Below, in pieces: positions 1 through 64,000 of a stretch of 64,000 nucleotides of DNA. Made by a program: the position numbers and the translations under genes. Under the pieces are notes generated by a model, which had not been told where the DNA came from, made no database searches, and worked only from the letters and a program-made list of their open reading frames with translations. Position 1 is the first letter of the stretch. Each line of letters opens with the position of its first letter. Source of the stretch: an uncultured Actinomycetes bacterium (lineage in GTDB: Bacteria > Actinomycetota > Thermoleophilia > RBG-16-64-13); the NCBI GenBank assembly GCA_963706025.1, contig CAVPLM010000003.1, positions 817,970-881,969 on the forward strand, given 5' to 3'.

Positions 1-1195
1 GAGGGCCACCCGCAAAGGCTCCAGGTTACCCTGCCCGAAGAAGACCGGGGCCACCACCAGCACGTCCGTCTCCGCGACCAGGGACTCCATCTCGGCCACC
101 GCCTCGGCCGGGAAGGGCTGGAACGGGGGCGCCGACACCACCTCCAGCTCGTAGCGCTGGGCCGTGGCGTAGTCGGTGTCGAAGACGCTCACGATGCCGA
201 TCGTGGGCGCGTATCCGCGCAGGACGAGCTCTTCCATCAGTTCCGAGGCCGCGCCTCCGCCTGCGATCACGTGCACCTTCGTGCCCTCGCCTTCGAGCCC
301 GGCCTCGTGGGATCTGGACCATAGCGGGGTGAGATAGGGTCGCTGTCCCTGCCTGTGGACGGTCACCCGGACTTTGAACACTTCCAGGATCAATGTCGGG
401 TCAAGGATGTCCGTTGCTGTCCCCCGGGCCGCTACCCGGCCTCTGTCGAGCAAGATCAGTTCCTCACAGTACTGGGCGGCGATGTTGAGGTCGTGCAGCA
501 CCACGGCGATGGTCCGGCCGGCGGCATGGAGGGAACCGAGGAGCTGCATGATCTCGAGCTGGTGGTTGAGGTCGAGGTTGTTGAGCGGCTCATCGAGGAG
601 CAGGACCGGTGTCTCCTGCGCCAGTGTCTGGGCGATGAGGGCCCGCTGGCGCTCGCCCCCGGAAAGCTCGGTGACCGACCGCCCGGCAAGGGCGATCATA
701 CCGGTGGCTTCGAGCGCGGCGGCGACGGCTGCGCCGTCGGCCGCCGCGCCTGCGGTCGCGCGGCCTCGACCACCGTGGGCGTAGCGGCCCATGGCCACCA
801 TCTCCTCAACAGTAAAGTTAAAGTCGAGGTTGAACTGCTGGGGCACCACTCCTACCATGCGCGCGAGCTGCGCCGCCTGATACTGGTGGACCGGCCGGCC
901 TTCGAAAAGGACCTCACCGGCCGAAGGACGTACGCCCCCCGTGAGCGCGCGGAGCAGGGTGGTCTTGCCCGAGCCGTTCGGGCCGAGGATGCCCAGCGAA
1001 GGAGCCGCGCGCGACCTGGAGGTCGAGAGGACCGAGTACCGGCTGCCCTCCTAGAGTCACCTCGAGCCCGCGGATGTCGTAGACCGGTGCGGTGCCGGCG
1101 GCTACAGGGCTGACGGTGCTGGGGGTGTCGGCGGGGCGGGTGCGGGCGCTCTCCTCCCGCTCAGGGGGCTGATCCATCGTCATGTCCCGCGTCAT
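1..1195 (-). CDS. btuD: Cobalamin/Fe-siderophore ABC transporter ATPase (BtuD/FecE-like); frameshift near 997, runs off the left edge
   Basis: The N-terminus is in ORF 914..1195 (YDIRGLEVTLGGQPVL). Removing one base near 997 restores GILGPNGSGKTT (Walker A), followed by LSGGERQR and LLLDEP in the frame that runs to position 1. Confidence 0.85.
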
Positions 1196-1196
1196 G

Positions 1197-2237
1197 TCAC
1201 GCCCCCTTCCGTACGCGCAGCAGATACAGGAAGAAGGGTCCGCCGACGGCTGCTGTGATGACCCCCACCGGGATCTCAGCCGGCGCGAGGGCGGTGCGGG
1301 CCACGGTGTCGGCGACGAGCAGCAGTAGAGCCCCGAAGAGAGCCGAGGCCGGAAGGAGGCGGCGGTGGTCCGGTCCTACCAAGAGCCGCATGATGTGCGG
1401 GACCATGAGTCCCACGAAGCCGATGAGGCCGGAGAACGCCACGGCGGCGGCGGTGGTGAGCGCGGCGACGATCATGAGGTTCCGTCGAGTGCGTTGGCTG
1501 TCCACTCCCAGCTCCTGGGCCCGTTCTTCGCCCATGAGGAGAAGGTTCATCCTCCGCGACATGAGCATCATGAAGACGAAGCCGGCCCCCACGACCGGCA
1601 GGGTGATGTAGACCTTGGTCCAGGTGGCGGTGGTGAGGCCGCCCATCAGCCAGACGACCACCGTGTGCAGGTCGCTCTCGGTGGCGACCATGAGGAACGA
1701 CATCATCGCCGTGAGCGTGGAGCCGACGGCCACCCCGGACAGCAGCAGTGAGGCGATCCCGGTACGCCCACCGAAGGTAGCGACTCGGTAGACGAGGAAG
1801 GCTGCCAGGGTTGCTCCGACGAAGGCGAGAAGGGGCACCGTATAGATCCCGAGGGAGGTGAGAGGCTTCGAGACGATGGCGATAGTCGCCCCCAGGCCGG
1901 CTCCCGCGGACACGCCCAGCAGGTAGGGCTCGGCCAAAGGATTGCGGAATATGCCTTGGAAGGAGGCGCCTGCGGTCGACAGCGCGGCGCCCGTGATAAG
2001 GGCCAGCATGATACGAGGCAAGCGCAGATCGAGGAGGAGGCGCGGCGCCCACTCGGGGAAATCACCCACGGCGTCGGTCCCATGACGGACGATACCGCCA
2101 AGGGCTCTGAGGGCCTCAGCGACGGAGAGACCCGCCGCGCCGATCACTCCGGCCGCGAGCACGCCTGCCACCAGGGCGGCCACCAGTACCGCCATGACCA
2201 AGCGGTAGTTCCTGCGGCGATCGCTACTCGCAGCCAT
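1197..2237 (-). CDS. btuC: FecCD/BtuC-family ABC permease
   Basis: Motifs RLPR, FQGIFRNPLAEPYLLGVSAGA, GLIGFVGLMVPH and EIPVGVITA. Confidence 0.92.
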   Translation of the reverse strand: MAASSDRRRNYRLVMAVLVAALVAGVLAAGVIGAAGLSVAEALRALGGIVRHGTDAVGDFPEWAPRLLLDLRLPRIMLALITGAALSTAGASFQGIFRNPLAEPYLLGVSAGAGLGATIAIVSKPLTSLGIYTVPLLAFVGATLAAFLVYRVATFGGRTGIASLLLSGVAVGSTLTAMMSFLMVATESDLHTVVVWLMGGLTTATWTKVYITLPVVGAGFVFMMLMSRRMNLLLMGEERAQELGVDSQRTRRNLMIVAALTTAAAVAFSGLIGFVGLMVPHIMRLLVGPDHRRLLPASALFGALLLLVADTVARTALAPAEIPVGVITAAVGGPFFLYLLRVRKGA

Positions 2238-2269
2238 AGTCGCGACTCCTGTCTCGACCGTCTCGACCG

Positions 2270-2336
2270 GGGCGCGGGCCCTTCGCGGCCCGCGCCCACC
2301 CGGCGCCGGCTCCCCGAGCGCGGGGAGCCGGCGCCG
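2270..2336. repeat. Two adjacent GC-rich hairpins between btuF and btuC (mRNA-stabilising or attenuating)
   Basis: gggcgcgggcc-N6-ggcccgcgccc (2270-2297) and cggcgccggctcccc-N6-ggggagccggcgccg (2301-2336). Confidence 0.7.
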
Positions 2337-2358
2337 AGACCGGTCGTGATCCCAGGGG

Positions 2359-3417
2359 CTAGAAGACCCCGGGATGAATGGCTTCCGCCAATACCTTGAG
2401 GCCTTCCCCGACGCGCGGTCCCGGCCGCGTGATCAGCACGTCATCGACCACGAGGACGCGCCCTTCCTTGACCGCGGTGAGTCCGGCGAAACGTGGGTCG
2501 GCCGTGAACTCATCCGCCGTGGCATAGATGCTCCCGGGGAGGAGGATCACGTCCGGATCGGCCGCCACCAGCTGCTCGGGGGCGAACTGGTAGTAGGCCT
2601 GCGCGGCAGCGCTGTCGGCGCCGGGCATCGAAGCCACGTTGGTGGCGTTCACCAGGGTCAGCAACTCGTCCACGAAAGAACCGGGACCTGCGGTCCACAA
2701 GGTGTTGTCTAGGGCGTAGAAGACCGCGGGCGATTCTCCTGTCGCCGCCGCGGCTTCGGTGACCTCTTTGATCTGTGCTTTCATCGACTCCACCAGTTCC
2801 GCGGCTCTCCCTGTAGCCCCGGTGGCTGCGCCCACCATGGCGATATTGGCGTAGATCTGTTCCAGCGTCATGGGGTTGAGTATGAGCACAGGCGCCCCGG
2901 CAGCTTGGACCGGCGCGAGGGCTTCCTCATTGCCGGAGTAGCCCACTACCAGGTCGGGGCTGAGGGCCATCACCGCCTCGGTGTTGGCCTGGAAGTCACC
3001 GATCTTGGCGATAGCGGCCGCTTCGGGCGGGTAGTCGTCCAGCGAGCTGACGCCGACCACCCGGTCTCCCACCCCGAGGGCGAACAATATCTCGGTGTTC
3101 GCGGGAGCGGTGGACACGATGCGCATGGGCTTCGCCTCGATGGTCGCACCGGTTCCATTGTCGTCGGTCAGCGCCACCGGGAAGGTTCCCTCAGCCGGTT
3201 CGGCCGCGGTCGACGCGGCCGCGGTTGTCGCGGTCTGGTCGGCCGCTTCGGTGTCGTCTGACCCACAGCCGGAGATCAGCAGCGAGCCCGCGACCAGCAT
3301 GAGGGCGGCGCACGTCAAGGCGGCCAGATAGAAGAGGATCACTGACGATGAGCGCTGCCAGGATGGCAGCAGGTGGGGCCCCGCCGATGCGCGGCGCGGC
3401 GTCCGGTGTCCGTTCAT
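2359..3417 (-). CDS. btuF: Cobalamin-binding ABC substrate-binding lipoprotein (BtuF-like)
   Basis: Lipobox ISGC; motifs RIVSTAPANTEILFALG and ITRPGPRV; lies downstream of a cobalamin riboswitch. Confidence 0.9.
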   Translation of the reverse strand: MNGHRTPRRASAGPHLLPSWQRSSSVILFYLAALTCAALMLVAGSLLISGCGSDDTEAADQTATTAAASTAAEPAEGTFPVALTDDNGTGATIEAKPMRIVSTAPANTEILFALGVGDRVVGVSSLDDYPPEAAAIAKIGDFQANTEAVMALSPDLVVGYSGNEEALAPVQAAGAPVLILNPMTLEQIYANIAMVGAATGATGRAAELVESMKAQIKEVTEAAAATGESPAVFYALDNTLWTAGPGSFVDELLTLVNATNVASMPGADSAAAQAYYQFAPEQLVAADPDVILLPGSIYATADEFTADPRFAGLTAVKEGRVLVVDDVLITRPGPRVGEGLKVLAEAIHPGVF

Positions 3418-3581
3418 GCGGACTCCTTTCGGTTCAACCTATATGGTCACTGGTCCGCAAGATGGTGGAGAGCAGGTTGGCTACTCCCCGGCCGGACCAT
3501 GACGTGGTCGAACCGAGTCGGCGCCCCGCGACATCAGGGCGGAGTGCGCTCTCTCCGCGGAAAGCGTCTGCTCCTCCTCTA

Positions 3582-3765
3582 CAGCAGGTATCTGACTCCC
3601 GAAGTCCGCCGCCCGAAGGCGCGACCAGGCGACCGTCGGTCGGTCGCGTCGCTCGCTCGAGCGGAGCCTCGGTTACAGTGGCGGGACCGTGCCGGCATCT
3701 CACCGGCTTCCCTTTCGGCCTCGGGATGACCCGGGGCCTGACTGCGGAGGCACCATGCTTGCTGG
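3582..3765 (-). promoter_or_regulatory. Cobalamin riboswitch
   Basis: The minus strand reads ...GGTGCC...AAAGGGAAGCCGGTGAGATGCCGGCACGGTCCCGCCACTGTAA...GAGTCAGATACCTGC. P1 is cagca/tgctg. A -10-like TAGAGT lies just upstream, and the element precedes btuFCD. Confidence 0.92.
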
Positions 3766-3920
3766 AGAGACTCTATCACCCGACGGCCCGAGGGGTCTAC
3801 CGCGCCGGCCGGTGGGCTCCGCGGGCGGGTCCCCGGTGCGGGGTGCCGGCGGGCGCGTATCGGCCGCCGGATCTGGGCCGGCGGCTGTCGGCAACAGGCT
3901 CGTTTTGGTACGCTGGTCGG

Positions 3921-4283
3921 GTGAAGAGCTCCGTCAGCATAGTCCTCTTTTTTCTGCTCAGCGGCTTCTTCCTGAGCGCCCTGCTGGGTGCGGTCGAGCA
4001 CAGCCGCAAGCTGCTGGCCGTGGCGGGGGGCTGTCTCGTGGCGGTGGTCTGCGTGATCGTCTTCCTTACCCCGGTACAACTACCGCCGTCCCTGCGCCTC
4101 AGATTCGGCGACGAGGAATCCGGTCCGACGTCCGTTTCGGGGACCACGGTTGCTACCGTCTCCCCGGTCACGACCTCAGTCACAGCCACCGTCCTCTCTC
4201 CGGACAGCATCTTCCCGGCCACTTCCACTTCCATCTCTCCGGTCACTTCAGTGTTCACGACGGAGACGTTTGATGTCCAATAA
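3921..4283 (+). CDS. Small hypothetical membrane protein (2 TM + Thr/Ser-rich tail), overlapping the purM start
   Basis: GTG at 3921 lies 6 nt after the -10-like TACGCT (leaderless-type start). Two hydrophobic segments; the stop overlaps the 5' end of purM. Confidence 0.55.
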   Translation: MKSSVSIVLFFLLSGFFLSALLGAVEHSRKLLAVAGGCLVAVVCVIVFLTPVQLPPSLRLRFGDEESGPTSVSGTTVATVSPVTTSVTATVLSPDSIFPATSTSISPVTSVFTTETFDVQ

Positions 4284-5325
4284 CCCTGAGGACGATCTCA
4301 GCTACCGCTCCGCGGGTGTGGACATCGAGGCCGGGGAGGAGGCGGTCCGGCGCATCAAGAAGGACGCCGAGAGCACCTACATCCCGGGAGTGCTGGGGTC
4401 GCTGGGGAGTTTCGCCGGCCTTTTCGAGTTGCCCAAGGACCTGGTGGATCCCGTGCTCGTCACCGCCACGGACGGTGTGGGCACCAAGGTGCTTCTGGCC
4501 CAAGAGACCGGCAGGCTCGACACCGTCGGCGTCGACCTGGTGGCCATGTCGGTCAACGACGTGCTCACCATCGGGGCTCGCCCCATCTTGTTCCTCGACT
4601 ACGTGGCCATAGGCCGGTTGGTGCCGGCGGAGATGGCCCAGATCGTCGCCGGCGTGGCCGAGGGCTGCCGCCAGGCCGGATGCGCCTTGGTGGGAGGAGA
4701 GATGGCCGAGATGCCCGGCCTCTACGACCCGGGCGAGTTCGACCTGGCCGGCTTCTGTGTGGGCCTTGGCGAGCGGGAGAAGCTGATCGACGGGTCGAGC
4801 GTGAAAGAAGGCGACGTGGTCCTAGGGCTTGCTTCCAGCGGTTTCCACTCCAACGGCTACTCCCTGATCCGCAAAGTCCTCGAAATGAACGGCCGCGGGT
4901 TGGGCGATAGGTTCCCGGGTTTCGACGAGACCATCGCCGACTCCCTGCTCAAGCCCACCCGCATCTACGTGCGGAGCGTGCTCGGACTGCTCGAGCGGGG
5001 GGTAGCGGTTGCGGCCATGGCCCATATAACCGGAGGGGGCATTATCGGCAACTTGTCCCGCGTGATCCCCGACGGGCTGTCGGCTCGATTGGACTTCACC
5101 GAGTGGAAGATACCGTCTATGTTCCGGGCCCTGCAGCGTCTGGGCGGCATTTCGGACCAAGAGATGTTCGGCACCTTCAACATGGGCATAGGGTACGTGC
5201 TTGTGGTGCCGGCGCCGATGGCGGAGCGCGCCGCCGGTCTATTGAGGGAGGCCGGGGAAGAGGCCGTCATCCTGGGCGGGATCGTTCGCGGGACGGAGAG
5301 GGTCGTATTGGACGGGCTGCCGTGA
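4273..5325 (+). CDS. purM: Phosphoribosylformylglycinamidine cyclo-ligase (AIR synthetase)
   Basis: Motifs SYRSAGVDIEAG, TDGVGTK, GGEMAEMPG, SSGFHSNGYSL and AHITGGG. Confidence 0.97.
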   Translation: MSNNPEDDLSYRSAGVDIEAGEEAVRRIKKDAESTYIPGVLGSLGSFAGLFELPKDLVDPVLVTATDGVGTKVLLAQETGRLDTVGVDLVAMSVNDVLTIGARPILFLDYVAIGRLVPAEMAQIVAGVAEGCRQAGCALVGGEMAEMPGLYDPGEFDLAGFCVGLGEREKLIDGSSVKEGDVVLGLASSGFHSNGYSLIRKVLEMNGRGLGDRFPGFDETIADSLLKPTRIYVRSVLGLLERGVAVAAMAHITGGGIIGNLSRVIPDGLSARLDFTEWKIPSMFRALQRLGGISDQEMFGTFNMGIGYVLVVPAPMAERAAGLLREAGEEAVILGGIVRGTERVVLDGLP

Positions 5326-6188
5326 GCGTGGTGGGCGCGGAGCTCCCCGCGGGCGGCGGTCCCTCGGGCGGCGATGCCGGCCGAGCCGGGGATCCGCCGG
5401 TCTTCCGTTTGGCCGTCCTGGCTTCGGGGAGCGGCTCCAACCTGCAGGCCATCATCGATCAGCTGCACCGCCGCCCGGCGGCGGGCGCGCCCGCGGGGGC
5501 GCCGCCGGCCTCGACGGAAGCCGTCGCGACGTCCGCAGCGACGCCGGCTGCCGCGGCGCCGCCGGCCATCGAGGTCGCGTTGGTGATCAGCGACGTGCCC
5601 GGGGCGCGCGCCCTGGAACGGGCGCGCGCCGCCGGCATCCCCACAGTCGTCTTCCCGGCCGATCGCTATGCCACCCGCGAGGAGCACGACCTGGCCATGG
5701 CCGGCGCCATCCGCGACGCCCAGGCCGACCTGGTCGTCCTCGCCGGTTACATGCGCCTGGTTGCGCCCGCGTTCGTGCGGGCGTTCCCGTGGCGGGTCAT
5801 CAACCTGCATCCGGCCCTGCTGCCGGCCTTTCCCGGGACCACCTCCATCGGCGACGCCGTGCGCTACGGCGTTAAGACGACCGGGGTCACCGTGCACTTC
5901 GTGGACGAGGGGCTGGACACCGGTCCCGTCATTGCCCAGGAACCGGTGCGGGTGGAGGACGGCGATACGGCGGAGAGTCTGGCGACCCGCATCCATGCCG
6001 TGGAGCATCAGCTGCTGCCGGCCACGATCCGGCTCATCGCGGCGGCCAGGGTCAAGCCGCCTCTTCCGGGATCGCGGGTCGTCCAGGTAGACTTGGGCGA
6101 CGTAGTGACGGCAGACGGCGGGACGGCGCCGAGCTGGGCGGCCGCGTCGAGCGACGGCATGACGCGAAGCGGCGACGCAGGGCCGTAA
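5322..6188 (+). CDS. purN: Phosphoribosylglycinamide formyltransferase with an Ala/Pro-rich insertion
   Basis: Motifs LAVLASGSGSNLQAIID, LAGYMR, INLHPALLP and GVTVHFVDEGLDTGPVIAQ; the GTG overlaps the purM stop. Confidence 0.95.
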   Translation: MSVVGAELPAGGGPSGGDAGRAGDPPVFRLAVLASGSGSNLQAIIDQLHRRPAAGAPAGAPPASTEAVATSAATPAAAAPPAIEVALVISDVPGARALERARAAGIPTVVFPADRYATREEHDLAMAGAIRDAQADLVVLAGYMRLVAPAFVRAFPWRVINLHPALLPAFPGTTSIGDAVRYGVKTTGVTVHFVDEGLDTGPVIAQEPVRVEDGDTAESLATRIHAVEHQLLPATIRLIAAARVKPPLPGSRVVQVDLGDVVTADGGTAPSWAAASSDGMTRSGDAGP

Positions 6189-6294
6189 GCGACCAAGTGG
6201 CGTCGAGCGACGTGATAGCGTGACCGAGGGAGACGCGAGCAGATGGGACCAACGCCCGGCCACACGGGACCGGGGAGCCGACGAGGAGGAGAGA

Positions 6295-7833
6295 GTGAAG
6301 GTCAAGCGAGCGCTGGTGTCGGTATCGGACAAGCAGGATCTCGAGCCCTTCGTCAGAGGGCTGGTGGATTTGGGTATCGAGATCATCTCCACAGGGGGGA
6401 CCGCGCGTCACCTACGGGAGGCGGGGCTGCCCATCACCGGCATCTCAGAGGTCACCGGTTTCCCCGAGATCATGGACGGAAGGGTCAAGACGCTGCATCC
6501 GGCCATCCACGGCGGCATCCTGGCCGACCGCGACCGGCCCAGTCACCTGAAGGCCATCGCCGAGCTCGGCATCAAACCCATCGATCTGGTGGTCGTGAAT
6601 CTCTATCCCTTCGAGGCGACCGTCGCCCAGCGGGGGGTCAGCGAAGCCGACGCGGTGGAGAACATCGACATCGGCGGACCCTGCATGGTGCGCGCCGCGG
6701 CCAAGAACTTCGAGGGGGTGGGCATCGTCACCGATCCCGCCGACTACGATGCGGTACTGACGGAGCTGAATGAGAACGAAGGGGAGCTGTCGCGGGAGAC
6801 ACGGCGCCATCTGGCCACGAAGGCCTTCCATCACACGGCTCACTACGACTCGGCCATCGCCACCTGGTTCGGGGAACAGGAACAAGATTTTCCCACGTAC
6901 CTGATGCTCGACATGGTCAAGATCAAGGACCTTCGCTACGGGGAGAACCCGCACCAGCGGGCCGCCTGGTATTCCGAGGTGCGCCTTGCCGGGGAATTGG
7001 CGGCCGCTCTCGAGCAGCACCACGGGCAGCAACTATCGTTCAACAACCTGCTGGACCTGGATTCCTGCCGCCGGGTCCTCGATGAGTTCGCCCTCCCCTG
7101 CTGTGTGATCGTCAAGCACAACAACCCCTGTGGGGTGGCGGTGGCGGAGACGGTGGCTGCCGCCTACGAGAAGGCCGTCTCCTGCGACCCGGTCTCGGCC
7201 TTCGGCGGCGTGATCGCGGTCAACCGGGTGGTCGACGACGCTCTGGCTCGGCTCCTCTCCACCAACTTCGTGGAGGTGCTGTGGGCTCCCGGCTATGCGG
7301 ACGAGGCGATGGAGATCCTGACCCTCAAGAAGGACATCCGCATCCTCACCGGCCAGCAGAATCGCGACACCTGCGACGGCTTCGACATGAAGCGCATCGT
7401 CGGGGGCATGCTGGTACAGGATTGGGACTGTGAGGTCGACCAGCGGGAGAACATGGAGGTGATCAGCGATCGTGTCCCCACCGAGGCGGAGTGGGGCGAC
7501 CTGTTGTTCGCCTGGCGGGTTGCGAAGCACACGAAGTCGAACGCCATCATCCTGGTGAAGGACCTCATGACCGTGGGTGTGGGCGCGGGGCAGATGAGCC
7601 GGGTGGATTCGGCCAACCTGGCGGTGTCGCGGGCCCGGTTCCCGTTGGCGGGCTGCGCGGTGGCTTCCGACGCCTTCTTCCCGTTCCCGGACGCCCTCGA
7701 GGTGGCGGCCAACGCCGGCGCCACCTGCGTCATCCATCCGGGTGGCTCGAAGCGGGACGACGAGTCTCTGGCCCTGGCGAACGCTCGCGGGATGGCCATG
7801 GTGGTGACGGGGCGGAGGCACTTCAGACACTAA
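6295..7833 (+). CDS. purH: Bifunctional AICAR transformylase/IMP cyclohydrolase
   Basis: Motifs RALVSVSDK, GRVKTLHP, LRYGENPHQ, GAGQMSRVDS and RHFRH; RBS GAGGAG precedes GTG 6295. Confidence 0.97.
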   Translation: MKVKRALVSVSDKQDLEPFVRGLVDLGIEIISTGGTARHLREAGLPITGISEVTGFPEIMDGRVKTLHPAIHGGILADRDRPSHLKAIAELGIKPIDLVVVNLYPFEATVAQRGVSEADAVENIDIGGPCMVRAAAKNFEGVGIVTDPADYDAVLTELNENEGELSRETRRHLATKAFHHTAHYDSAIATWFGEQEQDFPTYLMLDMVKIKDLRYGENPHQRAAWYSEVRLAGELAAALEQHHGQQLSFNNLLDLDSCRRVLDEFALPCCVIVKHNNPCGVAVAETVAAAYEKAVSCDPVSAFGGVIAVNRVVDDALARLLSTNFVEVLWAPGYADEAMEILTLKKDIRILTGQQNRDTCDGFDMKRIVGGMLVQDWDCEVDQRENMEVISDRVPTEAEWGDLLFAWRVAKHTKSNAIILVKDLMTVGVGAGQMSRVDSANLAVSRARFPLAGCAVASDAFFPFPDALEVAANAGATCVIHPGGSKRDDESLALANARGMAMVVTGRRHFRH

Positions 7834-7840
7834 GCCAGGG

Positions 7841-8270
7841 CCAAGGGGTCAGACGGGTCCCCTTCCAGCTGCGCGCAAAAGCCTGTGCGACTCTTCCAGG
7901 GAACCCATCCGACCCCTCGGACCCAGCCACAGATGGCCCAAGCGCCGTCCGCCACGCTCTTGTTAGTTAAGGGTCGGGCTTCGTCGGCTGCGCGGGCGGC
8001 GACGGGGTCAGACGAGTCCCCCTCCAGCTGCGCGCAAAAGCCTGCGCGACTCTTCCAGGGAACCCGCCTGACCCCTTGGGACCGGCCACAGATGGCCCAA
8101 GCGCCGTCCGCTGGCGGCTGAGTATGGGCGGGGCTTCCTTCCAGCTGCGCGGGCGGCCAAGGGAGCATAAGGGCTTCCTTCCAGCTGCGCGGGCGGCCAA
8201 GGGGGCATAAGGGCTTCCTTCCAGCTGCGCGGGTGCGACTCTTCCAGGAAGCCCCTACGCCCCCTTAGGG
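7841..8270. repeat. REP/REPIN-like intergenic repeat cluster
   Basis: A 108-bp imperfect duplication (7845-7952 and 8004-8111) plus a 40-bp tandem unit gggcttccttccagctgcgcgggcggccaaggg(a/g)gcataa about 2.6 times (8131-8233), between convergent genes. Confidence 0.8.
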
Positions 8271-8328
8271 CCTGTGACAGAAGGGTCGATGGGCCGCCAC
8301 CCGCACGCTGAGCGCTGGTGCGACTCTT

Positions 8329-9982
8329 CTATAGGCTGATCATCCTCCCCGGCAGGTTGCCGTTCTGGACGCCTTGTTCGACGATGGGCGTTCCTGCGAC
8401 GAAGACCCACTCCACTCCCGTGGCCGGCGCGCTCAGGTTTTCGTATGTGGCCTGCGGAGAGAACTGCGCTTCGTCGAATACCACGACGTCGCCCTTCAGC
8501 CCCTCTCTGAGGATCCCCCGGTCGAACAGGTTCATGGTCGACGCAGGCAGGCTGGTCATGTGGCGGACCGCCTCTTCCAGCCCCACCCCCCGACGGCGGC
8601 TTTCGCGGAAGAACTTGGGCATGGTGTTGTAGCCGACGGGCCAAGGGGTCATATCCGCCAGCCCTGGAGCCGATTCGTTGGGGGAGACATCTGTGGAGGG
8701 CATGCCGGCATCGTGGAGGGTCGCCTCGCCTATGTAGTCATCGTTGCCGGCGAAGGACAGGCTCAGGATGGGACTCCGCCCGATCGGAATCAGCCCCGAT
8801 TGACCGCAAATGAGAGCATAGGTGAGCTCCTCGGGATCGACCTCGTTCTCCCTGGCCAGGTCGCTGATGGTCCGTCCCTCGAGCTCGGGTGTCCCCGTGC
8901 GGGCCAGCTTCGCGCGTGGGGAGCAGCTCGAGATACTCGGGCAGAATGTCGGCCACCTTGCCGATATGCCGCTTCATGAGCCTCGCCAAACCTCTACGGA
9001 ACTCGGGATCCATTACGTCTCGAGCAAAGCCTTCCGCGGTCCACGAACGGCCCCCGTACGTGTTCGCGACCCAGAGGAAGATCTGTTTCCATCCGTCCGC
9101 GTCGTAGACGAGGTGGGGATCTTGCATGACGTTGAAGGTGATGTCCAGACCCTCCTCGCGCGCCTGGCTTACAATTGACAGCATCTCCTCCGCTTCATGC
9201 CAGTAGCTCGGCAGAGCCTGGTAATGGGCGATACTCAGCCTCACCTTTGCATCTCGAGCGAGGCGTACCGAGTATCTGGCCGCGGCGCTGTTGGCACAGT
9301 AGGGCGCGTGGAACTGGTAAGCGCGGCCGTGCTCACCGCATATCTTGGCGAGGGCAAGCACCTCTTCGTAACTGGCATATATGTTGGGGTCATAGCTGAG
9401 CCCGGCGGTGGCTCCGACCGCCCCATCCTCCAACGCGCCCCGGAGAAGGGTCTTCATCTCTTCGAGTTGTGCCTCGCCGGCCGGCTGCGGACCCCGCGCC
9501 CCCACCTGCCAGCGAAGCGTGCCGTGGCCGATGTAGGGCGCGATATCGATCGCAGTACCCCCACGATTGACGGCAGCGGCGTACTCGCGCTGGGATTCCC
9601 AGCTTTCCTCCAACGGAAGCACGTTGCTCCAGAAGAGGCTCGTTCCGTAGGCACATATGGTGGTGATGTAGTCGAAGAAGGTGTGCGAATCTGGGCCGGC
9701 CGACATGCCGCATTGGCCGGACGTCGCGGTGGTCGTCCCCTGGGTGGCGAAGTTTCGCTCGTGCGGCCAGACGAGAGCTGTCATGTCGCAGTGGGTGTGT
9801 GGGTCCACGAAGCCAGGACTAACGACGAGCCCGGTGGCATCGATCACCCGGGCTGCATCCGCCTGGATGCGGGGTGCCACGGCAGCGATCTTGCCTGCGG
9901 CCAAGGCAAGGTCGCCCAAGAAGCAGGGATTGCCGGTGCCGTCGACGATTCTTCCGTTGCGGATGATCGTATCGAAGTCCAA
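8329..9982 (-). CDS. N-acyl-D-amino-acid deacylase-like amidohydrolase; frameshift near 8915
   Basis: N-terminal IIRNGRIVDGTG, PGFVDPHTH and SGQCG. The C-terminal AVRHMTSLPA..DRGILREGLKGDVVVFD lies in a second frame that continues into ORF 8329..8703. Confidence 0.8.
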
Positions 9983-10107
9983 ATCGCCCTCCAGTCTGGT
10001 CGTCTTCGAGTTGCGCGCGCGCCCGTGCTCAGCTACGCGCCCTGGCCGGGGCCATGCCGGGTCAGGCGCCGGGCCGGCAGCTTGCCGCTGCACGCGGCCG
10101 TCCCCAG

Positions 10108-11127
10108 CTACGAGCCCATCCCCAGCGAGGCGGCCGTCTCCCAGTAGAGGCGGTTCTTCTCGGCGTCGTCCATCGGCTGACGGGCAAGGAAGTCCATGCA
10201 GACGGGCATATCCTCGAACGGATAGTCGGTGCCCAGAACCATCCTCTCCGTGCCCAGGGCGTCGCGCGTACAGGCGAAGGCCTGGGGAGAGTAGTTGCCG
10301 CTGGTGGACGAGACGACGTTGTCTCGGAGGTAATCGCTCGGCATCCGCTTCAGCTTGGGCGCCACAGCCGGTTCGACCGGCACGTGCCCCTGGACGTAGG
10401 GGCGGTCCACTCGGTCCAGCATGAACGGGAACCCCTCGCCGAGATGGCCGAGGATGATCTTGAGCCTTGGGAAGGTGTCGAAGACCCCGGCGACGATCAT
10501 CCGCATCACCACCATGGACGTCTCCATCCCGAACCCGAAGCTGGGCCCGGCCACTCCCAATCCATAGGTGGCCAACTGGGCCACGATGGGATAGCTGGGG
10601 TGGATGTAGATGGGAATGTTCAGCTCTTCCGCCTTGGCCAAGAGGGGCCAGTACCGTTTCTCGTCCAGGAAGGAATCCCCGAAGTTGGAGTGCGTGTTCC
10701 AGCCCTTGAACCCCAGCTCCTTGACGCTGCGCTCCAGCTCTTTGGTCGCCGAGTCCACGTCTTTGGGGGCGAGCGTAGCGTATCCCTGGAAACGATCGGG
10801 AAAGCGGTCGACGGCTTCGGCCAGAGTGTCGTTGGTCTCCTGGGCCACCCGGGTGCCCACGGCCGGGGGAAAGGGCTCGGTCCCCGGAGCGGCGAGCGAG
10901 AGCACGGCCACGTCGATGCCGGCTTCATCGAGCAGCTTGATGCGTCCTTCGCCCAGATCCAGGAGCCGGTCCAGCGGGCGGTAGGGCATGTTGACTCCTG
11001 GGACTGGATACAGCCGGTATTTCGTGTCCGGATCGTCCGTGAGCCGGGGGTAGTAGTCGTTGACCTGGAGCGCGCGTACCCAGGATTCGGACGCGAAATG
11101 GTTCTCGAGGTCGATCTTGCGGATCAC
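10108..11127 (-). CDS. Amidohydrolase-2 family protein, 2,3-dihydroxybenzoate/gamma-resorcylate/LigW-type non-oxidative decarboxylase-like
   Basis: Motifs IDLENH (ExH), PIYIHP, IILGHLGEGFPF, STSGN and GTDYPFE. Confidence 0.8.
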   Translation of the reverse strand: MIRKIDLENHFASESWVRALQVNDYYPRLTDDPDTKYRLYPVPGVNMPYRPLDRLLDLGEGRIKLLDEAGIDVAVLSLAAPGTEPFPPAVGTRVAQETNDTLAEAVDRFPDRFQGYATLAPKDVDSATKELERSVKELGFKGWNTHSNFGDSFLDEKRYWPLLAKAEELNIPIYIHPSYPIVAQLATYGLGVAGPSFGFGMETSMVVMRMIVAGVFDTFPRLKIILGHLGEGFPFMLDRVDRPYVQGHVPVEPAVAPKLKRMPSDYLRDNVVSSTSGNYSPQAFACTRDALGTERMVLGTDYPFEDMPVCMDFLARQPMDDAEKNRLYWETAASLGMGS

Positions 11128-11373
11128 GTCGGCTCCTTTCGGTGAGGGGCTACCTCATCGGGTGGACTCGCTATTGTCGGGTTACCACCATAGATTCACG
11201 CGGCCTGAACCGCAAGTCGGGGCGGGCGTTGGTCGGCAGCGGGGTGACGATGCGCGGCGGGGCGGCGGCGGGCCCGCCGCGGGCCCATTTTCCCGTAGCG
11301 TTGGAACCTTGGAACGACGTGCGCTCCGGGTGCGGACCCGCACGTCCGTTGCGGCCGCTACGTTTCGATCCGC

Positions 11374-12465
11374 CTAGTCCGTCTCCGGCTCCAGCCGGCC
11401 CGTGGGGGGCAGGTACGGGCGCGGGGTCTGACTCTGACGCCAAGTCGGGTCGGGGCGCGGCACCGGATCGGGGCGCGGTACCGGATGACGTCGGGTGTCC
11501 CGTTCGGCGCGGCGCTGCGCACGTGCCTCCCAAACCAATTGCTGACCGCCGAGGGGCTGGGCCTGTTCCGCCGCGCGAGCGGCGCGCACCTTCTTCCGGC
11601 TACGCCTGAGCAGATTGCGGTAGTAGTTGAAGTGCCAGCTCACATGGAAGATGGAGATGAGCGTCATCGCTACCCCTGCCTCCACATGCCAGAACAGGAG
11701 GTCGAAGGGGATGGTGAAGGGCAATTCGTAATCGAGCTGGATCGTAAGGATCAACCCGAAGATGCCCGTGATCAAGAAAGTGGCCAGAAGAAGCACGTTC
11801 CAGATCTTGCGGTGGGTGGTGACCTTGATCCTCTTGGTCTTGTGAAGGACGAAGCTGGCCGCGTAGATCAGGAAGAATCCGATGGCGATGGGGCTCACGT
11901 TGTAGCCGGTGAAGAGCGAGACCCCACCGGAGTCTTCGGCGCCGGTGGCGGAGACCGTGGCGACCGAGTCGCCTGACGCGCCCGTAGCTGTCGCGGAGCT
12001 GTCGCTCGGACCGCCGGATGACGGAGTGGTGGTCGAGGTGGTCGCGGAGCCGCTGGCGGCAGCCAGGGCGACGGCTCCGGCTGCGGTCTCGACCGAGACG
12101 AGCGAGCCGATGCTGAGGCAGGCGCCGCAGCCGGCGCAAGGGCCCAGAGGACAGTCACCGGTCGGCGGTTCTCCAGAGGTGGTGGTTGTCACCGCCAGGG
12201 TCGTGGTAGTCGTTTCGGACTTGGGTGCCGTGGTGGTGGTCGTGGTCGACTCGACCGGCTCGGACTGGGAGAGATCGCAGATGTCGTCGCCGTCGGTGTC
12301 GACGTACCGGCTGCATGCTCCCGGGTAGGGATCGTTTACCAGCCCTTTGGGGCAGTTATCCCAGGCTAGAGCTTGGGAGGGAAAGGCCAATCCGAACGAT
12401 ATGCCAAAAGTCGCCAGGGAGGCGACCAGAGCGAATGTTGCCACTCTCTTCTTGACAGTTGCCAT
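11374..12465 (-). CDS. Membrane protein with an exported Cys-rich domain and a C-terminal DUF4405 (cytochrome b-like) domain
   Basis: Signal peptide; CPKGLVNDPYPGACSRYVDTDGDDICDLS and CPLGPCAGCGAC; Thr/Ser linkers; 3 TM with HRKIWN..WHVEAG..FHVSWH. Confidence 0.75.
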   Translation of the reverse strand: MATVKKRVATFALVASLATFGISFGLAFPSQALAWDNCPKGLVNDPYPGACSRYVDTDGDDICDLSQSEPVESTTTTTTAPKSETTTTTLAVTTTTSGEPPTGDCPLGPCAGCGACLSIGSLVSVETAAGAVALAAASGSATTSTTTPSSGGPSDSSATATGASGDSVATVSATGAEDSGGVSLFTGYNVSPIAIGFFLIYAASFVLHKTKRIKVTTHRKIWNVLLLATFLITGIFGLILTIQLDYELPFTIPFDLLFWHVEAGVAMTLISIFHVSWHFNYYRNLLRRSRKKVRAARAAEQAQPLGGQQLVWEARAQRRAERDTRRHPVPRPDPVPRPDPTWRQSQTPRPYLPPTGRLEPETD

Positions 12466-12555
12466 CGCACCATACCTTTGTTGGGGGCTGACCGCCGGCC
12501 GGCTCGGTGCTGCGGGGTCGTGCGTCCGACGATGCACCCTGGTTCGACCTGACTG

Positions 12556-12576
12556 CAGTGTACCCACGGGGGTATA
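12556..12576 (-). promoter_or_regulatory. CsoR/RcnR-type operator overlapping the -10 element of the DUF4405 gene
   Basis: TACCC-ACGG-GGGTA (12561-12574); the minus-strand -10 TACACT overlaps it. Confidence 0.6.
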
Positions 12577-12662
12577 AAGCATTCATAAATCCTGGATTAC
12601 AGTTTCGTAGTCCGGCTTGCCGGCCTGTCGGACACGGCGCCCGGGAAGCCGTGCCCCGCGCG

Positions 12663-12691
12663 TTGACACCCACCGGGGCTGGGGCTACAAT
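12663..12691 (+). promoter_or_regulatory. Sigma-70/sigA promoter of tRNA-Lys
   Basis: TTGACA-N17-TACAAT, 13 nt upstream of the tRNA. Confidence 0.85.
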
Positions 12692-12704
12692 CGTCCCTCC
12701 ATAC

Positions 12705-12777
12705 GGGCCGTTAGCTCAGTTGGTAGAGCACCGGACTTTTAATCCGAGGGTCGCTGGTTCGAGTCCAGCACGGCTCA
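12705..12777 (+). tRNA. tRNA-Lys (UUU), CCA not encoded
   Basis: GGGCCGTTAGCTCAGTTGGTAGAGC-ACCGGA-CTTTTAA-TCCGA-GGGTC-GCTGG-TTCGAGT-CCAGC-ACGGCTCA. Confidence 0.96.
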
Positions 12778-12785
12778 TTCTCTAT

Positions 12786-12810
12786 GGCCCCGTTTTGCGG
12801 GGCTTTCTTG
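12786..12810 (+). terminator. Intrinsic terminator after tRNA-Lys
   Basis: Hairpin ggccccg-ttttg-cggggct followed by tttctt. Confidence 0.7.
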
Positions 12811-12940
12811 TGTGGCTGAGTGGGCCCAGGGATGCTCTGAAGCCGGAGCCGGCCCGGAAGTTCACGGAATGTACACGCCGCAGATGGTCGCGGCTTGTCT
12901 AGGCTGGTCCCAACTGGTCGTTGATGGAGGTTTGGCGCAA

Positions 12941-13210
12941 GTGAGCACCCTGATCTACATCATCTACGCCGTAGCTGTGGTCTACAGCTTGCTCATCTTC
13001 GCCCGGGTGGTGCTGTCCTGGTTTCCGGCACGCCCAGGCAGCCAGGTCTTCCTGATCAAAGGCGCGCTCTTCACGCTCACGGAACCATACCTCGGCTTGT
13101 TCCGCCGGTTGCTTCCTGTGGCACGCATCGGTTCCGTCGGCCTCGACCTGAGCGTCCTGGTGGGCCTGGTCATTCTCTTCATTGTCATTCAGGTGCTGGC
13201 CCGACTCTAG
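12941..13210 (+). CDS. YggT-family membrane protein
   Basis: Motifs LIFARVVLSWFP, LTEPYLGLFRRLLP and LDLSVLV; GGAGG upstream. Confidence 0.85.
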   Translation: MSTLIYIIYAVAVVYSLLIFARVVLSWFPARPGSQVFLIKGALFTLTEPYLGLFRRLLPVARIGSVGLDLSVLVGLVILFIVIQVLARL

Positions 13211-13894
13211 ATCTACAGTACTAGAGCTTGGCGTGGTAGAAGAGGTGAGCTGGTGGCGTGAACCCCCCACGATGTTTGCGTAGCGAGCGTCACTGGTTCA
13301 AATCCACTGTGGAGCATATGGAGGCCTGGGAGTCCTCAACCGAGGACTCCTTTGGCGTCTTTCCTCGGCAGAACAGCCGTTCACCATCACGGCTGCACTA
13401 GAATGGGCCCGCGAGCGCTTTCCCAGCAGACATCTACGGGCGCGCTGACGTCCAGCTTGCCGGCGTCTCCTTCCCTTCTAGTTTCACGACCTCGACCACT
13501 AGCAGCCCCGTTCCGCGGACTGTTTGCAGGCAACTGTGACCTGTCAAGCCATGGGTGCTCGCGTGACCGTCGGAGGAGAGATCCTCATGCGCGATCAACT
13601 GGAGGATATTTCTGGTGGGTGTAACAAAACGGCGAACGCCGGGCTCGGGCTTGGTTGCTACTTGGTGGTTTGGCTGACCCGTGCAAAGATGAGGGGTCGG
13701 CGTATCAGTGACTGAGTCGTTACGGCGTTAGGCGTGCGTGTCGCAAGACTGCACGAGTCTGTGATACGCACGCGTCTGTTCGGTTGTCCTCTACATAAGT
13801 CAATGGTCCACGGATCTGCTGGGAGGTGGTCCGGTCCATGTGTAGCCGTTCTCGGCGCGTTAGCTGCGAAGCTTGGTTGGCGGCATGTTTCTGA

Positions 13895-14084
13895 TTGACG
13901 GAGAGGAAAACCGAACTATACTCAAGAAGCCGGGAGCGTAGCACCGTGAGATTGAGCAGTGAGGAGAGGAGGCTATAGCCTCACCGCTCTGCGGCCCTAC
14001 CTGGTGATGACACTCCTCCCGGATCGCAAGCCGATCGTCGTGCTCGAAGCTCTCGCCCTTTACGCTGGAAAAGGAGTGTAGACG
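13895..14084 (+). promoter_or_regulatory. Promoter plus a structured ~155-nt 5' leader of the HAD/sulfatase operon (candidate cis-regulatory RNA)
   Basis: TTGACG-N16-TATACT; stems ccgggag/ctcccgg and gagcagtgagg/cctcaccgctc; anti-SD acactcct (14010-14017) is complementary to SD aggagtgt (14072-14079). Confidence 0.5.
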
Positions 14085-14963
14085 ATGAAGGAGTCCACGA
14101 CTCTGCCGAACTGGAACGACGGGCCTGTGAAGACCGCCATCCTCGAGTTCGTGCGCTCGGTGACCACGCGGGGGACCACGTTCGTCTCTCCGGCCGAGCG
14201 CATCGCCGTCTTCGACAACGACGGCACGCTCTGGTGCGAGCAGCCCATGTACATCCAGGCGGACTTTGTCTTTCGTCGCTTCAAAGAGATGGTCCGGCAG
14301 GATCCCGAGCGGGCCAGGGAGCAGCCCTACAAGGCGGTCGTGGAGGGCGACACCGAGTGGCTCAGGGACATCTACGCACACGTCCCGGAAGTGCTCAAAG
14401 GGGTGACCGAAGCGTTCGCGGGGATTACTACCGAAGCTTTTGATGCAGCCGTACGGGAGTTCTTCGCGTCGGCCACTCACCCGACGCTCGGTGTGCCTTA
14501 TACGCAGGTCGCTTACCGGCCCATGCGTGAACTGATCGAGCTTCTGAAGGCGAACGACTTTCAGGTCTATATCTGCTCGGCAGGGGGCCGCGACTTCGTG
14601 CGCGCCGTCTGCGAGGAGGTCTACGGGCTGCCTCGAGACCACGTGATCGGATCAGCCACCACCCTGGAGTACCGGGACGGCGATCTCTACCGCACGGTCG
14701 GCGTGGAACAGCCCATCGACGATGGACCGGGGAAGGTCATCCACATCTGGGCCCGTACCGGCCGTAAGCCGCTGCTTGCCGGAGGCAACGCCGATGGCGA
14801 CGCGGAGATGCTCGAGTCTGCCCGCTTCGCGCTCCTCGTGCATCACGACGACGCCAGGCGGGAGTTCGCCTACGACGCGGGCGCCGAGAGGGTGCTGGCG
14901 GAGGCCAAGGAGCGCGGTTGGACGGTGATCAGCGTGAAAGAGGACTTCGCGACGGTCTTCTGA
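14085..14963 (+). CDS. HAD-superfamily hydrolase (sulfatase-associated, PchP/acid phosphatase-like)
   Basis: Motifs AVFDNDGTLW, ICSAGG and GGNADGD. Confidence 0.88.
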   Translation: MKESTTLPNWNDGPVKTAILEFVRSVTTRGTTFVSPAERIAVFDNDGTLWCEQPMYIQADFVFRRFKEMVRQDPERAREQPYKAVVEGDTEWLRDIYAHVPEVLKGVTEAFAGITTEAFDAAVREFFASATHPTLGVPYTQVAYRPMRELIELLKANDFQVYICSAGGRDFVRAVCEEVYGLPRDHVIGSATTLEYRDGDLYRTVGVEQPIDDGPGKVIHIWARTGRKPLLAGGNADGDAEMLESARFALLVHHDDARREFAYDAGAERVLAEAKERGWTVISVKEDFATVF

Positions 14964-15006
14964 GTAATACGGGGCTCGGACACGCGACCGAAAGAGGTGA
15001 TCAGGT

Positions 15007-17364
15007 ATGGCCAAACCATTCAAGGGTGTCATCAACATCGACGTGCGCGATTCGATACCGGACTGGGCGCCGTTCGAAACGTCAAGGGCTCCCGACGGCG
15101 CCCCCAACGTCGTTTGCATCGTACTCGACGACGTCGGCTTCTCGGCGATGAGCTGTTATGGAGGGGCGATTGAGACGCCCAACATCGACAGGATCGCGGC
15201 CGAGGGCCTTCGGTACACGCAGTGGCACACCACGGCGCTCTGCTCGCCCACCCGCTCGTGCCTACTCACCGGCCGCAACCACAGCCGCAACAGTATGGCC
15301 TGCATCACCGAGGGCGCCATCGGCTTCCCGAACGCCAGTGGCACTATTCCCCCCGAGAACGGCATGCTCTCCGAGATCCTCGGCGAGATGGGCTGGAACA
15401 CCTACATGGTCGGCAAGTGGCACCTGTGCCCGACGCATGAGATGAACCTGGCCGCGTCGCGGCGCAACTGGCCGAGCGGCCGCGGCTTCGAACGCTGGTA
15501 TGGGTTCCTGGGGGCAGAGACCAACCAGTGGTATCCCGACCTCGTCTACGACAACCACCCGGTGGACCAGCCGAAGTCGCCGGAGGAGGGCTATCACCTC
15601 ACCGAAGACATCACGGACAAGGCGCTCGAGTTCATCAGGGACGCCAAGTGTATAGCGCCCGAGAAGCCGTTCTTCCTCTACTATGCGCCGGGTGCCTGCC
15701 ACGCGCCGCACCACGCGCCGAACGAGTGGATCGAGAAGTTCAAGGGGCGCTTTGACGCGGGTTACGAGGCGATGCGCCACGAGACGCTGGCCCGGCAGAA
15801 GCAGATGGGCCTGGTCCCGCCCGACACCGGGCTGCCACCGGTGAACCCTATCGGCACCCCGGCCACGCTGAAGGGGCCGAAGGGGCAGCCCCTCGTGCCC
15901 TACGACGAGACCAAGCCGTGGGACACGCTGTCGGATGGCGAAAAGCGGCTCTTCTCGCGGATGGCTGAGGTCTACGCCGGCTTCCTGGCCCACACCGACT
16001 ACCACATCGGGAGACTACTCGACTACTTGGAAGAGACCGAGCTACGCGAGAACACGATCGTGATCGTGGTCTCCGACAACGGTGCCAGCGGCGAGGGCGG
16101 TCCCGTCGGATCGGTGAACGAGTGCCTGCTCTTCAATGGCATGCCCGACAATCTCGAGGTCAACCTGGCGATGCTGGACGAGTTGGGCGGCACCAGGACC
16201 TACGGCCACTACCCCAACGGCTGGGCGATGGCCTTCAACACGCCGTTCAAGTTGTGGAAGCGCTACAACTTCAATGGAGGCACGGCCGACCCTTGCATCA
16301 TCTCGTGGCCGGCCGGGATGAGGGCGAGGGGCGAGATTAGGGACCAGTACCATCACGCGATCGACATCGTGCCGACGGTGCTCGACTGCCTCGGCATCGA
16401 AGCTCCGGAGACCATCAAGGGCCACGTACAAAGCCACTTCGACGGCGTCAGCATGCGGCATAGCTTCGACGATGCCGCTGCCGAGGGGGCGCGCAAGACC
16501 CAGTTCTACTCGATGCTGGGTCAGCGGGCTATCTGGCACGAGGGCTGGAAGGCAGTTACGACCCATCCGCCGCTTAGTGGCTGGAGTGAGTTCAACGCGG
16601 ACAACTGGGAGCTCTACCACACTGACGTCGACCGCGCCGAACTGAACAACCTCGCTGCCGAGATGCCCGACAAGGTGCGCGAGCTCGTAAACCTTTGGTT
16701 CGCCGAGGCCGGCCGGAACGGCGCATTCCCGCTCGACGACCGCGTCTTGCTCGAGGTCGCGCTCACGGAGCGGCCGCAGCTCTCGGCACCCCGCGAGAAG
16801 TACGTGTACTATCCGGACACCGCCGAGGTCCCCGAGAAGCAGTCCGTCAACATCCGTAACCGATCCTACTCTCTCGGCGCGCTTGTCGACATCCCGGCGC
16901 CAGGTGCGCAAGGAGTGCTGTTCGCCCACGGCGCGCGTTTTGGCGGACACTCCCTTTACGTCAAGGACAACCGCCTGCACTACGTCTACAGCTTCGTCGG
17001 GGTGATGGAACAGAAGATCGACGCTACCGAGGACATCCCCACTGGCGAGAACCTTGTCCTGGCGGCCTCTTTCGAGAAGGACGGCGAGGATCCGCCCGGC
17101 GTCGCTACCGGCATCCTGTCGCTGTACCACGGCGACAAGAAGGTGGGTGAGGGGCGGATCAAGACCCAGCCCGGGGAGTTCTCGATCGCGGGCGAAGGGC
17201 TCTGCGTCGGGCGGGACAGCGGCTGCCCCGTCACCGGCGACTACCCCGGCGAGCACCCATACCGGTTTACCGGCGGAGTGATCAAGCAAGTGAGAGTCAA
17301 CGTTAGCGGCAAGCCCTACCTCAACCTGGAGCGCGAGGCCGTGGCCATGATGATGCGCGAGTGA
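15007..17364 (+). CDS. Arylsulfatase (Cys-type, AtsA/AtsD-like) with a C-terminal LamG-like domain
   Basis: LDDVGF, the sulfatase motif CSPTRSCLLTGR, VGKWHL and SDNG. Confidence 0.93.
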   Translation: MAKPFKGVINIDVRDSIPDWAPFETSRAPDGAPNVVCIVLDDVGFSAMSCYGGAIETPNIDRIAAEGLRYTQWHTTALCSPTRSCLLTGRNHSRNSMACITEGAIGFPNASGTIPPENGMLSEILGEMGWNTYMVGKWHLCPTHEMNLAASRRNWPSGRGFERWYGFLGAETNQWYPDLVYDNHPVDQPKSPEEGYHLTEDITDKALEFIRDAKCIAPEKPFFLYYAPGACHAPHHAPNEWIEKFKGRFDAGYEAMRHETLARQKQMGLVPPDTGLPPVNPIGTPATLKGPKGQPLVPYDETKPWDTLSDGEKRLFSRMAEVYAGFLAHTDYHIGRLLDYLEETELRENTIVIVVSDNGASGEGGPVGSVNECLLFNGMPDNLEVNLAMLDELGGTRTYGHYPNGWAMAFNTPFKLWKRYNFNGGTADPCIISWPAGMRARGEIRDQYHHAIDIVPTVLDCLGIEAPETIKGHVQSHFDGVSMRHSFDDAAAEGARKTQFYSMLGQRAIWHEGWKAVTTHPPLSGWSEFNADNWELYHTDVDRAELNNLAAEMPDKVRELVNLWFAEAGRNGAFPLDDRVLLEVALTERPQLSAPREKYVYYPDTAEVPEKQSVNIRNRSYSLGALVDIPAPGAQGVLFAHGARFGGHSLYVKDNRLHYVYSFVGVMEQKIDATEDIPTGENLVLAASFEKDGEDPPGVATGILSLYHGDKKVGEGRIKTQPGEFSIAGEGLCVGRDSGCPVTGDYPGEHPYRFTGGVIKQVRVNVSGKPYLNLEREAVAMMMRE

Positions 17365-17481
17365 ACCCCCGCGAGAAACTGCATTGCCTCGTTGGTTTCC
17401 TCGTAGGAATGCCAAAGCGACAAAACGCGAGGGCGCCATGAGGCTGCAGCGACTGCCGCACTGTGCCGTGGGTGAGGCTAT

Positions 17482-17667
17482 GCGCACATAGGCGTGTCGG
17501 AGCTCACGAAAGAATACCCTTACTGGGCACACATCACGGGTGACACCCGGACGGCTATTTTCGAGGTGGGCGACGCGGTTATCCACGACCGGGGCCGTTT
17601 GAGCGTTCTGGACCACTTCGCGGTGAGAGCGCTCGCGGACGAGTATCCCGGACGGCCGCGGGTGTGA
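17482..17667 (+). pseudogene. 3' relic of an M29/NicX-fold gene (paralog of 24901-26077)
   Basis: It translates as AHIGVSELTKEYPYWAHITGDTRTAIFEVGDAVIHDRGRLSVLDHFAVRALADEYPGRP, which matches HIGAPDWTPSYKYWMHCTGDLRTASLRVGDKLVWDKGHLTALDSPAVKAVAAKYPDRP. Confidence 0.75.
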
Positions 17668-17692
17668 GCAGCGAGCGGAGATGCTTGGAGCG

Positions 17693-19477
17693 ATGGACGA
17701 CGGGGCGAAGACCAGCGTTGGGCAGACGGGGCGGACGGATGGCCGCAGATCGCAGCGCGCACCAACCGGCCGCATAGCCCGCTACATCCCCATCGTCTCC
17801 TGGTTGACGGGCTACGATCGCTCGTGGCTGGGTGCGGACGTCGTCGCCGGGCTGACGCTCTGGGGCCTGCTGGCGCCCGAAACCATGGCGTATGCGGGCA
17901 TCGCTGGGCTGCCGCCGCAGGCAGGGCTGTACACGCTGCTCGGATCTCTCTTCGTCTACGCGCTATTCGGCACCTCACGCCACCTGTCGGTCGGTCCCAC
18001 TTCGGCCACGGCCGCGCTCATCGCGTCGACCGTGGCCGCCTTCGGTGTTCTGGCGAGCGACACCGGAGTCTACCAGTCGTACGCGGTGATGCTCGTGCTG
18101 CTGGTGGGGGTGGGTTTCGGCATCGCCGGTCTCGCGCGCCTGGGGTTCATCACGCAGTTCCTCTCCAAACCGGTGATGGACGGCTTCGTGACCGGCCTGG
18201 CCCTCTTTGTCGCCATCGGGCAGCTGAACAAGGTCTTCGGCGTGGAGAAGGGCACCGGTAACAGCTTTCAGAAGCTCTTCCACGTACTCGGGAGTCTGCC
18301 CGAGGCCAACTGGACCACCTTTCTGGTGGGGGCTTCCGCCTTGGCTCTGCTCTTTCTATTGCCCCGTCTGAGCCGGCGTATCCCGGCCGGTCTTGTCGTG
18401 CTCTTCCTTTACATCCTCGTGAGCTACGTGCTCGATCTGAGTGGGCGCTACGACGTCGAGGTGATAGGCGAATTGCCGCAGGGATTCCCCTCCTTCGTCC
18501 TGCCCGACGTGCCGGCCACCACCATCTTGGCGATGGTGCTCCCGGCTTTCGGCATTGTCCTCGTGGCCTACAGCGAGGCGATCGGGGTCGCCCGGGAGTT
18601 CTCCGAGAAGCACGGCTACAAGATCGACCCCGACCAGGAGCTGCGTGCTCACGGTGTCACCAATATCGTGAGCGGCTTCCTCGGTGGAATGATCGCCGCA
18701 GGCGGGATGTCCGGATCAGCGGTCAAGGAGGGGGCCGGCGGCCGCAGCCAGGTGTCCAACCTGGTGGCCTGGGTCGCCATCATCGTCACCGTTCTCGTGC
18801 TGACTCCTCTCTTCAAAACCCTGCCCGAGGCCGTGCTCGCAGCTCTCATCATCCACGCGCTGTGGCACATCATCGTGGCCCGCAAGCTGAAGCGCATACG
18901 GCTGGAGTCGCGCATCGAGTTCCTGCTCGGCGTCCTCACCTTGTTCGGCGTGCTGCTCACAGACGTCCTCGAGGGCATGATGATGGGCCTGCTGGCCTCG
19001 CTCGTCTGGTTCATCTATCGTTCGACCCGGCCGCATCTGGCTTCCCTGGGCCGGGCTCCCGGCCAGAAGGATGTGTTCACCGACATCACCCGGCACCCTG
19101 GCAGCATCCCCGTCCCGGGCCTGTTGATAGTGCGCTTCAACAGCCCGCTGTTCTATGCCAACGTCGAGACCATGCGCGACCGCGTCATGCTCCTGCTGGA
19201 CGAGACGGACCCCCCGCCTCGGGCTGTGCTCTTCGACGCCGTAGCGCAGGACGCGCTCGATGTGACCAGCGCCGACGTCCTCAGGAAGCTCTTTGAGGAG
19301 CTTCGGCGGCGCGGCCTGGAGATCTACGTGGCAGAAGTCCACGCCCCGGTGCTCGACTTCGCCCGCCGGGCCGGTCTCATGGACGTGATTGCCGAGGATC
19401 ACATGTTCCGCACTCTGCCTGCTGCTGTTGAGGCCTTCGAGGAGGCCTCGAGCGCTTCGGGCGGGGCCTCCTCGTAG
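17693..19477 (+). CDS. SulP/SLC26 anion permease with STAS domain
   Basis: Motifs DVVAGLT, MAYAGIAGLPPQAGLY, FGTSRHLSVGP and the STAS segment PLFYAN. Confidence 0.93.
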   Translation: MDDGAKTSVGQTGRTDGRRSQRAPTGRIARYIPIVSWLTGYDRSWLGADVVAGLTLWGLLAPETMAYAGIAGLPPQAGLYTLLGSLFVYALFGTSRHLSVGPTSATAALIASTVAAFGVLASDTGVYQSYAVMLVLLVGVGFGIAGLARLGFITQFLSKPVMDGFVTGLALFVAIGQLNKVFGVEKGTGNSFQKLFHVLGSLPEANWTTFLVGASALALLFLLPRLSRRIPAGLVVLFLYILVSYVLDLSGRYDVEVIGELPQGFPSFVLPDVPATTILAMVLPAFGIVLVAYSEAIGVAREFSEKHGYKIDPDQELRAHGVTNIVSGFLGGMIAAGGMSGSAVKEGAGGRSQVSNLVAWVAIIVTVLVLTPLFKTLPEAVLAALIIHALWHIIVARKLKRIRLESRIEFLLGVLTLFGVLLTDVLEGMMMGLLASLVWFIYRSTRPHLASLGRAPGQKDVFTDITRHPGSIPVPGLLIVRFNSPLFYANVETMRDRVMLLLDETDPPPRAVLFDAVAQDALDVTSADVLRKLFEELRRRGLEIYVAEVHAPVLDFARRAGLMDVIAEDHMFRTLPAAVEAFEEASSASGGASS

Positions 19478-19720
19478 GATCGCGGCAAAGGGCGCTCCAC
19501 TGCCGCATCATCGCGACCCTGAGGCGCTCCTCCGGGTTGATCAGGTGATCATGATCGTTGGCGCCTCACCTCGATTGTACCTGCCTCGCTCTCGTTGCAT
19601 ACTATGCGAAGCTGTCGGCGCGCGCCTGTGCCTCCACGCCTCGTGCCCGCAGATCGCGCCGGCGTTCGTGCCAAGCTGCGCGGAGCGCAGAGGAGCCGGT
19701 AGAGGGCCATTCAGAGCGAA

Positions 19721-21791
19721 ATGGAGCGACTCGTGAAGATACTGGAGCCGATCAGCATCGGCACACTGCAGCTCAAGAACAGGATCATGGTGCCGCCGCA
19801 CGCGGTGGTCTACGCTGGGCCGGCTGGAGAGGTGACGCAGCGGCAGATCGACTACGTGGTCGAACGAGCCAAAGCCGGCGCCGCGATCGTCTCCACCGAG
19901 GACACCTCCGTCGCTCCCGGCTACGGCATGTGGGGCACGCAGGCCCAACGCATCGACAGCGACGACCGTATACCCATGTATCGGGAACTCACCGATGCCG
20001 TGCGGGCCGCCGGTGCAAAGTCGACCATTCAGCTCAACGTGGCGCTCTGGGGCGCCATACGAGACACACTCGGCGGCAAACAGCCGGTCTCTGCCTCGGA
20101 GATCCCGTGGCAGGAGCCCGGGGTTGTGACCCGGGCCCTGGAGGTCGAGGAGATCGAGGGACTGGTGGAGGCGTTTGCCGAGGGGGCGCGACGCGCGCGC
20201 GAGGCCGGGTTTGACGCCATCCACATCCTCGGCGCCGAGGGCTACGGGATAAACCAATTCCTCTCGCCTCACTACAATCATCGTACAGACGCCTACGGGG
20301 GCACGCCTGAGAAGCGCGCTCGCTTCGCCCTGGAGATCGTCCGGGCCATCAAGGCCAAGCTAGGCGCCGACTTCCCCATCATCTGGGATCTCAACTGCAA
20401 CGAGTTCCTCGAGGACGGTCTTACCTTTGCCGAGGCCCAGATGCAGGCGCAGATGCTGGAGGAGGCGGGCGTCGATGCGTTCCGCATCCAGCGGGGCAAC
20501 TTCAACCGCTACGACGCCATCATCCCCCCGTGGAACTTCGCACCCGGAGAGTTCGTGCCGCTGGCGGCAGGTATCAAGAAGGTCGTGAAGCACGCCAAGG
20601 TGGAAACCGAGGGCAGGATCACCGATCCCGCCATGGCTGAGGAGATCCTCGAGCGGGGCGACGCCGACATCATCGGCCTGGTGCGGGCCTTCATGGCCGA
20701 TCCCGAATGGCTACACAAGGCCGTCGCGGGTCGCACCAAGGAGATCCGCCAGTGCATCGCCTGTGTGCGCTGCATCGACAACTGCATGTTGGAGAAGCCT
20801 GTCGAGTGTGCCGTCAACCCGCGCGTCGGCCATGAGGGCGAAGAGGAGTACGACATCCGCCCAGCAGCCAGGCGTAGGAAGGTCATGGTGATCGGCGGCG
20901 GGCCGGGCGGCATGGAGGCTGCCAAGACGGCTGCGCTCCGCGGACACGAGGTGTCGCTCTACGAGAAGGGCCCTTCGCTGGGCGGACTGATGTCGATCGG
21001 TGCCGTCATCTCCGAGGAGTTCGACAAGTACCTGCAGTACGCGCAAGACGACCTTAGGCGGGCGGGCGTCAGCATCAAGACAAAACGGGAGGTGACCCCG
21101 GCCCTGCTTGAGAGCATCAAACCCGACGTCATCATCCTCGCCTCAGGTGCGGAGGTACGGCCTCTGAAGGTCGAGGGGATCGACGGACCGAACGTCCTCA
21201 GCTCGGCACTCATGCAGCCACACGGTGACGGCGAAGCGAAGAAGAAGACAGTCAACGTGCGTTCCGTTATTTGGGCCGCCGGCGCCAAGATCGCCAAATC
21301 CCTCGACGCCGGTACTGTGCGGCGTGCCCTGGCGATGGACGCGACCACGGGCAAGAACATCGTCGTCCTGGGCGACGAACTGGCCGGCTATGAGATGGCT
21401 CACTTCTTCCACAAGGCCGGCAAGAAGGTGACACTGGTCAAGGTTCCCGAGGCGCTCGTGGATGGGGTTATGCTCCCACTCCTCTTCTTCCTACGTTGGG
21501 ATGGCGGGAACCTCCCCCTCGACTTCGCGAGCAAGGGCATCGAGATCGTGACCGACGTCGCCGACCTGGTGGTCGAGGCCAAGGGTGTGCGTGATCAAGG
21601 CCGAAGACGGGAGCGAGCGTTTCCTCGAGGCCGACACCGTGGTCATGACCTCCGGCTCGGTGCCGCGCACCGAGCTCAGGGAGCGGCTGAGCGGCCTCGG
21701 GGGAGAGGTGCATGTCGTGGGTGACGCCAATGCTCCGCGCGGCGTTCTCGAAGCCGTACATGAAGCAAACGCCGTTGCTCGTGCTATCTAG
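19721..21791 (+). CDS. NADH:flavin oxidoreductase (OYE-like FMN domain + 4Fe-4S + FAD domain; FadH/BaiCD-like); frameshift near 21590
   Basis: Motifs LKNRIMV, AREAGFD, NQFLSP..NHRTDAYGG, CIACVRC...C and VIGGGPGGMEAA. The C-terminal ADTVV..VHVVGDA..AVHEA lies in ORF 21585..21791. Confidence 0.85.
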
Positions 21792-21890
21792 GTCATGTGT
21801 CTCAGATCCAGGCACGGCCCTGGTCTGCGCTGGGAGTCATGGGTCCGCGTCTGATCTACCTCTCAGCCAACTGGGTCGACTACCAGCCTT

Positions 21891-22739
21891 CTAGTGTTTG
21901 AGTTGATAGGTGATGGTCACGTTGACGTAGATGTCCAAGTTCTGAGGGCTAATCGGCGGGGCAGCTACCGGGGCGCCGGCCGTGGTCGTAGTCTCTGTGG
22001 TTCCTCTCCCGTAGTAGTAGACGGGGGACGAGTAGCCCTCGGTAAGGACGAGCACGTCGCCCAGGGCTACGCCATTGGCGGCGGCAAACGCCTCGGCTTT
22101 GGCGTGGGCTTGGGCGGAGGCTTGGGCGAGCGCCTGGGTCTGGGCTTCGGTGTTATCGGAGAGCTGCCAGGTAGGGCCGTAGAGGTTGTTGGCCCCTGCC
22201 TCGGTCGCGGCCGCGAATACGCTTCCGATGGCGCTGAAGTCAGTCAGGGTGACCTCCACCGAGTTGGAGGCCTGGAAGCCGACGACGGTCGGCTGGCCGG
22301 TCTTCTGGTCATAGACGGTGTTGGGGTAGACACTGACGTTGGTGGTCTCGATGGCCGAGTCCGGTATCCCCTCTGCCTTGAGGCGAGCAAGGACGTCCTG
22401 CATCTTCTTGGAGTTGGCATCGAGAGCCGCTGCTGCCGTAGCCGCGCTTTCTTGAACACCTATGGTGATGACGGCCTGGTCGGGAAGAGCGCTCATGTGA
22501 CCGGTTCCGGAAACGGTGATGGTGTGAAGAAGAGGACTCTGCGCCTCTGCTGCGGCGACGGTCGTCGCGGTCGAGATCGGCGTTTGCGTTGACCCGGTCG
22601 TCGTGGTGGTCGAGCTTCCCGGCGTTGTTGACTCGGTTGAATCCGAGGTGCAGGCGGCGGCGCCGAGGATCAACAGCGCAAGCGCCAACACGACACCGCC
22701 CGCGAGCGCCGACCTTTTCCTCACCCTAGTGAATGGCAC
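21891..22739 (-). CDS. SIMPL/DUF541 domain lipoprotein
   Basis: Lipobox AAAC; motifs ITVSGTG..PDQAVITIGV and AGANNLYG. Confidence 0.88.
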   Translation of the reverse strand: MPFTRVRKRSALAGGVVLALALLILGAAACTSDSTESTTPGSSTTTTTGSTQTPISTATTVAAAEAQSPLLHTITVSGTGHMSALPDQAVITIGVQESAATAAAALDANSKKMQDVLARLKAEGIPDSAIETTNVSVYPNTVYDQKTGQPTVVGFQASNSVEVTLTDFSAIGSVFAAATEAGANNLYGPTWQLSDNTEAQTQALAQASAQAHAKAEAFAAANGVALGDVLVLTEGYSSPVYYYGRGTTETTTTAGAPVAAPPISPQNLDIYVNVTITYQLKH

Positions 22740-22931
22740 GGTGCCCCCCTTTCCCGCGAAGCCGCAGCCGCTTCCCGCGGTCTGCCGGCAAATCTGCGTG
22801 CCCCCAGAGAGCTCTCACTCAGGTTCGACCGCTGTCATCCCGAGGTCGTTCCCAACAGCACCAGACCATGTTACTCCTCGCCCGGAGGTCACCATGTGTG
22901 CGTAGTGTCTGCTCCGGCCGCCCGGGGTGCC

Positions 22932-23004
22932 CGAGGAGTCCCCGGCGAGGTACGATTGGGTCTAGGTCTGGATGTAGCTCCAACCGCGAGTGACTCGACT
23001 CTCC
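22932..23004 (+). repeat. 73-bp direct repeat, left copy
   Basis: cgaggagtccccggcgaggtacgattgggtctaggtctggatgtagctccaaccgcgagtgactcgactctcc; one mismatch to 44608-44680. Confidence 0.95.
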
Positions 23005-23013
23005 CGGCCCACC

Positions 23014-23092
23014 CGTGCGCCTGAGCTCCCGGTTCTCGCGCTCCAACTCTTTCGGCCGCTCCCGCTCACTGGTCGCGAGACCGGGACGGTGG
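23014..23092 (-). mobile_element. IS3-family OrfA fragment
   Basis: RPGLATSERERPKELERENRELRR resembles the leucine-zipper region of IS3/IS6110-type OrfA. Confidence 0.65.
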
Positions 23093-23097
23093 GCCAC

Positions 23098-23283
23098 CCG
23101 AGAGGCGATGCCGGATTGGATCCAGCCGATAGCGTCCTGGTCAACCATGTTGTCTCCTCCGTAGCGGCCGTCAACATGGGCAAGAAGCAGGATCTCTTGC
23201 CCCGCTTCAACGCGTACGCAATTGTCCAAGAAATCGCTGATGGTTATTGCCGCCACCCTAGGAATACCAGGTGCCGCGCCCGT
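23098..23283 (-). pseudogene. 5' relic of a second M29/NicX-fold gene, truncated by the IS3 fragment
   Basis: APGIPRVAAITISDFLDNCVRVEAGQEILLLAHVDGRYGGDNMVDQDAIGWIQS is nearly identical to the N-terminus of 25745..26077. ATG is replaced by ACG at 23281-23283. Confidence 0.85.
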
Positions 23284-23414
23284 ATTCGGTGTCCTTCCTG
23301 CACTCGCGTAACCCGTGGGTACACCTAGCCGACCAGAGAGTCCAAGGCTTTGGTCTGCTCGCTATGGAAATCGGCCACAGCGCCCCCCTGTTCGCCCCTC
23401 CTGCGAAGGCTCCT

Positions 23415-24635
23415 CTAGGAGAGCATGTGGTCTACGACGATCGAACCCTCTCTGAGAACCATACGGATATCCTGGAGATTCTCGATCTTCTCCACGGGAT
23501 CGCCGCCGACGATGAGGATGTCGGCGAGCAACCCCTCTTTGACGGTGCCTACCTTGTGGTCGATGCCGAAGATGATCGCGTTGTTCTGGGTAGCGCATTT
23601 GATGGCCTCGAGCGGCGACATCCCCAAGCCGTACACATACTCTCTCAGTTCTGCGTGCAGGGAAGGCCCCCACGGAATGCCCGGGGCGCCGGAATCGCAT
23701 CCGCAGCCCATCCGTACGCCTGCCTCGTAGGCCTTTCTATAGTGAGGGATGAAGTACCCGTCGGCGGTCGTGGGAACCCCCTTCTCCGCCATACGGTGGT
23801 CGTTCGTGCGCGCGAGGATGATGGTGGGCGCGAACCAGGTACCCCTGTCCACCATTAGACTGAACAACCGGTCGTAGGTCGCTTCGTCGGGTAGCTTTGC
23901 GAGACCTACGGCGATCAAGTGATTGATCTCGTCCGCCCCGTAGTTGACTAGTTTGATCGCATCGGACGCGTTGTCTATGTGACACATGACCCATAGACCG
24001 TGTTTGTGGGCCTCGTCCACGATGGCTTCCATGACGTGGTCGGCCAGGGGCTCCATGGTCCCGGGATAAACGGAGAGCCCGGACATGGCCACGGTGACCT
24101 TGAGGTAGTTGACTCCGGCCGCCGCCAACTCACGAACGCATTGCCTGGCCTCTTCTGCCGTTTCCGGATAGCAGCCCGCATTCTCCACGGTATCTGGGTC
24201 GTTTCCCCAGACGGTCCTGGTAGGGTGGGCATCTCTTTTCCCGAATTGCTTTCCGCAGCAGATCATGCGGGGGCCACGAAGCAGTCCTTGCTCAATCATG
24301 TCGCGGGTCTCTAGCGCGTCCTTAAGCCAGTCGCCGCAACTCCTGATCGTGGTAACGCCGGAGGCCAGCGTGGCGTCGCGCACCGCTGCGTAGTTGAAGG
24401 ACTCCCTCGCGTTGTTGAGGCCGGGAGGATCCTCGCGATCGCCGAAGTGCGCATGGCAGTCCATCAGCCCCGGAAGGAGGGCCATACCCTTCAGGTCGAT
24501 GACCGTCGCCCCATCAGGCACCGGTACGTTTCTTCCCGCCGCCGCGATCCTCTTTCCGTCGACCAGCACCGTGGCGCCTACCATGGGTGCTGAACCGGTT
24601 CCATCGATGAGATGCGCATTGGTGAAAGCTAGCAT
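23415..24635 (-). CDS. Amidohydrolase-1 family protein (imidazolonepropionase/Xaa-Pro dipeptidase-like)
   Basis: Motifs LIDGTG, PGLMDCHAH, SGVTTIR, GCDSG and GTVKEGLLADIL. Confidence 0.88.
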   Translation of the reverse strand: MLAFTNAHLIDGTGSAPMVGATVLVDGKRIAAAGRNVPVPDGATVIDLKGMALLPGLMDCHAHFGDREDPPGLNNARESFNYAAVRDATLASGVTTIRSCGDWLKDALETRDMIEQGLLRGPRMICCGKQFGKRDAHPTRTVWGNDPDTVENAGCYPETAEEARQCVRELAAAGVNYLKVTVAMSGLSVYPGTMEPLADHVMEAIVDEAHKHGLWVMCHIDNASDAIKLVNYGADEINHLIAVGLAKLPDEATYDRLFSLMVDRGTWFAPTIILARTNDHRMAEKGVPTTADGYFIPHYRKAYEAGVRMGCGCDSGAPGIPWGPSLHAELREYVYGLGMSPLEAIKCATQNNAIIFGIDHKVGTVKEGLLADILIVGGDPVEKIENLQDIRMVLREGSIVVDHMLS

Positions 24636-24709
24636 TGCTTCTCCTTGCTTGGTGTTCGTCCATCAAGGGTTGCGGACCTCCAAACAGGCATCGAACGATG
24701 CGCCTCCTT

Positions 24710-24870
24710 TCAGGACCGAACGTCCACACCTTCGACCCTAATCTCGACGGTATCTCCGGCACCTACCGCGCCGATGCCTTCAGGTGTGCCATCAGCAATT
24801 ATGTCACCGGGCAGTAGAGTCATAGCGTTAGTAACGAAGGCACTGAGTTCAGCTGTGCCAAAGATAAGGT
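24710..24870 (-). pseudogene. 3' relic of a fumarylacetoacetate-hydrolase-family gene
   Basis: LIFGTAELSAFVTNAMTLLPGDIIADGTPEGIG..GDTVEIRVEGV. Confidence 0.75.
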
Positions 24871-24900
24871 GACTGGGCCACCCGCTTCCCCTCTCCACCC

Positions 24901-26077
24901 CTACCAGGACCTGGGCTCAGGCTCCAGTCCGGGGCGGTCCGGGTATTTGGCGGCGACTGCTTTGACAGCCGGACTATCCAGCGCGGTCAGGTGGCCCTTG
25001 TCCCATACGAGCTTGTCACCTACCCGAAGAGAGGCCGTCCTCAGATCTCCGGTGCAGTGCATCCAGTACTTGTAGGAAGGCGTCCAATCGGGTGCTCCTA
25101 TGTGCACATGGATGTTGCAGGTATGAGCATGCTCGATCATACGGCGATGAAGGACGTTCGGGCACTGGTAAGGAGATACGCTCGCTTGGGGGTGGACGCC
25201 ACCGTGCAGGTGGTCGAAACGGTAGACCCCGTCTCCCAAGGTTCACTCATCTTCGCAAGGAACCGCTTGAGAGCCTCAGCCTCTTCTCCGCCTTCAATGT
25301 CGACTATCCGGCTGTGCTCTACGGTCAGCTTTATAGGAGAACCGAAGTAGGGGGAAATGCCTATGAAGCGCGACCAGTAGCTGAGCATGCAGTCAAATAC
25401 GCAGGTGCCATTCACCTCGGCCATGGTTTATGGGCGGGAAGACCCATTCCGGCCAGGGCCGGTAGATGCCTCCATGCTCGTGGCGCCAAACGTCGTAGGT
25501 GGGGAAGACGTTCGAGGCTTTAGCGGCGACACTGTCGGCTGCGGCGGCAGGACCACCCCCGTCAGCTGGGTGCCCTTGTCGTCCCACATCTCCAACGATT
25601 GTCCGGGTACGAAAGCAAGTGAGGCTTCATGACGGATCTCGCTCACAAGCTCGTAGGGAGTCCGAGCCCAGGCGGTGCAGAGCAAGGGGGCCGTCGTGGC
25701 GAAATTGTGAATGTGCGGTATGCGATCCAGATTGGCCATGTCCTTCATCTCGACGTTCTCTTCGATCTCAAGATCCAAGGAATTGAGAATAAGGATATCA
25801 GTGGCTCGATCGCGGCCTTCACTGCGGGCGGTATACGCCAGGCGTGAGCCTTCATCGGCTCGTCTATCCAGAGAACGGTAGGGTTGGCTCCCCGAGCGGC
25901 TATGCGGGATTGGATCCAGCCGACAGCGTCCTGGTCGACCACGTTGTCTCCCCCATAGAGGCCGTCAACATGTGAGACAATCAGGATCTCTTGCCCCGCT
26001 TCGACGCGAACGCAATTGTCCAAGAAATCATTGATAGCTATTGTCGCTACCTTGGGAATGCCGGGTGCCGTGCTCAT
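24901..26077 (-). pseudogene. M29 aminopeptidase-T/NicX-fold metalloprotein, broken by about 4 frameshifts
   Basis: Fragments in successive frames: VRVEAGQEILIV; NFATTAPLL; VNGTCVFD..PIKLTVEHSRIVDIEGGEEAEALKRFL; HLHGGVHPQA..EHAHTCNIHVHIG..HCTGDLR. Confidence 0.7.
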
Positions 26078-26164
26078 GTTCGGTGTCCTCCATTCACTCG
26101 TGTGGTGTTTGGGTCGACCGGCAGTCCGCCCGGTATGTCAACCTCCATTAGGGCCATGAGTGAC

Positions 26165-27202
26165 CTATACGACGGTGAATCGCGACGTATGCATTTCCCC
26201 GTCCACCTTCAGTTGCTCCGCTAGCCCGAGGACCGATCCAACCGCATCGGCGATGTCCTGAGGTTTTGGCAGAACCGACGTCTCCAGATGGCCGGCGGGT
26301 ATAGGAATGTTGGCCGCAGCCACCCTCTTGACCGGGCTGAGCAGCGAATTAAACACGCCCTCCGTTATCTGCATAGCGATCTCGGCGGTTACGCCGCACC
26401 GTGAGAGGTCCTCGTCAACGATGACCACCCGCCCGGTCTTTCTGACAGAACCAAGAATGGTGCTCAGATCGAGGGGCTCGAGACATCTTGGATCCACCAC
26501 TTCGAGGCTGATGCCTCTCTTCTCCAAGTCATTTGCAGCTTGGACTGCCATGGTGACCATGTAGGACGTTGCGACGATGGTGACATCTGAGCCTATTCTC
26601 TTGACGTCCGCTACGCCGAGCGGGACCACGTATTCCTCGTCCGGGACTTCGCCCTTCACGTCCAGCAACAGCTTGTGGAACAGATAGACAACCGGATTGT
26701 TGTCCCGTATCGCGCTCTTCAGCAGGCCTTTGGCATCGTATGGAGTCGAGGGAAGGGCGATCTTCAGTCCGGGTCGGTGCCACAAGAAGCCTTCGGGGCA
26801 CTGCGAATGCATCGGCCCACCGCCGCTGTAGCCGCCGATAGCCGTCTTGATGACCATCGGCACACATGTCTTGCCGCCATTGGAGAAGCGGTGGGTCGCG
26901 GCCTGGTTCAATGTCTCGTCCGCCGCGCAGAGAAGGAAGTCTGCGAACATGATGTCGGCGATAGGCCGATAGCCTGCCAAAGCGGCCCCGACCGCGGCCC
27001 CGACGATGGCCGTCTCGCTGATGGCCGTATCCCTGACCCTCCGCATGCCGAATCTCTGAACCAGACCCGTGTGAGTGTCCCACTGATCCTGGCAGATGTC
27101 TTCGCCGAGGATGAAGACGCTCTGGTCCCTCGCCATCTCCTCGTGCAGCGCTTCGTTTATGGCTTGTCTGTAGGTGATCTCTCTCACTCTGGTTACCTTC
27201 AC
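26165..27202 (-). CDS. TPP-dependent dehydrogenase E1 beta subunit (AcoB/PdhB-like)
   Basis: Motifs YRQAINEAL, ILGED, DTAISETAIVG, HSQCPE and PSTPYDAKGLL. Confidence 0.92.
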   Translation of the reverse strand: MKVTRVREITYRQAINEALHEEMARDQSVFILGEDICQDQWDTHTGLVQRFGMRRVRDTAISETAIVGAAVGAALAGYRPIADIMFADFLLCAADETLNQAATHRFSNGGKTCVPMVIKTAIGGYSGGGPMHSQCPEGFLWHRPGLKIALPSTPYDAKGLLKSAIRDNNPVVYLFHKLLLDVKGEVPDEEYVVPLGVADVKRIGSDVTIVATSYMVTMAVQAANDLEKRGISLEVVDPRCLEPLDLSTILGSVRKTGRVVIVDEDLSRCGVTAEIAMQITEGVFNSLLSPVKRVAAANIPIPAGHLETSVLPKPQDIADAVGSVLGLAEQLKVDGEMHTSRFTVV

Positions 27203-28183
27203 CTAATCCGCATAGAGGGCGGTGGTCAGAATCTCGGGCTCGGGCAGCGGGCTGTCGAGAGCGAACTTCTCCGCGTCTTCTACCTCTTCGGCCACCCTGC
27301 TGCGGATCTGTCGTATCTCGGTGTCCGATATCAACCCCGTTTGTAGCAACCTCTGTTCACATAGTTGGATCGGATCTCTCGCCTTCCAGCACTCGAGCAT
27401 TGCCTCGTCACGCAAGCCGTCCTGACAATAATCCGGTATCCCCTCCACCTGCGGACGGTAGCGGCACGTTTTGAACTCGATGAAGCTCGGGCCTTCCCCA
27501 GATCTGGCCCTTTCAACAGCGACTCGGGCGGCCTCGTACACCTTCATCACGTCCTGGCCATCCTCAATGGCAGCCGGTATGTCATAGCCAAAGGCCAGAT
27601 CGGCGATGTTCTCCCTGGGATAGGACGCAGACACAGGGACCCACATACCCATGCCGTTGTTCGAGCAGATCCATACGATCGGTAGCTTCCAGTTGGCACT
27701 CATAAGCAGCGCCGTATGAAGGCTGCCCTCGCCGACGGCACCGTCTCCAAAGAAGCAGACGACAACCTGCTGCTTTCCGCGGAGTTCGGCTGCAAGCGCC
27801 GTACCGGCGGCGAGGGTGGACTCGCCTCCTACCGTACCGCCCATGCCGAATATGCCCACCTCGGGATAACACGTGTTGATGAAGCCGATTCCTTGGCAGG
27901 AGCCCGTCGCCCGGCCGTAGTGCTCGGCAATCAGCATCCTTGCCGGCAGCCCCTTGGAGATCACTTCACATACGCCGTGGCCTCGATGGGTGTACCAGAG
28001 GTAGTCGTCCTGTCTGAGGAACGTGCAAACCCCTACTCCGATCGCTTCCTGACCTTGCTGGCTGTGGAAGAAGGGACCCGACAGTCTCCTGCTGTAGTAG
28101 GCCTGGACAAGCAACTCATCCAGTTTTCGTACGCGGAGCAGGTTGGTGTATAGCTTGACGTGCTGTTCCTTAGTCAACTCCAT
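27203..28183 (-). CDS. TPP-dependent dehydrogenase E1 alpha subunit (AcoA/PdhA-like)
   Basis: GQEA, THRGHG, the TPP motif FFGDGA..NN, and EGPSFIE. Confidence 0.92.
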   Translation of the reverse strand: MELTKEQHVKLYTNLLRVRKLDELLVQAYYSRRLSGPFFHSQQGQEAIGVGVCTFLRQDDYLWYTHRGHGVCEVISKGLPARMLIAEHYGRATGSCQGIGFINTCYPEVGIFGMGGTVGGESTLAAGTALAAELRGKQQVVVCFFGDGAVGEGSLHTALLMSANWKLPIVWICSNNGMGMWVPVSASYPRENIADLAFGYDIPAAIEDGQDVMKVYEAARVAVERARSGEGPSFIEFKTCRYRPQVEGIPDYCQDGLRDEAMLECWKARDPIQLCEQRLLQTGLISDTEIRQIRSRVAEEVEDAEKFALDSPLPEPEILTTALYAD

Positions 28184-28193
28184 GCCGGTCTTC

Positions 28194-28310
28194 TCACACG
28201 AGCCGGTTGACTGCGTCGAGAATCCGGTCCTTCTCGACGAGAACAGTGGCACCGTCAATCGGTTCTCGCCCGGTGCCGTCAATCAATTGGGCATTCGTGA
28301 GCGCCAACAT
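28194..28310 (-). pseudogene. 5' relic of an amidohydrolase paralog
   Basis: RBS GGAGGTG followed by MLALTNAQLIDGTGREPIDGATVLVEKDRI, versus MLAFTNAHLIDGTGSAPMVGATVLVDGKRI of 23415..24635. Confidence 0.8.
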
Positions 28311-28352
28311 CGTGTCTCACCTCCAGCTGCTGGATCATGACCACGAGACCAG

Positions 28353-28369
28353 ACTAACACACGTTAGGT
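28353..28369. promoter_or_regulatory. Imperfect palindromic operator upstream of the leftward operon
   Basis: CTAAC-ACAC-GTTAGG. Confidence 0.5.
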
Positions 28370-28419
28370 TACCGGTCTATAGGATCTTCCGCCCGTCCTT
28401 CGCGGGCTACCGCGTGTCG

Positions 28420-28673
28420 GCAACAAGGACGTCTCGTGGTGCGGGGTCACTGCTGAGATCGCCATGCGGATCATGGAGCAGGCCTACGGCTTGCTGGTCA
28501 CGCCCATCAAGCGCGTGGCGGCCGCGAACATACCCGTCCCCCCCGGTCATCTGGAACGGTGGGTTCTGCCCAAACCGCAGGCCATCGCCAATGCAGTTGG
28601 GTCCGTCATGGGGATCGATGAGCAGCTTGCGGTGACTGCGAGGGCACCAGGCCCCGGGTCCACTGTGGTCTAA
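28420..28673 (+). pseudogene. 3' relic of a second E1 beta gene (opposite orientation)
   Basis: CGVTAEIAMRIMEQAYGLLVTPIKRVAAANIPVPPGHLERWVLPKPQAIANAVGSV matches the C-terminus of 26165..27202. Confidence 0.85.
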
Positions 28674-28762
28674 TGTGGGTGCCCGGCCCGGCCGCTGGGC
28701 CTGTTCTCCCACCAACTCCAAGAGCGGCTTCGCGCGAACAGTAAGGGTCCGCAGCCGTGTTC

Positions 28763-28821
28763 TTGACAAGACCGTCCGTAGAACCTAGTATCTATCCAAG
28801 GCCTCCTAATGCGCATTAGGA
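28763..28821 (+). promoter_or_regulatory. sigA promoter and perfect palindromic operator of the ABC operon
   Basis: TTGACA-N17-TAGTAT (28763-28791) and TCCTAATGCGCATTAGGA (28804-28821). Confidence 0.75.
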
Positions 28822-28864
28822 AACCGGCCTCCGTTTGGGCACTCTATCAGGGGAGAGGTATGAG

Positions 28865-30157
28865 ATGAAGAGGTCTGTTCCATTAGTCTTGCTGGCACTC
28901 GCGACTGTCATATTACTTCTTGTCGTACCCATGGCCGGCTGTGGCGAAGATGAGGAGACCACCACGACGGCGGCGAACACCGCCACGACAGCAGCACCGG
29001 CTACGACGACCACGGCGGCGCCGACCACGACGACTTCGGCAGCGCCGGCTGAGCCCATCAAGATCGGCTGCCTCCTCGACCTGACTGGATTCCTCGCCTG
29101 GACGGGGACCGACAACCAGAAGGGGATGGAACTGTGCCTTGAGTTGGCCGGTAACCAGGTGGCCGGTCATCCCATCGAGTTCATAGTCGAGGATGCCGCC
29201 ACCGACGGTGCCGTCGCCATGGACAAGGCAAGAAAACTGGTCGAGACCGACAACGTAAGCATGGTCCTGGGTCCCGTCAACGGCATGGGCGACCAGGCGA
29301 TCACAGGATACATGGAGGAGCAGGGGAGACCCCGCATAGAGCTGGCGCCTACGGAAGAGATAGTGGCAGGGTCCGGAGCTGCGTGGAACTTCATGCCCCA
29401 CGGTTCCGGCATGATGTTCGGGTACGCCGTGGCGGACTATGCATACAATGACAAGGGATACAGGTCGGTTGTCGGCTTGGGCGCCGATATGGATGCCGGC
29501 CATACCTTCCTGGGCGGTTTCCTCTCGGCCTTCACGGACCTGGGCGGGACGATAGCCCAGGAAACCTACTATGCCCCTGGCACGACCGACTTCCTGCCGT
29601 TCTACGCCAGCTTCCCGCAGGCCGACTGCGTCGCCACCTGGTGGCCGGGCACAGACGGGCTCTCCGGGTTCCCACAGTACGCGGAGTCCGGGTTGACCAT
29701 GCCCATGATTCAGCCCGAGGACGGTGGCCTTACGGCCGACCCGAAAGCCCTGGCCGAGCTCCCGTCCGCTGTGGGTTGCGAAGCAGGTACGTTGTACACG
29801 TATCTCATGGAGACGGAGGGCAACGAGGAGTTTGTTGCCGCGTATGAAGCCAAGTACGGTGTGAAGCCGGGTGTCTTCGCCGGCACAGGCTACGCGACGA
29901 TGCAGTACGTCCTCTCGGTCCTGGAGGCTACGAACGGCGACACTACGCCGCAGGCGCTGCAGGAGGCCTTGAAGGCGGCCAACATCGAGACAGTGTGCGG
30001 GCCGGTCTACTTCCCGAGCGAGGCGAACAATATTGGCATAGGCCGCATTCTCATAATGAAAGTGAGCGAGGACTTGCTGCCGGAGGCGATCAAGACCATC
30101 CAGGTCAAGGAAGAACACGACGCGTCAGGTGCACCAGTACTCTCGGTAGTCCAGTAG
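28865..30157 (+). CDS. Liv/HAAT-family ABC substrate-binding lipoprotein (aromatic-acid-binding-like)
   Basis: Lipobox MAGC; Thr/Ala linker; motifs IKIGCLLDLTG and ARKLVETDNV. Confidence 0.9.
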   Translation: MKRSVPLVLLALATVILLLVVPMAGCGEDEETTTTAANTATTAAPATTTTAAPTTTTSAAPAEPIKIGCLLDLTGFLAWTGTDNQKGMELCLELAGNQVAGHPIEFIVEDAATDGAVAMDKARKLVETDNVSMVLGPVNGMGDQAITGYMEEQGRPRIELAPTEEIVAGSGAAWNFMPHGSGMMFGYAVADYAYNDKGYRSVVGLGADMDAGHTFLGGFLSAFTDLGGTIAQETYYAPGTTDFLPFYASFPQADCVATWWPGTDGLSGFPQYAESGLTMPMIQPEDGGLTADPKALAELPSAVGCEAGTLYTYLMETEGNEEFVAAYEAKYGVKPGVFAGTGYATMQYVLSVLEATNGDTTPQALQEALKAANIETVCGPVYFPSEANNIGIGRILIMKVSEDLLPEAIKTIQVKEEHDASGAPVLSVVQ

Positions 30158-30359
30158 CCTAGCTCTGGTCATAAGACCCAGCAATTGACCGACTGCCTAT
30201 CTATCGGAGATAGCGTGCCACGGGTCTTCACCCATCGGCCGGCTCTGCGGCCTCGCAAAGGCGACCCATGGGGGGCCCGTGGCATGTCTCCTCCGATTCG
30301 GATCCTCGGCGGGTTCCCTCCACCAGGGGCCTTGATGTTCGAGAAGGCCTGACCCCACA

Positions 30360-31214
30360 ATGAGCGCACTCTATTCGATCCTGTCCGGCATCTCCTACGG
30401 GATGGTCCTGTTCCTGCTGTCTGCCGGCGTCTCTATAGTGTTCGGACTCATGAACATCGTGAACCTGGCTCATGGCATGCTCTTCATGCTGGCCGCGTAT
30501 GCGGGAATAGAGGTCGTGCAGTCCACCGGCAGCTTCTGGCTCGCCCTGGTGGTCGGCATCTTCGCAGCCGGTCTTGCGGGATTGATCATAGAGCGGGGCT
30601 TTCTCCGCACGCTCTATGCCAAACAACTGTCTCAGATACTCGTCTGTTTCGGCTTTATCTACGTAATCACCAATCTGCACCTCTGGCTCTATGGGCCGAT
30701 TCCGAAGACAATGCCCGTTCCCGAAGTATTGCAGAACTCGGTCCCTATCGGCGCGTATCAGTTCAGCTACTACCGCATCATGATCATCCTTGTCGGCCTG
30801 CTCCTGTGCGGGCTTCTCTATTTTGCCCAGGAGCGCACCAGAGTGGGAGCGATCGTGCGGGCGGGGATGGAAAAGCCCGAGATGGTGAACACCATGGGCA
30901 TCAACCTGATGGCCGTGAACATCGGAGCCTTCTTTGTGGCCTCTTGCCTGTCGGGTCTGGCGGGCGTTCTGGGCGCCGGGGTCATCGGAGGGGTGTCTTA
31001 CTTCACCGGGGGAAATTATGTCTTCGTGGCGATCGCGGTGTGCATCATCGGCGGTGTAGGCTCGGTGCAAGGAGCTTTGGCAGGCGCCCTCATCATTGGT
31101 GTGTGCGAAGCCCTCGCCAAGACGTTCTATCCTCCGCTGGCCTTGTACATCATGTACCTCTTGATGGCGCTGGTGATCATATTCCGGCCCAGCGGGTTGT
31201 TGGGCAAGAAATGA
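30360..31214 (+). CDS. LivH-like ABC permease
   Basis: Motifs FGLMNIVNLAHG and IIGGVGSVQGA. Confidence 0.92.
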   Translation: MSALYSILSGISYGMVLFLLSAGVSIVFGLMNIVNLAHGMLFMLAAYAGIEVVQSTGSFWLALVVGIFAAGLAGLIIERGFLRTLYAKQLSQILVCFGFIYVITNLHLWLYGPIPKTMPVPEVLQNSVPIGAYQFSYYRIMIILVGLLLCGLLYFAQERTRVGAIVRAGMEKPEMVNTMGINLMAVNIGAFFVASCLSGLAGVLGAGVIGGVSYFTGGNYVFVAIAVCIIGGVGSVQGALAGALIIGVCEALAKTFYPPLALYIMYLLMALVIIFRPSGLLGKK

Positions 31215-32287
31215 GAGCGAAGCGTTCCGCAGACGGCTCCGTTCCTGCCGGTCGAGCGCTCCCGCCGCATCTCGGCAGACGGCTCGCATACTTCAGTCCG
31301 CTGGCCGCCGCCCTGCTCGTTCTGCTGAGCGGCCCCGCCTTCCTGGCTCCGGATATGGTCAGCCTCCTGATCAAGATCGTCATCTACGCCCTGCTGGCGA
31401 TGAGCCTGGACCTGATCTTCGGGTACACGGGCTTGTGGTCTTTCGGGCACGCGGCCATTTTCGGCGTTGCCGCCTACACCGTTGCCATCCTTGTCATCAA
31501 GGTAGGTCTCACGACCTTCTGGGTGGTGGCTCCCATAGGCGTGGGGGCGGCGGTCATCATGGCTGCGCTGTACGGTGTGTTAGGACTGCGCTCCAGAGAG
31601 ATCTACTTCATGCTGGTCACGTTCGCCTTCGGGCAATTGATCTACGTCGCCGCGCGAACCTCCACCGCGTACACGGGAGGGTCCAACGGCATCTGGGGCG
31701 TCCCTTACCCGGATCTGGGTTTTGGCCCGCAATTGACCAAGACGAGCTACTACTACTTCGTGCTGATAGTGGTAGCCATCGGGGCTGTGTTGCTGTACCG
31801 GATCACGAAGTCCCCGTTCGGCTACAGCCTCAGGGGCATCCAGGACAACGAGGTCAGAACCAAGGCCCTTGGCTACAACACTTGGATGCGGCGTTTCTTG
31901 GCCCTCATCCTGAGCGGCTTCTTCGCCGGCGTGGCTGGGGTGCTCTACATCTACTACAATGGCGGCATCGGGCCCGAACAGGTGGGTTTGGACTACTCCG
32001 GTCTGCTCATCATGATGCTGATCATCGGCGGCATGGGCACGCTTTGGGGGGGCGTGATCGGCAGCGTGGTGATCCTGCTCCTCTCGTACGTCATCAGCCT
32101 GTATACGCCGGCCAGATGGCCGTTGATCCTTGGTTCCCTGTTCATCGCGGCCGTGTTCTTTGCCGGGGACGGCATCTTGCCCCGTTTCACAAAGTTGTGG
32201 AAGCGGGTCTGCCGGTACCAGGTGAACGGGGGCAGCCGCTCGGAGAGGGCGCCGGAAGACGTGTCTTTGGGCGACAAGGGCTCCTGA
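31211..32287 (+). CDS. LivM-like ABC permease
   Basis: Motifs GYTGLWSFGHAA, YFMLVTFAFG, TGGSNG and SPFG. Confidence 0.92.
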   Translation: MRAKRSADGSVPAGRALPPHLGRRLAYFSPLAAALLVLLSGPAFLAPDMVSLLIKIVIYALLAMSLDLIFGYTGLWSFGHAAIFGVAAYTVAILVIKVGLTTFWVVAPIGVGAAVIMAALYGVLGLRSREIYFMLVTFAFGQLIYVAARTSTAYTGGSNGIWGVPYPDLGFGPQLTKTSYYYFVLIVVAIGAVLLYRITKSPFGYSLRGIQDNEVRTKALGYNTWMRRFLALILSGFFAGVAGVLYIYYNGGIGPEQVGLDYSGLLIMMLIIGGMGTLWGGVIGSVVILLLSYVISLYTPARWPLILGSLFIAAVFFAGDGILPRFTKLWKRVCRYQVNGGSRSERAPEDVSLGDKGS

Positions 32288-32288
32288 G

Positions 32289-33047
32289 ATGGCGGACATG
32301 CTCAAGATCGACAACGTGACCCAGGCCTACGGCGGCCTCACGGTACTCCAGGGTATCAGCTTCGTGGTCGCCCCCGGGGAGAAGGTGGCCCTGATCGGGC
32401 CCAACGGGGCCGGCAAGACTACCGTGCTCAACGTGCTTACCGGCCTGCTTGCCCCCGCGTCGGGCAGCGTCTACCTGTCCGGGCAAGACATAACGGGACT
32501 CCCGGTGCAGAGGAGGATCGCCCTTGGCATGGGTCGGAGCTTCCAGATCACCAGCCTCTTCCCCCAGCTCAGCATCCTGCACAACGTCCTGCTGGCCCTG
32601 TTGGGGGTTCAAAGAGCGAGCTACCACATGCTGCGGAGCATCACCTCCTTCAAGGCGGCGAACGCCGCGGCGAAGCAGTTGCTCGACTCGGTCGACCTAT
32701 GGGATGCGCGTGACCTTCTCCCCACAGAGATCTCCTACGGGCAGCAGAGACGCCTGGAGCTCACCTTGGCCCTGGCCTCTCAACCCAAAGTCCTCCTGTT
32801 GGACGAGCCGAGCGCGGGCCTCTCGAACGAAGAATCTGCCGCCCTTGGCAGAATGCTGCGGCTGCCGGCCTATGAGGACGTGGCGATCCTGCTGGTGGCT
32901 CACGACATGGACCTGGTCTTCGGGGTGGCGGATCGGATCCTGGTGCTCTACTACGGCGCCATCGTTTCCGAGGGCAAAGCCGAGGAGATTCAAAGAGACG
33001 AGAAGGTAAGGGAGATCTACTTCGGCTCGGGGGCGGACCGTGCTTGA
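32289..33047 (+). CDS. LivG-like ABC ATPase
   Basis: Motifs GPNGAGKTT, SYGQQR and LLLDEPSAG. Confidence 0.93.
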   Translation: MADMLKIDNVTQAYGGLTVLQGISFVVAPGEKVALIGPNGAGKTTVLNVLTGLLAPASGSVYLSGQDITGLPVQRRIALGMGRSFQITSLFPQLSILHNVLLALLGVQRASYHMLRSITSFKAANAAAKQLLDSVDLWDARDLLPTEISYGQQRRLELTLALASQPKVLLLDEPSAGLSNEESAALGRMLRLPAYEDVAILLVAHDMDLVFGVADRILVLYYGAIVSEGKAEEIQRDEKVREIYFGSGADRA

Positions 33048-33750
33048 GATCGCCGGCATCGATACGTACTACGGCCAGACCCAGATCTTGAGGAACGTCT
33101 CGTTGGCCGTGGAAGAGGGCAAGATAGTCACCCTGCTTGGACGCAACGGCATGGGGAAGACCACCACCGCACGCTCGATCATGGGGCTCACGCCGCCTCG
33201 CGCTGGATCCATCACGTTCGAGGGCAAGGACATCACGCACCTGAAGCACTTCCGCATCGCCCGCCTGGGGCTGGCTCTGGTGCCGCAAGGTCGCCTGATC
33301 TTCGCCTCGCTGAGCGTGAAGGAGAACCTGACCATGGGGATGCGGGGGGAAGGGTTCTCGCTTGACAACATATACGAGTACTTCCCGGTCCTCAAAGAAA
33401 GATCGAAACACAAGGGGAACCAGCTCAGCGGCGGCGAGCAGCAGATGCTGGCCATAGCCCGGGCCCTGCTTGCCAATCCCAAGCTACTGCTGTTGGACGA
33501 GCCCTCCGAGGGCCTTGCTCCAAGGATCGTGGAAGAAGTGGGCCAGATCGTCCTGAAGCTCAAGGAGATGGGATTGTCGGTCCTTCTGGTGGAGCAGAAC
33601 CTGTCATTGGCTCTCGGCGTGAGCGACTATGCCTACGTGATGCACAGGGGAGAGATCGTCTACCGGGGAGCCACCGCGGAGCTGGCACAGAATGATGCCG
33701 TGCAGGCGGAGTACATTGGCGTTTCCGGGTCGGGACGAAGCGCGGGTTGA
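33040..33750 (+). CDS. LivF-like ABC ATPase
   Basis: Motifs GRNGMGKTT, LSGGEQQML and LDEPSEGLAP. Confidence 0.93.
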   Translation: MLEIAGIDTYYGQTQILRNVSLAVEEGKIVTLLGRNGMGKTTTARSIMGLTPPRAGSITFEGKDITHLKHFRIARLGLALVPQGRLIFASLSVKENLTMGMRGEGFSLDNIYEYFPVLKERSKHKGNQLSGGEQQMLAIARALLANPKLLLLDEPSEGLAPRIVEEVGQIVLKLKEMGLSVLLVEQNLSLALGVSDYAYVMHRGEIVYRGATAELAQNDAVQAEYIGVSGSGRSAG

Positions 33751-33774
33751 CCTAACCGAAAGGAGAAGGGGTCG

Positions 33775-34763
33775 ATGCACGAGATTGACTTTTCCAAGTA
33801 TAAAGATGTGCCGCCCTACATGTTCATCCCCTTCGCCAAAGACACCATCATGGACATGTCCTACCACGACAGGTGGAACATCCCGGACAAGGTGGGCATA
33901 ACCGTCGCGCCGGTGGGAGCCTTCGTGAAGCGTGACCAGAACCCCTATCAGCCGTATACGCCCGAGGAGATCATCAAGGAGTGCATCGAGGCCGTCGAGG
34001 CAGGGGCCTGCGGAGTGCACATCCACGTGCGCGACGAAGAAGGTAACCCATCGTCCGACCGGACGATGACGCTGCAGGTGGTCAACGCTCTGCGGGAGCG
34101 GTTCAGGGACACCGTCTACATCGAGGGAGAGGCCAACACCGGCCCCGACTTCGAGACCATGATGCAGCCGCTAGTCGAGGACTACCTGGAGAACGCCGCC
34201 GTCAACTGTATGGCGGATTTCATCGGGGACGCCCTGTTCTGTCTGCCGCCGCAGACCTGCCGGGCGACCGCCGAGGTGATCCAGGCCTGCGGCAAGAAGG
34301 TCACGCTGGCGGTATACAACGCGGGGGATATCGATAACACCTACCGGTGGATCATCAAGCCAGGCGTCGTCAAGCCCCCTTCTGCTGGGGGGTGTGCATC
34401 GGCACGCCGGGCGGAGCCCCGATGTGGGACCCGCTCGGCATGGCGGAGACGCTGCTGGGCGTTATCCGGCGCATCAGGGACGTCGACCCCTCGGACAGCC
34501 CCTTCATCACCGTGTGCCAGGCGGGGCGGGCCTCCTCGTACCTGTCGACCTTGGCGATCCTGCTCGGCTGTAACGTGCGTGTGGGCAAAGAGGACGCCAT
34601 CCACGTGGTGCCGCACAAGGACGACAAGATCGTCTCCTGCAAAGACGCTGTGGAACAGCACGTCGTGCTGGCCAGGCTGCTCGGCCGGGAGCCCATGACC
34701 GCGGCCGAGTACCGGGTGGCCAACGCCATGGCTCCCTACGAGTACAGAGGGGCGTACACATGA
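33775..34763 (+). CDS. BKACE/DUF849 beta-keto acid cleavage enzyme family; frameshift in the C-run near 34376
   Basis: ITVAPVGA..NPYQPYTPEEI..AGACGVHIHVRD in frame 1; GCNVRVGKED..LGREPMT in ORF 34347..34763. Confidence 0.85.
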
Positions 34764-35524
34764 AACGCGTGAAGGACAAGGTGGCGATCGTCACCGGGGC
34801 GGCCAGCGGCATGGGCGAGGCCTCGGCGCGGCTGCTGGCCCGCGAGGGGGCTAAAGTCGTGATGTCCGACATCAACGAGGTAGCTGGAGACAGGATAGCC
34901 ATGGAGATAGCAGGTCAGGGCGACACCTGTGTCTTCATGAAGCACGATGTGGCCAGCGAGTCCGACTGGCAGCGGGTGATCGCGGGCACTCTCGAGCGTT
35001 TCGCCAGGCTTGACGTACTCGTGAACAACGCCGGCGTCACCGTGAACAAGGATATCGAGGAGACCACGCTGGAAGAGTGGCGCTGGGTCATGAGTGTCAA
35101 CCTGGACGGTGTGTTCCTCGGGGTCAAATACGCCATGGGGGCTATGAAGAAGACCGGGGGCGGTTCGATCATCAATATCTCTTCGGCCGGGGGGATCGTC
35201 GGTCAGTTGTGGGCTGCTGCCTACAACGCCAGTAAGGGCGGCGTCAGGCTGCTGACGAAAGCGGCCGCCCTCGAATGTTCAAAGGCGGGGCGCGACTACA
35301 ACATCCGAGTCAACTCGATCCATCCCGGATGCGTGCGCACGGCTCTCCTGGAGCCTCTGCTCAAGAAGAAGGAGATGGCGGACATCATCAACAGTCTGCA
35401 TCCAATAGGGCACCTGGGAGATCCGGAGGACGTGGCCTACGCAGTCCTCTACCTGGCGTCTGATGAGTCCAAGTTCGCCACCGGCTCGGAACTGGTGATC
35501 GACGGAGGCTACACGGCCCAGTAG
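34760..35524 (+). CDS. Classical NAD-dependent SDR oxidoreductase
   Basis: Motifs TGAASGMG, acidic SD after beta2, NNAG, YNASK and IDGG. Confidence 0.92.
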   Translation: MKRVKDKVAIVTGAASGMGEASARLLAREGAKVVMSDINEVAGDRIAMEIAGQGDTCVFMKHDVASESDWQRVIAGTLERFARLDVLVNNAGVTVNKDIEETTLEEWRWVMSVNLDGVFLGVKYAMGAMKKTGGGSIINISSAGGIVGQLWAAAYNASKGGVRLLTKAAALECSKAGRDYNIRVNSIHPGCVRTALLEPLLKKKEMADIINSLHPIGHLGDPEDVAYAVLYLASDESKFATGSELVIDGGYTAQ

Positions 35525-35571
35525 CAGTCGATCGGGGAGAAGACGGTCGTCACAGAGCGAAAGGTGGAGAG

Positions 35572-36582
35572 ATGAAGAAGTTGATCAACAACCCATACGA
35601 GGTCGTCGACGATACGCTCGCCGGTATTCTCAAAGCCTATCCATTCCATCTGCGGGCCTGTCGGGAAAGCCAGCGGGCCTTGGTGCGCGCGGATGCGCCG
35701 GTGAAAGGTAAGGTAGGCATCTGCACGGGAGGAGGGTCGGGTCATATTCCTGTGTTTCTCGGCTATGTCGGCCCGGGCCTGCTTGACGGAGTGGCCGTAG
35801 GCAACGTCTTTTCGTCTCCAAGCGCGGAGGACATGCTGGCTGCCGCCAAAGAGGTCGACGGCGGTGCCGGCGTGCTCTATCTCTACGGGAATTACCAGGG
35901 CGACATTATGAACTTCGACATGGCCGCGGAGATGGCGGAAGTCGACGGAATCGCCGTAAAGACGTGCATCGCCATGGACGACGTCGCCTCAGCCCCGCGT
36001 TCCGAAATGGAGCACCGTCGAGGCGTGGCCGGCATCTTCTTTGCCTACAAGATCGCCGGAGCCAAGGCCGACACCATGGCCAGTCTCGACGAGGTCAAAG
36101 CTGTGACCGACCGAGCGATCGAGAGCACGTGCACCATGGGGTTCTCTCTCAGCCCCTGCACGATCCCAGCGGTCGGGAAACCCACCTTCTCCATCGCTGA
36201 GGATGAGATGGAGCTCGGCATGGGCATCCACGGAGAGCCCGGTATCGAGCGCACCAAGCTGAAGCCGGCCAACGAAGTGGCCACTATCGTCACGGAGAAG
36301 CTCATCGCCGATCTGCCCTTCAGGGCCGGCGACAAGGTGGCTGTGCTGGTCAACGGTCTGGGGGCCACTCCGCCGGAAGAGCTCTTCATCCTGTACAGCA
36401 AGGTCCACGACATTCTGAGGGAGCACAGCATCGGGATATATCGGTCCTTCATTGGCGAATATGCGACGTCCATGGAAATGGCCGGCGCGTCGGTCACGTT
36501 ATTCAGGCTGGACGAGGAATTCATGAGTCTGCTGGATGCGCCTGCGTACTCACCGTTCTTGCTGCAGTGGCCTAGGCCGTGA
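35572..36582 (+). CDS. dhaK: Dihydroxyacetone/tetrulose kinase K subunit
   Basis: Motifs GGGSGH, GNYQGD..NF and GMGIHGEPG. Confidence 0.9.
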   Translation: MKKLINNPYEVVDDTLAGILKAYPFHLRACRESQRALVRADAPVKGKVGICTGGGSGHIPVFLGYVGPGLLDGVAVGNVFSSPSAEDMLAAAKEVDGGAGVLYLYGNYQGDIMNFDMAAEMAEVDGIAVKTCIAMDDVASAPRSEMEHRRGVAGIFFAYKIAGAKADTMASLDEVKAVTDRAIESTCTMGFSLSPCTIPAVGKPTFSIAEDEMELGMGIHGEPGIERTKLKPANEVATIVTEKLIADLPFRAGDKVAVLVNGLGATPPEELFILYSKVHDILREHSIGIYRSFIGEYATSMEMAGASVTLFRLDEEFMSLLDAPAYSPFLLQWPRP

Positions 36583-37238
36583 GCGCGTTTGCCTTCGACA
36601 GTGCTGACCTCTGTCGCATGCTAAGTCAGGTAGCGGCCGGTCTTGCGGCGCACAGCGAAGAAATGCGAGAATTAGACGCAAAAGTAGGTGATGGAGACCT
36701 GGGGATCACGGTTGGCCTGATCGCCAAAGCCTTGACCGACTTCGCAGAAACAACGAGCGAAGCAGATGTAGGGAAGCTGCTCATGCAGTGCGGCTTGGCG
36801 GTCAACAGATCCAATCCCTCCACTTTCGCCACTATTCTTGCATCTGGATTCATGGGTGGTGGCAAAGCTGTCGTCGGCAAGACGTCTATCGGGCTCAGTG
36901 ACTGGGTCGCCATGGGCGAAAGCGCGGTCGACAGCATGCAGTGCCGTGGCAAGGCGTCGGTAGGAGACAAGACCCTGCTGGACACGCTGGTGCCGGCTAT
37001 CGCGTCGCTGGCAGCCGAGGCGCGCAAGGGGAGCGATGAACGGACCGCGGTGCTGGCAGCGTCGCGGGCCGGTGAGCAGGGGATGAGGGCCACCACAGAT
37101 ATGGTCGCCAGGTGCGGCAGGGCCAGGGCTTTTCAGGAGCGGAGCATTGGCGTGCAGGACGGCGGCGCCACGGCGATGTTCTACATGATCAACGCCTTTG
37201 CGGAGTTTGTGGACGCCTCGCTCCCGAATGTGGGTTGA
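36579..37238 (+). CDS. dhaL: Dihydroxyacetone/tetrulose kinase L subunit
   Basis: Motifs LDAKVGDGDLG, GDKTLLD, GRA and DGGA. Confidence 0.88.
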   Translation: MSAFAFDSADLCRMLSQVAAGLAAHSEEMRELDAKVGDGDLGITVGLIAKALTDFAETTSEADVGKLLMQCGLAVNRSNPSTFATILASGFMGGGKAVVGKTSIGLSDWVAMGESAVDSMQCRGKASVGDKTLLDTLVPAIASLAAEARKGSDERTAVLAASRAGEQGMRATTDMVARCGRARAFQERSIGVQDGGATAMFYMINAFAEFVDASLPNVG

Positions 37239-37298
37239 TGCGATGAACAACGCGACAGATGGAGCCCAGGTCATGCTAAGGCCGGCAAGGAGGAGTGG

Positions 37299-37664
37299 AT
37301 GCTAGAGCGCGTAACAAGGGACGATGCCCCCGTATACCACCTGCCGGGCCGCGATTGGCGCTTGTGCATGGGTCCCGGCATCAGTGAGGTCAAGAACCTG
37401 ACGGTGGGTGTCTCGATCTTTCCCCCGGGGTCCGCTCCGCCCGGCCATGTCCACGACCGCGAGGAGGAAGTCATCTACGTCGTGTCGGGACGAGGGGAGC
37501 TGCACACACCCGAGTGCTCTGTGTCGTTGGAGCCAGGGACCTGCGTCTATGTCCCCATCGGGCTGCATCACGCTACTGCTTCACACGGCCCGGAACCTCT
37601 CGAACTGGTCACGGCATTCTCACCCCCGGTCATGCCCGGATCGTATGAGGTGCAGGAGAGATGA
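37299..37664 (+). CDS. Cupin_2 domain protein
   Basis: HVHDREEEVIYVVSG...VPIGLHH. Confidence 0.85.
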   Translation: MLERVTRDDAPVYHLPGRDWRLCMGPGISEVKNLTVGVSIFPPGSAPPGHVHDREEEVIYVVSGRGELHTPECSVSLEPGTCVYVPIGLHHATASHGPEPLELVTAFSPPVMPGSYEVQER

Positions 37665-38548
37665 CCCAGGCCTCGCCCAGCATCGACGAGATGCGGGCGA
37701 TCGCCCGGCGCGGAAGGCGCGAGATCGTCAAGGCAGTGGCTCGCGCAAAGGGAGGTCATCTGGGTGGGCCCCTCTCTGCCTTCGACATTCTCACCGCCCT
37801 CTACTTCAGAGTGTTGAACGTGCGGCCTGACGAGCCCTCCTGGCCCGACCGGGATCGATTCATCCTTTCGAAGGGTCACGCCTCCATCGCTCTGTACACG
37901 ATCCTCGCCCTCCGCGGCTACTTCCCGCTTGAGGAGCTATCGACCTTCGACGCGATCGATTCCCGGCTGCAGGGACATCCGGACATGACCATCACTCCGG
38001 GCGTCGACATGTCGTCCGGCTCCCTTGGTCTTGGGTTCTCTGCCGGTATAGGGATGGCGCTGGCGGCCAGACTGGCCGGGAAGACCTTCACGACCTGCGT
38101 GATGGTCGGCGATGGCGAGTGCAACGAGGGTATCGTCTGGGAGGGGGCCCACGTCGCCCAACGTCACGCGCTCGGCAATCTCGTTGTCATAGTCGACCAC
38201 AATCAGCTCCAGCAGTTTGGATGGCGCGGTAAGGATGGAGCTGATCGTCTTCCTCCCTACACGGGGACCCAGCTAAAAGACCGGTGGACCTCCTTCGGAT
38301 GGGAGACGCTCGAGGTCGACGGGCACGACATGGCGGCCGTGGTCGATGTCCTTGAGAGGGCCTGGCATGTCAGCGACAAGCCCGCTTTGGTCATCGCCCG
38401 CACCGTGAAAGGCAAGGGCGTTTCGTTCATGGAGGGGGACTTCCTCTGGCATAGCCGGGTGCCCACCGACGAAGAGCTGGCGGCTGCGCTCGAGGAGTTG
38501 AAAGAGCCTCCGACTGAAGGGCAGGGGGGCGTGCGTGGCTCTTCCTAG
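37661..38548 (+). CDS. Split transketolase, N-terminal subunit
   Basis: Motifs GGHLGG, RDRFILSKGH, LQGHP, GDGECNEG and TVKGKG. Confidence 0.93.
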   Translation: MTQASPSIDEMRAIARRGRREIVKAVARAKGGHLGGPLSAFDILTALYFRVLNVRPDEPSWPDRDRFILSKGHASIALYTILALRGYFPLEELSTFDAIDSRLQGHPDMTITPGVDMSSGSLGLGFSAGIGMALAARLAGKTFTTCVMVGDGECNEGIVWEGAHVAQRHALGNLVVIVDHNQLQQFGWRGKDGADRLPPYTGTQLKDRWTSFGWETLEVDGHDMAAVVDVLERAWHVSDKPALVIARTVKGKGVSFMEGDFLWHSRVPTDEELAAALEELKEPPTEGQGGVRGSS

Positions 38549-39485
38549 CGGGAAAGCCTTGCGGGTAGCCTTCGGAGAGAGCGTCACGGAGATCGCGAAG
38601 CGTGATCCCCGGATCGTCATGTTGGACGGTGACGTCGGCATTTCCACTCGTGCCGACATCTTTGAGGCAGCCTACCCCGATAGGTTCTTCCAAATGGGGA
38701 TCGCGGAGCAGAACATGCTAGGCGTTGCCGCGGGCTTCGCAAGCGTTGGATTCGTTCCGTTTGTCAGTGTGTTCGCCTGTTTTGCCGTCGCCCGCGCGCT
38801 CGACTCGATCCGTGTCCTGATTGCTCAACCAAGACTAAGTGTCAAGATCGCCGGTGGGTATGCCGGGCTTCTAGCCGGCAAGACGGGGAAGACGCACCTG
38901 ATGTTGGACGATGTCTCAATCATGCGCGCCATGGCGAACATGTCGGTGATCGCCCCGGCCGACGAGATCGAGACCCGACAGGCGATCGAGGCCGCTGTCG
39001 AGATCGAGGGCCCCATGTACTTGCGGATCACCCGGGAGATCTCTCCACTGCTCTTTGACTCAACCTACAAGTTCCAGTTTGGGAAAGCGGTCGTGGTTCG
39101 GGACGGCAGTGACGTGGCGCTCATCAGCACCGGCGTGCAGACTTGCCGGGTCTTGGAAGCAGCGGAGCTCCTAGCTGCACAAGGGGTCGAGGCGCTCGTC
39201 CTGCACGTGCCTACGATCAAGCCGCTCGACTGTGACGCGATCGTCCGGGTCGCGAGAGAAACAGGCTTTGTCGTCACGATAGAAGACGGCACGGTCATCG
39301 GGGGACTCGGCGGAGCGGTGGCCGAAACGCTCGGGGATCGGTATCCAGTCACCGTGAAGCGCCTTGGCATTCTCGACGTCTTCGGTGAAAGCGGGCCGGA
39401 CGACGCCCTGCTCGAGAAGTACCGCCTCTCGCCATCCAAGGTCGCCGAAGACGTAGCAACGCTGCTCGGATCGAGCCGGGGATGA
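38535..39485 (+). CDS. Split transketolase, C-terminal subunit
   Basis: Motifs GIAEQNM, GPMYLR, PTIKPLD, GGLGGAVAE and FGESG. Confidence 0.93.
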   Translation: MALPSGKALRVAFGESVTEIAKRDPRIVMLDGDVGISTRADIFEAAYPDRFFQMGIAEQNMLGVAAGFASVGFVPFVSVFACFAVARALDSIRVLIAQPRLSVKIAGGYAGLLAGKTGKTHLMLDDVSIMRAMANMSVIAPADEIETRQAIEAAVEIEGPMYLRITREISPLLFDSTYKFQFGKAVVVRDGSDVALISTGVQTCRVLEAAELLAAQGVEALVLHVPTIKPLDCDAIVRVARETGFVVTIEDGTVIGGLGGAVAETLGDRYPVTVKRLGILDVFGESGPDDALLEKYRLSPSKVAEDVATLLGSSRG

Positions 39486-39561
39486 GCAGCAACAGCGGCG
39501 CGGGATGTGCACACGCCCAGTTGACCCCGGCTACCCCAGTTCGGCGGCGGCTCTACACCGG

Positions 39562-40332
39562 TTAGGTGCCCCGGCGCGCGGTCGCGAATTCGGCGAGTGA
39601 TTCGTCTTCGTTCGATGCTTTCGCAGCAACGAGCTCCGGTGACGCCGCCATATCGCGCAGAAAGAGCTCCAGGATTCTTCTGGAGATGCCGTCGGTCACG
39701 AACTCTTCGATTCCCATCAGCTTTGTAACGTCCTCAGCCCAGAAGAGAAGCATCATCTCGTAGGCCGCTACCCGCGGGTCCATGTCTGGACGGATGGTGC
39801 CCTGTCGTTTTCCTTCTTCCACGAAACCGGCGAGTGTCTTCAGGGTCTCGCGCTGCCTCTCACTCGAGACTTCGCAGAGGCCGGAGTCTGGGGGAGCCGT
39901 GAGGACCTCGAAGGTAGGGAGGACAAAACCGTCGAACTCTCCCGAGATAAAGGTGGAGTGGGTTTCGGCGAGGGTTCGGAGGCGGTCGAGCACGTTGGGC
40001 TCGGACGGCACGGTCAGGTGCATGACTACCCTCTCGCACATGACTTCCACAGCGGCAAGCAGCATATCTTGCCTACTGGGGAAGTGGGCATACAGCGATG
40101 GTGCCTCCATCCCGACTTCCTCGGCGATCCGGGATACCGTTGTGCCGTGGAGTCCGTGGCGAGCTATCAGCCGAAGCGTCGCGTCGGCGATCTGGGCCTT
40201 TCTCTCGAGACCGCTAAGTCGAGCTCGGGGCATCTTGTTCCCGGTCTTGCGGGGGCTGCTACCTTGCGGAGCTTTCCGGTCGTTTCTTCCTCTCTCTGGC
40301 GTTCCGTCCAACGGGATTACCTTCTCTCGCAA
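39562..40332 (-). CDS. TetR/AcrR-family regulator (start may be ATG 40233)
   Basis: HTH RKAQIADATLRLIARHGLHGTTVSRIAEEVGMEAPSLYAHFPSR. Confidence 0.9.
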   Translation of the reverse strand: MREKVIPLDGTPERGRNDRKAPQGSSPRKTGNKMPRARLSGLERKAQIADATLRLIARHGLHGTTVSRIAEEVGMEAPSLYAHFPSRQDMLLAAVEVMCERVVMHLTVPSEPNVLDRLRTLAETHSTFISGEFDGFVLPTFEVLTAPPDSGLCEVSSERQRETLKTLAGFVEEGKRQGTIRPDMDPRVAAYEMMLLFWAEDVTKLMGIEEFVTDGISRRILELFLRDMAASPELVAAKASNEDESLAEFATARRGT

Positions 40333-40502
40333 GAGCCTTCTTGACGACTATGACGACTGTCGATCTTCTCGCCGAGACTGAGTGACTGATTCCTCAGAAT
40401 AGTGCTCCGGCCGCGGTTCGGTCTAGCGCCGATCGGGACCCGCAACTCGTTTTCCGATTCTTCCTTGACGTGCCGACCGTGCGCATGGCACGGATACTAT
40501 TC

Positions 40503-40666
40503 TACCTAACAAGCAAAGTTAGGTAATGCGCGAAAGCGAAGACCGTTCGTGGCGATTGCCGGCGCGACCTTTCCCGGCGACACCGGTTGCCTGTGAGACT
40601 CGCACTTGATGTGCAAGCCGTCACGTGGTATAGGCACTGCTATACCTAACAAACGCAAGTTAGGTA
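40503..40666. promoter_or_regulatory. Two TetR-type inverted-repeat operators in the divergent tetR/lactonase region
   Basis: TACCTAAC-N7-GTTAGGTA (40503-40525) and TACCTAAC-N8-GTTAGGTA (40643-40666); the second lies just after TTGATG-N17-TATAGG. Confidence 0.8.
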
Positions 40667-40685
40667 ACCCGAAGGAGGGATCAGG

Positions 40686-41516
40686 ATGAAGAAGACGAGG
40701 CTTAGCCTCCTGGATAGCGGCACCTTGGCTCTAGAAGGATACAAGCTGTTCTGGGGGCGTGGCTCGGCCGAGCTTGTCCGCTTCGCCAGTTACAGCGTGC
40801 TGATCGATCACAAGGACGGCCTGTTCCTCTTCGACAGCGGATACGACGGCGACTTCATGGACAAGTGGACCCCGCAAGACCATGCGATCCACAGCCCGGA
40901 GCAGACCATACCGGCTCAGTTCGCCAAGCTTGGGATCGACATGAGCGAGGTGCGGTACATCCTGAACTCGCACCTTCACATCGATCATGTGGGTGGCTTC
41001 AAGTTCCTCCCCGACGCGACTATCGTCGTGCATGAGAAGGAATACCAAGCTGCCAAGGACCCCATGCCGTTCGAATACCAGAGCTATTCGGACCTGTCCT
41101 TCGATCCTGAACTCCACCGGCTGAACTTCATGGGGGCGCGAGACATCCTGGGCCGGGCCGGCACGGAGGAGACCAAGCCGGCCAACCCGCGGTCGCCGAG
41201 GTACGAGTTCGTCGACAAGGACATCGAAGTCGCCGAAGGCATCTGGCTTTACGAGACTCCTGGCCACTCCCTGGGTCACATGAGCCTCGTGGTTGAGGGT
41301 CTACAGCGCGCGCCCATGATGTTCCCGGCCGACGCCTGTCACCTCCCGCGGCACTTGGAGGAGATGATCGTGCCGGGATTCCATGTAGACCCGGTTGCTG
41401 CGTACCGGTCGATTGAGAAGGTGAAAGCGACCGCCGCTAAGCACGGCGCCGAGGTCTTCTTCGGGCATCCTCCGGGAGATTCGCTCTGCTACCGCAAGGC
41501 TCCGGCTTGGTACTGA
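40686..41516 (+). CDS. Metallo-beta-lactamase-fold lactonase, 4-pyridoxolactonase-like (AHL-lactonase family)
   Basis: Motifs SHLHIDHVGG and TPGHSLGH. LLDSGTLALEGYKLFWGRG..VRF.SYSVLI, PFEYQSYSDLSF and FHVDPVA recall Mesorhizobium 4-pyridoxolactonase (from memory). Confidence 0.8.
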   Translation: MKKTRLSLLDSGTLALEGYKLFWGRGSAELVRFASYSVLIDHKDGLFLFDSGYDGDFMDKWTPQDHAIHSPEQTIPAQFAKLGIDMSEVRYILNSHLHIDHVGGFKFLPDATIVVHEKEYQAAKDPMPFEYQSYSDLSFDPELHRLNFMGARDILGRAGTEETKPANPRSPRYEFVDKDIEVAEGIWLYETPGHSLGHMSLVVEGLQRAPMMFPADACHLPRHLEEMIVPGFHVDPVAAYRSIEKVKATAAKHGAEVFFGHPPGDSLCYRKAPAWY

Positions 41517-42976
41517 TGAACGCTACCGACATCACCGACCTGCGCACGGCGCTCGAGTTTCTCGAGGCGATACCCGGCCAACTGGTGTCGACGAGAGTGG
41601 AGGTCGACCCGTACCTCGAGTTGGCCGGTATCTACAGACGGGTGGGATCCGGCACGCCGACGGCTCCACCCACTCAGATCGGCCCGGCCATGCTGTTCCA
41701 GAACGTCAAGGGCCACGACGTGTCGGTGGTCGCCGGAGTGCTGGCCAGCCGGGAGCGTACTGCCCTTCTCCTGGGAAGCAAAAAGGAACGGCTGGCCTTC
41801 GATCTGCTCGCGGCCTTGGAGCACCCCGTGCCGGCGGTGGACATCCCAGAGGGGACCGGGGCCCCGTGCCAGGAAGTGGTCATCGAGCCGCCATTCGACA
41901 TCCGGAGATTCATTCCGGCGATGATCAGTACCAAGAAGGACGCCGGAGTCTTTCTGAACATGGCAATAGTCCGCGCTGAGGATCCTGAGAACGGCCAATC
42001 GGACGTCACGTTCCATCGCATGTGCATCCATGGACCCGAAACCATGACGGTGGAGTTCACGCCCGGCCGCCACATCGACTGCTTCCGACTGAAGGCTGAG
42101 GCGAAGGGCAGGCCTTTCCCTGCTTCGATCAATATCGGCTTGGACCCGGCCGTGCACGTGGCCACGTCCTTCGAACCCCCCACAACGCCTCTCGGATTCG
42201 ACGAATTGACGGTCGCCGGCGCCTTGCGGCAACGGCCCGTTGAGCTGGCGGGTTGCGTCACGCAGCCCACACGAGCCCTTGCTCGGGCCGAGATCGTTCT
42301 GGAAGGGGAGTTCAGACCGGGCGAGTATGTGGACGAAGACGCGGTCAGCCGGACTGGGTGGGCCATGCCTGAGTTCCCGGGCTACGTGGGCAAGGCCCAT
42401 CTTCATCAGCCTGTCTTCCATGTGACCGCAATCACTCACAGGACCGATCCTATCTTTCAGGTACTGATTGGACCGGGAGAGGAGCACGTGACCCTCACGG
42501 GTCTACCCACTGAAGCCAGCATCTACAGGCTCATCCATAATGCCATGCCCGGCTTCCTCCAGAATGTGTACTGCCATTCATCGGGGGGTGGCAAATACCT
42601 GGCCGTGCTACAGGTGAAGAAGAGACATTCGATGGACGAGGGCCGGCAGCGTCAAGCAGCGCTGACCGCGCTCGCCGCTTTCGCGGAGTTGAAGCACGTC
42701 ATTATCGTCGACGACGATGTGGATCTTTATGACACAAATGATGTCATGTGGGCCATGACCACCCGCTATCAGGGAGACGTGGACACCATCTGCATCCCGG
42801 GCGTGCGCTGCCACCCCTTGGACCCGACCGCCAACCCTGAATACAACCCGATGTTGCGCGACAGGGGCCTTTCCTGCAAGACCATCTTCGACTGTACGGC
42901 TCCCTTCGGCATGAAGGAGCACTTTGAGCGTTCCCAGTTCGTAGATGTGGACCTGAGGAAGTTCCTGGCTGAGTGA
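41516..42976 (+). CDS. UbiD-family prFMN decarboxylase, AroY/LpdC (protocatechuate/gallate) clade
   Basis: Motifs EVDP..ELAGIYR, PTQIGPAMLF, FEPPTTPLGFDEL, AMPEFPGY, EEHV and HPLDP; the ATG overlaps the lactonase TGA. Confidence 0.9.
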   Translation: MNATDITDLRTALEFLEAIPGQLVSTRVEVDPYLELAGIYRRVGSGTPTAPPTQIGPAMLFQNVKGHDVSVVAGVLASRERTALLLGSKKERLAFDLLAALEHPVPAVDIPEGTGAPCQEVVIEPPFDIRRFIPAMISTKKDAGVFLNMAIVRAEDPENGQSDVTFHRMCIHGPETMTVEFTPGRHIDCFRLKAEAKGRPFPASINIGLDPAVHVATSFEPPTTPLGFDELTVAGALRQRPVELAGCVTQPTRALARAEIVLEGEFRPGEYVDEDAVSRTGWAMPEFPGYVGKAHLHQPVFHVTAITHRTDPIFQVLIGPGEEHVTLTGLPTEASIYRLIHNAMPGFLQNVYCHSSGGGKYLAVLQVKKRHSMDEGRQRQAALTALAAFAELKHVIIVDDDVDLYDTNDVMWAMTTRYQGDVDTICIPGVRCHPLDPTANPEYNPMLRDRGLSCKTIFDCTAPFGMKEHFERSQFVDVDLRKFLAE

Positions 42977-43082
42977 AGATCAGACGTGGAGAAAGACCAC
43001 CGTACATTGTGTCGGGGCTCCAGAGAGGTCCGACTATGATGAGATTCTGGGCCGTGTCATGCCGACCTTAAGGAGACTACAG

Positions 43083-44393
43083 ATGACATCTGATACCAGA
43101 ACCAACGAGTTGCATAGACGGGCAATGAAGGTGATGCCCGGGCCACAGAGCAATCTTCGCATGCCCATCAACATCAGACCCACGTTCATCGAGCGGGGAC
43201 AGGGGTGCCATTTGTGGGATGTGGATGGGAACGAGTACATAGACTACATGATCGCGGCAGGGCCAGGGGTGCTTGGACAGAGTAACCCGGAATTCACCGA
43301 CGCCATGAAGAACCAGCTGGACAAACTGCTCTACTCAGTTTCAGGAGCTTCGCAGACGCCCATGGAAGTTGATCTTGCCGAGAAGCTCGTACAGATTATT
43401 CCATGCGCAGAGAAGGTCAGGTTCCTTCTATCGGGAACAGAAGCGGTACAGTTGGCCATAAGACTGGCCAGGGGCTATACGGGGCGTCGCTACTTCGTAC
43501 GTTTTGAGGGAAGCTACCATGGCTGGTTGGACAATGTCCTCGGCGGACTGGTTCATGACGACCCATTGGAGAACCCTTTTCCGTACGAAGGAGAGAGCGA
43601 TTCCCTGGGGACCGCTGGGCGAGATCCTTCTGCCTTCGAGCAATGCTTCTGCCTACCATACAATGATATTGAAGTATTCGAGAAAGTGCTTGATCGCTGG
43701 GGTGATCAGGTTGCCATGGTCCTTGTTGAGACGATCCAGGCGAGCGGGGTCATATCCCCGAGACCCGGCTATCTGGAACGCGTACAGGCGCTGTGTCGCA
43801 AATACGGTATCGTCCTTTGCTTCGATGAGGTAGTCACCGGTTTTCGAGTGGCGTTGGGGGGTGCCCAGGAGCTTTTGGGGATCACCCCGGATCTGGCCAT
43901 CTACGGCAAGGCACTCTCAGCCGGCTTACCCTTAGCGGCATTGGCTGGTCGAAGCGATATCATGGATCTCCTGCTGGGACCCAAGGTAGTGGGCGCCGGT
44001 ACATTTAACGGCTACCCTCTGGGGATATCTGCGGCATTGACCACCGTGAAAATCCTGGAAAGAAATAATGGGGCTATATACGGGCAAGTAGATCATGTGC
44101 AAACCAAGCTCATTGAAGGATTGAGAGCAATTCTGAAGCGTCATAAAGTCACGGCGGTGATCCAGAGCGTTAGGGGCATTTTCATCGTCCATTTCACAGA
44201 CAAAGCTGTTGTCTGGAGTGTAAGAGACCTCACGACAGCGGACTCCGCCATGGCTCACCAGTTCCGCCTACGTCTGGCCGATGAGGGTGTACTGATTCTA
44301 TTTGGCGGCCGCTGGCTAATCACCAGTGCTCACACTGAGGAGGACGTAAATAGAACGCTGGAGTGTGCGGATAGGGCTGTGGGCCGGTTATGA
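43083..44393 (+). CDS. Class-III PLP aminotransferase (GSA-aminomutase-like), lower GC
   Basis: Motifs DVDGNEYIDY, SGTEA, FEGSYHG, FDEVVTGFR, PDL..YGKAL and GTFNG. Confidence 0.88.
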   Translation: MTSDTRTNELHRRAMKVMPGPQSNLRMPINIRPTFIERGQGCHLWDVDGNEYIDYMIAAGPGVLGQSNPEFTDAMKNQLDKLLYSVSGASQTPMEVDLAEKLVQIIPCAEKVRFLLSGTEAVQLAIRLARGYTGRRYFVRFEGSYHGWLDNVLGGLVHDDPLENPFPYEGESDSLGTAGRDPSAFEQCFCLPYNDIEVFEKVLDRWGDQVAMVLVETIQASGVISPRPGYLERVQALCRKYGIVLCFDEVVTGFRVALGGAQELLGITPDLAIYGKALSAGLPLAALAGRSDIMDLLLGPKVVGAGTFNGYPLGISAALTTVKILERNNGAIYGQVDHVQTKLIEGLRAILKRHKVTAVIQSVRGIFIVHFTDKAVVWSVRDLTTADSAMAHQFRLRLADEGVLILFGGRWLITSAHTEEDVNRTLECADRAVGRL

Positions 44394-44607
44394 TTTGTGG
44401 ATAGGAAAAGCTCGAACAATACATGTTCACCTTTGAAACCAATAAAACTGCCAGCTTATCCAACATCTAAAGATATTCACAGAACTTCGCACGGCAAAAA
44501 CCATATCTTCACCATACTCACGAAACATCCAAGAGGAAACTAGACCAACCAATGAACCATAGATGTTACAAGGCGTGGCCCACGTGGGTACCAAAGACTA
44601 TTGGGAG

Positions 44608-44680
44608 CGAGGAGTCCCCGGCGGGGTACGATTGGGTCTAGGTCTGGATGTAGCTCCAACCGCGAGTGACTCGACTCTCC
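44608..44680 (+). repeat. 73-bp direct repeat, right copy
   Basis: Same sequence as 22932-23004 with one A/G mismatch; it contributes GTGACT(-35)-N17-TACAGT upstream of the exonuclease gene. Confidence 0.95.
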
Positions 44681-44729
44681 ACCCGCACTACAGTAGCTAC
44701 GGTGCTCACTCCAACGAGGTGCTCCCTAG

Positions 44730-45929
44730 ATGACAACATGGCGAGTTGATCGTCTTCTTGTCGTTGATGTGGAGACGACCGGCCTGTACAACTCGGACCG
44801 GGTCGTCGAAGTAGCCGCGGTGACGCTGTCGGCGGGCGGACAGATCGTCGACGAGTGGGACACCCTCGTCAATCCGGGCCGTGACGTCGGCCCGACACAC
44901 ATCCATGGAGTCACTGCCTCGATGGTGTCGGCCGCCCCCTGCTTCGAAGAGGTGGCCGAGGCGTTGGCCGGCCGCGTCGATGGCGCCGTTCTTGTCGCCC
45001 ACAACCTAGCCTTTGATTCGCGGATGCTGACCAACGAGTATGCTCGACTCGGCACCACGCTGGATCCCGGCAGAGGAGTCTGTACCTTGGCCCAGTGTGG
45101 GCAGCGCCTTGAAGATGCCTGCGCCACGCACGGGGTCGAACTCCACCATCATCATCGGGCCCTGGCGGACGCACGTGCGACTGCGCAACTTCTGATTGCT
45201 GCCCGATGCGCGGTGGACGAGTCTTCGCCCGCGAGAGTCGGGAGTCTTAGCAGCCCGGCCTGCCCCCGCACTCTCCGACGGGACGCCGTTCTCGCCGATT
45301 CCAGCGCAGAGATGCCCTATCTCGCGCGGCTGGCCGCCTATTCTCATCACCGAGCCGAGCGAGGGGCGAGCCTTGTGTACCTCGACATGCTTGATTGGGC
45401 GCTTGACGACCTAGCCGTTTCTCCCGAGGAATGGTCCGAGCTATCGAGGTTGGCCTCGAGCCTCGGCATGACAGACGCGGGCATAGAATCTGCTCATCAA
45501 CGCTATCTTCGCGAGTTGGTGGTCGCGGCGGGTCGTGACGGCAGGATTACCGACCAGGAGTATGCGCTTCTCAGGAGGGCGGTTGACGCGCTGCATCTCG
45601 AACCCACACTGCTGGACGAGGCAGTGAAGCCCTTCATGGAGGTAGCCCATCTGCTTCGAATCCAACCCGATATGAGCGTCTGCTTCACGGGCAGCGCAAC
45701 ATACTCCGACGGCACAGAGATACCGCGAGATAGACTCATCCGCATTGCCCAGAGCCTGGGTCTCCGGGTGGTGGACTCCGTGACCAAGAAAGGGTGCGAC
45801 TTCTTGGTGGCGGCAGACCCGAGTTCGCTCTCGGGCAAGGCGAGCAAGGCCCGTGGGTATCACGTTCCGATTGTTGATGTACGGGACTTCGCATGTGCGG
45901 ACACCGGGGCCGGGATTCCAGCTTTCTGA
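44730..45929 (+). CDS. DEDDh 3'-5' exonuclease with a TerB-like middle domain and a C-terminal BRCT domain
   Basis: Motifs VVDVETTG, VAHNLAFD and HRALADA; DGRITDQEYALL; BRCT VCFTG..SVTKK..LVAADP.SLSGKASKA. Confidence 0.88.
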   Translation: MTTWRVDRLLVVDVETTGLYNSDRVVEVAAVTLSAGGQIVDEWDTLVNPGRDVGPTHIHGVTASMVSAAPCFEEVAEALAGRVDGAVLVAHNLAFDSRMLTNEYARLGTTLDPGRGVCTLAQCGQRLEDACATHGVELHHHHRALADARATAQLLIAARCAVDESSPARVGSLSSPACPRTLRRDAVLADSSAEMPYLARLAAYSHHRAERGASLVYLDMLDWALDDLAVSPEEWSELSRLASSLGMTDAGIESAHQRYLRELVVAAGRDGRITDQEYALLRRAVDALHLEPTLLDEAVKPFMEVAHLLRIQPDMSVCFTGSATYSDGTEIPRDRLIRIAQSLGLRVVDSVTKKGCDFLVAADPSSLSGKASKARGYHVPIVDVRDFACADTGAGIPAF

Positions 45930-46010
45930 TTCTGAGCGAAGGCACCGGGTCAGCAATGGGCTCTTGCTTCGGAGCGACCTTCATCGACTCCTCGTGTCTG
46001 GCCTTGATGG
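45930..46010 (+). pseudogene. HNH endonuclease C-terminal relic
   Basis: HRVSNGLLLRSDLHRL, typical of the HNH_2 NGLLLRxDLHxLFD motif. Confidence 0.6.
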
Positions 46011-46107
46011 TAAGCTTGGCTTGCGCGGTTCCAGGCATGATTGGCATCGCGGTGGCCGGCGCTCTCGGCCGGGTGGCGGGTCGCAGGGCAGAGATGCGGA
46101 GGCGAGG

Positions 46108-47253
46108 GTGTTGCGTGTCGAGATAAAGCCCGAACTGCTGCGCTGGGCGTGGGAGCGCGCCGGGTTTGACCTTCGCGAATTGACCCAGCGTATCCCGCAG
46201 CTCCCCTCGTGGTATCGCGAGGAGACTCATCCCACCTTGAAACAGGTCGAAGGCTTCGCGAAAGCCACGCACACCCCTGTTGGCTACCTGTTCCTTCAGA
46301 CGCCACCCGTCGAGCGGGTCCCTATCCCAGATTTGCGAACAATTGGCAGCGCACGTAGTGAGCGCCCCAGCCCTGACTTGCTAGACACACTCTACCTTTG
46401 CCAGCAGCGCCAGGAGTGGTTCCGCGACTACGCTCGATCCTTCGGTGACCAGGTGCTTCCATTCGTGGGGTCCGTCGACCTGACAAGCAATGTTGAGAGG
46501 ACCGCGGCCGGCATGCGAAACGCCCTGGGGTTCGACCTCGAGGAGCGCCGCCGAGCCTCGACGTGGACCGACGCGCTGCGCGGTTTCATCGAGCAGGCGG
46601 ACGCTCTTGGCGTGCTCGTGATGGTAAGCGGCATCGTCGGCAACAACACTCGGCGCAAGCTCGATCCCGACGAGTTCCGGGGCTTTGCCTTGTCGGATAG
46701 GCTGGCGCCACTCGTGTTCATCAACGGCGCGGATACCAAGGCGGCGCAGATGTTCACCTTGGCGCACGAGCTGGCCCATCTATGGCTCGGTGAATCCGCG
46801 CTATCCAACGTCGAGCCCCTGTCCTCGCCGTCGCAGCGAATCGAGGCGTGGTGCAACCGGGTCGCGGCCGAATTCCTGGTGCCTCTGGCCGCTCTGCGGG
46901 GTGTATATCGTGAGGACTCCGATACTCGGTCCGAAGTTGACCGTCTTGCTCGTATCTTCAAGGTCAGCACGCTGGTCATCCTGCGTCGCATCCATGATGC
47001 CGGCGGCATAACGCAGGATCAGCTTAGGAAAGCTTATGCTGAAGAACTGGAACGATTGCGAGCCATTCCCCGAGGAACAGGCGGCGACTTCTATCTGACT
47101 CAGGGGGCGCGGGTTGGCAAACGCTTCGCGCGCGCGCTGGTTGCGAGCACGCTGGAGGGCCAGACACTTCACCGCGATGCCTTTCGTCTTCTCGGCATCT
47201 CGAAGTTGGCGACATTCCGCGATCTCGGCCACAGCCTGGGAGTCGTCTCGTGA
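46108..47253 (+). CDS. XRE-HTH + ImmA/IrrE (M78) Zn metallopeptidase
   Basis: IKPELLRWAWERAG..PTLKQV, FRGFAL and FTLAHELAHLW (HExxH); GGAGG precedes GTG 46108. Confidence 0.9.
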   Translation: MLRVEIKPELLRWAWERAGFDLRELTQRIPQLPSWYREETHPTLKQVEGFAKATHTPVGYLFLQTPPVERVPIPDLRTIGSARSERPSPDLLDTLYLCQQRQEWFRDYARSFGDQVLPFVGSVDLTSNVERTAAGMRNALGFDLEERRRASTWTDALRGFIEQADALGVLVMVSGIVGNNTRRKLDPDEFRGFALSDRLAPLVFINGADTKAAQMFTLAHELAHLWLGESALSNVEPLSSPSQRIEAWCNRVAAEFLVPLAALRGVYREDSDTRSEVDRLARIFKVSTLVILRRIHDAGGITQDQLRKAYAEELERLRAIPRGTGGDFYLTQGARVGKRFARALVASTLEGQTLHRDAFRLLGISKLATFRDLGHSLGVVS

Positions 47254-47744
47254 CGTATCTCCTGGATGCGAATGTCTTTATGCAAGCGAAGAATCTCCAT
47301 TACGGGCTGGACTTCTGCCCGGCCTTCTGGGACTGGCTCGTGGAGAACAACGAGGCTGGAATGGTGTTCAGCATCGAGAAGGTTGGAGACGAGATCGACG
47401 CCGGTGCCGATGAGCTTGCTGAGTGGGCGTCGCGGCGTGGGCGCGAATTCTTCCTCAAGCCAGATGCGACCATGCTGCCGGCGCTCGGGACGGTCAGTTC
47501 ATGGGTTATGGATCAGCCGTACGAACCTGTTGCCGTAAGCACGTTTCTTCAGGTGGCCGATTACTACGTAGTCGCGCATGCCCTTGCCAACGGGCACACC
47601 GTGGTCACACACGAAATCCCATCCTTCTCCCCGAAGAAGATCAAGATTCCTAACGTGTGCATCGGCCTTGACGTCAAGTGCATGACGCCGTTTGAGATGC
47701 TCCGGCACGAACGGGCCCGATTCGTCCTAGGTCCATCAGCATAG
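47250..47744 (+). CDS. DUF4411 PIN-like protein
   Basis: YLLDANVFMQAKNLHY..FWDWL, ADYYVVAHA, VVTHE and KIKIPNVC. Confidence 0.88.
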   Translation: MTYLLDANVFMQAKNLHYGLDFCPAFWDWLVENNEAGMVFSIEKVGDEIDAGADELAEWASRRGREFFLKPDATMLPALGTVSSWVMDQPYEPVAVSTFLQVADYYVVAHALANGHTVVTHEIPSFSPKKIKIPNVCIGLDVKCMTPFEMLRHERARFVLGPSA

Positions 47745-47982
47745 AGTGGGGCACGCTGCAAGGTTCTCCTCGGGGAAGGCGAGGGCTTGGGCTGAAGCCG
47801 TGTCCGGTCTCCATGCTAGGGTGAGAGGGCGACACCATGTTCGCTTGCCCGACGTATCCGCCTCCTGTTCCAAGGCTCACCTGCCCGCAGAGACTTGACG
47901 ATACGATGATTCTGCGCAACACTGTTTCGTACGCAATCAATAAGGATCTGTTGAAGACCAGATAAGGGGCTCGACAGAGTAC

Positions 47983-48504
47983 ATGCCTGGTTTCAGAACT
48001 CATACGCCGATACCACCGACGCCTGAGAACAGCGAAGTCGATCGGGTTACTTTGCAGGCCTTTCATGCCCTGGCAAGGTTCTTCCACCTTCACCGCCAGG
48101 CGATGCAGCGGTGCTTGAGCAATCCGGGCGCGCATCACGGGGAGTTCATGAGCCTGCGACTGCTCGCGACCGGCGAAGGCATGAGCCAGAGGGACCTCGC
48201 CGAGACGCTGCATCTGTCGCGGCCCTCGGTCACGCGCATCCTTCAAGGGCTCGAGAAGGCGGGCGCCGTCAGGCGGGAGGTAGACCCCGACGACCAGCGC
48301 ATCACCCGGGTCTTCCTGACGGCTGAGGGCAGGCGGCAAGAGTTGGAGAACCACGCGGCCTTCGAGGAGTACGTCAACCAGACAATCGGCAAGCTGAGCG
48401 ACCAAGACAAGCTCGAACTCACGCGCCTCCTGGACGAGGTATCCCGCCACATCGCCGAAGTGGTTGGTCCCGGCGTACCTGACCACGAGACGCGGGCCTC
48501 GTGA
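47983..48504 (+). CDS. MarR-family regulator
   Basis: SQRDLAETLHLSRPSVTRILQGLEKAGAVRREVDPDDQR. Confidence 0.92.
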   Translation: MPGFRTHTPIPPTPENSEVDRVTLQAFHALARFFHLHRQAMQRCLSNPGAHHGEFMSLRLLATGEGMSQRDLAETLHLSRPSVTRILQGLEKAGAVRREVDPDDQRITRVFLTAEGRRQELENHAAFEEYVNQTIGKLSDQDKLELTRLLDEVSRHIAEVVGPGVPDHETRAS

Positions 48505-50243
48505 AACGTCTTCTGTTCACCTATCTCCGCCCGTACCGTGGGCGCATCGGCCTGGTCGTCATGCTGGTTCTCGTTCAGTCGATCGGCAACCTCTATCTGC
48601 CTACCCTGAACGCGGACATCATCAACTTCGGCATCGCCAAGGGCGACACCGGCTACATCCTTCGTACCGGCGCCATCATGCTCGGCGTGGCGCTGCTGAT
48701 CACGGCCTGCTCCATCACGTCGGTGTACCACGCCTCCAAGACGGCCATGGGCATGGGACGCGACGTGCGGGGCTCGCTCTTCAGGAAGGTTGAGAGTCTC
48801 TCGCAAAGCGAGATGGCGCGCTTCGGCACCCCGTCTCTCATCACCCGGAACACCAACGACGTCCAGCAGGTGCAGATGCTGATTGCTATCGGCCTGACTC
48901 TGATGGTCATGGCGCCCATGCTGGCTATCGGCGGCATCATCATGGCCCTCCGCCAGGACGTACCCCTTTCCGCGGCGCTGGCCGTCATTCTGCCGATCAT
49001 GGGGGTCTTCCTATTCGTCGTCCTCCGCCGGGCGATACCACTGTTTCGTACCATCCAGGCCCGCATCGACCGAATCAACCAGATCATGCGCGAGACCCTC
49101 GGTGGCGTGAGAGTGATCAGAGCGTTCGCCCGTACCGACTATGAGAAGGCGCGGTTCGCCCAGGCCAACCAAGACCTGACCGACACGACCGTGCGGGTCT
49201 TCCGCCTCTTCGCTTTGGTCTTCCCGGCCCTGTTCCTCATCATGAACCTGTCCATCGTGGCGATCATGTGGTTCGGCGGCCATCGGGTGGACAGCGGAGC
49301 CATGCCGATCGGGAACCTCTTCGCCTTCATGGCCTACGTCATGCAGATCCTCTTCGCGGTCCTCATGTCCACCATGCTCGCCGCGATGATCCCTCGCGCC
49401 GTGGCCTCGGGGGGCCGGATACAGGACGTGTTGGACATCGAGCCGGCGATCCATGATCCCCGGGTGCCGGTCCTGATCCCGGCGAGAGATGGCGGCACGC
49501 CAGGATTGGTGGAGTTCAGGGACGTCGAGTTCCGATATCCCGGAGCCCAGGATGCCATCCTCGGCCACATCTCGTTCACCGCCCGCCCGGGCGAGACCAC
49601 AGCGATCGTTGGTAGCACGGGGAGCGGCAAGTCGACCTTGATCGGGCTCATCCCGCGCCTGAACGACGTCACCGCCGGTAGCATCCACATCGACGACATA
49701 GACATCAGGGAGATGGATCGGGCCGATCTCTGGCAGCACATCGGGTTCGTTCCGCAGAAGGTCTTTCTCTTCTCAGGGACGGTGGCGAGCAACCTGCGGT
49801 ACGGCGACCCGGACGCCACCGATGATGAACTGTGGCACGCCCTACGGGTCGCGCAGGCGGAGGACTTCGTCTCCGCCATGGCGGAGGGCCTCTACGAGCC
49901 GATCACCCAGGGGGGGACCAACGTCTCGGGCGGCCAGAGGCAGCGGCTGGCGATAGCCCGGGCGGTCATCAAGAAGCCCGACATCTACGTCTTCGATGAC
50001 AGCTTCTCGGCTCTCGACCTCAAGACCGACTCCATGCTGCGTGCCGCCCTCAAGCGCGAGACGAAGGACGCGACGGTCATAGTGGTCGCGCAGAGGGTCA
50101 GCACCATCCTGCATGCGGATCAGATCGTGGTGCTCGAAGAGGGAGGCGTCTGCGGCATCGGCCACCATGCCGATCTGATCGACCGTTGCGAGACCTACCG
50201 CGAGATCGTCTATTCGCAGTTGACCGCGGAGGAAGTGGCGTGA
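48501..50243 (+). CDS. Heterodimeric ABC exporter subunit 1 (TMD+NBD)
   Basis: Motifs SLITRNTND, GSTGSGKST, VSGGQRQR and the degenerate FDDSFSALD. Confidence 0.93.
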   Translation: MKRLLFTYLRPYRGRIGLVVMLVLVQSIGNLYLPTLNADIINFGIAKGDTGYILRTGAIMLGVALLITACSITSVYHASKTAMGMGRDVRGSLFRKVESLSQSEMARFGTPSLITRNTNDVQQVQMLIAIGLTLMVMAPMLAIGGIIMALRQDVPLSAALAVILPIMGVFLFVVLRRAIPLFRTIQARIDRINQIMRETLGGVRVIRAFARTDYEKARFAQANQDLTDTTVRVFRLFALVFPALFLIMNLSIVAIMWFGGHRVDSGAMPIGNLFAFMAYVMQILFAVLMSTMLAAMIPRAVASGGRIQDVLDIEPAIHDPRVPVLIPARDGGTPGLVEFRDVEFRYPGAQDAILGHISFTARPGETTAIVGSTGSGKSTLIGLIPRLNDVTAGSIHIDDIDIREMDRADLWQHIGFVPQKVFLFSGTVASNLRYGDPDATDDELWHALRVAQAEDFVSAMAEGLYEPITQGGTNVSGGQRQRLAIARAVIKKPDIYVFDDSFSALDLKTDSMLRAALKRETKDATVIVVAQRVSTILHADQIVVLEEGGVCGIGHHADLIDRCETYREIVYSQLTAEEVA

Positions 50244-52310
50244 GCCCCGAAGAACAGAGCGACCAGGCAGCGCGGGCGAACGGCGCCTCAGGCGACGGCG
50301 GCCCCGGTGACGGCGGCCCAGCCGCTGCCGCTGCGAGAAGCCCCAGACGGGGCGCCGGGGCGCGCCGGCCGGGGTGGCCCGCCCCACGGCCCCGGCTTCG
50401 GCCCGCCGGGGCTCATCGGCTCCGGGGAGAAGGCCAAGGACTTCAAGGGGTCCTTCAAGAGGCTGGTCAGGAGGTTGCGCCCCGAGAGGAGCAAGCTCAT
50501 CCTGATCATCCTGCTCGCGGTCGTCAGCGTCGCCTGCACGGTCGCGGCCCCCAAGATACTGGCCCGGGCCACGAACCTGATCTTTGCCGGCGTCGTGAGC
50601 AAGCAACTGCCGCCCGGGGTCAGCCAGGAACAGGCGGTCGCCGGCTTGCGGGCGGCAGGTCAGGAAAACCTGGCCAACATGTTGGCGGGGATGAGCAACA
50701 TCAACCCCGGCCAGGGCGTGGATTTCGCCGCCGTCGGCCGGGTCCTCCTCATAGTGACTGCGATCTACCTTCTCAGCGCGCTGTTTGGGTGGCTGCAGGG
50801 CTACATCGCGGCCGGAGTCGTCGCCCGCGTGATCTACAAGCTACGCCGAGATGTCGACTTCAAGCTGGCCCGTCTGCCCCTCAAGTACTTCGACAGCCAC
50901 CCGCGGGGCGACATCCTCAGCAGGGTCACGAACGACATCGACAATATCCAGCAGACGATGCAGCAGACGATTTCGCAGATCATCACGGCCGTGCTGACCC
51001 TGATCGGGGTGCTGGCGCTCATGTTCTGGATCAGCCCGCTCCTGGCCGTGATCTGCCTCGTCACCGTGCCGATCTCCGTGGTGATCACGATGTTGATAGC
51101 CAAGCGTTCCCAGAAACAGTTCGCCCTTCAGTGGGAGCACACGGGTGACCTTACCGGGCACGTAGAGGAGAGCTTCACCGGCCATACCATCGTGAAGATC
51201 TTCGGGCGCCAGAAGGAGGCGATCGCACAGTTCGACGAGGAGAACGAGGATCTCTACCAGGCCAGTTTCAAGGCCCAGTTCATCTCCGGCATCATCATGC
51301 CCATGATGATGTTCGTGGGGAACCTCCAGTATGTCGCCATCGCCGTGGTCGGCGGGCTGCGCGTCACCACGGGCGCCCTGTCCTTGGGTGACGTCCAGGC
51401 GTTCATCCAGTACTCCCAGATGTTCACGCAGCCGATCACGCAGACGGCCAGCATGGCCAACGTTCTTCAGTCTGCCGTCGCATCGTCCGAGCGCGTGTTC
51501 GAGCTGCTCGACGAGCCGGAAGAGTCGGCCGACCCGGCGAAGCCGGTCGTGCTCAAGCACGTCACCGGCCACGTGCAGTTCGAGGACGTGTCCTTCCGCT
51601 ACCTGCCCGATGTGCCCTTGATCGAACACCTGAGCGTGGAGGTGCAGCCCGGACAGACCGTCGCCATCGTGGGCCCCACCGGGGCCGGAAAGACCACCCT
51701 CGTCAACCTGCTCATGCGCTTCTACGAGATCGACGGCGGGGCCATTCTTGTCGACGGCGTGGACACCCGCGAGATGACTCGCGACGACTTGCGGCGGCTC
51801 TTTGGGATGGTGCTGCAGGACGCCTGGCTGTTCGGAGGCACCATCCGGGAGAACATCGCCTACGGCCGGGAGGGAGCGACGGAGACGCAGATCCAGGCCG
51901 CAGCCGAAGCCGCACATGTGAACCACTTCGTACGTACCCTTCCCGAGGGCTACGAGACCCGGTTGGACGACGACTCGGCCAACGTCTCCCAAGGGGAACG
52001 GCAGCTCCTGACCATCGCCCGCGCCTTCCTGGCCGACCCCGAGATCCTCATCCTGGACGAGGCCACCAGTTCCGTCGATACCCGTACCGAAGTGCTGATC
52101 CAGCGGGCGATGGCCCGTCTGCTGGCGGGGCGCACCAGCTTCGTCATCGCTCATCGGCTTTCCACTATCCGCGATGCCGATCTCATCCTGGTCATGAACG
52201 AGGGGAACATAGTGGAGCAGGGGACCCACCAACAGCTTCTCGCGGCGGGCGGCTTCTACTACGACCTCTACAACAGCCAGTTCGTGGAGGCCCTCGCAGA
52301 GGCTTCTTGA
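50240..52310 (+). CDS. Heterodimeric ABC exporter subunit 2; probable start GTG 50240 with a frameshift near 50350 (otherwise start 50307)
   Basis: Motifs GDILSRVTND, GPTGAGKTT, SQGERQ, LDEATSSVD and IAHRLST; GGAGG + GTG overlap the upstream stop. Confidence 0.9.
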
Positions 52311-52406
52311 TGGCCCGACCACGGCGCGGACAATCGAGGATGGTGGCCACACCTTGGGCTGGGGTTCCATATCTGCAGTGGTGAGCAGGTGAAGGGAAAG
52401 ACCGCC

Positions 52407-52613
52407 ATGAAGTTCTTCGTTACGGTAGACAGGGACGAGGATGGAGTCTGGATCGCGGAATGCCCGGCCATTCCCGGCTGCGTGAGCCAGGGAGAGACGC
52501 GCGAGGTGGCCCTTGCCAACGTCGAGGAAGCTATCGCCCTCTGCCTGGAGGTGCGTGCCGAGCGTGGGCTGCCGCTGACTATCGAGACGAAGCAGGTCGA
52601 GGTGGTCCTCTAG
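52407..52613 (+). CDS. hicB: HicB-like antitoxin (short)
   Basis: DEDGVWIAECPAIPGCVSQGETREVALANVEEAI. Confidence 0.9.
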   Translation: MKFFVTVDRDEDGVWIAECPAIPGCVSQGETREVALANVEEAIALCLEVRAERGLPLTIETKQVEVVL

Positions 52614-52842
52614 ATGCCTCCTCTGCCTTCGCTGAGCGGGCGGGAGGTGGTGCGGGTGTTCGATCCCTCGGTTGGGAAGTCGCGCCGGCGTGGGAGTCAT
52701 ATCGTGCTGGTGAAAGAGGGTTCTCTGGCTACGTTGTCCGTCCCGGATGGCCGCTCGGTCGCCAAGAGGGACCCTGCGGTCGCTCATCAGGGCGGCGGAT
52801 CTGACCGTGTCGGAGTTCGTCGCCGCGGCTGAAGACTTGTAG
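52614..52842 (+). pseudogene. hicA: HicA toxin, several frameshifts
   Basis: LPSLSGREVVRVF / SLGWEV / RRGSHIVLVK..TLSVP / GTLRSLIRAADLTVSEF, spread over different frames. Confidence 0.8.
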
Positions 52843-53182
52843 CGGGCGGCCGCCCATCCTGGGCACACATTGGTGCCGCCGCAGCCCGCCCACAATAAGT
52901 GGCGCCCAGATCGGGCCCGAGTACTCGGCCGTCACGTCGACGCGAGCCGCTCCCCTGCCGCATCTTCTCCGTATCGGGTGGTCCGACGGGGGAACCCTGG
53001 GGTCTATAGTCCTCGAAGGAATTCCAGCAGCCTCTCGGAGGGTCGCTTTTGCCGACGAAATGGTTCGCCCCCAGCCGGTCAGCGGCAGACTCGACAGTAT
53101 TCCGGCCTCCGATCTGGCCGGGGCTGCAGCGATGCTGCGGGGACTCACGGCCCCCTATCTGGTGAAGAAAGGCAGTTCGACC

Positions 53183-54128
53183 CTAGTCGACCTCGCCCGC
53201 GTTGGGAACGAAGAGCTGCTGTACGAATTGCCGCAGGCCCCTCTTCTCGAACCGGAACGGAGCGATGAGGTCCCGCTGGACGTCGTCGGAAGTGACCCAA
53301 TTCATGAAATCGACGGCGCCCTGCATGTTCTTGGCACCTTCGACCGTTATCACGTGGTATTGGTTCAAGAGCGCCTTGTCGCCCTGCACCAGGATCCACA
53401 GCTTGTGTGACGCCCTTGCCGAGAGATAGGTCGCCCGGTCGGCCAGCGCGTAACCACCCGCTTTGGTCGGCCAGTACGAGCGTCTCAGCCATCCCCTGGT
53501 CGGTGCGTTGATACCAGACACCCGAGAGTGTGATGTTCGCGGCCTCCCATATACCCTTTTCGATAGTGTAGAAGTCGGGGTCATCGCCGCGGCTGAAGAA
53601 CTCGGCCTGTGCCCCGGCGATGGCAGTAAACGCCCCGGCTGCGTCGGTCGTACCCTTGATCCCCACGGGATCGTCTCTCGGGCCAACGATGACAAAGTCG
53701 CTATGCATGACCGCCCTGCGCTCCACTCCGAAGCCGTTGGCCATGAAGATCTCCTCGGAGGCTGGGGAGTGCACCAGCAGGACATCGGCGTCGCCGGTCT
53801 CCCCGAGCTTCAGAGCTTCCTCGCTGCTCAGGGCGATCACCGTCACCATGTGCTGCGGGTAGGCCTCGCTGAAGGCGGGTATCAGGACATCCAGAATTCC
53901 GGAGTCCTTCGTCAATGTGGTCGACACCAGGACGAGCTCCGAAACGCCGAGTGTCGTGGTACTGGATGCTGAGAGGGTGGTGCTCGGCTTCGTGACGCTG
54001 GTCGTTGTCTCTGAGCTCGCGTCGCACGCTGTAACGAGAGAGATCGCCAGCAGCGAAAGCACAAGGACGATGAGCGACACCGGGAGCACACGTGGTTGCG
54101 CCAACCGGCGACGACGGGCAGCGTGCAC
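53183..54128 (-). CDS. TupA-like tungstate-binding lipoprotein; frameshift near 53462, start uncertain, orphan
   Basis: Motifs DSGILDVLIPAF, GDADVLLVH, FVIVGP.DDP.GI, SRGD, QGM.ETL / YALADRATY and LLNQYHVI. Confidence 0.75.
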
Positions 54129-54354
54129 GTAGCCCGGGATCTTGGCCCTCGAATTGCCCACTCTGGGCTCTCCTTCTATTGGTAGACACGCTTGGTCACA
54201 GGCTGACAGCGGATGGGACTTTCCAAGCCCTCCCATGTGCTGCATGATGTCGCGTCAAGATACCCTATCTGCCCACCAACCCCCTGGTATGAAACCACAG
54301 CGCAACGGAAGACGAGCCCAGCAACGGTCGCCCGCCTTCACAGCCGACAACGGA

Positions 54355-54690
54355 TCAAGCATCCACCATCAACCCCAGGAGAGGCGCGTGTTGCTGCGCC
54401 CCATAGATATCCGTATCGCCCAGCGCCCCCGAAGGCACCGGCCGCTTCATGGTGGCCTTCACGGCGAGAGCCGGGTCGAAGTAGACGATCTTGAACACGT
54501 CCTCGGGGTCGGTTTGGTACAGCCCCGCGATAAGAGCGGGGGTGAAGAAGTCTCTCTCCTTGAGTCGCAAATAGTCGTCTTCGTTCCGGAAGATGACATC
54601 CAGAGTCAGTTCATAGGGCCCCGAATTCTTGCTGCGGATGACGACCGCCAGCTCCGAGAGAGCCACAAGCCGGGGGAGCCGATCGTTCAT
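54355..54690 (-). CDS. DUF4387 family protein
   Basis: IRSKNSGPYELTLDVIF...DIYGAQQHAPL. Confidence 0.9.
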   Translation of the reverse strand: MNDRLPRLVALSELAVVIRSKNSGPYELTLDVIFRNEDDYLRLKERDFFTPALIAGLYQTDPEDVFKIVYFDPALAVKATMKRPVPSGALGDTDIYGAQQHAPLLGLMVDA

Positions 54691-56048
54691 GGTCCCACCT
54701 CGCAGTACTCGATAGGAAAAGGAGCCACCGGGTCGTCGACCTCGAGCAAGTGGTAGATGGTGAACTCGAACACCTCCCCGCAGGCGATGTCGGAGGGGCT
54801 GTAGAGAAGAGCGAGGTTGCCCGCGGTGGCCATCCGTCCCGGATACCCGAAGTGAAGCAGGGTGCTGCGTACGCTCGAGCAGAGACTGTCCGCTTCGGCC
54901 TGAGTGGCGGCCACCGCCTCGATCACCAGCCCCAGTTCATGCGAGGCGCGCTCTCGCTCGGGCTCGCGCGGGCCCATCACCCCGTCGCGCCCGTAGACGT
55001 GGAACAGCACCCGGCCCTCGATGTTCAGGTCTCGTGTCGCTCGGCCCTCGATGGTCGCCAGCACATCGTGGATCTGGCTGATCAAGAGGGGGTCTCGAAT
55101 CCCGGCGATGGATATGGTGCGATATCCGACCTTACCGGCTCCCTCCAGCTTGATCGTGTAGACCGGGGCCGGCACGTAGCGCGACCCGGTCACCCTCACC
55201 CGGCCCCCGCCGAGTTCCTCGAACCGGGTCATGTGTAGGTCCAGCGTCCCTCCCGGGCCCGGCAGCGAGTAGGGGTCGCTCTTCTCATAGAGCGTGTGAG
55301 CCGCGGTGGACACAGAGGTGAATGCTCGAGCCGGGTTCAGGGATTCAAGTACGAACGCATCCTCGTAGAGCGAACCCAGAACGCAGTCGCTGCCACTCCC
55401 AGGAGTGGCAGCTATGGCAGCGCATTCCAGGATCTTGCCCATGTGAAGGGCCAAACCTGGGTCGAAGCCGGCCCCGATGGCGGGGGCTGCAAACACCACC
55501 GGATCATAGGCCCGACCGCACAGGATCAGGTCGGGTTGCTCGCGCAGGGCGGCCAGCACGGGCTCGGCTCCCATCTGCCCGACGATTCTCGTGCTTCTCT
55601 CGATATCAGCCCGGGTGAGATCGGGAGCGGGGAACAGGGATGAGATCCTGCCGGCGTCCAGGGCCGCGGTCACCATGTCCCGGGAGAAATCCGCGCTGAT
55701 GACGGCCATGCGGAACCTGAGGCCGCGCTCCCGGGCGATCTCCTGAATGATCTCCCGCGCCCAGTTCACGTGCTCCCGAGCGCCTGATCCCCCGGCGGAG
55801 CCGATGATGCACGGGATTTCCGCTTCCAGCGCCGCCTCGAGGATCAGCGTCAGATCGCGTTTGACCCCGGCCCGGCTGGTGAACGACGTGCCCGAACCCA
55901 AGTAGTAGGGGCCCGGGTCGGTGCTCCCGGCATCGACACCGATGAGGTCGGGGTGCTTCTCCAGACCCCGACGGAACGACTCTTCCGGGAATCCGTAGCC
56001 CAGGATCGCCGTCGGGGAGAGGACCTTGTGGCAGGGCTCGGTGCTCAT
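54687..56048 (-). CDS. AtuA-like (DUF1446) protein
   Basis: Motifs ILGYGFP, DAGSTDPGPYYLG, GQMG, GRAYDP, HMGKILEC and AHTLYEK. Confidence 0.88.
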   Translation of the reverse strand: MSTEPCHKVLSPTAILGYGFPEESFRRGLEKHPDLIGVDAGSTDPGPYYLGSGTSFTSRAGVKRDLTLILEAALEAEIPCIIGSAGGSGAREHVNWAREIIQEIARERGLRFRMAVISADFSRDMVTAALDAGRISSLFPAPDLTRADIERSTRIVGQMGAEPVLAALREQPDLILCGRAYDPVVFAAPAIGAGFDPGLALHMGKILECAAIAATPGSGSDCVLGSLYEDAFVLESLNPARAFTSVSTAAHTLYEKSDPYSLPGPGGTLDLHMTRFEELGGGRVRVTGSRYVPAPVYTIKLEGAGKVGYRTISIAGIRDPLLISQIHDVLATIEGRATRDLNIEGRVLFHVYGRDGVMGPREPERERASHELGLVIEAVAATQAEADSLCSSVRSTLLHFGYPGRMATAGNLALLYSPSDIACGEVFEFTIYHLLEVDDPVAPFPIEYCEVGP

Positions 56049-57505
56049 CTGCTGCCGCGTTCAAGGCCGGTGAACAGCAGACTCATGTCGCTCAGCGATT
56101 CGACCTCATAGCACCTGGTCAGTAGCTCCCGGGCGCCCTGCTCCGTGAGCGTTTCGGCGGATCGGGTGAGTTCGAGGAACTTCTCTCTCAATTCGCGTGC
56201 CGTGAGAGGGTTATCAGGATCTCCCTTGGGGATTTCAACACGTCCCGTATGCACCACGCCGTCCTGGGTCTCGACCTCGACCCAGGAGCTCCAGCGCCCG
56301 GGATAGAGCCTGTCAAGCTCGGGGTCGACCTGCACGTCAACTATGCCCATGAGGCCGGCCAGTGCGGGATCCTCCAGCGACTCTGGAGTGAACGCCCCAA
56401 TTCCCAGACTGCCGAGCTGTGCCGCCCGAGCCAGACAGTAAGGAAAGCTGAATTTTGCCGACCACGGGCTCGACACCTCGGTATCCTTGAGTCGATCATA
56501 GGCGACAGTGTAGACATGCGCACGGATCAGAGAGATCTCTTCCACAGGGATCCTGCTTTTCGCCATCACCTCGAGGAGCGCGTCGACCGCGGGATGCGTG
56601 TGCCGGCAGGAGGCATGGTACTTCAGAGAGACCTCTGGGGACTTGAATCGGGTGAAGACCGCCTCTGATCCCTCCCCCTTTTCGACCCCTTCCAGAAGCG
56701 CAGCCTCCAAACGGTTCTCGGCCCCCGAATCTTCCGGATCGAAAGTCCCCATCTCCAGTGCACCCGCCGCCATCATAGCCCGCAGCATGCCTCGCTTGCC
56801 GGAGATGATGTGTGCAGGTCCGGAGAAGCCACGACGGGCGGCGTAGGCCGCAAGGACACCGTTGAGCGCCGCCTTGCCCGGGTGGAGTTGCTTCGTCATC
56901 GCACCATCCGCGAGGAACTCCCAAAGCCCCGCCGCCTGGGAGCCGGCGTTGCCCATAGCCCATAGAGTCTGAGCCTTAGGTAGCCTCAGGAGCTTGGCCG
57001 CAGCCAGGGCCGCACCAAACGTACCCACCGTTCCAGTCGTGTGGAAGAACACATAGTGCTCGCGCCCCAGAGCCTCACCGATCCTTAGAGAGACCTCGTA
57101 GCCCACAAGGGCTGCGAGAAGAAAGTCGCTGCCGCAACGGCCGTTCGCTTCGGCTACCGCCAGCGCGGCAGGGAAGACACAGGTGCCTGGATGATATATC
57201 GAGGTGTTATGCAGGTCGTCCATCTCGACAACGTGGCTCGATGCTCCGTTGACCAGCGCCGCCCAAAGCGGGTTGGCAGTAGCCAGCGTAGGCAGCACAG
57301 TAGCTCCGTTCCCCGATGGGGCGGCCGACTGCACAGCCAGATCATGTCCGGCGGCCAAGAGGGCCTGCACCGGGTCGGAGCGCGTTCCCGCGAAGGCCGA
57401 TCCGAGCCAATCCACGAACAGATCGCGAATGGAGGCGCGCACCTCCCGGGGCAGGTCGTCCCACCCGAGGTTGCAGGCTGCCTCAGCTAACTCCTCTTCC
57501 ATCAT
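56045..57505 (-). CDS. MmgE/PrpD family protein
   Basis: Motifs NGASSHVVEMDD.H, HPG, FHTTGT, KQLHPG, KYHASCRHTH and KGDP. Confidence 0.92.
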   Translation of the reverse strand: MMEEELAEAACNLGWDDLPREVRASIRDLFVDWLGSAFAGTRSDPVQALLAAGHDLAVQSAAPSGNGATVLPTLATANPLWAALVNGASSHVVEMDDLHNTSIYHPGTCVFPAALAVAEANGRCGSDFLLAALVGYEVSLRIGEALGREHYVFFHTTGTVGTFGAALAAAKLLRLPKAQTLWAMGNAGSQAAGLWEFLADGAMTKQLHPGKAALNGVLAAYAARRGFSGPAHIISGKRGMLRAMMAAGALEMGTFDPEDSGAENRLEAALLEGVEKGEGSEAVFTRFKSPEVSLKYHASCRHTHPAVDALLEVMAKSRIPVEEISLIRAHVYTVAYDRLKDTEVSSPWSAKFSFPYCLARAAQLGSLGIGAFTPESLEDPALAGLMGIVDVQVDPELDRLYPGRWSSWVEVETQDGVVHTGRVEIPKGDPDNPLTARELREKFLELTRSAETLTEQGARELLTRCYEVESLSDMSLLFTGLERGSR

Positions 57506-57532
57506 TGCGCCCTTCCTCGCCGGAACCAGGAA

Positions 57533-58501
57533 TCAGGGGATGAGCAGGATCTTGCCGGCAGCCTTGCGGGAGGCCAGCAGCCGGTGTGCCTCGGGTGCCT
57601 CGGACAAGGGGAAGGTTGCCGCCACGGTCACCTTCAGCTTGCCGGATTCGATCCAGCCGAACATCTCCGTCGCCCGCGCCATGAGTTCGTCTCGGGTCCG
57701 GATGAAGTCCCAGAGAGTCGGTCTTTGCAGATAGAGGCTGCCTTTGTGGAACAAGATGAGGGGATCGAAGGGCGCGACCGGTCCACTCGCGCCGCCGAAA
57801 AGGACCATGTATCCCCGGGGCACGAGGCAATCGAGCCCCTGGCTGAACGTCTTCTGGCCCACTCCGTCGTACACTACCTGGACGCCCACCCCTCCGGTGA
57901 GCGTCCTTACCCGTTCGACGAAGTCCTCTTCTTCGTAGTTGATCGTCTCGTCGGCGCCCGCGGCCTTGGCGATGGAAGCCTTTTCTTCCGTGGAGACCGT
58001 CCCGATGACCCGGGCCCCGGCGAGTTTCGCCATCTGGCAGAGCAACTGCCCCACTCCACCGGCGGCGGCGTGCACGAGGCAGGTGTCTCCCGGCTTGAGC
58101 TCGTACGAGGAGCGGGTGAGGTAGTGGGCGGTGAGGCCCTGCAGAATCACGGCCGCGGCCAGACGTTCGTCGACACCCGGGGGTAAGGGGACGAGCCGGT
58201 CGGCAGGGACGATCGCCTCGCTGGCATAGGCTCCTTGGCCACCCACCCAGGCGACACGGTCGCCGACGGCCACGGGCGAATCACCCGGTCCCAGTCGCTC
58301 GACGACTCCCGCCCCCTCTCCCCCCATGGCTATGGGAAGTGGAAGGGCGTAGTGCCCGGTTCGGTGGTAGATCTCGATGAAGTTGACGCCCACCGCCGAG
58401 ACCCGGACGAGGGCCTCCCCCAGGCCGGGCTCCGGCGTCGGGAGGGTGTCGAGGACCAGGACCTCCGGCCCGCCACACCGGTGCACTCTGATAACCTGCA
58501 T
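57533..58501 (-). CDS. qor: NADPH:quinone oxidoreductase (zeta-crystallin/Qor, MDR family)
   Basis: Motifs GGPEVL, GVNFIEIY, LQGLTAHYL, HAAAGGVG and YDGVG. Confidence 0.9.
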   Translation of the reverse strand: MQVIRVHRCGGPEVLVLDTLPTPEPGLGEALVRVSAVGVNFIEIYHRTGHYALPLPIAMGGEGAGVVERLGPGDSPVAVGDRVAWVGGQGAYASEAIVPADRLVPLPPGVDERLAAAVILQGLTAHYLTRSSYELKPGDTCLVHAAAGGVGQLLCQMAKLAGARVIGTVSTEEKASIAKAAGADETINYEEEDFVERVRTLTGGVGVQVVYDGVGQKTFSQGLDCLVPRGYMVLFGGASGPVAPFDPLILFHKGSLYLQRPTLWDFIRTRDELMARATEMFGWIESGKLKVTVAATFPLSEAPEAHRLLASRKAAGKILLIP

Positions 58502-58753
58502 GCTGCTCCTCCTCTCACGACTCGATTCCTCTACTCTACCGTGAACCTGGCCGCCAGGGGCCGGTCGACTAAGAAGAGAGTATCTGAAGAACTCGAGGAG
58601 GTGGTGCCGATGCTCATGGCGAGCCGAAGCGTTGGAGGATCTATAATCGGCTACACGGAGTTGATCGACCGCTTCGACCTCGAAGTGCTCGCTCCCGAAT
58701 CCCGGTCGTACATACTCGATCGGGGCAGTGACGCGACGATGAAAAGAGCCTGA

Positions 58754-59635
58754 ATGAGCGTGTCGGATCTTATTGCGAGCGAGAGAAAGGCCATCTTCCT
58801 TGACGGGGCGATGGGGACTCAACTGGGAGAAGCCTGTCTGGAGATGGGTGGCCAGAACAATGTCACCCACCCAGACGCAGTGCTGGCCGTTCATCAGCGA
58901 TACGCCGACTGCGGAGTCGACCTCCTGATCACAAACACCCTGACCATGAATCGCGTCAATATCGAGTCTCACAAGGTGGGGGTGGATGTACGCGAGGTGA
59001 ATCTGGCCGGAGTCAGGCTGGCCAAAGAAGCCGCTCGTGACGGCCAATACGTGCTTGGCGATATGAGCTCCACCGGGAAGATGCTGAAGCCGTATGGACA
59101 ACTCGATGAGGATGACGCGTACGCCGCGTTCAGGGAGCAGGCAGCCATTCTGGCGGAAGGCGGGGTGGACGGGTTCATCATCGAGACGATGTTCGACCTT
59201 CGCGAAGCTTTGTGCGCAGTACGCGCCGCGAGAGAGGCGAGCGATCTTCCCGTCATCGCTTCGATCGCCTTCAACACCGCCGGCAATGGGGGGCGTACCG
59301 TCATGGGGAACACCGCTCGTGACTGTGCGCAGGCACTGGCCGAAGCGGGAGCGTGCGCGGTCGGGGCGAACTGCGGGAGTCTGGATCCGCTCGAACTGGC
59401 CGAGGTCGTCTCGCTGATGCGAGAAGCGACGTCGCTGCCCATTCTTGCCCAGCCCAATGCGGGCAAGGGCAGACTGGTCGAGAAGCGCCTTGTCTTTGAC
59501 ATGCCGCCTGCTCGTTTTGCGGCCGGTGTTGAGGAGTGTGTGCGGGCAGGAGCCCGGCTGGTCGGCGGCTGCTGCGGGACTTCGCCCGCCCATATCAAGG
59601 CCATGGTGGAGTCGGTAGGCGGGGCGCGGGCCTAA
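58754..59635 (+). CDS. Stand-alone homocysteine S-methyltransferase domain (MetH N-terminal-like)
   Basis: Motifs LDGAMGTQL, IETMFDL, GANC, QPNAG and GGCCGT; no pterin or B12 domains. Confidence 0.9.
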   Translation: MSVSDLIASERKAIFLDGAMGTQLGEACLEMGGQNNVTHPDAVLAVHQRYADCGVDLLITNTLTMNRVNIESHKVGVDVREVNLAGVRLAKEAARDGQYVLGDMSSTGKMLKPYGQLDEDDAYAAFREQAAILAEGGVDGFIIETMFDLREALCAVRAAREASDLPVIASIAFNTAGNGGRTVMGNTARDCAQALAEAGACAVGANCGSLDPLELAEVVSLMREATSLPILAQPNAGKGRLVEKRLVFDMPPARFAAGVEECVRAGARLVGGCCGTSPAHIKAMVESVGGARA

Positions 59636-59843
59636 GAACTCGTTTCAGAATGAAGCTCCGCCGTCCAGGGTGCACTAGGCGGCCGCGGCTTCATTTTGAA
59701 ACGAGTTGTAGCTCACCTGGACTTCTTGTGGCGGAGGTGCAACCTCCGCCTTAACACAAGGGTCGGCTCTCGCATTATCATAGGACACTGACCTAGGGAT
59801 GGGTTCAGCTCGTGCACGTACTATCCGGCACAAGAGGGGACAG

Positions 59844-61280
59844 ATGATCAAGTTCAGCCAGCAACAACTCAAAGCGCCCAAGTTTCTGCGGCCGGTGTAT
59901 CTGGTGACTGCCGGTCAGTCAAAGTACGACAGGGCGATTCCGGACAAGAGAACCGAAGAATTGTGTGTCGACGCCCTGACTATGGCGGCGGAGCTGCTCG
60001 ACCTTACTCCGGCAGAACTCAAGCAATACATACATTCCTGCTACTACGGGCATTTTGCAGACCACTTCGGGGATCAGCTTCTTGGTGAGGCGGTGATCCA
60101 CGACCGGCTTGGGTTGGATCCTCTGGGCAACATCGGAATAAAGTCCGGCGGGGCAACGGGCGGCTCGACCCTCTGGGAAGCCGCGAAGGCGGTGGCATCC
60201 GGGTATTCGGACTGCGTTCTCGCCATGGGGTGGGAACGGATGGATGAAGTCCCCACCGACGAGGGAAACTTCCTGATCTCGTGCGCGGCCGACAGGGACT
60301 GGGAGTCTCCCCTGGGCCACATATACACGGGCTACTACGCGGTCATGGCCCAGAAATACTGGCAGGTGTTCGGCAAGGCCGAGGCTTCGTTCCGGCGCAC
60401 TCTCGCCGAGATCTCCGTGAAACACCACGGCTACGCCCGGTTCAACCCGTTCGCGCAGAGCGGCATGAAGATCACCGTCGACGACGTTCTGATGTCGCCC
60501 GTGATCGCCGACCCACTGCGGGCTCTGGATGCGTGCCTGATGAGCACGGGGGCCGCATGCGCGATCCTCTGCGACGAGGACACGGCGGTGGAGTTGACCA
60601 AGGACAGCAAGCACAAGCCGCTCAGGATCTGGGTGACCGCCGGTTCGCATACCCTGCGCCCCGCGGACAGACGCGATATGGCCATACCCTTGCTTCCCAA
60701 TGAAACGGCCGATCAGTACAAGAACTTGGGCAAGGAATTCCCCGGGGGCGAGCGCTATCCGGGTTTTACCGGTTTTCTCGCTGCAAGGATGGCGGCCTAC
60801 TATGCCTACCATATGACAGGCGTTGTCGATCCCACGGAGGATTTTGACGTCATCGAACTGCATGACGCTTTCACGATCAGCGACGTGCAGACGTACGAGG
60901 ACGTCGGCATCAGACCATATGGCCACGGACGTGACTATGTCGAGTCCGGCGACTGCTATCACGTCAACCCTCACACAGGAAAGCCGGGCAAGCTCCCGTC
61001 AAACCTCTCCGGCGGGTTGCTGGGCTGCATGCATGCGGTCGGCGCCAGTGGCATCATGCAGGTCTTTGAGATAGCGACGCATCTTTGGGGCCGGTGGGCC
61101 GAGATACATGGCGACGCGAACCGGTGGAAGGAATTCGGCAGGGTGAAGCCCGCGGACTGGACCGACCTGCAGGTGAAGGATGCCAAGAGGGCCCTTTCCG
61201 TGAGCCACGCTGGCGTGGGGTCGCACGTGACGGCGACCATCCTCATGGACCCCGATCATCTGTTGAAGAAAGACGCGTGA
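59844..61280 (+). CDS. Thiolase-fold protein (SCP-x/Ltp2-like) lacking the N-terminal catalytic Cys
   Basis: Motifs GIKSGGATGG, ELHDAFT and NLSGGL..HAVGASG. Confidence 0.88.
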   Translation: MIKFSQQQLKAPKFLRPVYLVTAGQSKYDRAIPDKRTEELCVDALTMAAELLDLTPAELKQYIHSCYYGHFADHFGDQLLGEAVIHDRLGLDPLGNIGIKSGGATGGSTLWEAAKAVASGYSDCVLAMGWERMDEVPTDEGNFLISCAADRDWESPLGHIYTGYYAVMAQKYWQVFGKAEASFRRTLAEISVKHHGYARFNPFAQSGMKITVDDVLMSPVIADPLRALDACLMSTGAACAILCDEDTAVELTKDSKHKPLRIWVTAGSHTLRPADRRDMAIPLLPNETADQYKNLGKEFPGGERYPGFTGFLAARMAAYYAYHMTGVVDPTEDFDVIELHDAFTISDVQTYEDVGIRPYGHGRDYVESGDCYHVNPHTGKPGKLPSNLSGGLLGCMHAVGASGIMQVFEIATHLWGRWAEIHGDANRWKEFGRVKPADWTDLQVKDAKRALSVSHAGVGSHVTATILMDPDHLLKKDA

Positions 61281-61292
61281 GAGAGGCTGACA

Positions 61293-61883
61293 ATGAGTTC
61301 ATACGGACGGGTCCAGGTAAAAGACAACAAGTACAGGTTCAGGGGTGACTTCCATCGCCTCGAGCAGAATATGCCCATCAGGGATGCTGATCATGGCTGG
61401 AAGCTTATGGGCGTCACGAAGCCCAGGGATATGACCTATGTCCATTCCTATGGGGGCGAGGCGATATTCTTTGAATCGCTCTCACAAGGTAAGCTGATGG
61501 CTACTAAGTGCGAGAACCCGGCCTGCGAAGCCAACGGTTCGGTGTTCCAGCCGTTCAGGATCTATTGCCCGGATTGTCTCTCGAAGTGCACGGTCATCGA
61601 CATGACCGACCTTGCCAAGGAAACGGCCACCATTCACACATTCATGGTCTGCGAGAGATCGGGTGCGTTCAGCGTGCTCGACAAGCCGATCAAGTTCATC
61701 AATGTCGAGTTCGAGAACGTGCCTACCATTCTGTTCAGCTATCTTCTATTAGGCGAGCCCCAGATCGGGATGCGGGTGCTGCCGGTTTTCAAGATATTCA
61801 ATCCGACCTATACGATCCTGGATCTCTCCTGGGTTCCCGCGGGCACGAAAGTCGGTTCGCTACCCGAAGGCTTCTCGTTCTAG
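61293..61883 (+). CDS. DUF35 Zn-ribbon/OB-fold protein
   Basis: GKLMATKCENPAC..PFRIYCPDC, followed by an OB-fold (IHTF..IGMRVLPVF). Confidence 0.85.
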   Translation: MSSYGRVQVKDNKYRFRGDFHRLEQNMPIRDADHGWKLMGVTKPRDMTYVHSYGGEAIFFESLSQGKLMATKCENPACEANGSVFQPFRIYCPDCLSKCTVIDMTDLAKETATIHTFMVCERSGAFSVLDKPIKFINVEFENVPTILFSYLLLGEPQIGMRVLPVFKIFNPTYTILDLSWVPAGTKVGSLPEGFSF

Positions 61884-61942
61884 ACGGTGGAGATGACGCT
61901 TCGCTTGGCAGGAGGAAGCCCACGATACGGTGGAGGAGGTGG

Positions 61943-62923
61943 GTGTTGAGGAATTACGAAGCGCTCAGCGCTGAGGTCAATCTGATAGGTGTCATCAAGG
62001 CCAGGGCGGTCATCAGCCGCTACCTGAACCGGACGAATCTGACTTACTATTCGGAGCTCTCCCGCCTGGCCGGCTGCGAGGTCTTCATCAAACATGAGAA
62101 CCACAACCCCACCGGTTCGTTCAAGATCCGCGGCGCTCTCAATTTCTTCCACCACATGTCCACAGAGGAACTGGAGACCGGCGTGCTGGTCGCCACGCGC
62201 GGCAACCACGGCCTCGCCATGGCCTGGGCCGGCCGGTGGTTCCATGTGCCCTGCACCGTGGTCGTGCCGGAGCACAACAATCCCGAGATCAACCGCATCG
62301 TCGAGAGTTTTGGGGCCGATCTCATCGTGCATGGGCATGACTTCTACGATGCCCAATCCTACTGCGACGAACTGGTCGACAGCGCCGGGTACTACTACGT
62401 CGAACAGGGCGACGAACCCGAGATCCTCAACGGTCTTGGCACGATGGGGCTCGAGATCTTCGAGGACCTCCCTGAGGTGGACATCATCATCTGTCCTATC
62501 GGCGGCGGTTCGGGTTGCGCCTCGCTCATCAAGGTGGCCCGGGCCATCAACCCGAAAGTGGAGATCATCGGGGTGCAGGCCGAACGGGCGGCAGCCTTCC
62601 ATGACTCCTGGAAGAAGGGCGAGCGGGTCACCATCGAGGGGGCCGATACCGTGGCCGACGGTCTGGCGGCACGGAGCGTCTTCCAGCTCCCCTACGCGAT
62701 CATGAAGGACCACATCACGGACGTGGTGCTGCTGAGCGAAGAGGAGATACTGGGGGGTATCCGGCTGGCCCTACAGGTCACACACAACCTGGCTGAAGGG
62801 GCTGGGGCCGCATCCATCGCGGCTGCACTCCAGATCAAAGACCGGCTGGCCGGCAAGAACGTGGCCCTCGTCATGTCCGGAGGAAACCTGGATCACGAGC
62901 ACCTGCTGCAGGCACTCGCTTAG
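61943..62923 (+). CDS. Threonine/serine dehydratase-like PLP enzyme (no ACT domain)
   Basis: Motifs KHENHNPTGSFKIRG, ATRGNHG, PIGGGS and SGGN. Confidence 0.9.
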   Translation: MLRNYEALSAEVNLIGVIKARAVISRYLNRTNLTYYSELSRLAGCEVFIKHENHNPTGSFKIRGALNFFHHMSTEELETGVLVATRGNHGLAMAWAGRWFHVPCTVVVPEHNNPEINRIVESFGADLIVHGHDFYDAQSYCDELVDSAGYYYVEQGDEPEILNGLGTMGLEIFEDLPEVDIIICPIGGGSGCASLIKVARAINPKVEIIGVQAERAAAFHDSWKKGERVTIEGADTVADGLAARSVFQLPYAIMKDHITDVVLLSEEEILGGIRLALQVTHNLAEGAGAASIAAALQIKDRLAGKNVALVMSGGNLDHEHLLQALA

Positions 62924-62924
62924 T

Positions 62925-63213
62925 GGCCGAGGAGGCATAGGGGTCTCCGCGAAGCACTGCGGGTACGCAAAGCTTCGCTCTCCCCCTCGGCGGCACTTCG
63001 GCTAGGGGCTGCCGCGACTCACACCTCGTGACCAAGGGGGCGTAGGGGTTTGGCGCGAGCTTTGCAGTACTCTGCAGTGCTCGCGGCGGACGTCTAGTCG
63101 CCGGCAACGGCGGGGCTGCCGCGACTCACACCTCGTGACCAAGGGGGCGTAGGGGTTTGGCGCGAGCTTTGCAGTACTCTGCAGTGCTCGAGGCGGACCC
63201 CTACGCCCCCTGG
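62925..63213. repeat. REP/REPIN-like intergenic repeat cluster
   Basis: An 87-bp duplication (63005-63091 and 63112-63198, one mismatch); arms ccaagggggcgtagggg / cccctacgccccctgg. Confidence 0.85.
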
Positions 63214-64000
63214 TAGTACGTGCTCCATTTGGCGTCCACCCGCGCCTGGATCTCGGCGATCTGCTCCTCCGTGAGGATCTTGAAGCGCGACTGGGTCTTC
63301 AGATAGTCCCGCACCGGGATTAGCTGTCGTTTTTCCAGGAGCTTCTCCGAAGCGCCGGTCAGTCTGAACGCGCCATGATCGACCTCGTAGAGATCGAAAT
63401 ATCCGGTTTCCACAGCAAGCCGGCCGACCTTGATGGAATAACGCGGGTCGAAACCCCACCCCGGCGGACAGGGTGTGTGGATATGGATGTACTTGGTGCC
63501 CTGGATGGAGATAGCCTTCCCGATCTTGTCGTAGAGGTCTAACGGGTAGGCCGCCGAGGCCGTGGCCACGTAGTCGATGCCGTGCGCGGCCATGATGGCG
63601 GGAACGTCCTTTTTCTGCTGCCGCTTTCCCTTGATGGGCGTATTCGCGGTCAAGGCCCACTGCGGCGTGGTGCCCGAACGCTGTACCCCGGTGTTCATGT
63701 AACCTTCGTTGTCGTAGCACAGGAAGATGAAGTCATCCCCGCGCTCGGCCGCCCCGGACAGCGCCTGGATGCCGATGTCCGCAGTACCGCCGTCGCCGGA
63801 CCAGCCGACGACCTTGATGTGTTCCTTGTTCTGGGCCTTGAGCGCCTCCAGCACACCGGTGGCCGCCGCTGCGGTGGACGCGAAGGTCACGTTCAGACAG
63901 GGTAGCTTGGTGGAGGCGACGGGGAAGAGTCCCTGCAGTACGGTCAGGCAACTGGGCGGCACGACGAGGATGGTATCCGGCCCCAGGGCCTTGAGCCCGA
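63201..64000 (-). CDS. porB: Pyruvate/2-oxoacid:ferredoxin oxidoreductase beta subunit (5' end outside the window)
   Basis: Motifs GDGGTADIG.QALSGA.ERG, YDNEGYMNTG.QRS and PCPPGW. Confidence 0.92.
   Translation of the reverse strand, partial: GLKALGPDTILVVPPSCLTVLQGLFPVASTKLPCLNVTFASTAAAATGVLEALKAQNKEHIKVVGWSGDGGTADIGIQALSGAAERGDDFIFLCYDNEGYMNTGVQRSGTTPQWALTANTPIKGKRQQKKDVPAIMAAHGIDYVATASAAYPLDLYDKIGKAISIQGTKYIHIHTPCPPGWGFDPRYSIKVGRLAVETGYFDLYEVDHGAFRLTGASEKLLEKRQLIPVRDYLKTQSRFKILTEEQIAEIQARVDAKWSTYYQGA

Follow-up and report, generated by a model that had tools for sequence, protein, structure and literature searches.

The locus lies in a 64-kb stretch of DNA, hereafter the window, from an uncultured soil or sediment actinobacterium whose MAG relatives are titled Actinomycetes or Gaiellales. 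ORF and Pfam analysis recovered, each at its place, the four genes that a sequence-only reading had described. A TetR-family regulator gene (39562-40332, minus strand; ORF from TTG 40332; TetR_N E 5.2e-15, HTH at residues 48-94) is divergent from three plus-strand genes. These encode a metallo-beta-lactamase (MBL)-fold di-metal lactonase of the 4-pyridoxolactonase family (40686-41516; Lactamase_B E 6.5e-19), an AroY-type prFMN-dependent UbiD decarboxylase of 486 aa (41516-42976; all three UbiD Pfam domains match) and, downstream of it as had been read, a class-III, glutamate-1-semialdehyde-aminomutase-like aminotransferase (43083-44393; Aminotran_3 E 5.7e-63).

Organization of the operon and its candidate operators

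The claimed translational coupling of lactonase and UbiD can be read directly at their junction, tggtacTGATGaac, where the lactonase stop (41514-41516) shares one nucleotide with an in-frame UbiD ATG (41516-41518; TGATG). This ATG, rather than TTG 41507, is most likely the UbiD start. The same overlap is kept in all three other loci that carry the pair (L001, L002 and L062), and yet protein identity among the AroY-type loci is 81-94%. For the aminotransferase the most likely start is ATG 43083, with AAGGAG ahead of it at 43070-43075, rather than the ORF start 43059. With this start the gap after the UbiD stop is 106 nt, and no terminator-like site was found between the two genes. In L001 these two genes overlap, stop with start, as ATGA. 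The other two paired loci have no aminotransferase at this place, the third gene being an ABC binding protein in L002 and an AMP-binding enzyme in L062. The aminotransferase is thus probably a third operon gene in the lineage of the window and L001 only. It scores 337 bits on the hemL model TIGR00713, for which the cut-off is 527.

Two exact palindromes lie between tetR and the lactonase gene. The distal operator candidate (40503-40525; TACCTAAC-N7-GTTAGGTA) is 183 nt 5' of the lactonase ATG, and the proximal one (40643-40666; TACCTAAC-N8-GTTAGGTA) is 43 nt 5' of it, just upstream of the lactonase RBS GAAGGAGGG (40671-40679). This pattern with a spacer of 7 or 8 has two matches in the 64-kb window and none in 100 shuffles, in agreement with the twin operators noticed earlier. 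Candidates are found at -160 (one mismatch) and -43 (exact) in L001, and at -43 in L002, where the two half-sites are altered symmetrically (TCCCTAAC...GTTAGGGA). The -43 position is therefore conserved in both loci, with half-sites that co-vary in L002. TetR orthologues are divergent from the lactonase in L001 (88%), L002 (61%) and two loci of another type, L063 and L065 (54%), where the lactonase is followed by a NicX-fold gene. The best solved-structure match of the regulator is a FadR-type TetR (only E 5e-11), and none of the NCBIfam equivalogs scores near its cut-off.

Identity of the lactonase

What kind of lactonase is this? Its best solved match is the 4-pyridoxolactonase 3AJ3 (E 9.7e-64, residues 1-275), while the AHL-lactonase family models (AiiA, AttM and AhlS) give 86-107 bits against cut-offs of 375-475. 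The resemblance to 4-pyridoxolactonase proposed in the sequence-only reading is thus borne out. The window protein and the Mesorhizobium loti/japonicum enzyme (3AJ3, 4KEP, 4KEQ) have the MBL fold in common and align end to end, sharing both the HxHxDH motif and the remaining metal ligands (His/Asp/His). All the metal ligands are invariant in an alignment of 22 sequences (A1), in which H96, H98, D100, H101, H194, D216 and H261 do not vary. However, the window lactonase carries some 9 additional residues in the region of residues 145-170, and on the tree it belongs to a separate clade, called clade W here, with 100/100 support and sister to the curated 4-pyridoxolactonases. On the NCBIfam equivalog model for 4-pyridoxolactonase (NF047925, cut-off 325 bits) it scores 276.1 bits. 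The clade-W members tested, namely this protein and two of two others, all stay below the cut-off at 276-303 bits, whereas of 8 homologues further removed 7 score above it. Therefore the enzyme does fall within the 4-pyridoxolactonase-like radiation, but as a sister clade below the equivalog cut-off. Unlike 4-pyridoxolactonase, clade-W lactonases have NicX-like or AroY-like genes as neighbours, without known B6 catabolic genes.

The decarboxylase and its cofactor supply

The UbiD protein matches solved AroY structures over its full length (5O3M, E 1.5e-169; 5NY5, E 2.6e-164), and its assignment as AroY-type in the sequence-only reading stands. The catechol-binding and catalytic residues of EcAroY were taken from PMC5656893, and all the mappable ones are kept: R185, H324, K360, H433, E286 and R168 of the window protein align with R188, H327, K363, H436, E289 and R171. 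This residue set fits a 3,4-dihydroxyaryl acid rather than 4-pyridoxate, as judged from the alignment. The lactonase-linked UbiDs form their own 100/100 clade on the UbiD tree, beside stand-alone copies of the same family (G030, 69%; G000:C6, 76%). They carry 11 lineage-specific fixed substitutions, for example I166F, S178T and L201F, and we count these against the explanation preferred below; I166F lies two residues ahead of the catalytic Arg.

In comparison with the AroY proteins of Klebsiella pneumoniae and Enterobacter cloacae (5O3M, 5NY5, 5O3N; PMC5656893), with which R188, H327, K363, H436 and E289 are shared, the window UbiD differs in the substitutions of its clade, in being coupled translationally to a lactonase and in having no adjacent ubiX. 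Where does its cofactor come from? It was noted before that no ubiX is in the window, and this is upheld for all 64 kb. The genome has a single ubiX match above the cut-off, with 243 bits (G000:C3:46494-47036); it shares a contig with the UbiD gene, at a distance of about 0.81 Mb. Among nine other actinobacterial AroY loci that were fetched (50-56% identical), ubiX adjoins the gene in six. In the VdcBCD/LpdBCD operons (UbiX, UbiD and D subunit) the UbiD-family C subunit is prFMN-dependent, as is the type of the window UbiD, but the window operon has neither the B (UbiX) nor the D gene. A VdcD-type subunit was not found in the genome (92% complete), and on the VdcC model NF041204, whose cut-off is 650 bits, the window UbiD reaches 398. 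That neither ubiX nor a VdcD-type gene adjoins the UbiD gene likewise counts against the explanation preferred below.

Conservation of the pair

Is the lactonase-ubiD pair a conserved unit? In 25 other loci with a clade-W lactonase, the next gene encodes an AroY protein in 3, a NicX-fold metalloenzyme in 16 and neither in 5; one lactonase gene stands at a contig end. The pair is thus not widely conserved and is confined to one narrow lineage. The usual follower, termed c4, has NicX as its nearest relative (profile E 2.6e-15 over the whole length), and its model (mean pLDDT 89.6) matches NicX with a Foldseek E of 1.9e-19 and TM of 0.63-0.70. The fold is that of NicX, the 2,5-dihydroxypyridine 5,6-dioxygenase of Pseudomonas putida (7CN3, 7CUP; PMC7910607). 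In the profile alignment, however, c4 has His at the ligand Ser302 and Ser at Asp320, so that its metal site and reaction may differ from those of NicX. No intact c4 gene was found beside the window lactonase.

Within clade W the AroY-paired lactonases group together with 100/99 support, and their branch and NicX-paired ones share an unresolved polytomy. This placement suggests a single partner swap, in which the NicX-fold partner was likely replaced once by an AroY gene. Fixed differences between the two groups are limited to five lactonase positions, and hence both probably act on a similar lactone. Since the pair is rare and its third gene variable, the module may be a recent and loosely integrated shuffle.

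Which reactions does the module carry out?

The explanation to which we would give about half of the weight is that of a TetR-repressed catabolic operon, in which translation couples an AroY paralogue to a lactonase of the 4-pyridoxolactonase family for consecutive steps on an aromatic ring-fused lactone. Note that co-expression of the two does not prove that their reactions are consecutive. It is possible, though we think it unlikely, that UbiD decarboxylates protocatechuate or gallate while the lactonase acts on an unrelated lactone, the adjacency being a by-product of the loss of the NicX-like gene. The complete AroY protocatechuate-binding set of UbiD and its stand-alone closest paralogues without lactonase speak for such independence. 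So do the rarity of the pair, the flanks that differ each time, and a neighbourhood pieced together from recurrent modules (E1 alpha/beta, BKACE, OYE/FadH-like proteins and Peripla_BP_6 transporters). The one-nucleotide stop/start overlap retained in four loci at protein identities down to 81%, the separate clade of lactonase-linked UbiDs with its 11 fixed substitutions, and a dedicated TetR with candidate operators at the lactonase promoter controlling both genes argue for a functional link instead. One point against the order from lactone to UbiD is that, according to PMC5656893, Ec/KpAroY did not accept substrates substituted ortho to the carboxylation site, whereas an opened ring-fused lactone keeps one.

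If the steps are linked, what is the lactone? In the vitamin B6 route of the sequence-only reading, the aminotransferase would convert pyridoxamine to pyridoxal, a dehydrogenase would give 4-pyridoxolactone, the lactonase 4-pyridoxate, and UbiD would decarboxylate it without O2. The nearest characterised relative of the lactonase, the homology of the clade's usual partner to NicX, a family whose one characterised enzyme opens a hydroxypyridine ring, and the tight linkage of the aminotransferase in the window and L001 are in keeping with this route. We nevertheless hold it to be improbable. The clade-W lactonases tested fall short of the equivalog cut-off that most remoter homologues pass, and the aminotransferase is missing from two of the three other AroY-type loci. 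The unit contains no pyridoxal-dehydrogenase-like gene; the nearest SDR, 5 kb off, resembles R-alcohol/hydroxysteroid dehydrogenases, and of its 186 solved matches the 60 listed include no pyridoxal 4-dehydrogenase. On chemical reasoning, 4-pyridoxate has no vicinal diol for the para/meta-hydroxyl-binding residues; because its ring N is para to the carboxyl and a para hydroxyl is lacking, we do not favour a B6 compound as what UbiD decarboxylates. The better fit to this enzyme is a phthalide-like or benzo-fused lactone that bears hydroxyls. Degradation of ellagic acid or urolithin-type lactones, by opening of a dibenzo-pyranone and AroY-type decarboxylation (luteic acid to urolithin M5, or onward), seems more doubtful still. 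The ring that bears the carboxyl in opened ellagic acid or 8,9-dihydroxy-urolithins would, on chemical reasoning, have its meta and para positions hydroxylated as the AroY residues require, and relatives come, by their titles and labels, which are a weak guide, from assemblies of soil, sediment and wetland, habitats in which tannins are common. But the known substrate of the lactonase family is a five-membered benzylic lactone and not an aryl ester, the ortho intolerance of Ec/KpAroY applies here too, and no feature of the loci is specific to tannin metabolism. The one ellagic acid lactonase described, EAL of Gordonibacter urolithinfaciens (bioRxiv 10.64898/2025.12.05.692447), likewise opens an aromatic lactone with the decarboxylated phenolic product urolithin M5. 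Its fold, however, is reported to be not MBL but one with a seven-bladed, propeller-like pocket, within the lactonase/amidohydrolase families, and the abstract mentions no separate UbiD partner. A quorum-quenching N-acyl-homoserine-lactone lactonase in a signalling or defence unit is very improbable. Behind 4-pyridoxolactonase, lactonases of the AiiA, AttM and AhlS families rank next among the matches, but their scores are far under the cut-offs, the tree places the enzyme inside the 4-pyridoxolactonase-like radiation, and the partner genes encode aromatic-catabolic enzymes.

Proposed mechanism and implications

For the operon with consecutive steps, the following scenario may be drawn. TetR would sit on the two palindromes, one of them abutting the RBS, until a ligand frees it. 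The lactonase, presumably a di-zinc enzyme, would by analogy with its family open a ring-fused lactone, the ring being aromatic or heteroaromatic. The freed aryl carboxylate, with hydroxyls meta and para to the carboxyl, would then be decarboxylated without O2 by UbiD, as its conserved residues suggest, with prFMN made by the single distant UbiX. The module most likely arose once, through duplication of a resident AroY gene and displacement of the NicX-fold metalloenzyme by the copy, and the aminotransferase would have been added as third gene in the window lineage. The earlier proposal of lactone opening coupled to prFMN decarboxylation thus remains reasonable, but the 3 of 25 pairs, the complete AroY catechol-binding set of UbiD, the variable aminotransferase, the lack of a pyridoxal-dehydrogenase-like gene in the unit and the sub-cut-off lactonase weaken it. 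A literature search over titles and abstract openings found no description of lactone opening co-expressed with prFMN decarboxylation. The constituent enzyme families are already known; it is the combination of lactonase and AroY that is a new arrangement, and a rare one.

Gene organization and candidate operators

The unit consists of a TetR-family gene on the minus strand (39562-40332; N-terminal HTH, TetR_N E 5.2e-15) and three genes divergent from it on the plus strand, which encode a metallo-beta-lactamase-fold (MBL) lactonase (40686-41516), a UbiD-family protein and a class-III aminotransferase. The UbiD gene starts with an ATG at 41516 that overlaps the lactonase stop codon as TGATG. 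The aminotransferase has its likely start at ATG 43083, with an AAGGAG box in front, and no terminator-like site was found between the three plus-strand genes. The intergenic region between the TetR and lactonase genes is 353 nt long and contains two exact palindromes, TACCTAAC-N7-GTTAGGTA (distal, 40503-40525) and TACCTAAC-N8-GTTAGGTA (proximal, 40643-40666), each a candidate TetR operator. No further match of the palindrome occurs in the 64 kb, and 100 shuffles produced not one. The proximal palindrome ends 20 nt before the lactonase ATG, directly before the ribosome-binding site. The four-gene layout, the TGATG coupling and the twin palindromes had been described in the sequence-only reading, and all were confirmed when the sequence was re-examined.

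A palindromic operator candidate is also recognisable in L001, a locus of another genome with the same gene pair, and the copy in a second such locus, L002, is changed matchingly in both half-sites. We infer from this arrangement that TetR represses the operon via the palindromes. Homology was uninformative about its effector, the best solved match being a FadR-type TetR (E 5e-11).

The window spans positions 817970-881969 of contig C3 of its genome (G000), a MAG of 3.66 Mb in 30 contigs, with a completeness of 92% and a contamination of 7%; its nearest relatives in the genome collection carry the titles uncultured Actinomycetes, Actinomycetota or Gaiellales. The G+C content is 0.58 over 42001-46000, a stretch that takes in the 3' end of the UbiD gene, the whole aminotransferase gene and a putatively inserted block, and 0.62-0.65 on both flanks. 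All 14 sequencing runs listed for 40400-44400 have small shares (0.05-0.14), and no RNA run is among them.

The aminotransferase resembles glutamate-1-semialdehyde (GSA) aminomutase (best solved match E 6e-78), and the protein atlas returned generic GSA-aminomutase-family clusters and nothing finer. Its identity as HemL was rejected, since its TIGR00713 score of 337 bits is below the cut-off of 527.3. Of the genome's 11 class-III matches it ranks third, and all 11 stay below the cut-off. The four best GSA-aminomutase-like paralogues in the genome score 294-381 bits, and no gene there reaches the hemL cut-off.

The lactonase

The sequence-only reading proposed a resemblance to 4-pyridoxolactonase, and this is borne out: the best solved match of the lactonase is 4-pyridoxolactonase 3AJ3 (E 9.7e-64, residues 1-275), and AHL lactonases rank behind it with E 1e-23 and weaker. 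The HxHxDH motif and the distal His/Asp/His ligands align with identical residues of 3AJ3, and the metal ligands H96, H98, D100, H101, H194, D216 and H261 are invariant in all 22 sequences of a lactonase alignment. The scores against the AHL-lactonase models AiiA (NF045699), AttM (NF045700) and AhlS (NF047976) are 104.2, 107.1 and 86.4 bits, far below the respective cut-offs of 375, 390 and 475. Is it then a 4-pyridoxolactonase in the strict sense? Against the equivalog model NF047925 (EC 3.1.1.27) it scores 276.1 bits, below the cut-off of 325, as do its close homologues P0010 (302.7 bits) and P0040 (276.3 bits). Of eight more distant homologues, seven reach 335-413 bits and the eighth 305.

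A protein search gave 315 matches; its top 40 clusters share 59-88% identity with the lactonase across 95% or more of the query length, whereas the full-length clusters that come next do not exceed 49%. In a maximum-likelihood tree of 35 rows, the close group of the lactonase, here called clade W and including P0010 and P0040, has a support of 100/100 and is separate from the 4-pyridoxolactonase-like sequences. Taking together the 3AJ3 match, the score under the cut-off, the tree and the invariant ligands, we regard the enzyme as a genuine di-metal lactonase of the 4-pyridoxolactonase family that belongs to a sister clade. Closeness to 4-pyridoxolactonase rather than to AHL lactonases, the choice that the alignment and tree were to decide, held; the equivalog score and the tree set the enzyme beside the curated 4-pyridoxolactonases.

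Two lactonase paralogues occur elsewhere in the genome, at G000:C20:52207-53004 (44% identity) and G000:C3:411803-412621 (43%), each beside an Amidohydro_2 gene. The surroundings of the first also hold a TetR paralogue (42%) and an S15/CocE-type hydrolase. Amidohydro_2 genes lie near outgroup lactonases as well (L015, L017, L019, L020, L081). The Amidohydro_2 family has non-oxidative decarboxylases among its members, and other enzymes too, so these neighbours are only a hint that the pairing of a lactonase with a decarboxylase may recur. A lactonase link was rejected for a menaquinone-type UbiD at about 405 kb of contig C3: a lactonase paralogue lies 6 kb off, but this UbiD stands amid UbiA, MqnA-like and radical-SAM menaquinone genes.

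The UbiD decarboxylase

The assignment of the UbiD to the AroY type was upheld. Its solved matches are the AroY structures 5O3M (E 1.5e-169, residues 5-485 of 486) and 5NY5 (E 2.6e-164), both near full length, and its N-terminal, rift-related and C-terminal Pfam domains (PF20695, PF01977, PF20696) all score above their cut-offs. In passages of the paper on Ec/KpAroY, the catechol-binding motif is given as Arg188, His327, Lys363 and His436 and the likely acid as Glu289, and exchanging any of the five is reported to have abolished activity (PMC5656893). Counted on the alignment with 5NY5, the four motif residues are present as R185, H324, K360 and H433; E286 aligns with Glu289, and R168 with the Arg of the HR motif, residue 171 by count. 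The same passages name an 'Arg181' near the substrate carboxylate (PMC5656893). Position 181 of 5NY5 is Ser by count, the conserved arginines are 171 and 177, and 177 faces a Pro in the window's enzyme; the carboxylate-proximal Arg would thus be equated with 171 and with R168 of the window. Because the residues that bind the para- and meta-hydroxyls are conserved, the binding site argues for a catechol-type aryl carboxylate as substrate.

UbiD-family genes number five in the genome, and the prFMN synthase that such enzymes need is available from a single ubiX that scores above cut-off (TIGR00421, 243 bits). The latter, which the sequence-only reading had not seen in the window and wished to have located, is at G000:C3:46494-47036, on the same contig, about 0.81 Mb from the UbiD gene and so not adjacent to it. 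A VdcD/LpdD-type subunit was not found in the 92%-complete genome.

Partner genes of the lactonase at other loci

How general is the pairing of lactonase and UbiD? To survey loci, the clade-W alignment was compared with contigs of one genome per species and with JGI metagenome contigs, and window proteins were placed by tblastn. Besides the window, 25 loci were obtained, 12 genomic (L001-L011, L014) and 13 metagenomic (L062-L073, L086), with clade-W lactonases 64-98% identical. An AroY-type UbiD is the next gene in three of them: L001 (lactonase 98% and UbiD 94% identical to the window), L002 (87% and 84%) and L062 (83% and 81%). At 16 loci (L003, L004, L006-L009, L014, L063-L070, L086) the next gene is instead one of about 385 aa, here called c4, which is frameshifted in L004, L008 and L009; the figures for L063 and L065 are identical, and these two may be one sequence. 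The next gene is neither of the two at five loci (L005, L010, L011, L072, L073) and lies beyond the contig end at L071. Wide conservation of the pair, which the earlier reading had made a point to check, is thus not what we see. The TGATG overlap is kept in all three other AroY-type loci. The aminotransferase follows the pair in L001 alone among them, and the UbiD stop codon overlaps its ATG there. In L002 the pair is followed by a Peripla_BP_6 binding protein (80% identical to the window protein encoded at 28835-30157), with ABC permeases and ATPases, and in L062 by an AMP-binding enzyme. A divergent TetR gene is found in L001 and L002, and in the c4-type L063/L065 at 54% identity.

What is the usual partner? 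Neither Pfam, in a copy that seems to have no NicX model, nor NCBIfam gave a match for c4 in any of 31 family members, and the protein atlas pointed to NicX. When 1.84 billion representatives were scanned in full with HMMER, 234 relatives turned up, and a profile built from 31 of them matched NicX (7CN3) over the whole length with E 2.6e-15. The AlphaFold model (mean pLDDT 89.6) retrieved NicX in Foldseek with E 1.9e-19 and TM 0.63-0.70, above M29 aminopeptidases. In fold, c4 is thus NicX/M29-like. Parts of the NicX paper give His265, Ser302, His318 and Asp320 as Fe(II) ligands (PMC7910607). In the profile alignment, where identity is about 13% and the register is uncertain, c4 has His at Ser302, His at His318 and Ser at Asp320, and a conserved His 2 columns off His265. 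The metal site of c4 is accordingly predicted to be related to that of NicX, not identical with it.

The window itself carries a decayed c4 copy on the minus strand (24925-26080), 43-51% identical to the c4 of L006, in three frames with in-frame stops. Genes for E1 beta (26165-27202) and E1 alpha (27203-28282) lie immediately upstream of this copy, and one for an Amidohydro_1 protein (23415-24635) lies downstream. Shorter c4 fragments lie at 17407-17664 (plus strand) and 23062-23268 (minus strand). Real pseudogenes and misassembly are both possible explanations for these copies. At G000:C5:1095531-1096652 the genome has an intact c4 homologue (48%); the idea that this NicX-like gene is a paralogue of the window's decayed cluster was not supported.

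Origin of the arrangement

The four AroY-paired lactonases form a single clade (100/99) inside clade W, in an unresolved polytomy with c4-paired sequences. Only five positions are fixed differently between them and the other 19 clade-W lactonases (L79F, D88E, G178K, Q198H, F212M), and for this reason the lactone is probably similar in the AroY-type and c4-type operons. In the UbiD tree, the four lactonase-linked enzymes form a 100/100 clade beside stand-alone copies from the same family, one from another genome, G030 (69% identical), and one frameshifted copy on contig C6 of the window's genome (76%). Both stand-alone genes face a 3-hydroxyacyl-CoA dehydrogenase gene, with no lactonase nearby. 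The lactonase-linked clade carries 11 substitutions of its own, including S178T, L201F and I166F, the last of which lies two positions ahead of the catalytic Arg. Studied AroYs did not accept ortho-substituted substrates, according to parts of the AroY paper (PMC5656893); the 11 substitutions, I166F included, may adapt the lactonase-linked enzymes to such substrates.

In the phylum sample, AroY-like matches with E <= 1e-80 occur in 11 of 401 genomes, the window's included. Nine of 12 AroY-like places were examined; six have ubiX alongside (50-56% identity) and none has a lactonase. The simplest account of these trees and neighbourhoods would be a single partner swap in the lineage leading to the window, in which a duplicated resident AroY gene would have replaced, once, the NicX-like gene behind the lactonase.

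The C6 copy (G000:C6:52641-54094) is 76-83% identical to the window's UbiD. Its halves are in different frames, offset by about one base, and neither a lactonase gene nor a ubiX is found in the 9 kb around it. It may represent a paralogue or a pseudogene, or else stem from misassembly or contamination (7% for this MAG).

Genomic neighbourhood

Synteny with L001 runs through a larger segment, of which the unit is the final part. Upstream of the unit, a same-strand block (28835-39485) encodes the Peripla_BP_6 binding protein, ABC ATPases, a BKACE protein, an SDR, DhaK (Dak1), DhaL (Dak2), a small cupin and a transketolase whose N and C parts are separate genes, and may be part of the same catabolic island. 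At other clade-W loci, modules are found recombined: OYE/FadH-like flavoenzymes, BKACE, E1 alpha/beta and Peripla_BP_6 transporters. OYE/FadH-like genes lie near the lactonase in L007, L008, L009 and L014. In L002, the region upstream of the TetR-lactonase-AroY genes (317-6951) encodes a UPF0261 protein, a PEP-hydrolase-like protein, an NAD epimerase/dehydratase, a second and distant UbiD (26% identical to the window's) and a two-domain OYE/FadH-type flavoenzyme.

Directly after the aminotransferase, 44394-47744 opens with an AT-rich spacer of 336 nt, followed by genes for a DEDDh exonuclease-BRCT protein (PADLOC candidate defence family PDC-S48, E 9e-103), an IrrE/M78-peptidase protein and a DUF4411 protein. 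Because L001 carries an acyl-CoA dehydrogenase gene there instead, the segment has the look of an insertion, of defence or mobile type, at which the synteny stops.

Substrate and pathway

In the proposed order of reactions, the lactonase would hydrolyse a lactone and the UbiD would then decarboxylate the product; as the starting lactone, a hydroxylated phthalide-like or benzo-fused compound would fit the decarboxylase. The sequence-only reading proposed a candidate O2-independent route through vitamin B6 or through an aromatic lactone such as ellagic acid. For vitamin B6, 4-pyridoxolactone would be opened to 4-pyridoxate, which UbiD would decarboxylate. Two points speak for it: the sole characterised relatives of the lactonase and of c4 act on hydroxypyridines, and the aminotransferase is tightly attached in the window and L001. 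We rank this route low, mainly because 4-pyridoxate, with its ring nitrogen para to the carboxyl and without a vicinal diol, fits an AroY-type site poorly, and also because the lactonase scores below the 4-pyridoxolactonase cut-off, the aminotransferase is patchy across AroY-type loci and no pyridoxal-dehydrogenase-like gene was recognised in the unit: for the only nearby SDR (34760-35524), no pyridoxal 4-dehydrogenase is among the best 60 of 186 solved matches.

Ellagic acid and urolithins do have the hydroxyl pattern that the decarboxylase wants, and nothing beyond this pattern supports them. The one ellagic acid lactonase described so far is reported, in the abstract of a preprint, to be a propeller-type protein and not an MBL enzyme (bioRxiv 10.64898/2025.12.05.692447), and on this description homology with the window's MBL lactonase was rejected. 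A scheme that embraces both operon types is that one lactone-derived hydroxy acid has two fates, ring cleavage with O2 by the NicX-fold enzyme in most lineages and O2-free decarboxylation by the AroY-type enzyme in the window's; we hold it to be improbable as a whole.

Significance

Each of the enzymes falls into a known family. The novelty lies in the tight coupling of lactonase and UbiD, in the evidence that it came about when a NicX-fold partner was swapped out, and in two clades, both uncharacterised, for which a regulator and a candidate operator are defined. No paper tying a 4-pyridoxolactonase-like lactonase to a UbiD enzyme was found in the literature, as judged by title and start of abstract. 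UbiD/prFMN decarboxylases are wanted as reversible carboxylation catalysts, and to our knowledge the natural substrate is known for few of them. That a clade of AroY paralogues is so firmly linked with a lactonase suggests that free protocatechuate is not its natural substrate, which would more probably be an ortho-substituted catechol acid of the kind that the studied AroYs refuse. All three enzymes, and the TetR with its candidate operators, are within reach of ordinary expression and assay work.

The arrangement also gives a first genomic handle on the large sister clade of 4-pyridoxolactonase and on the NicX-like family, both uncharacterised. The exchange of a NicX-fold enzyme and a UbiD behind one conserved lactonase would be a natural experiment in which an O2-dependent step was traded for an O2-independent one. 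On the improbable two-fates scheme above, if the shared substrate is a hydroxypyridine lactone, for example one from B6 catabolism, each operon type would stand for a B6/pyridine route not described before, and the window would represent the O2-independent branch.
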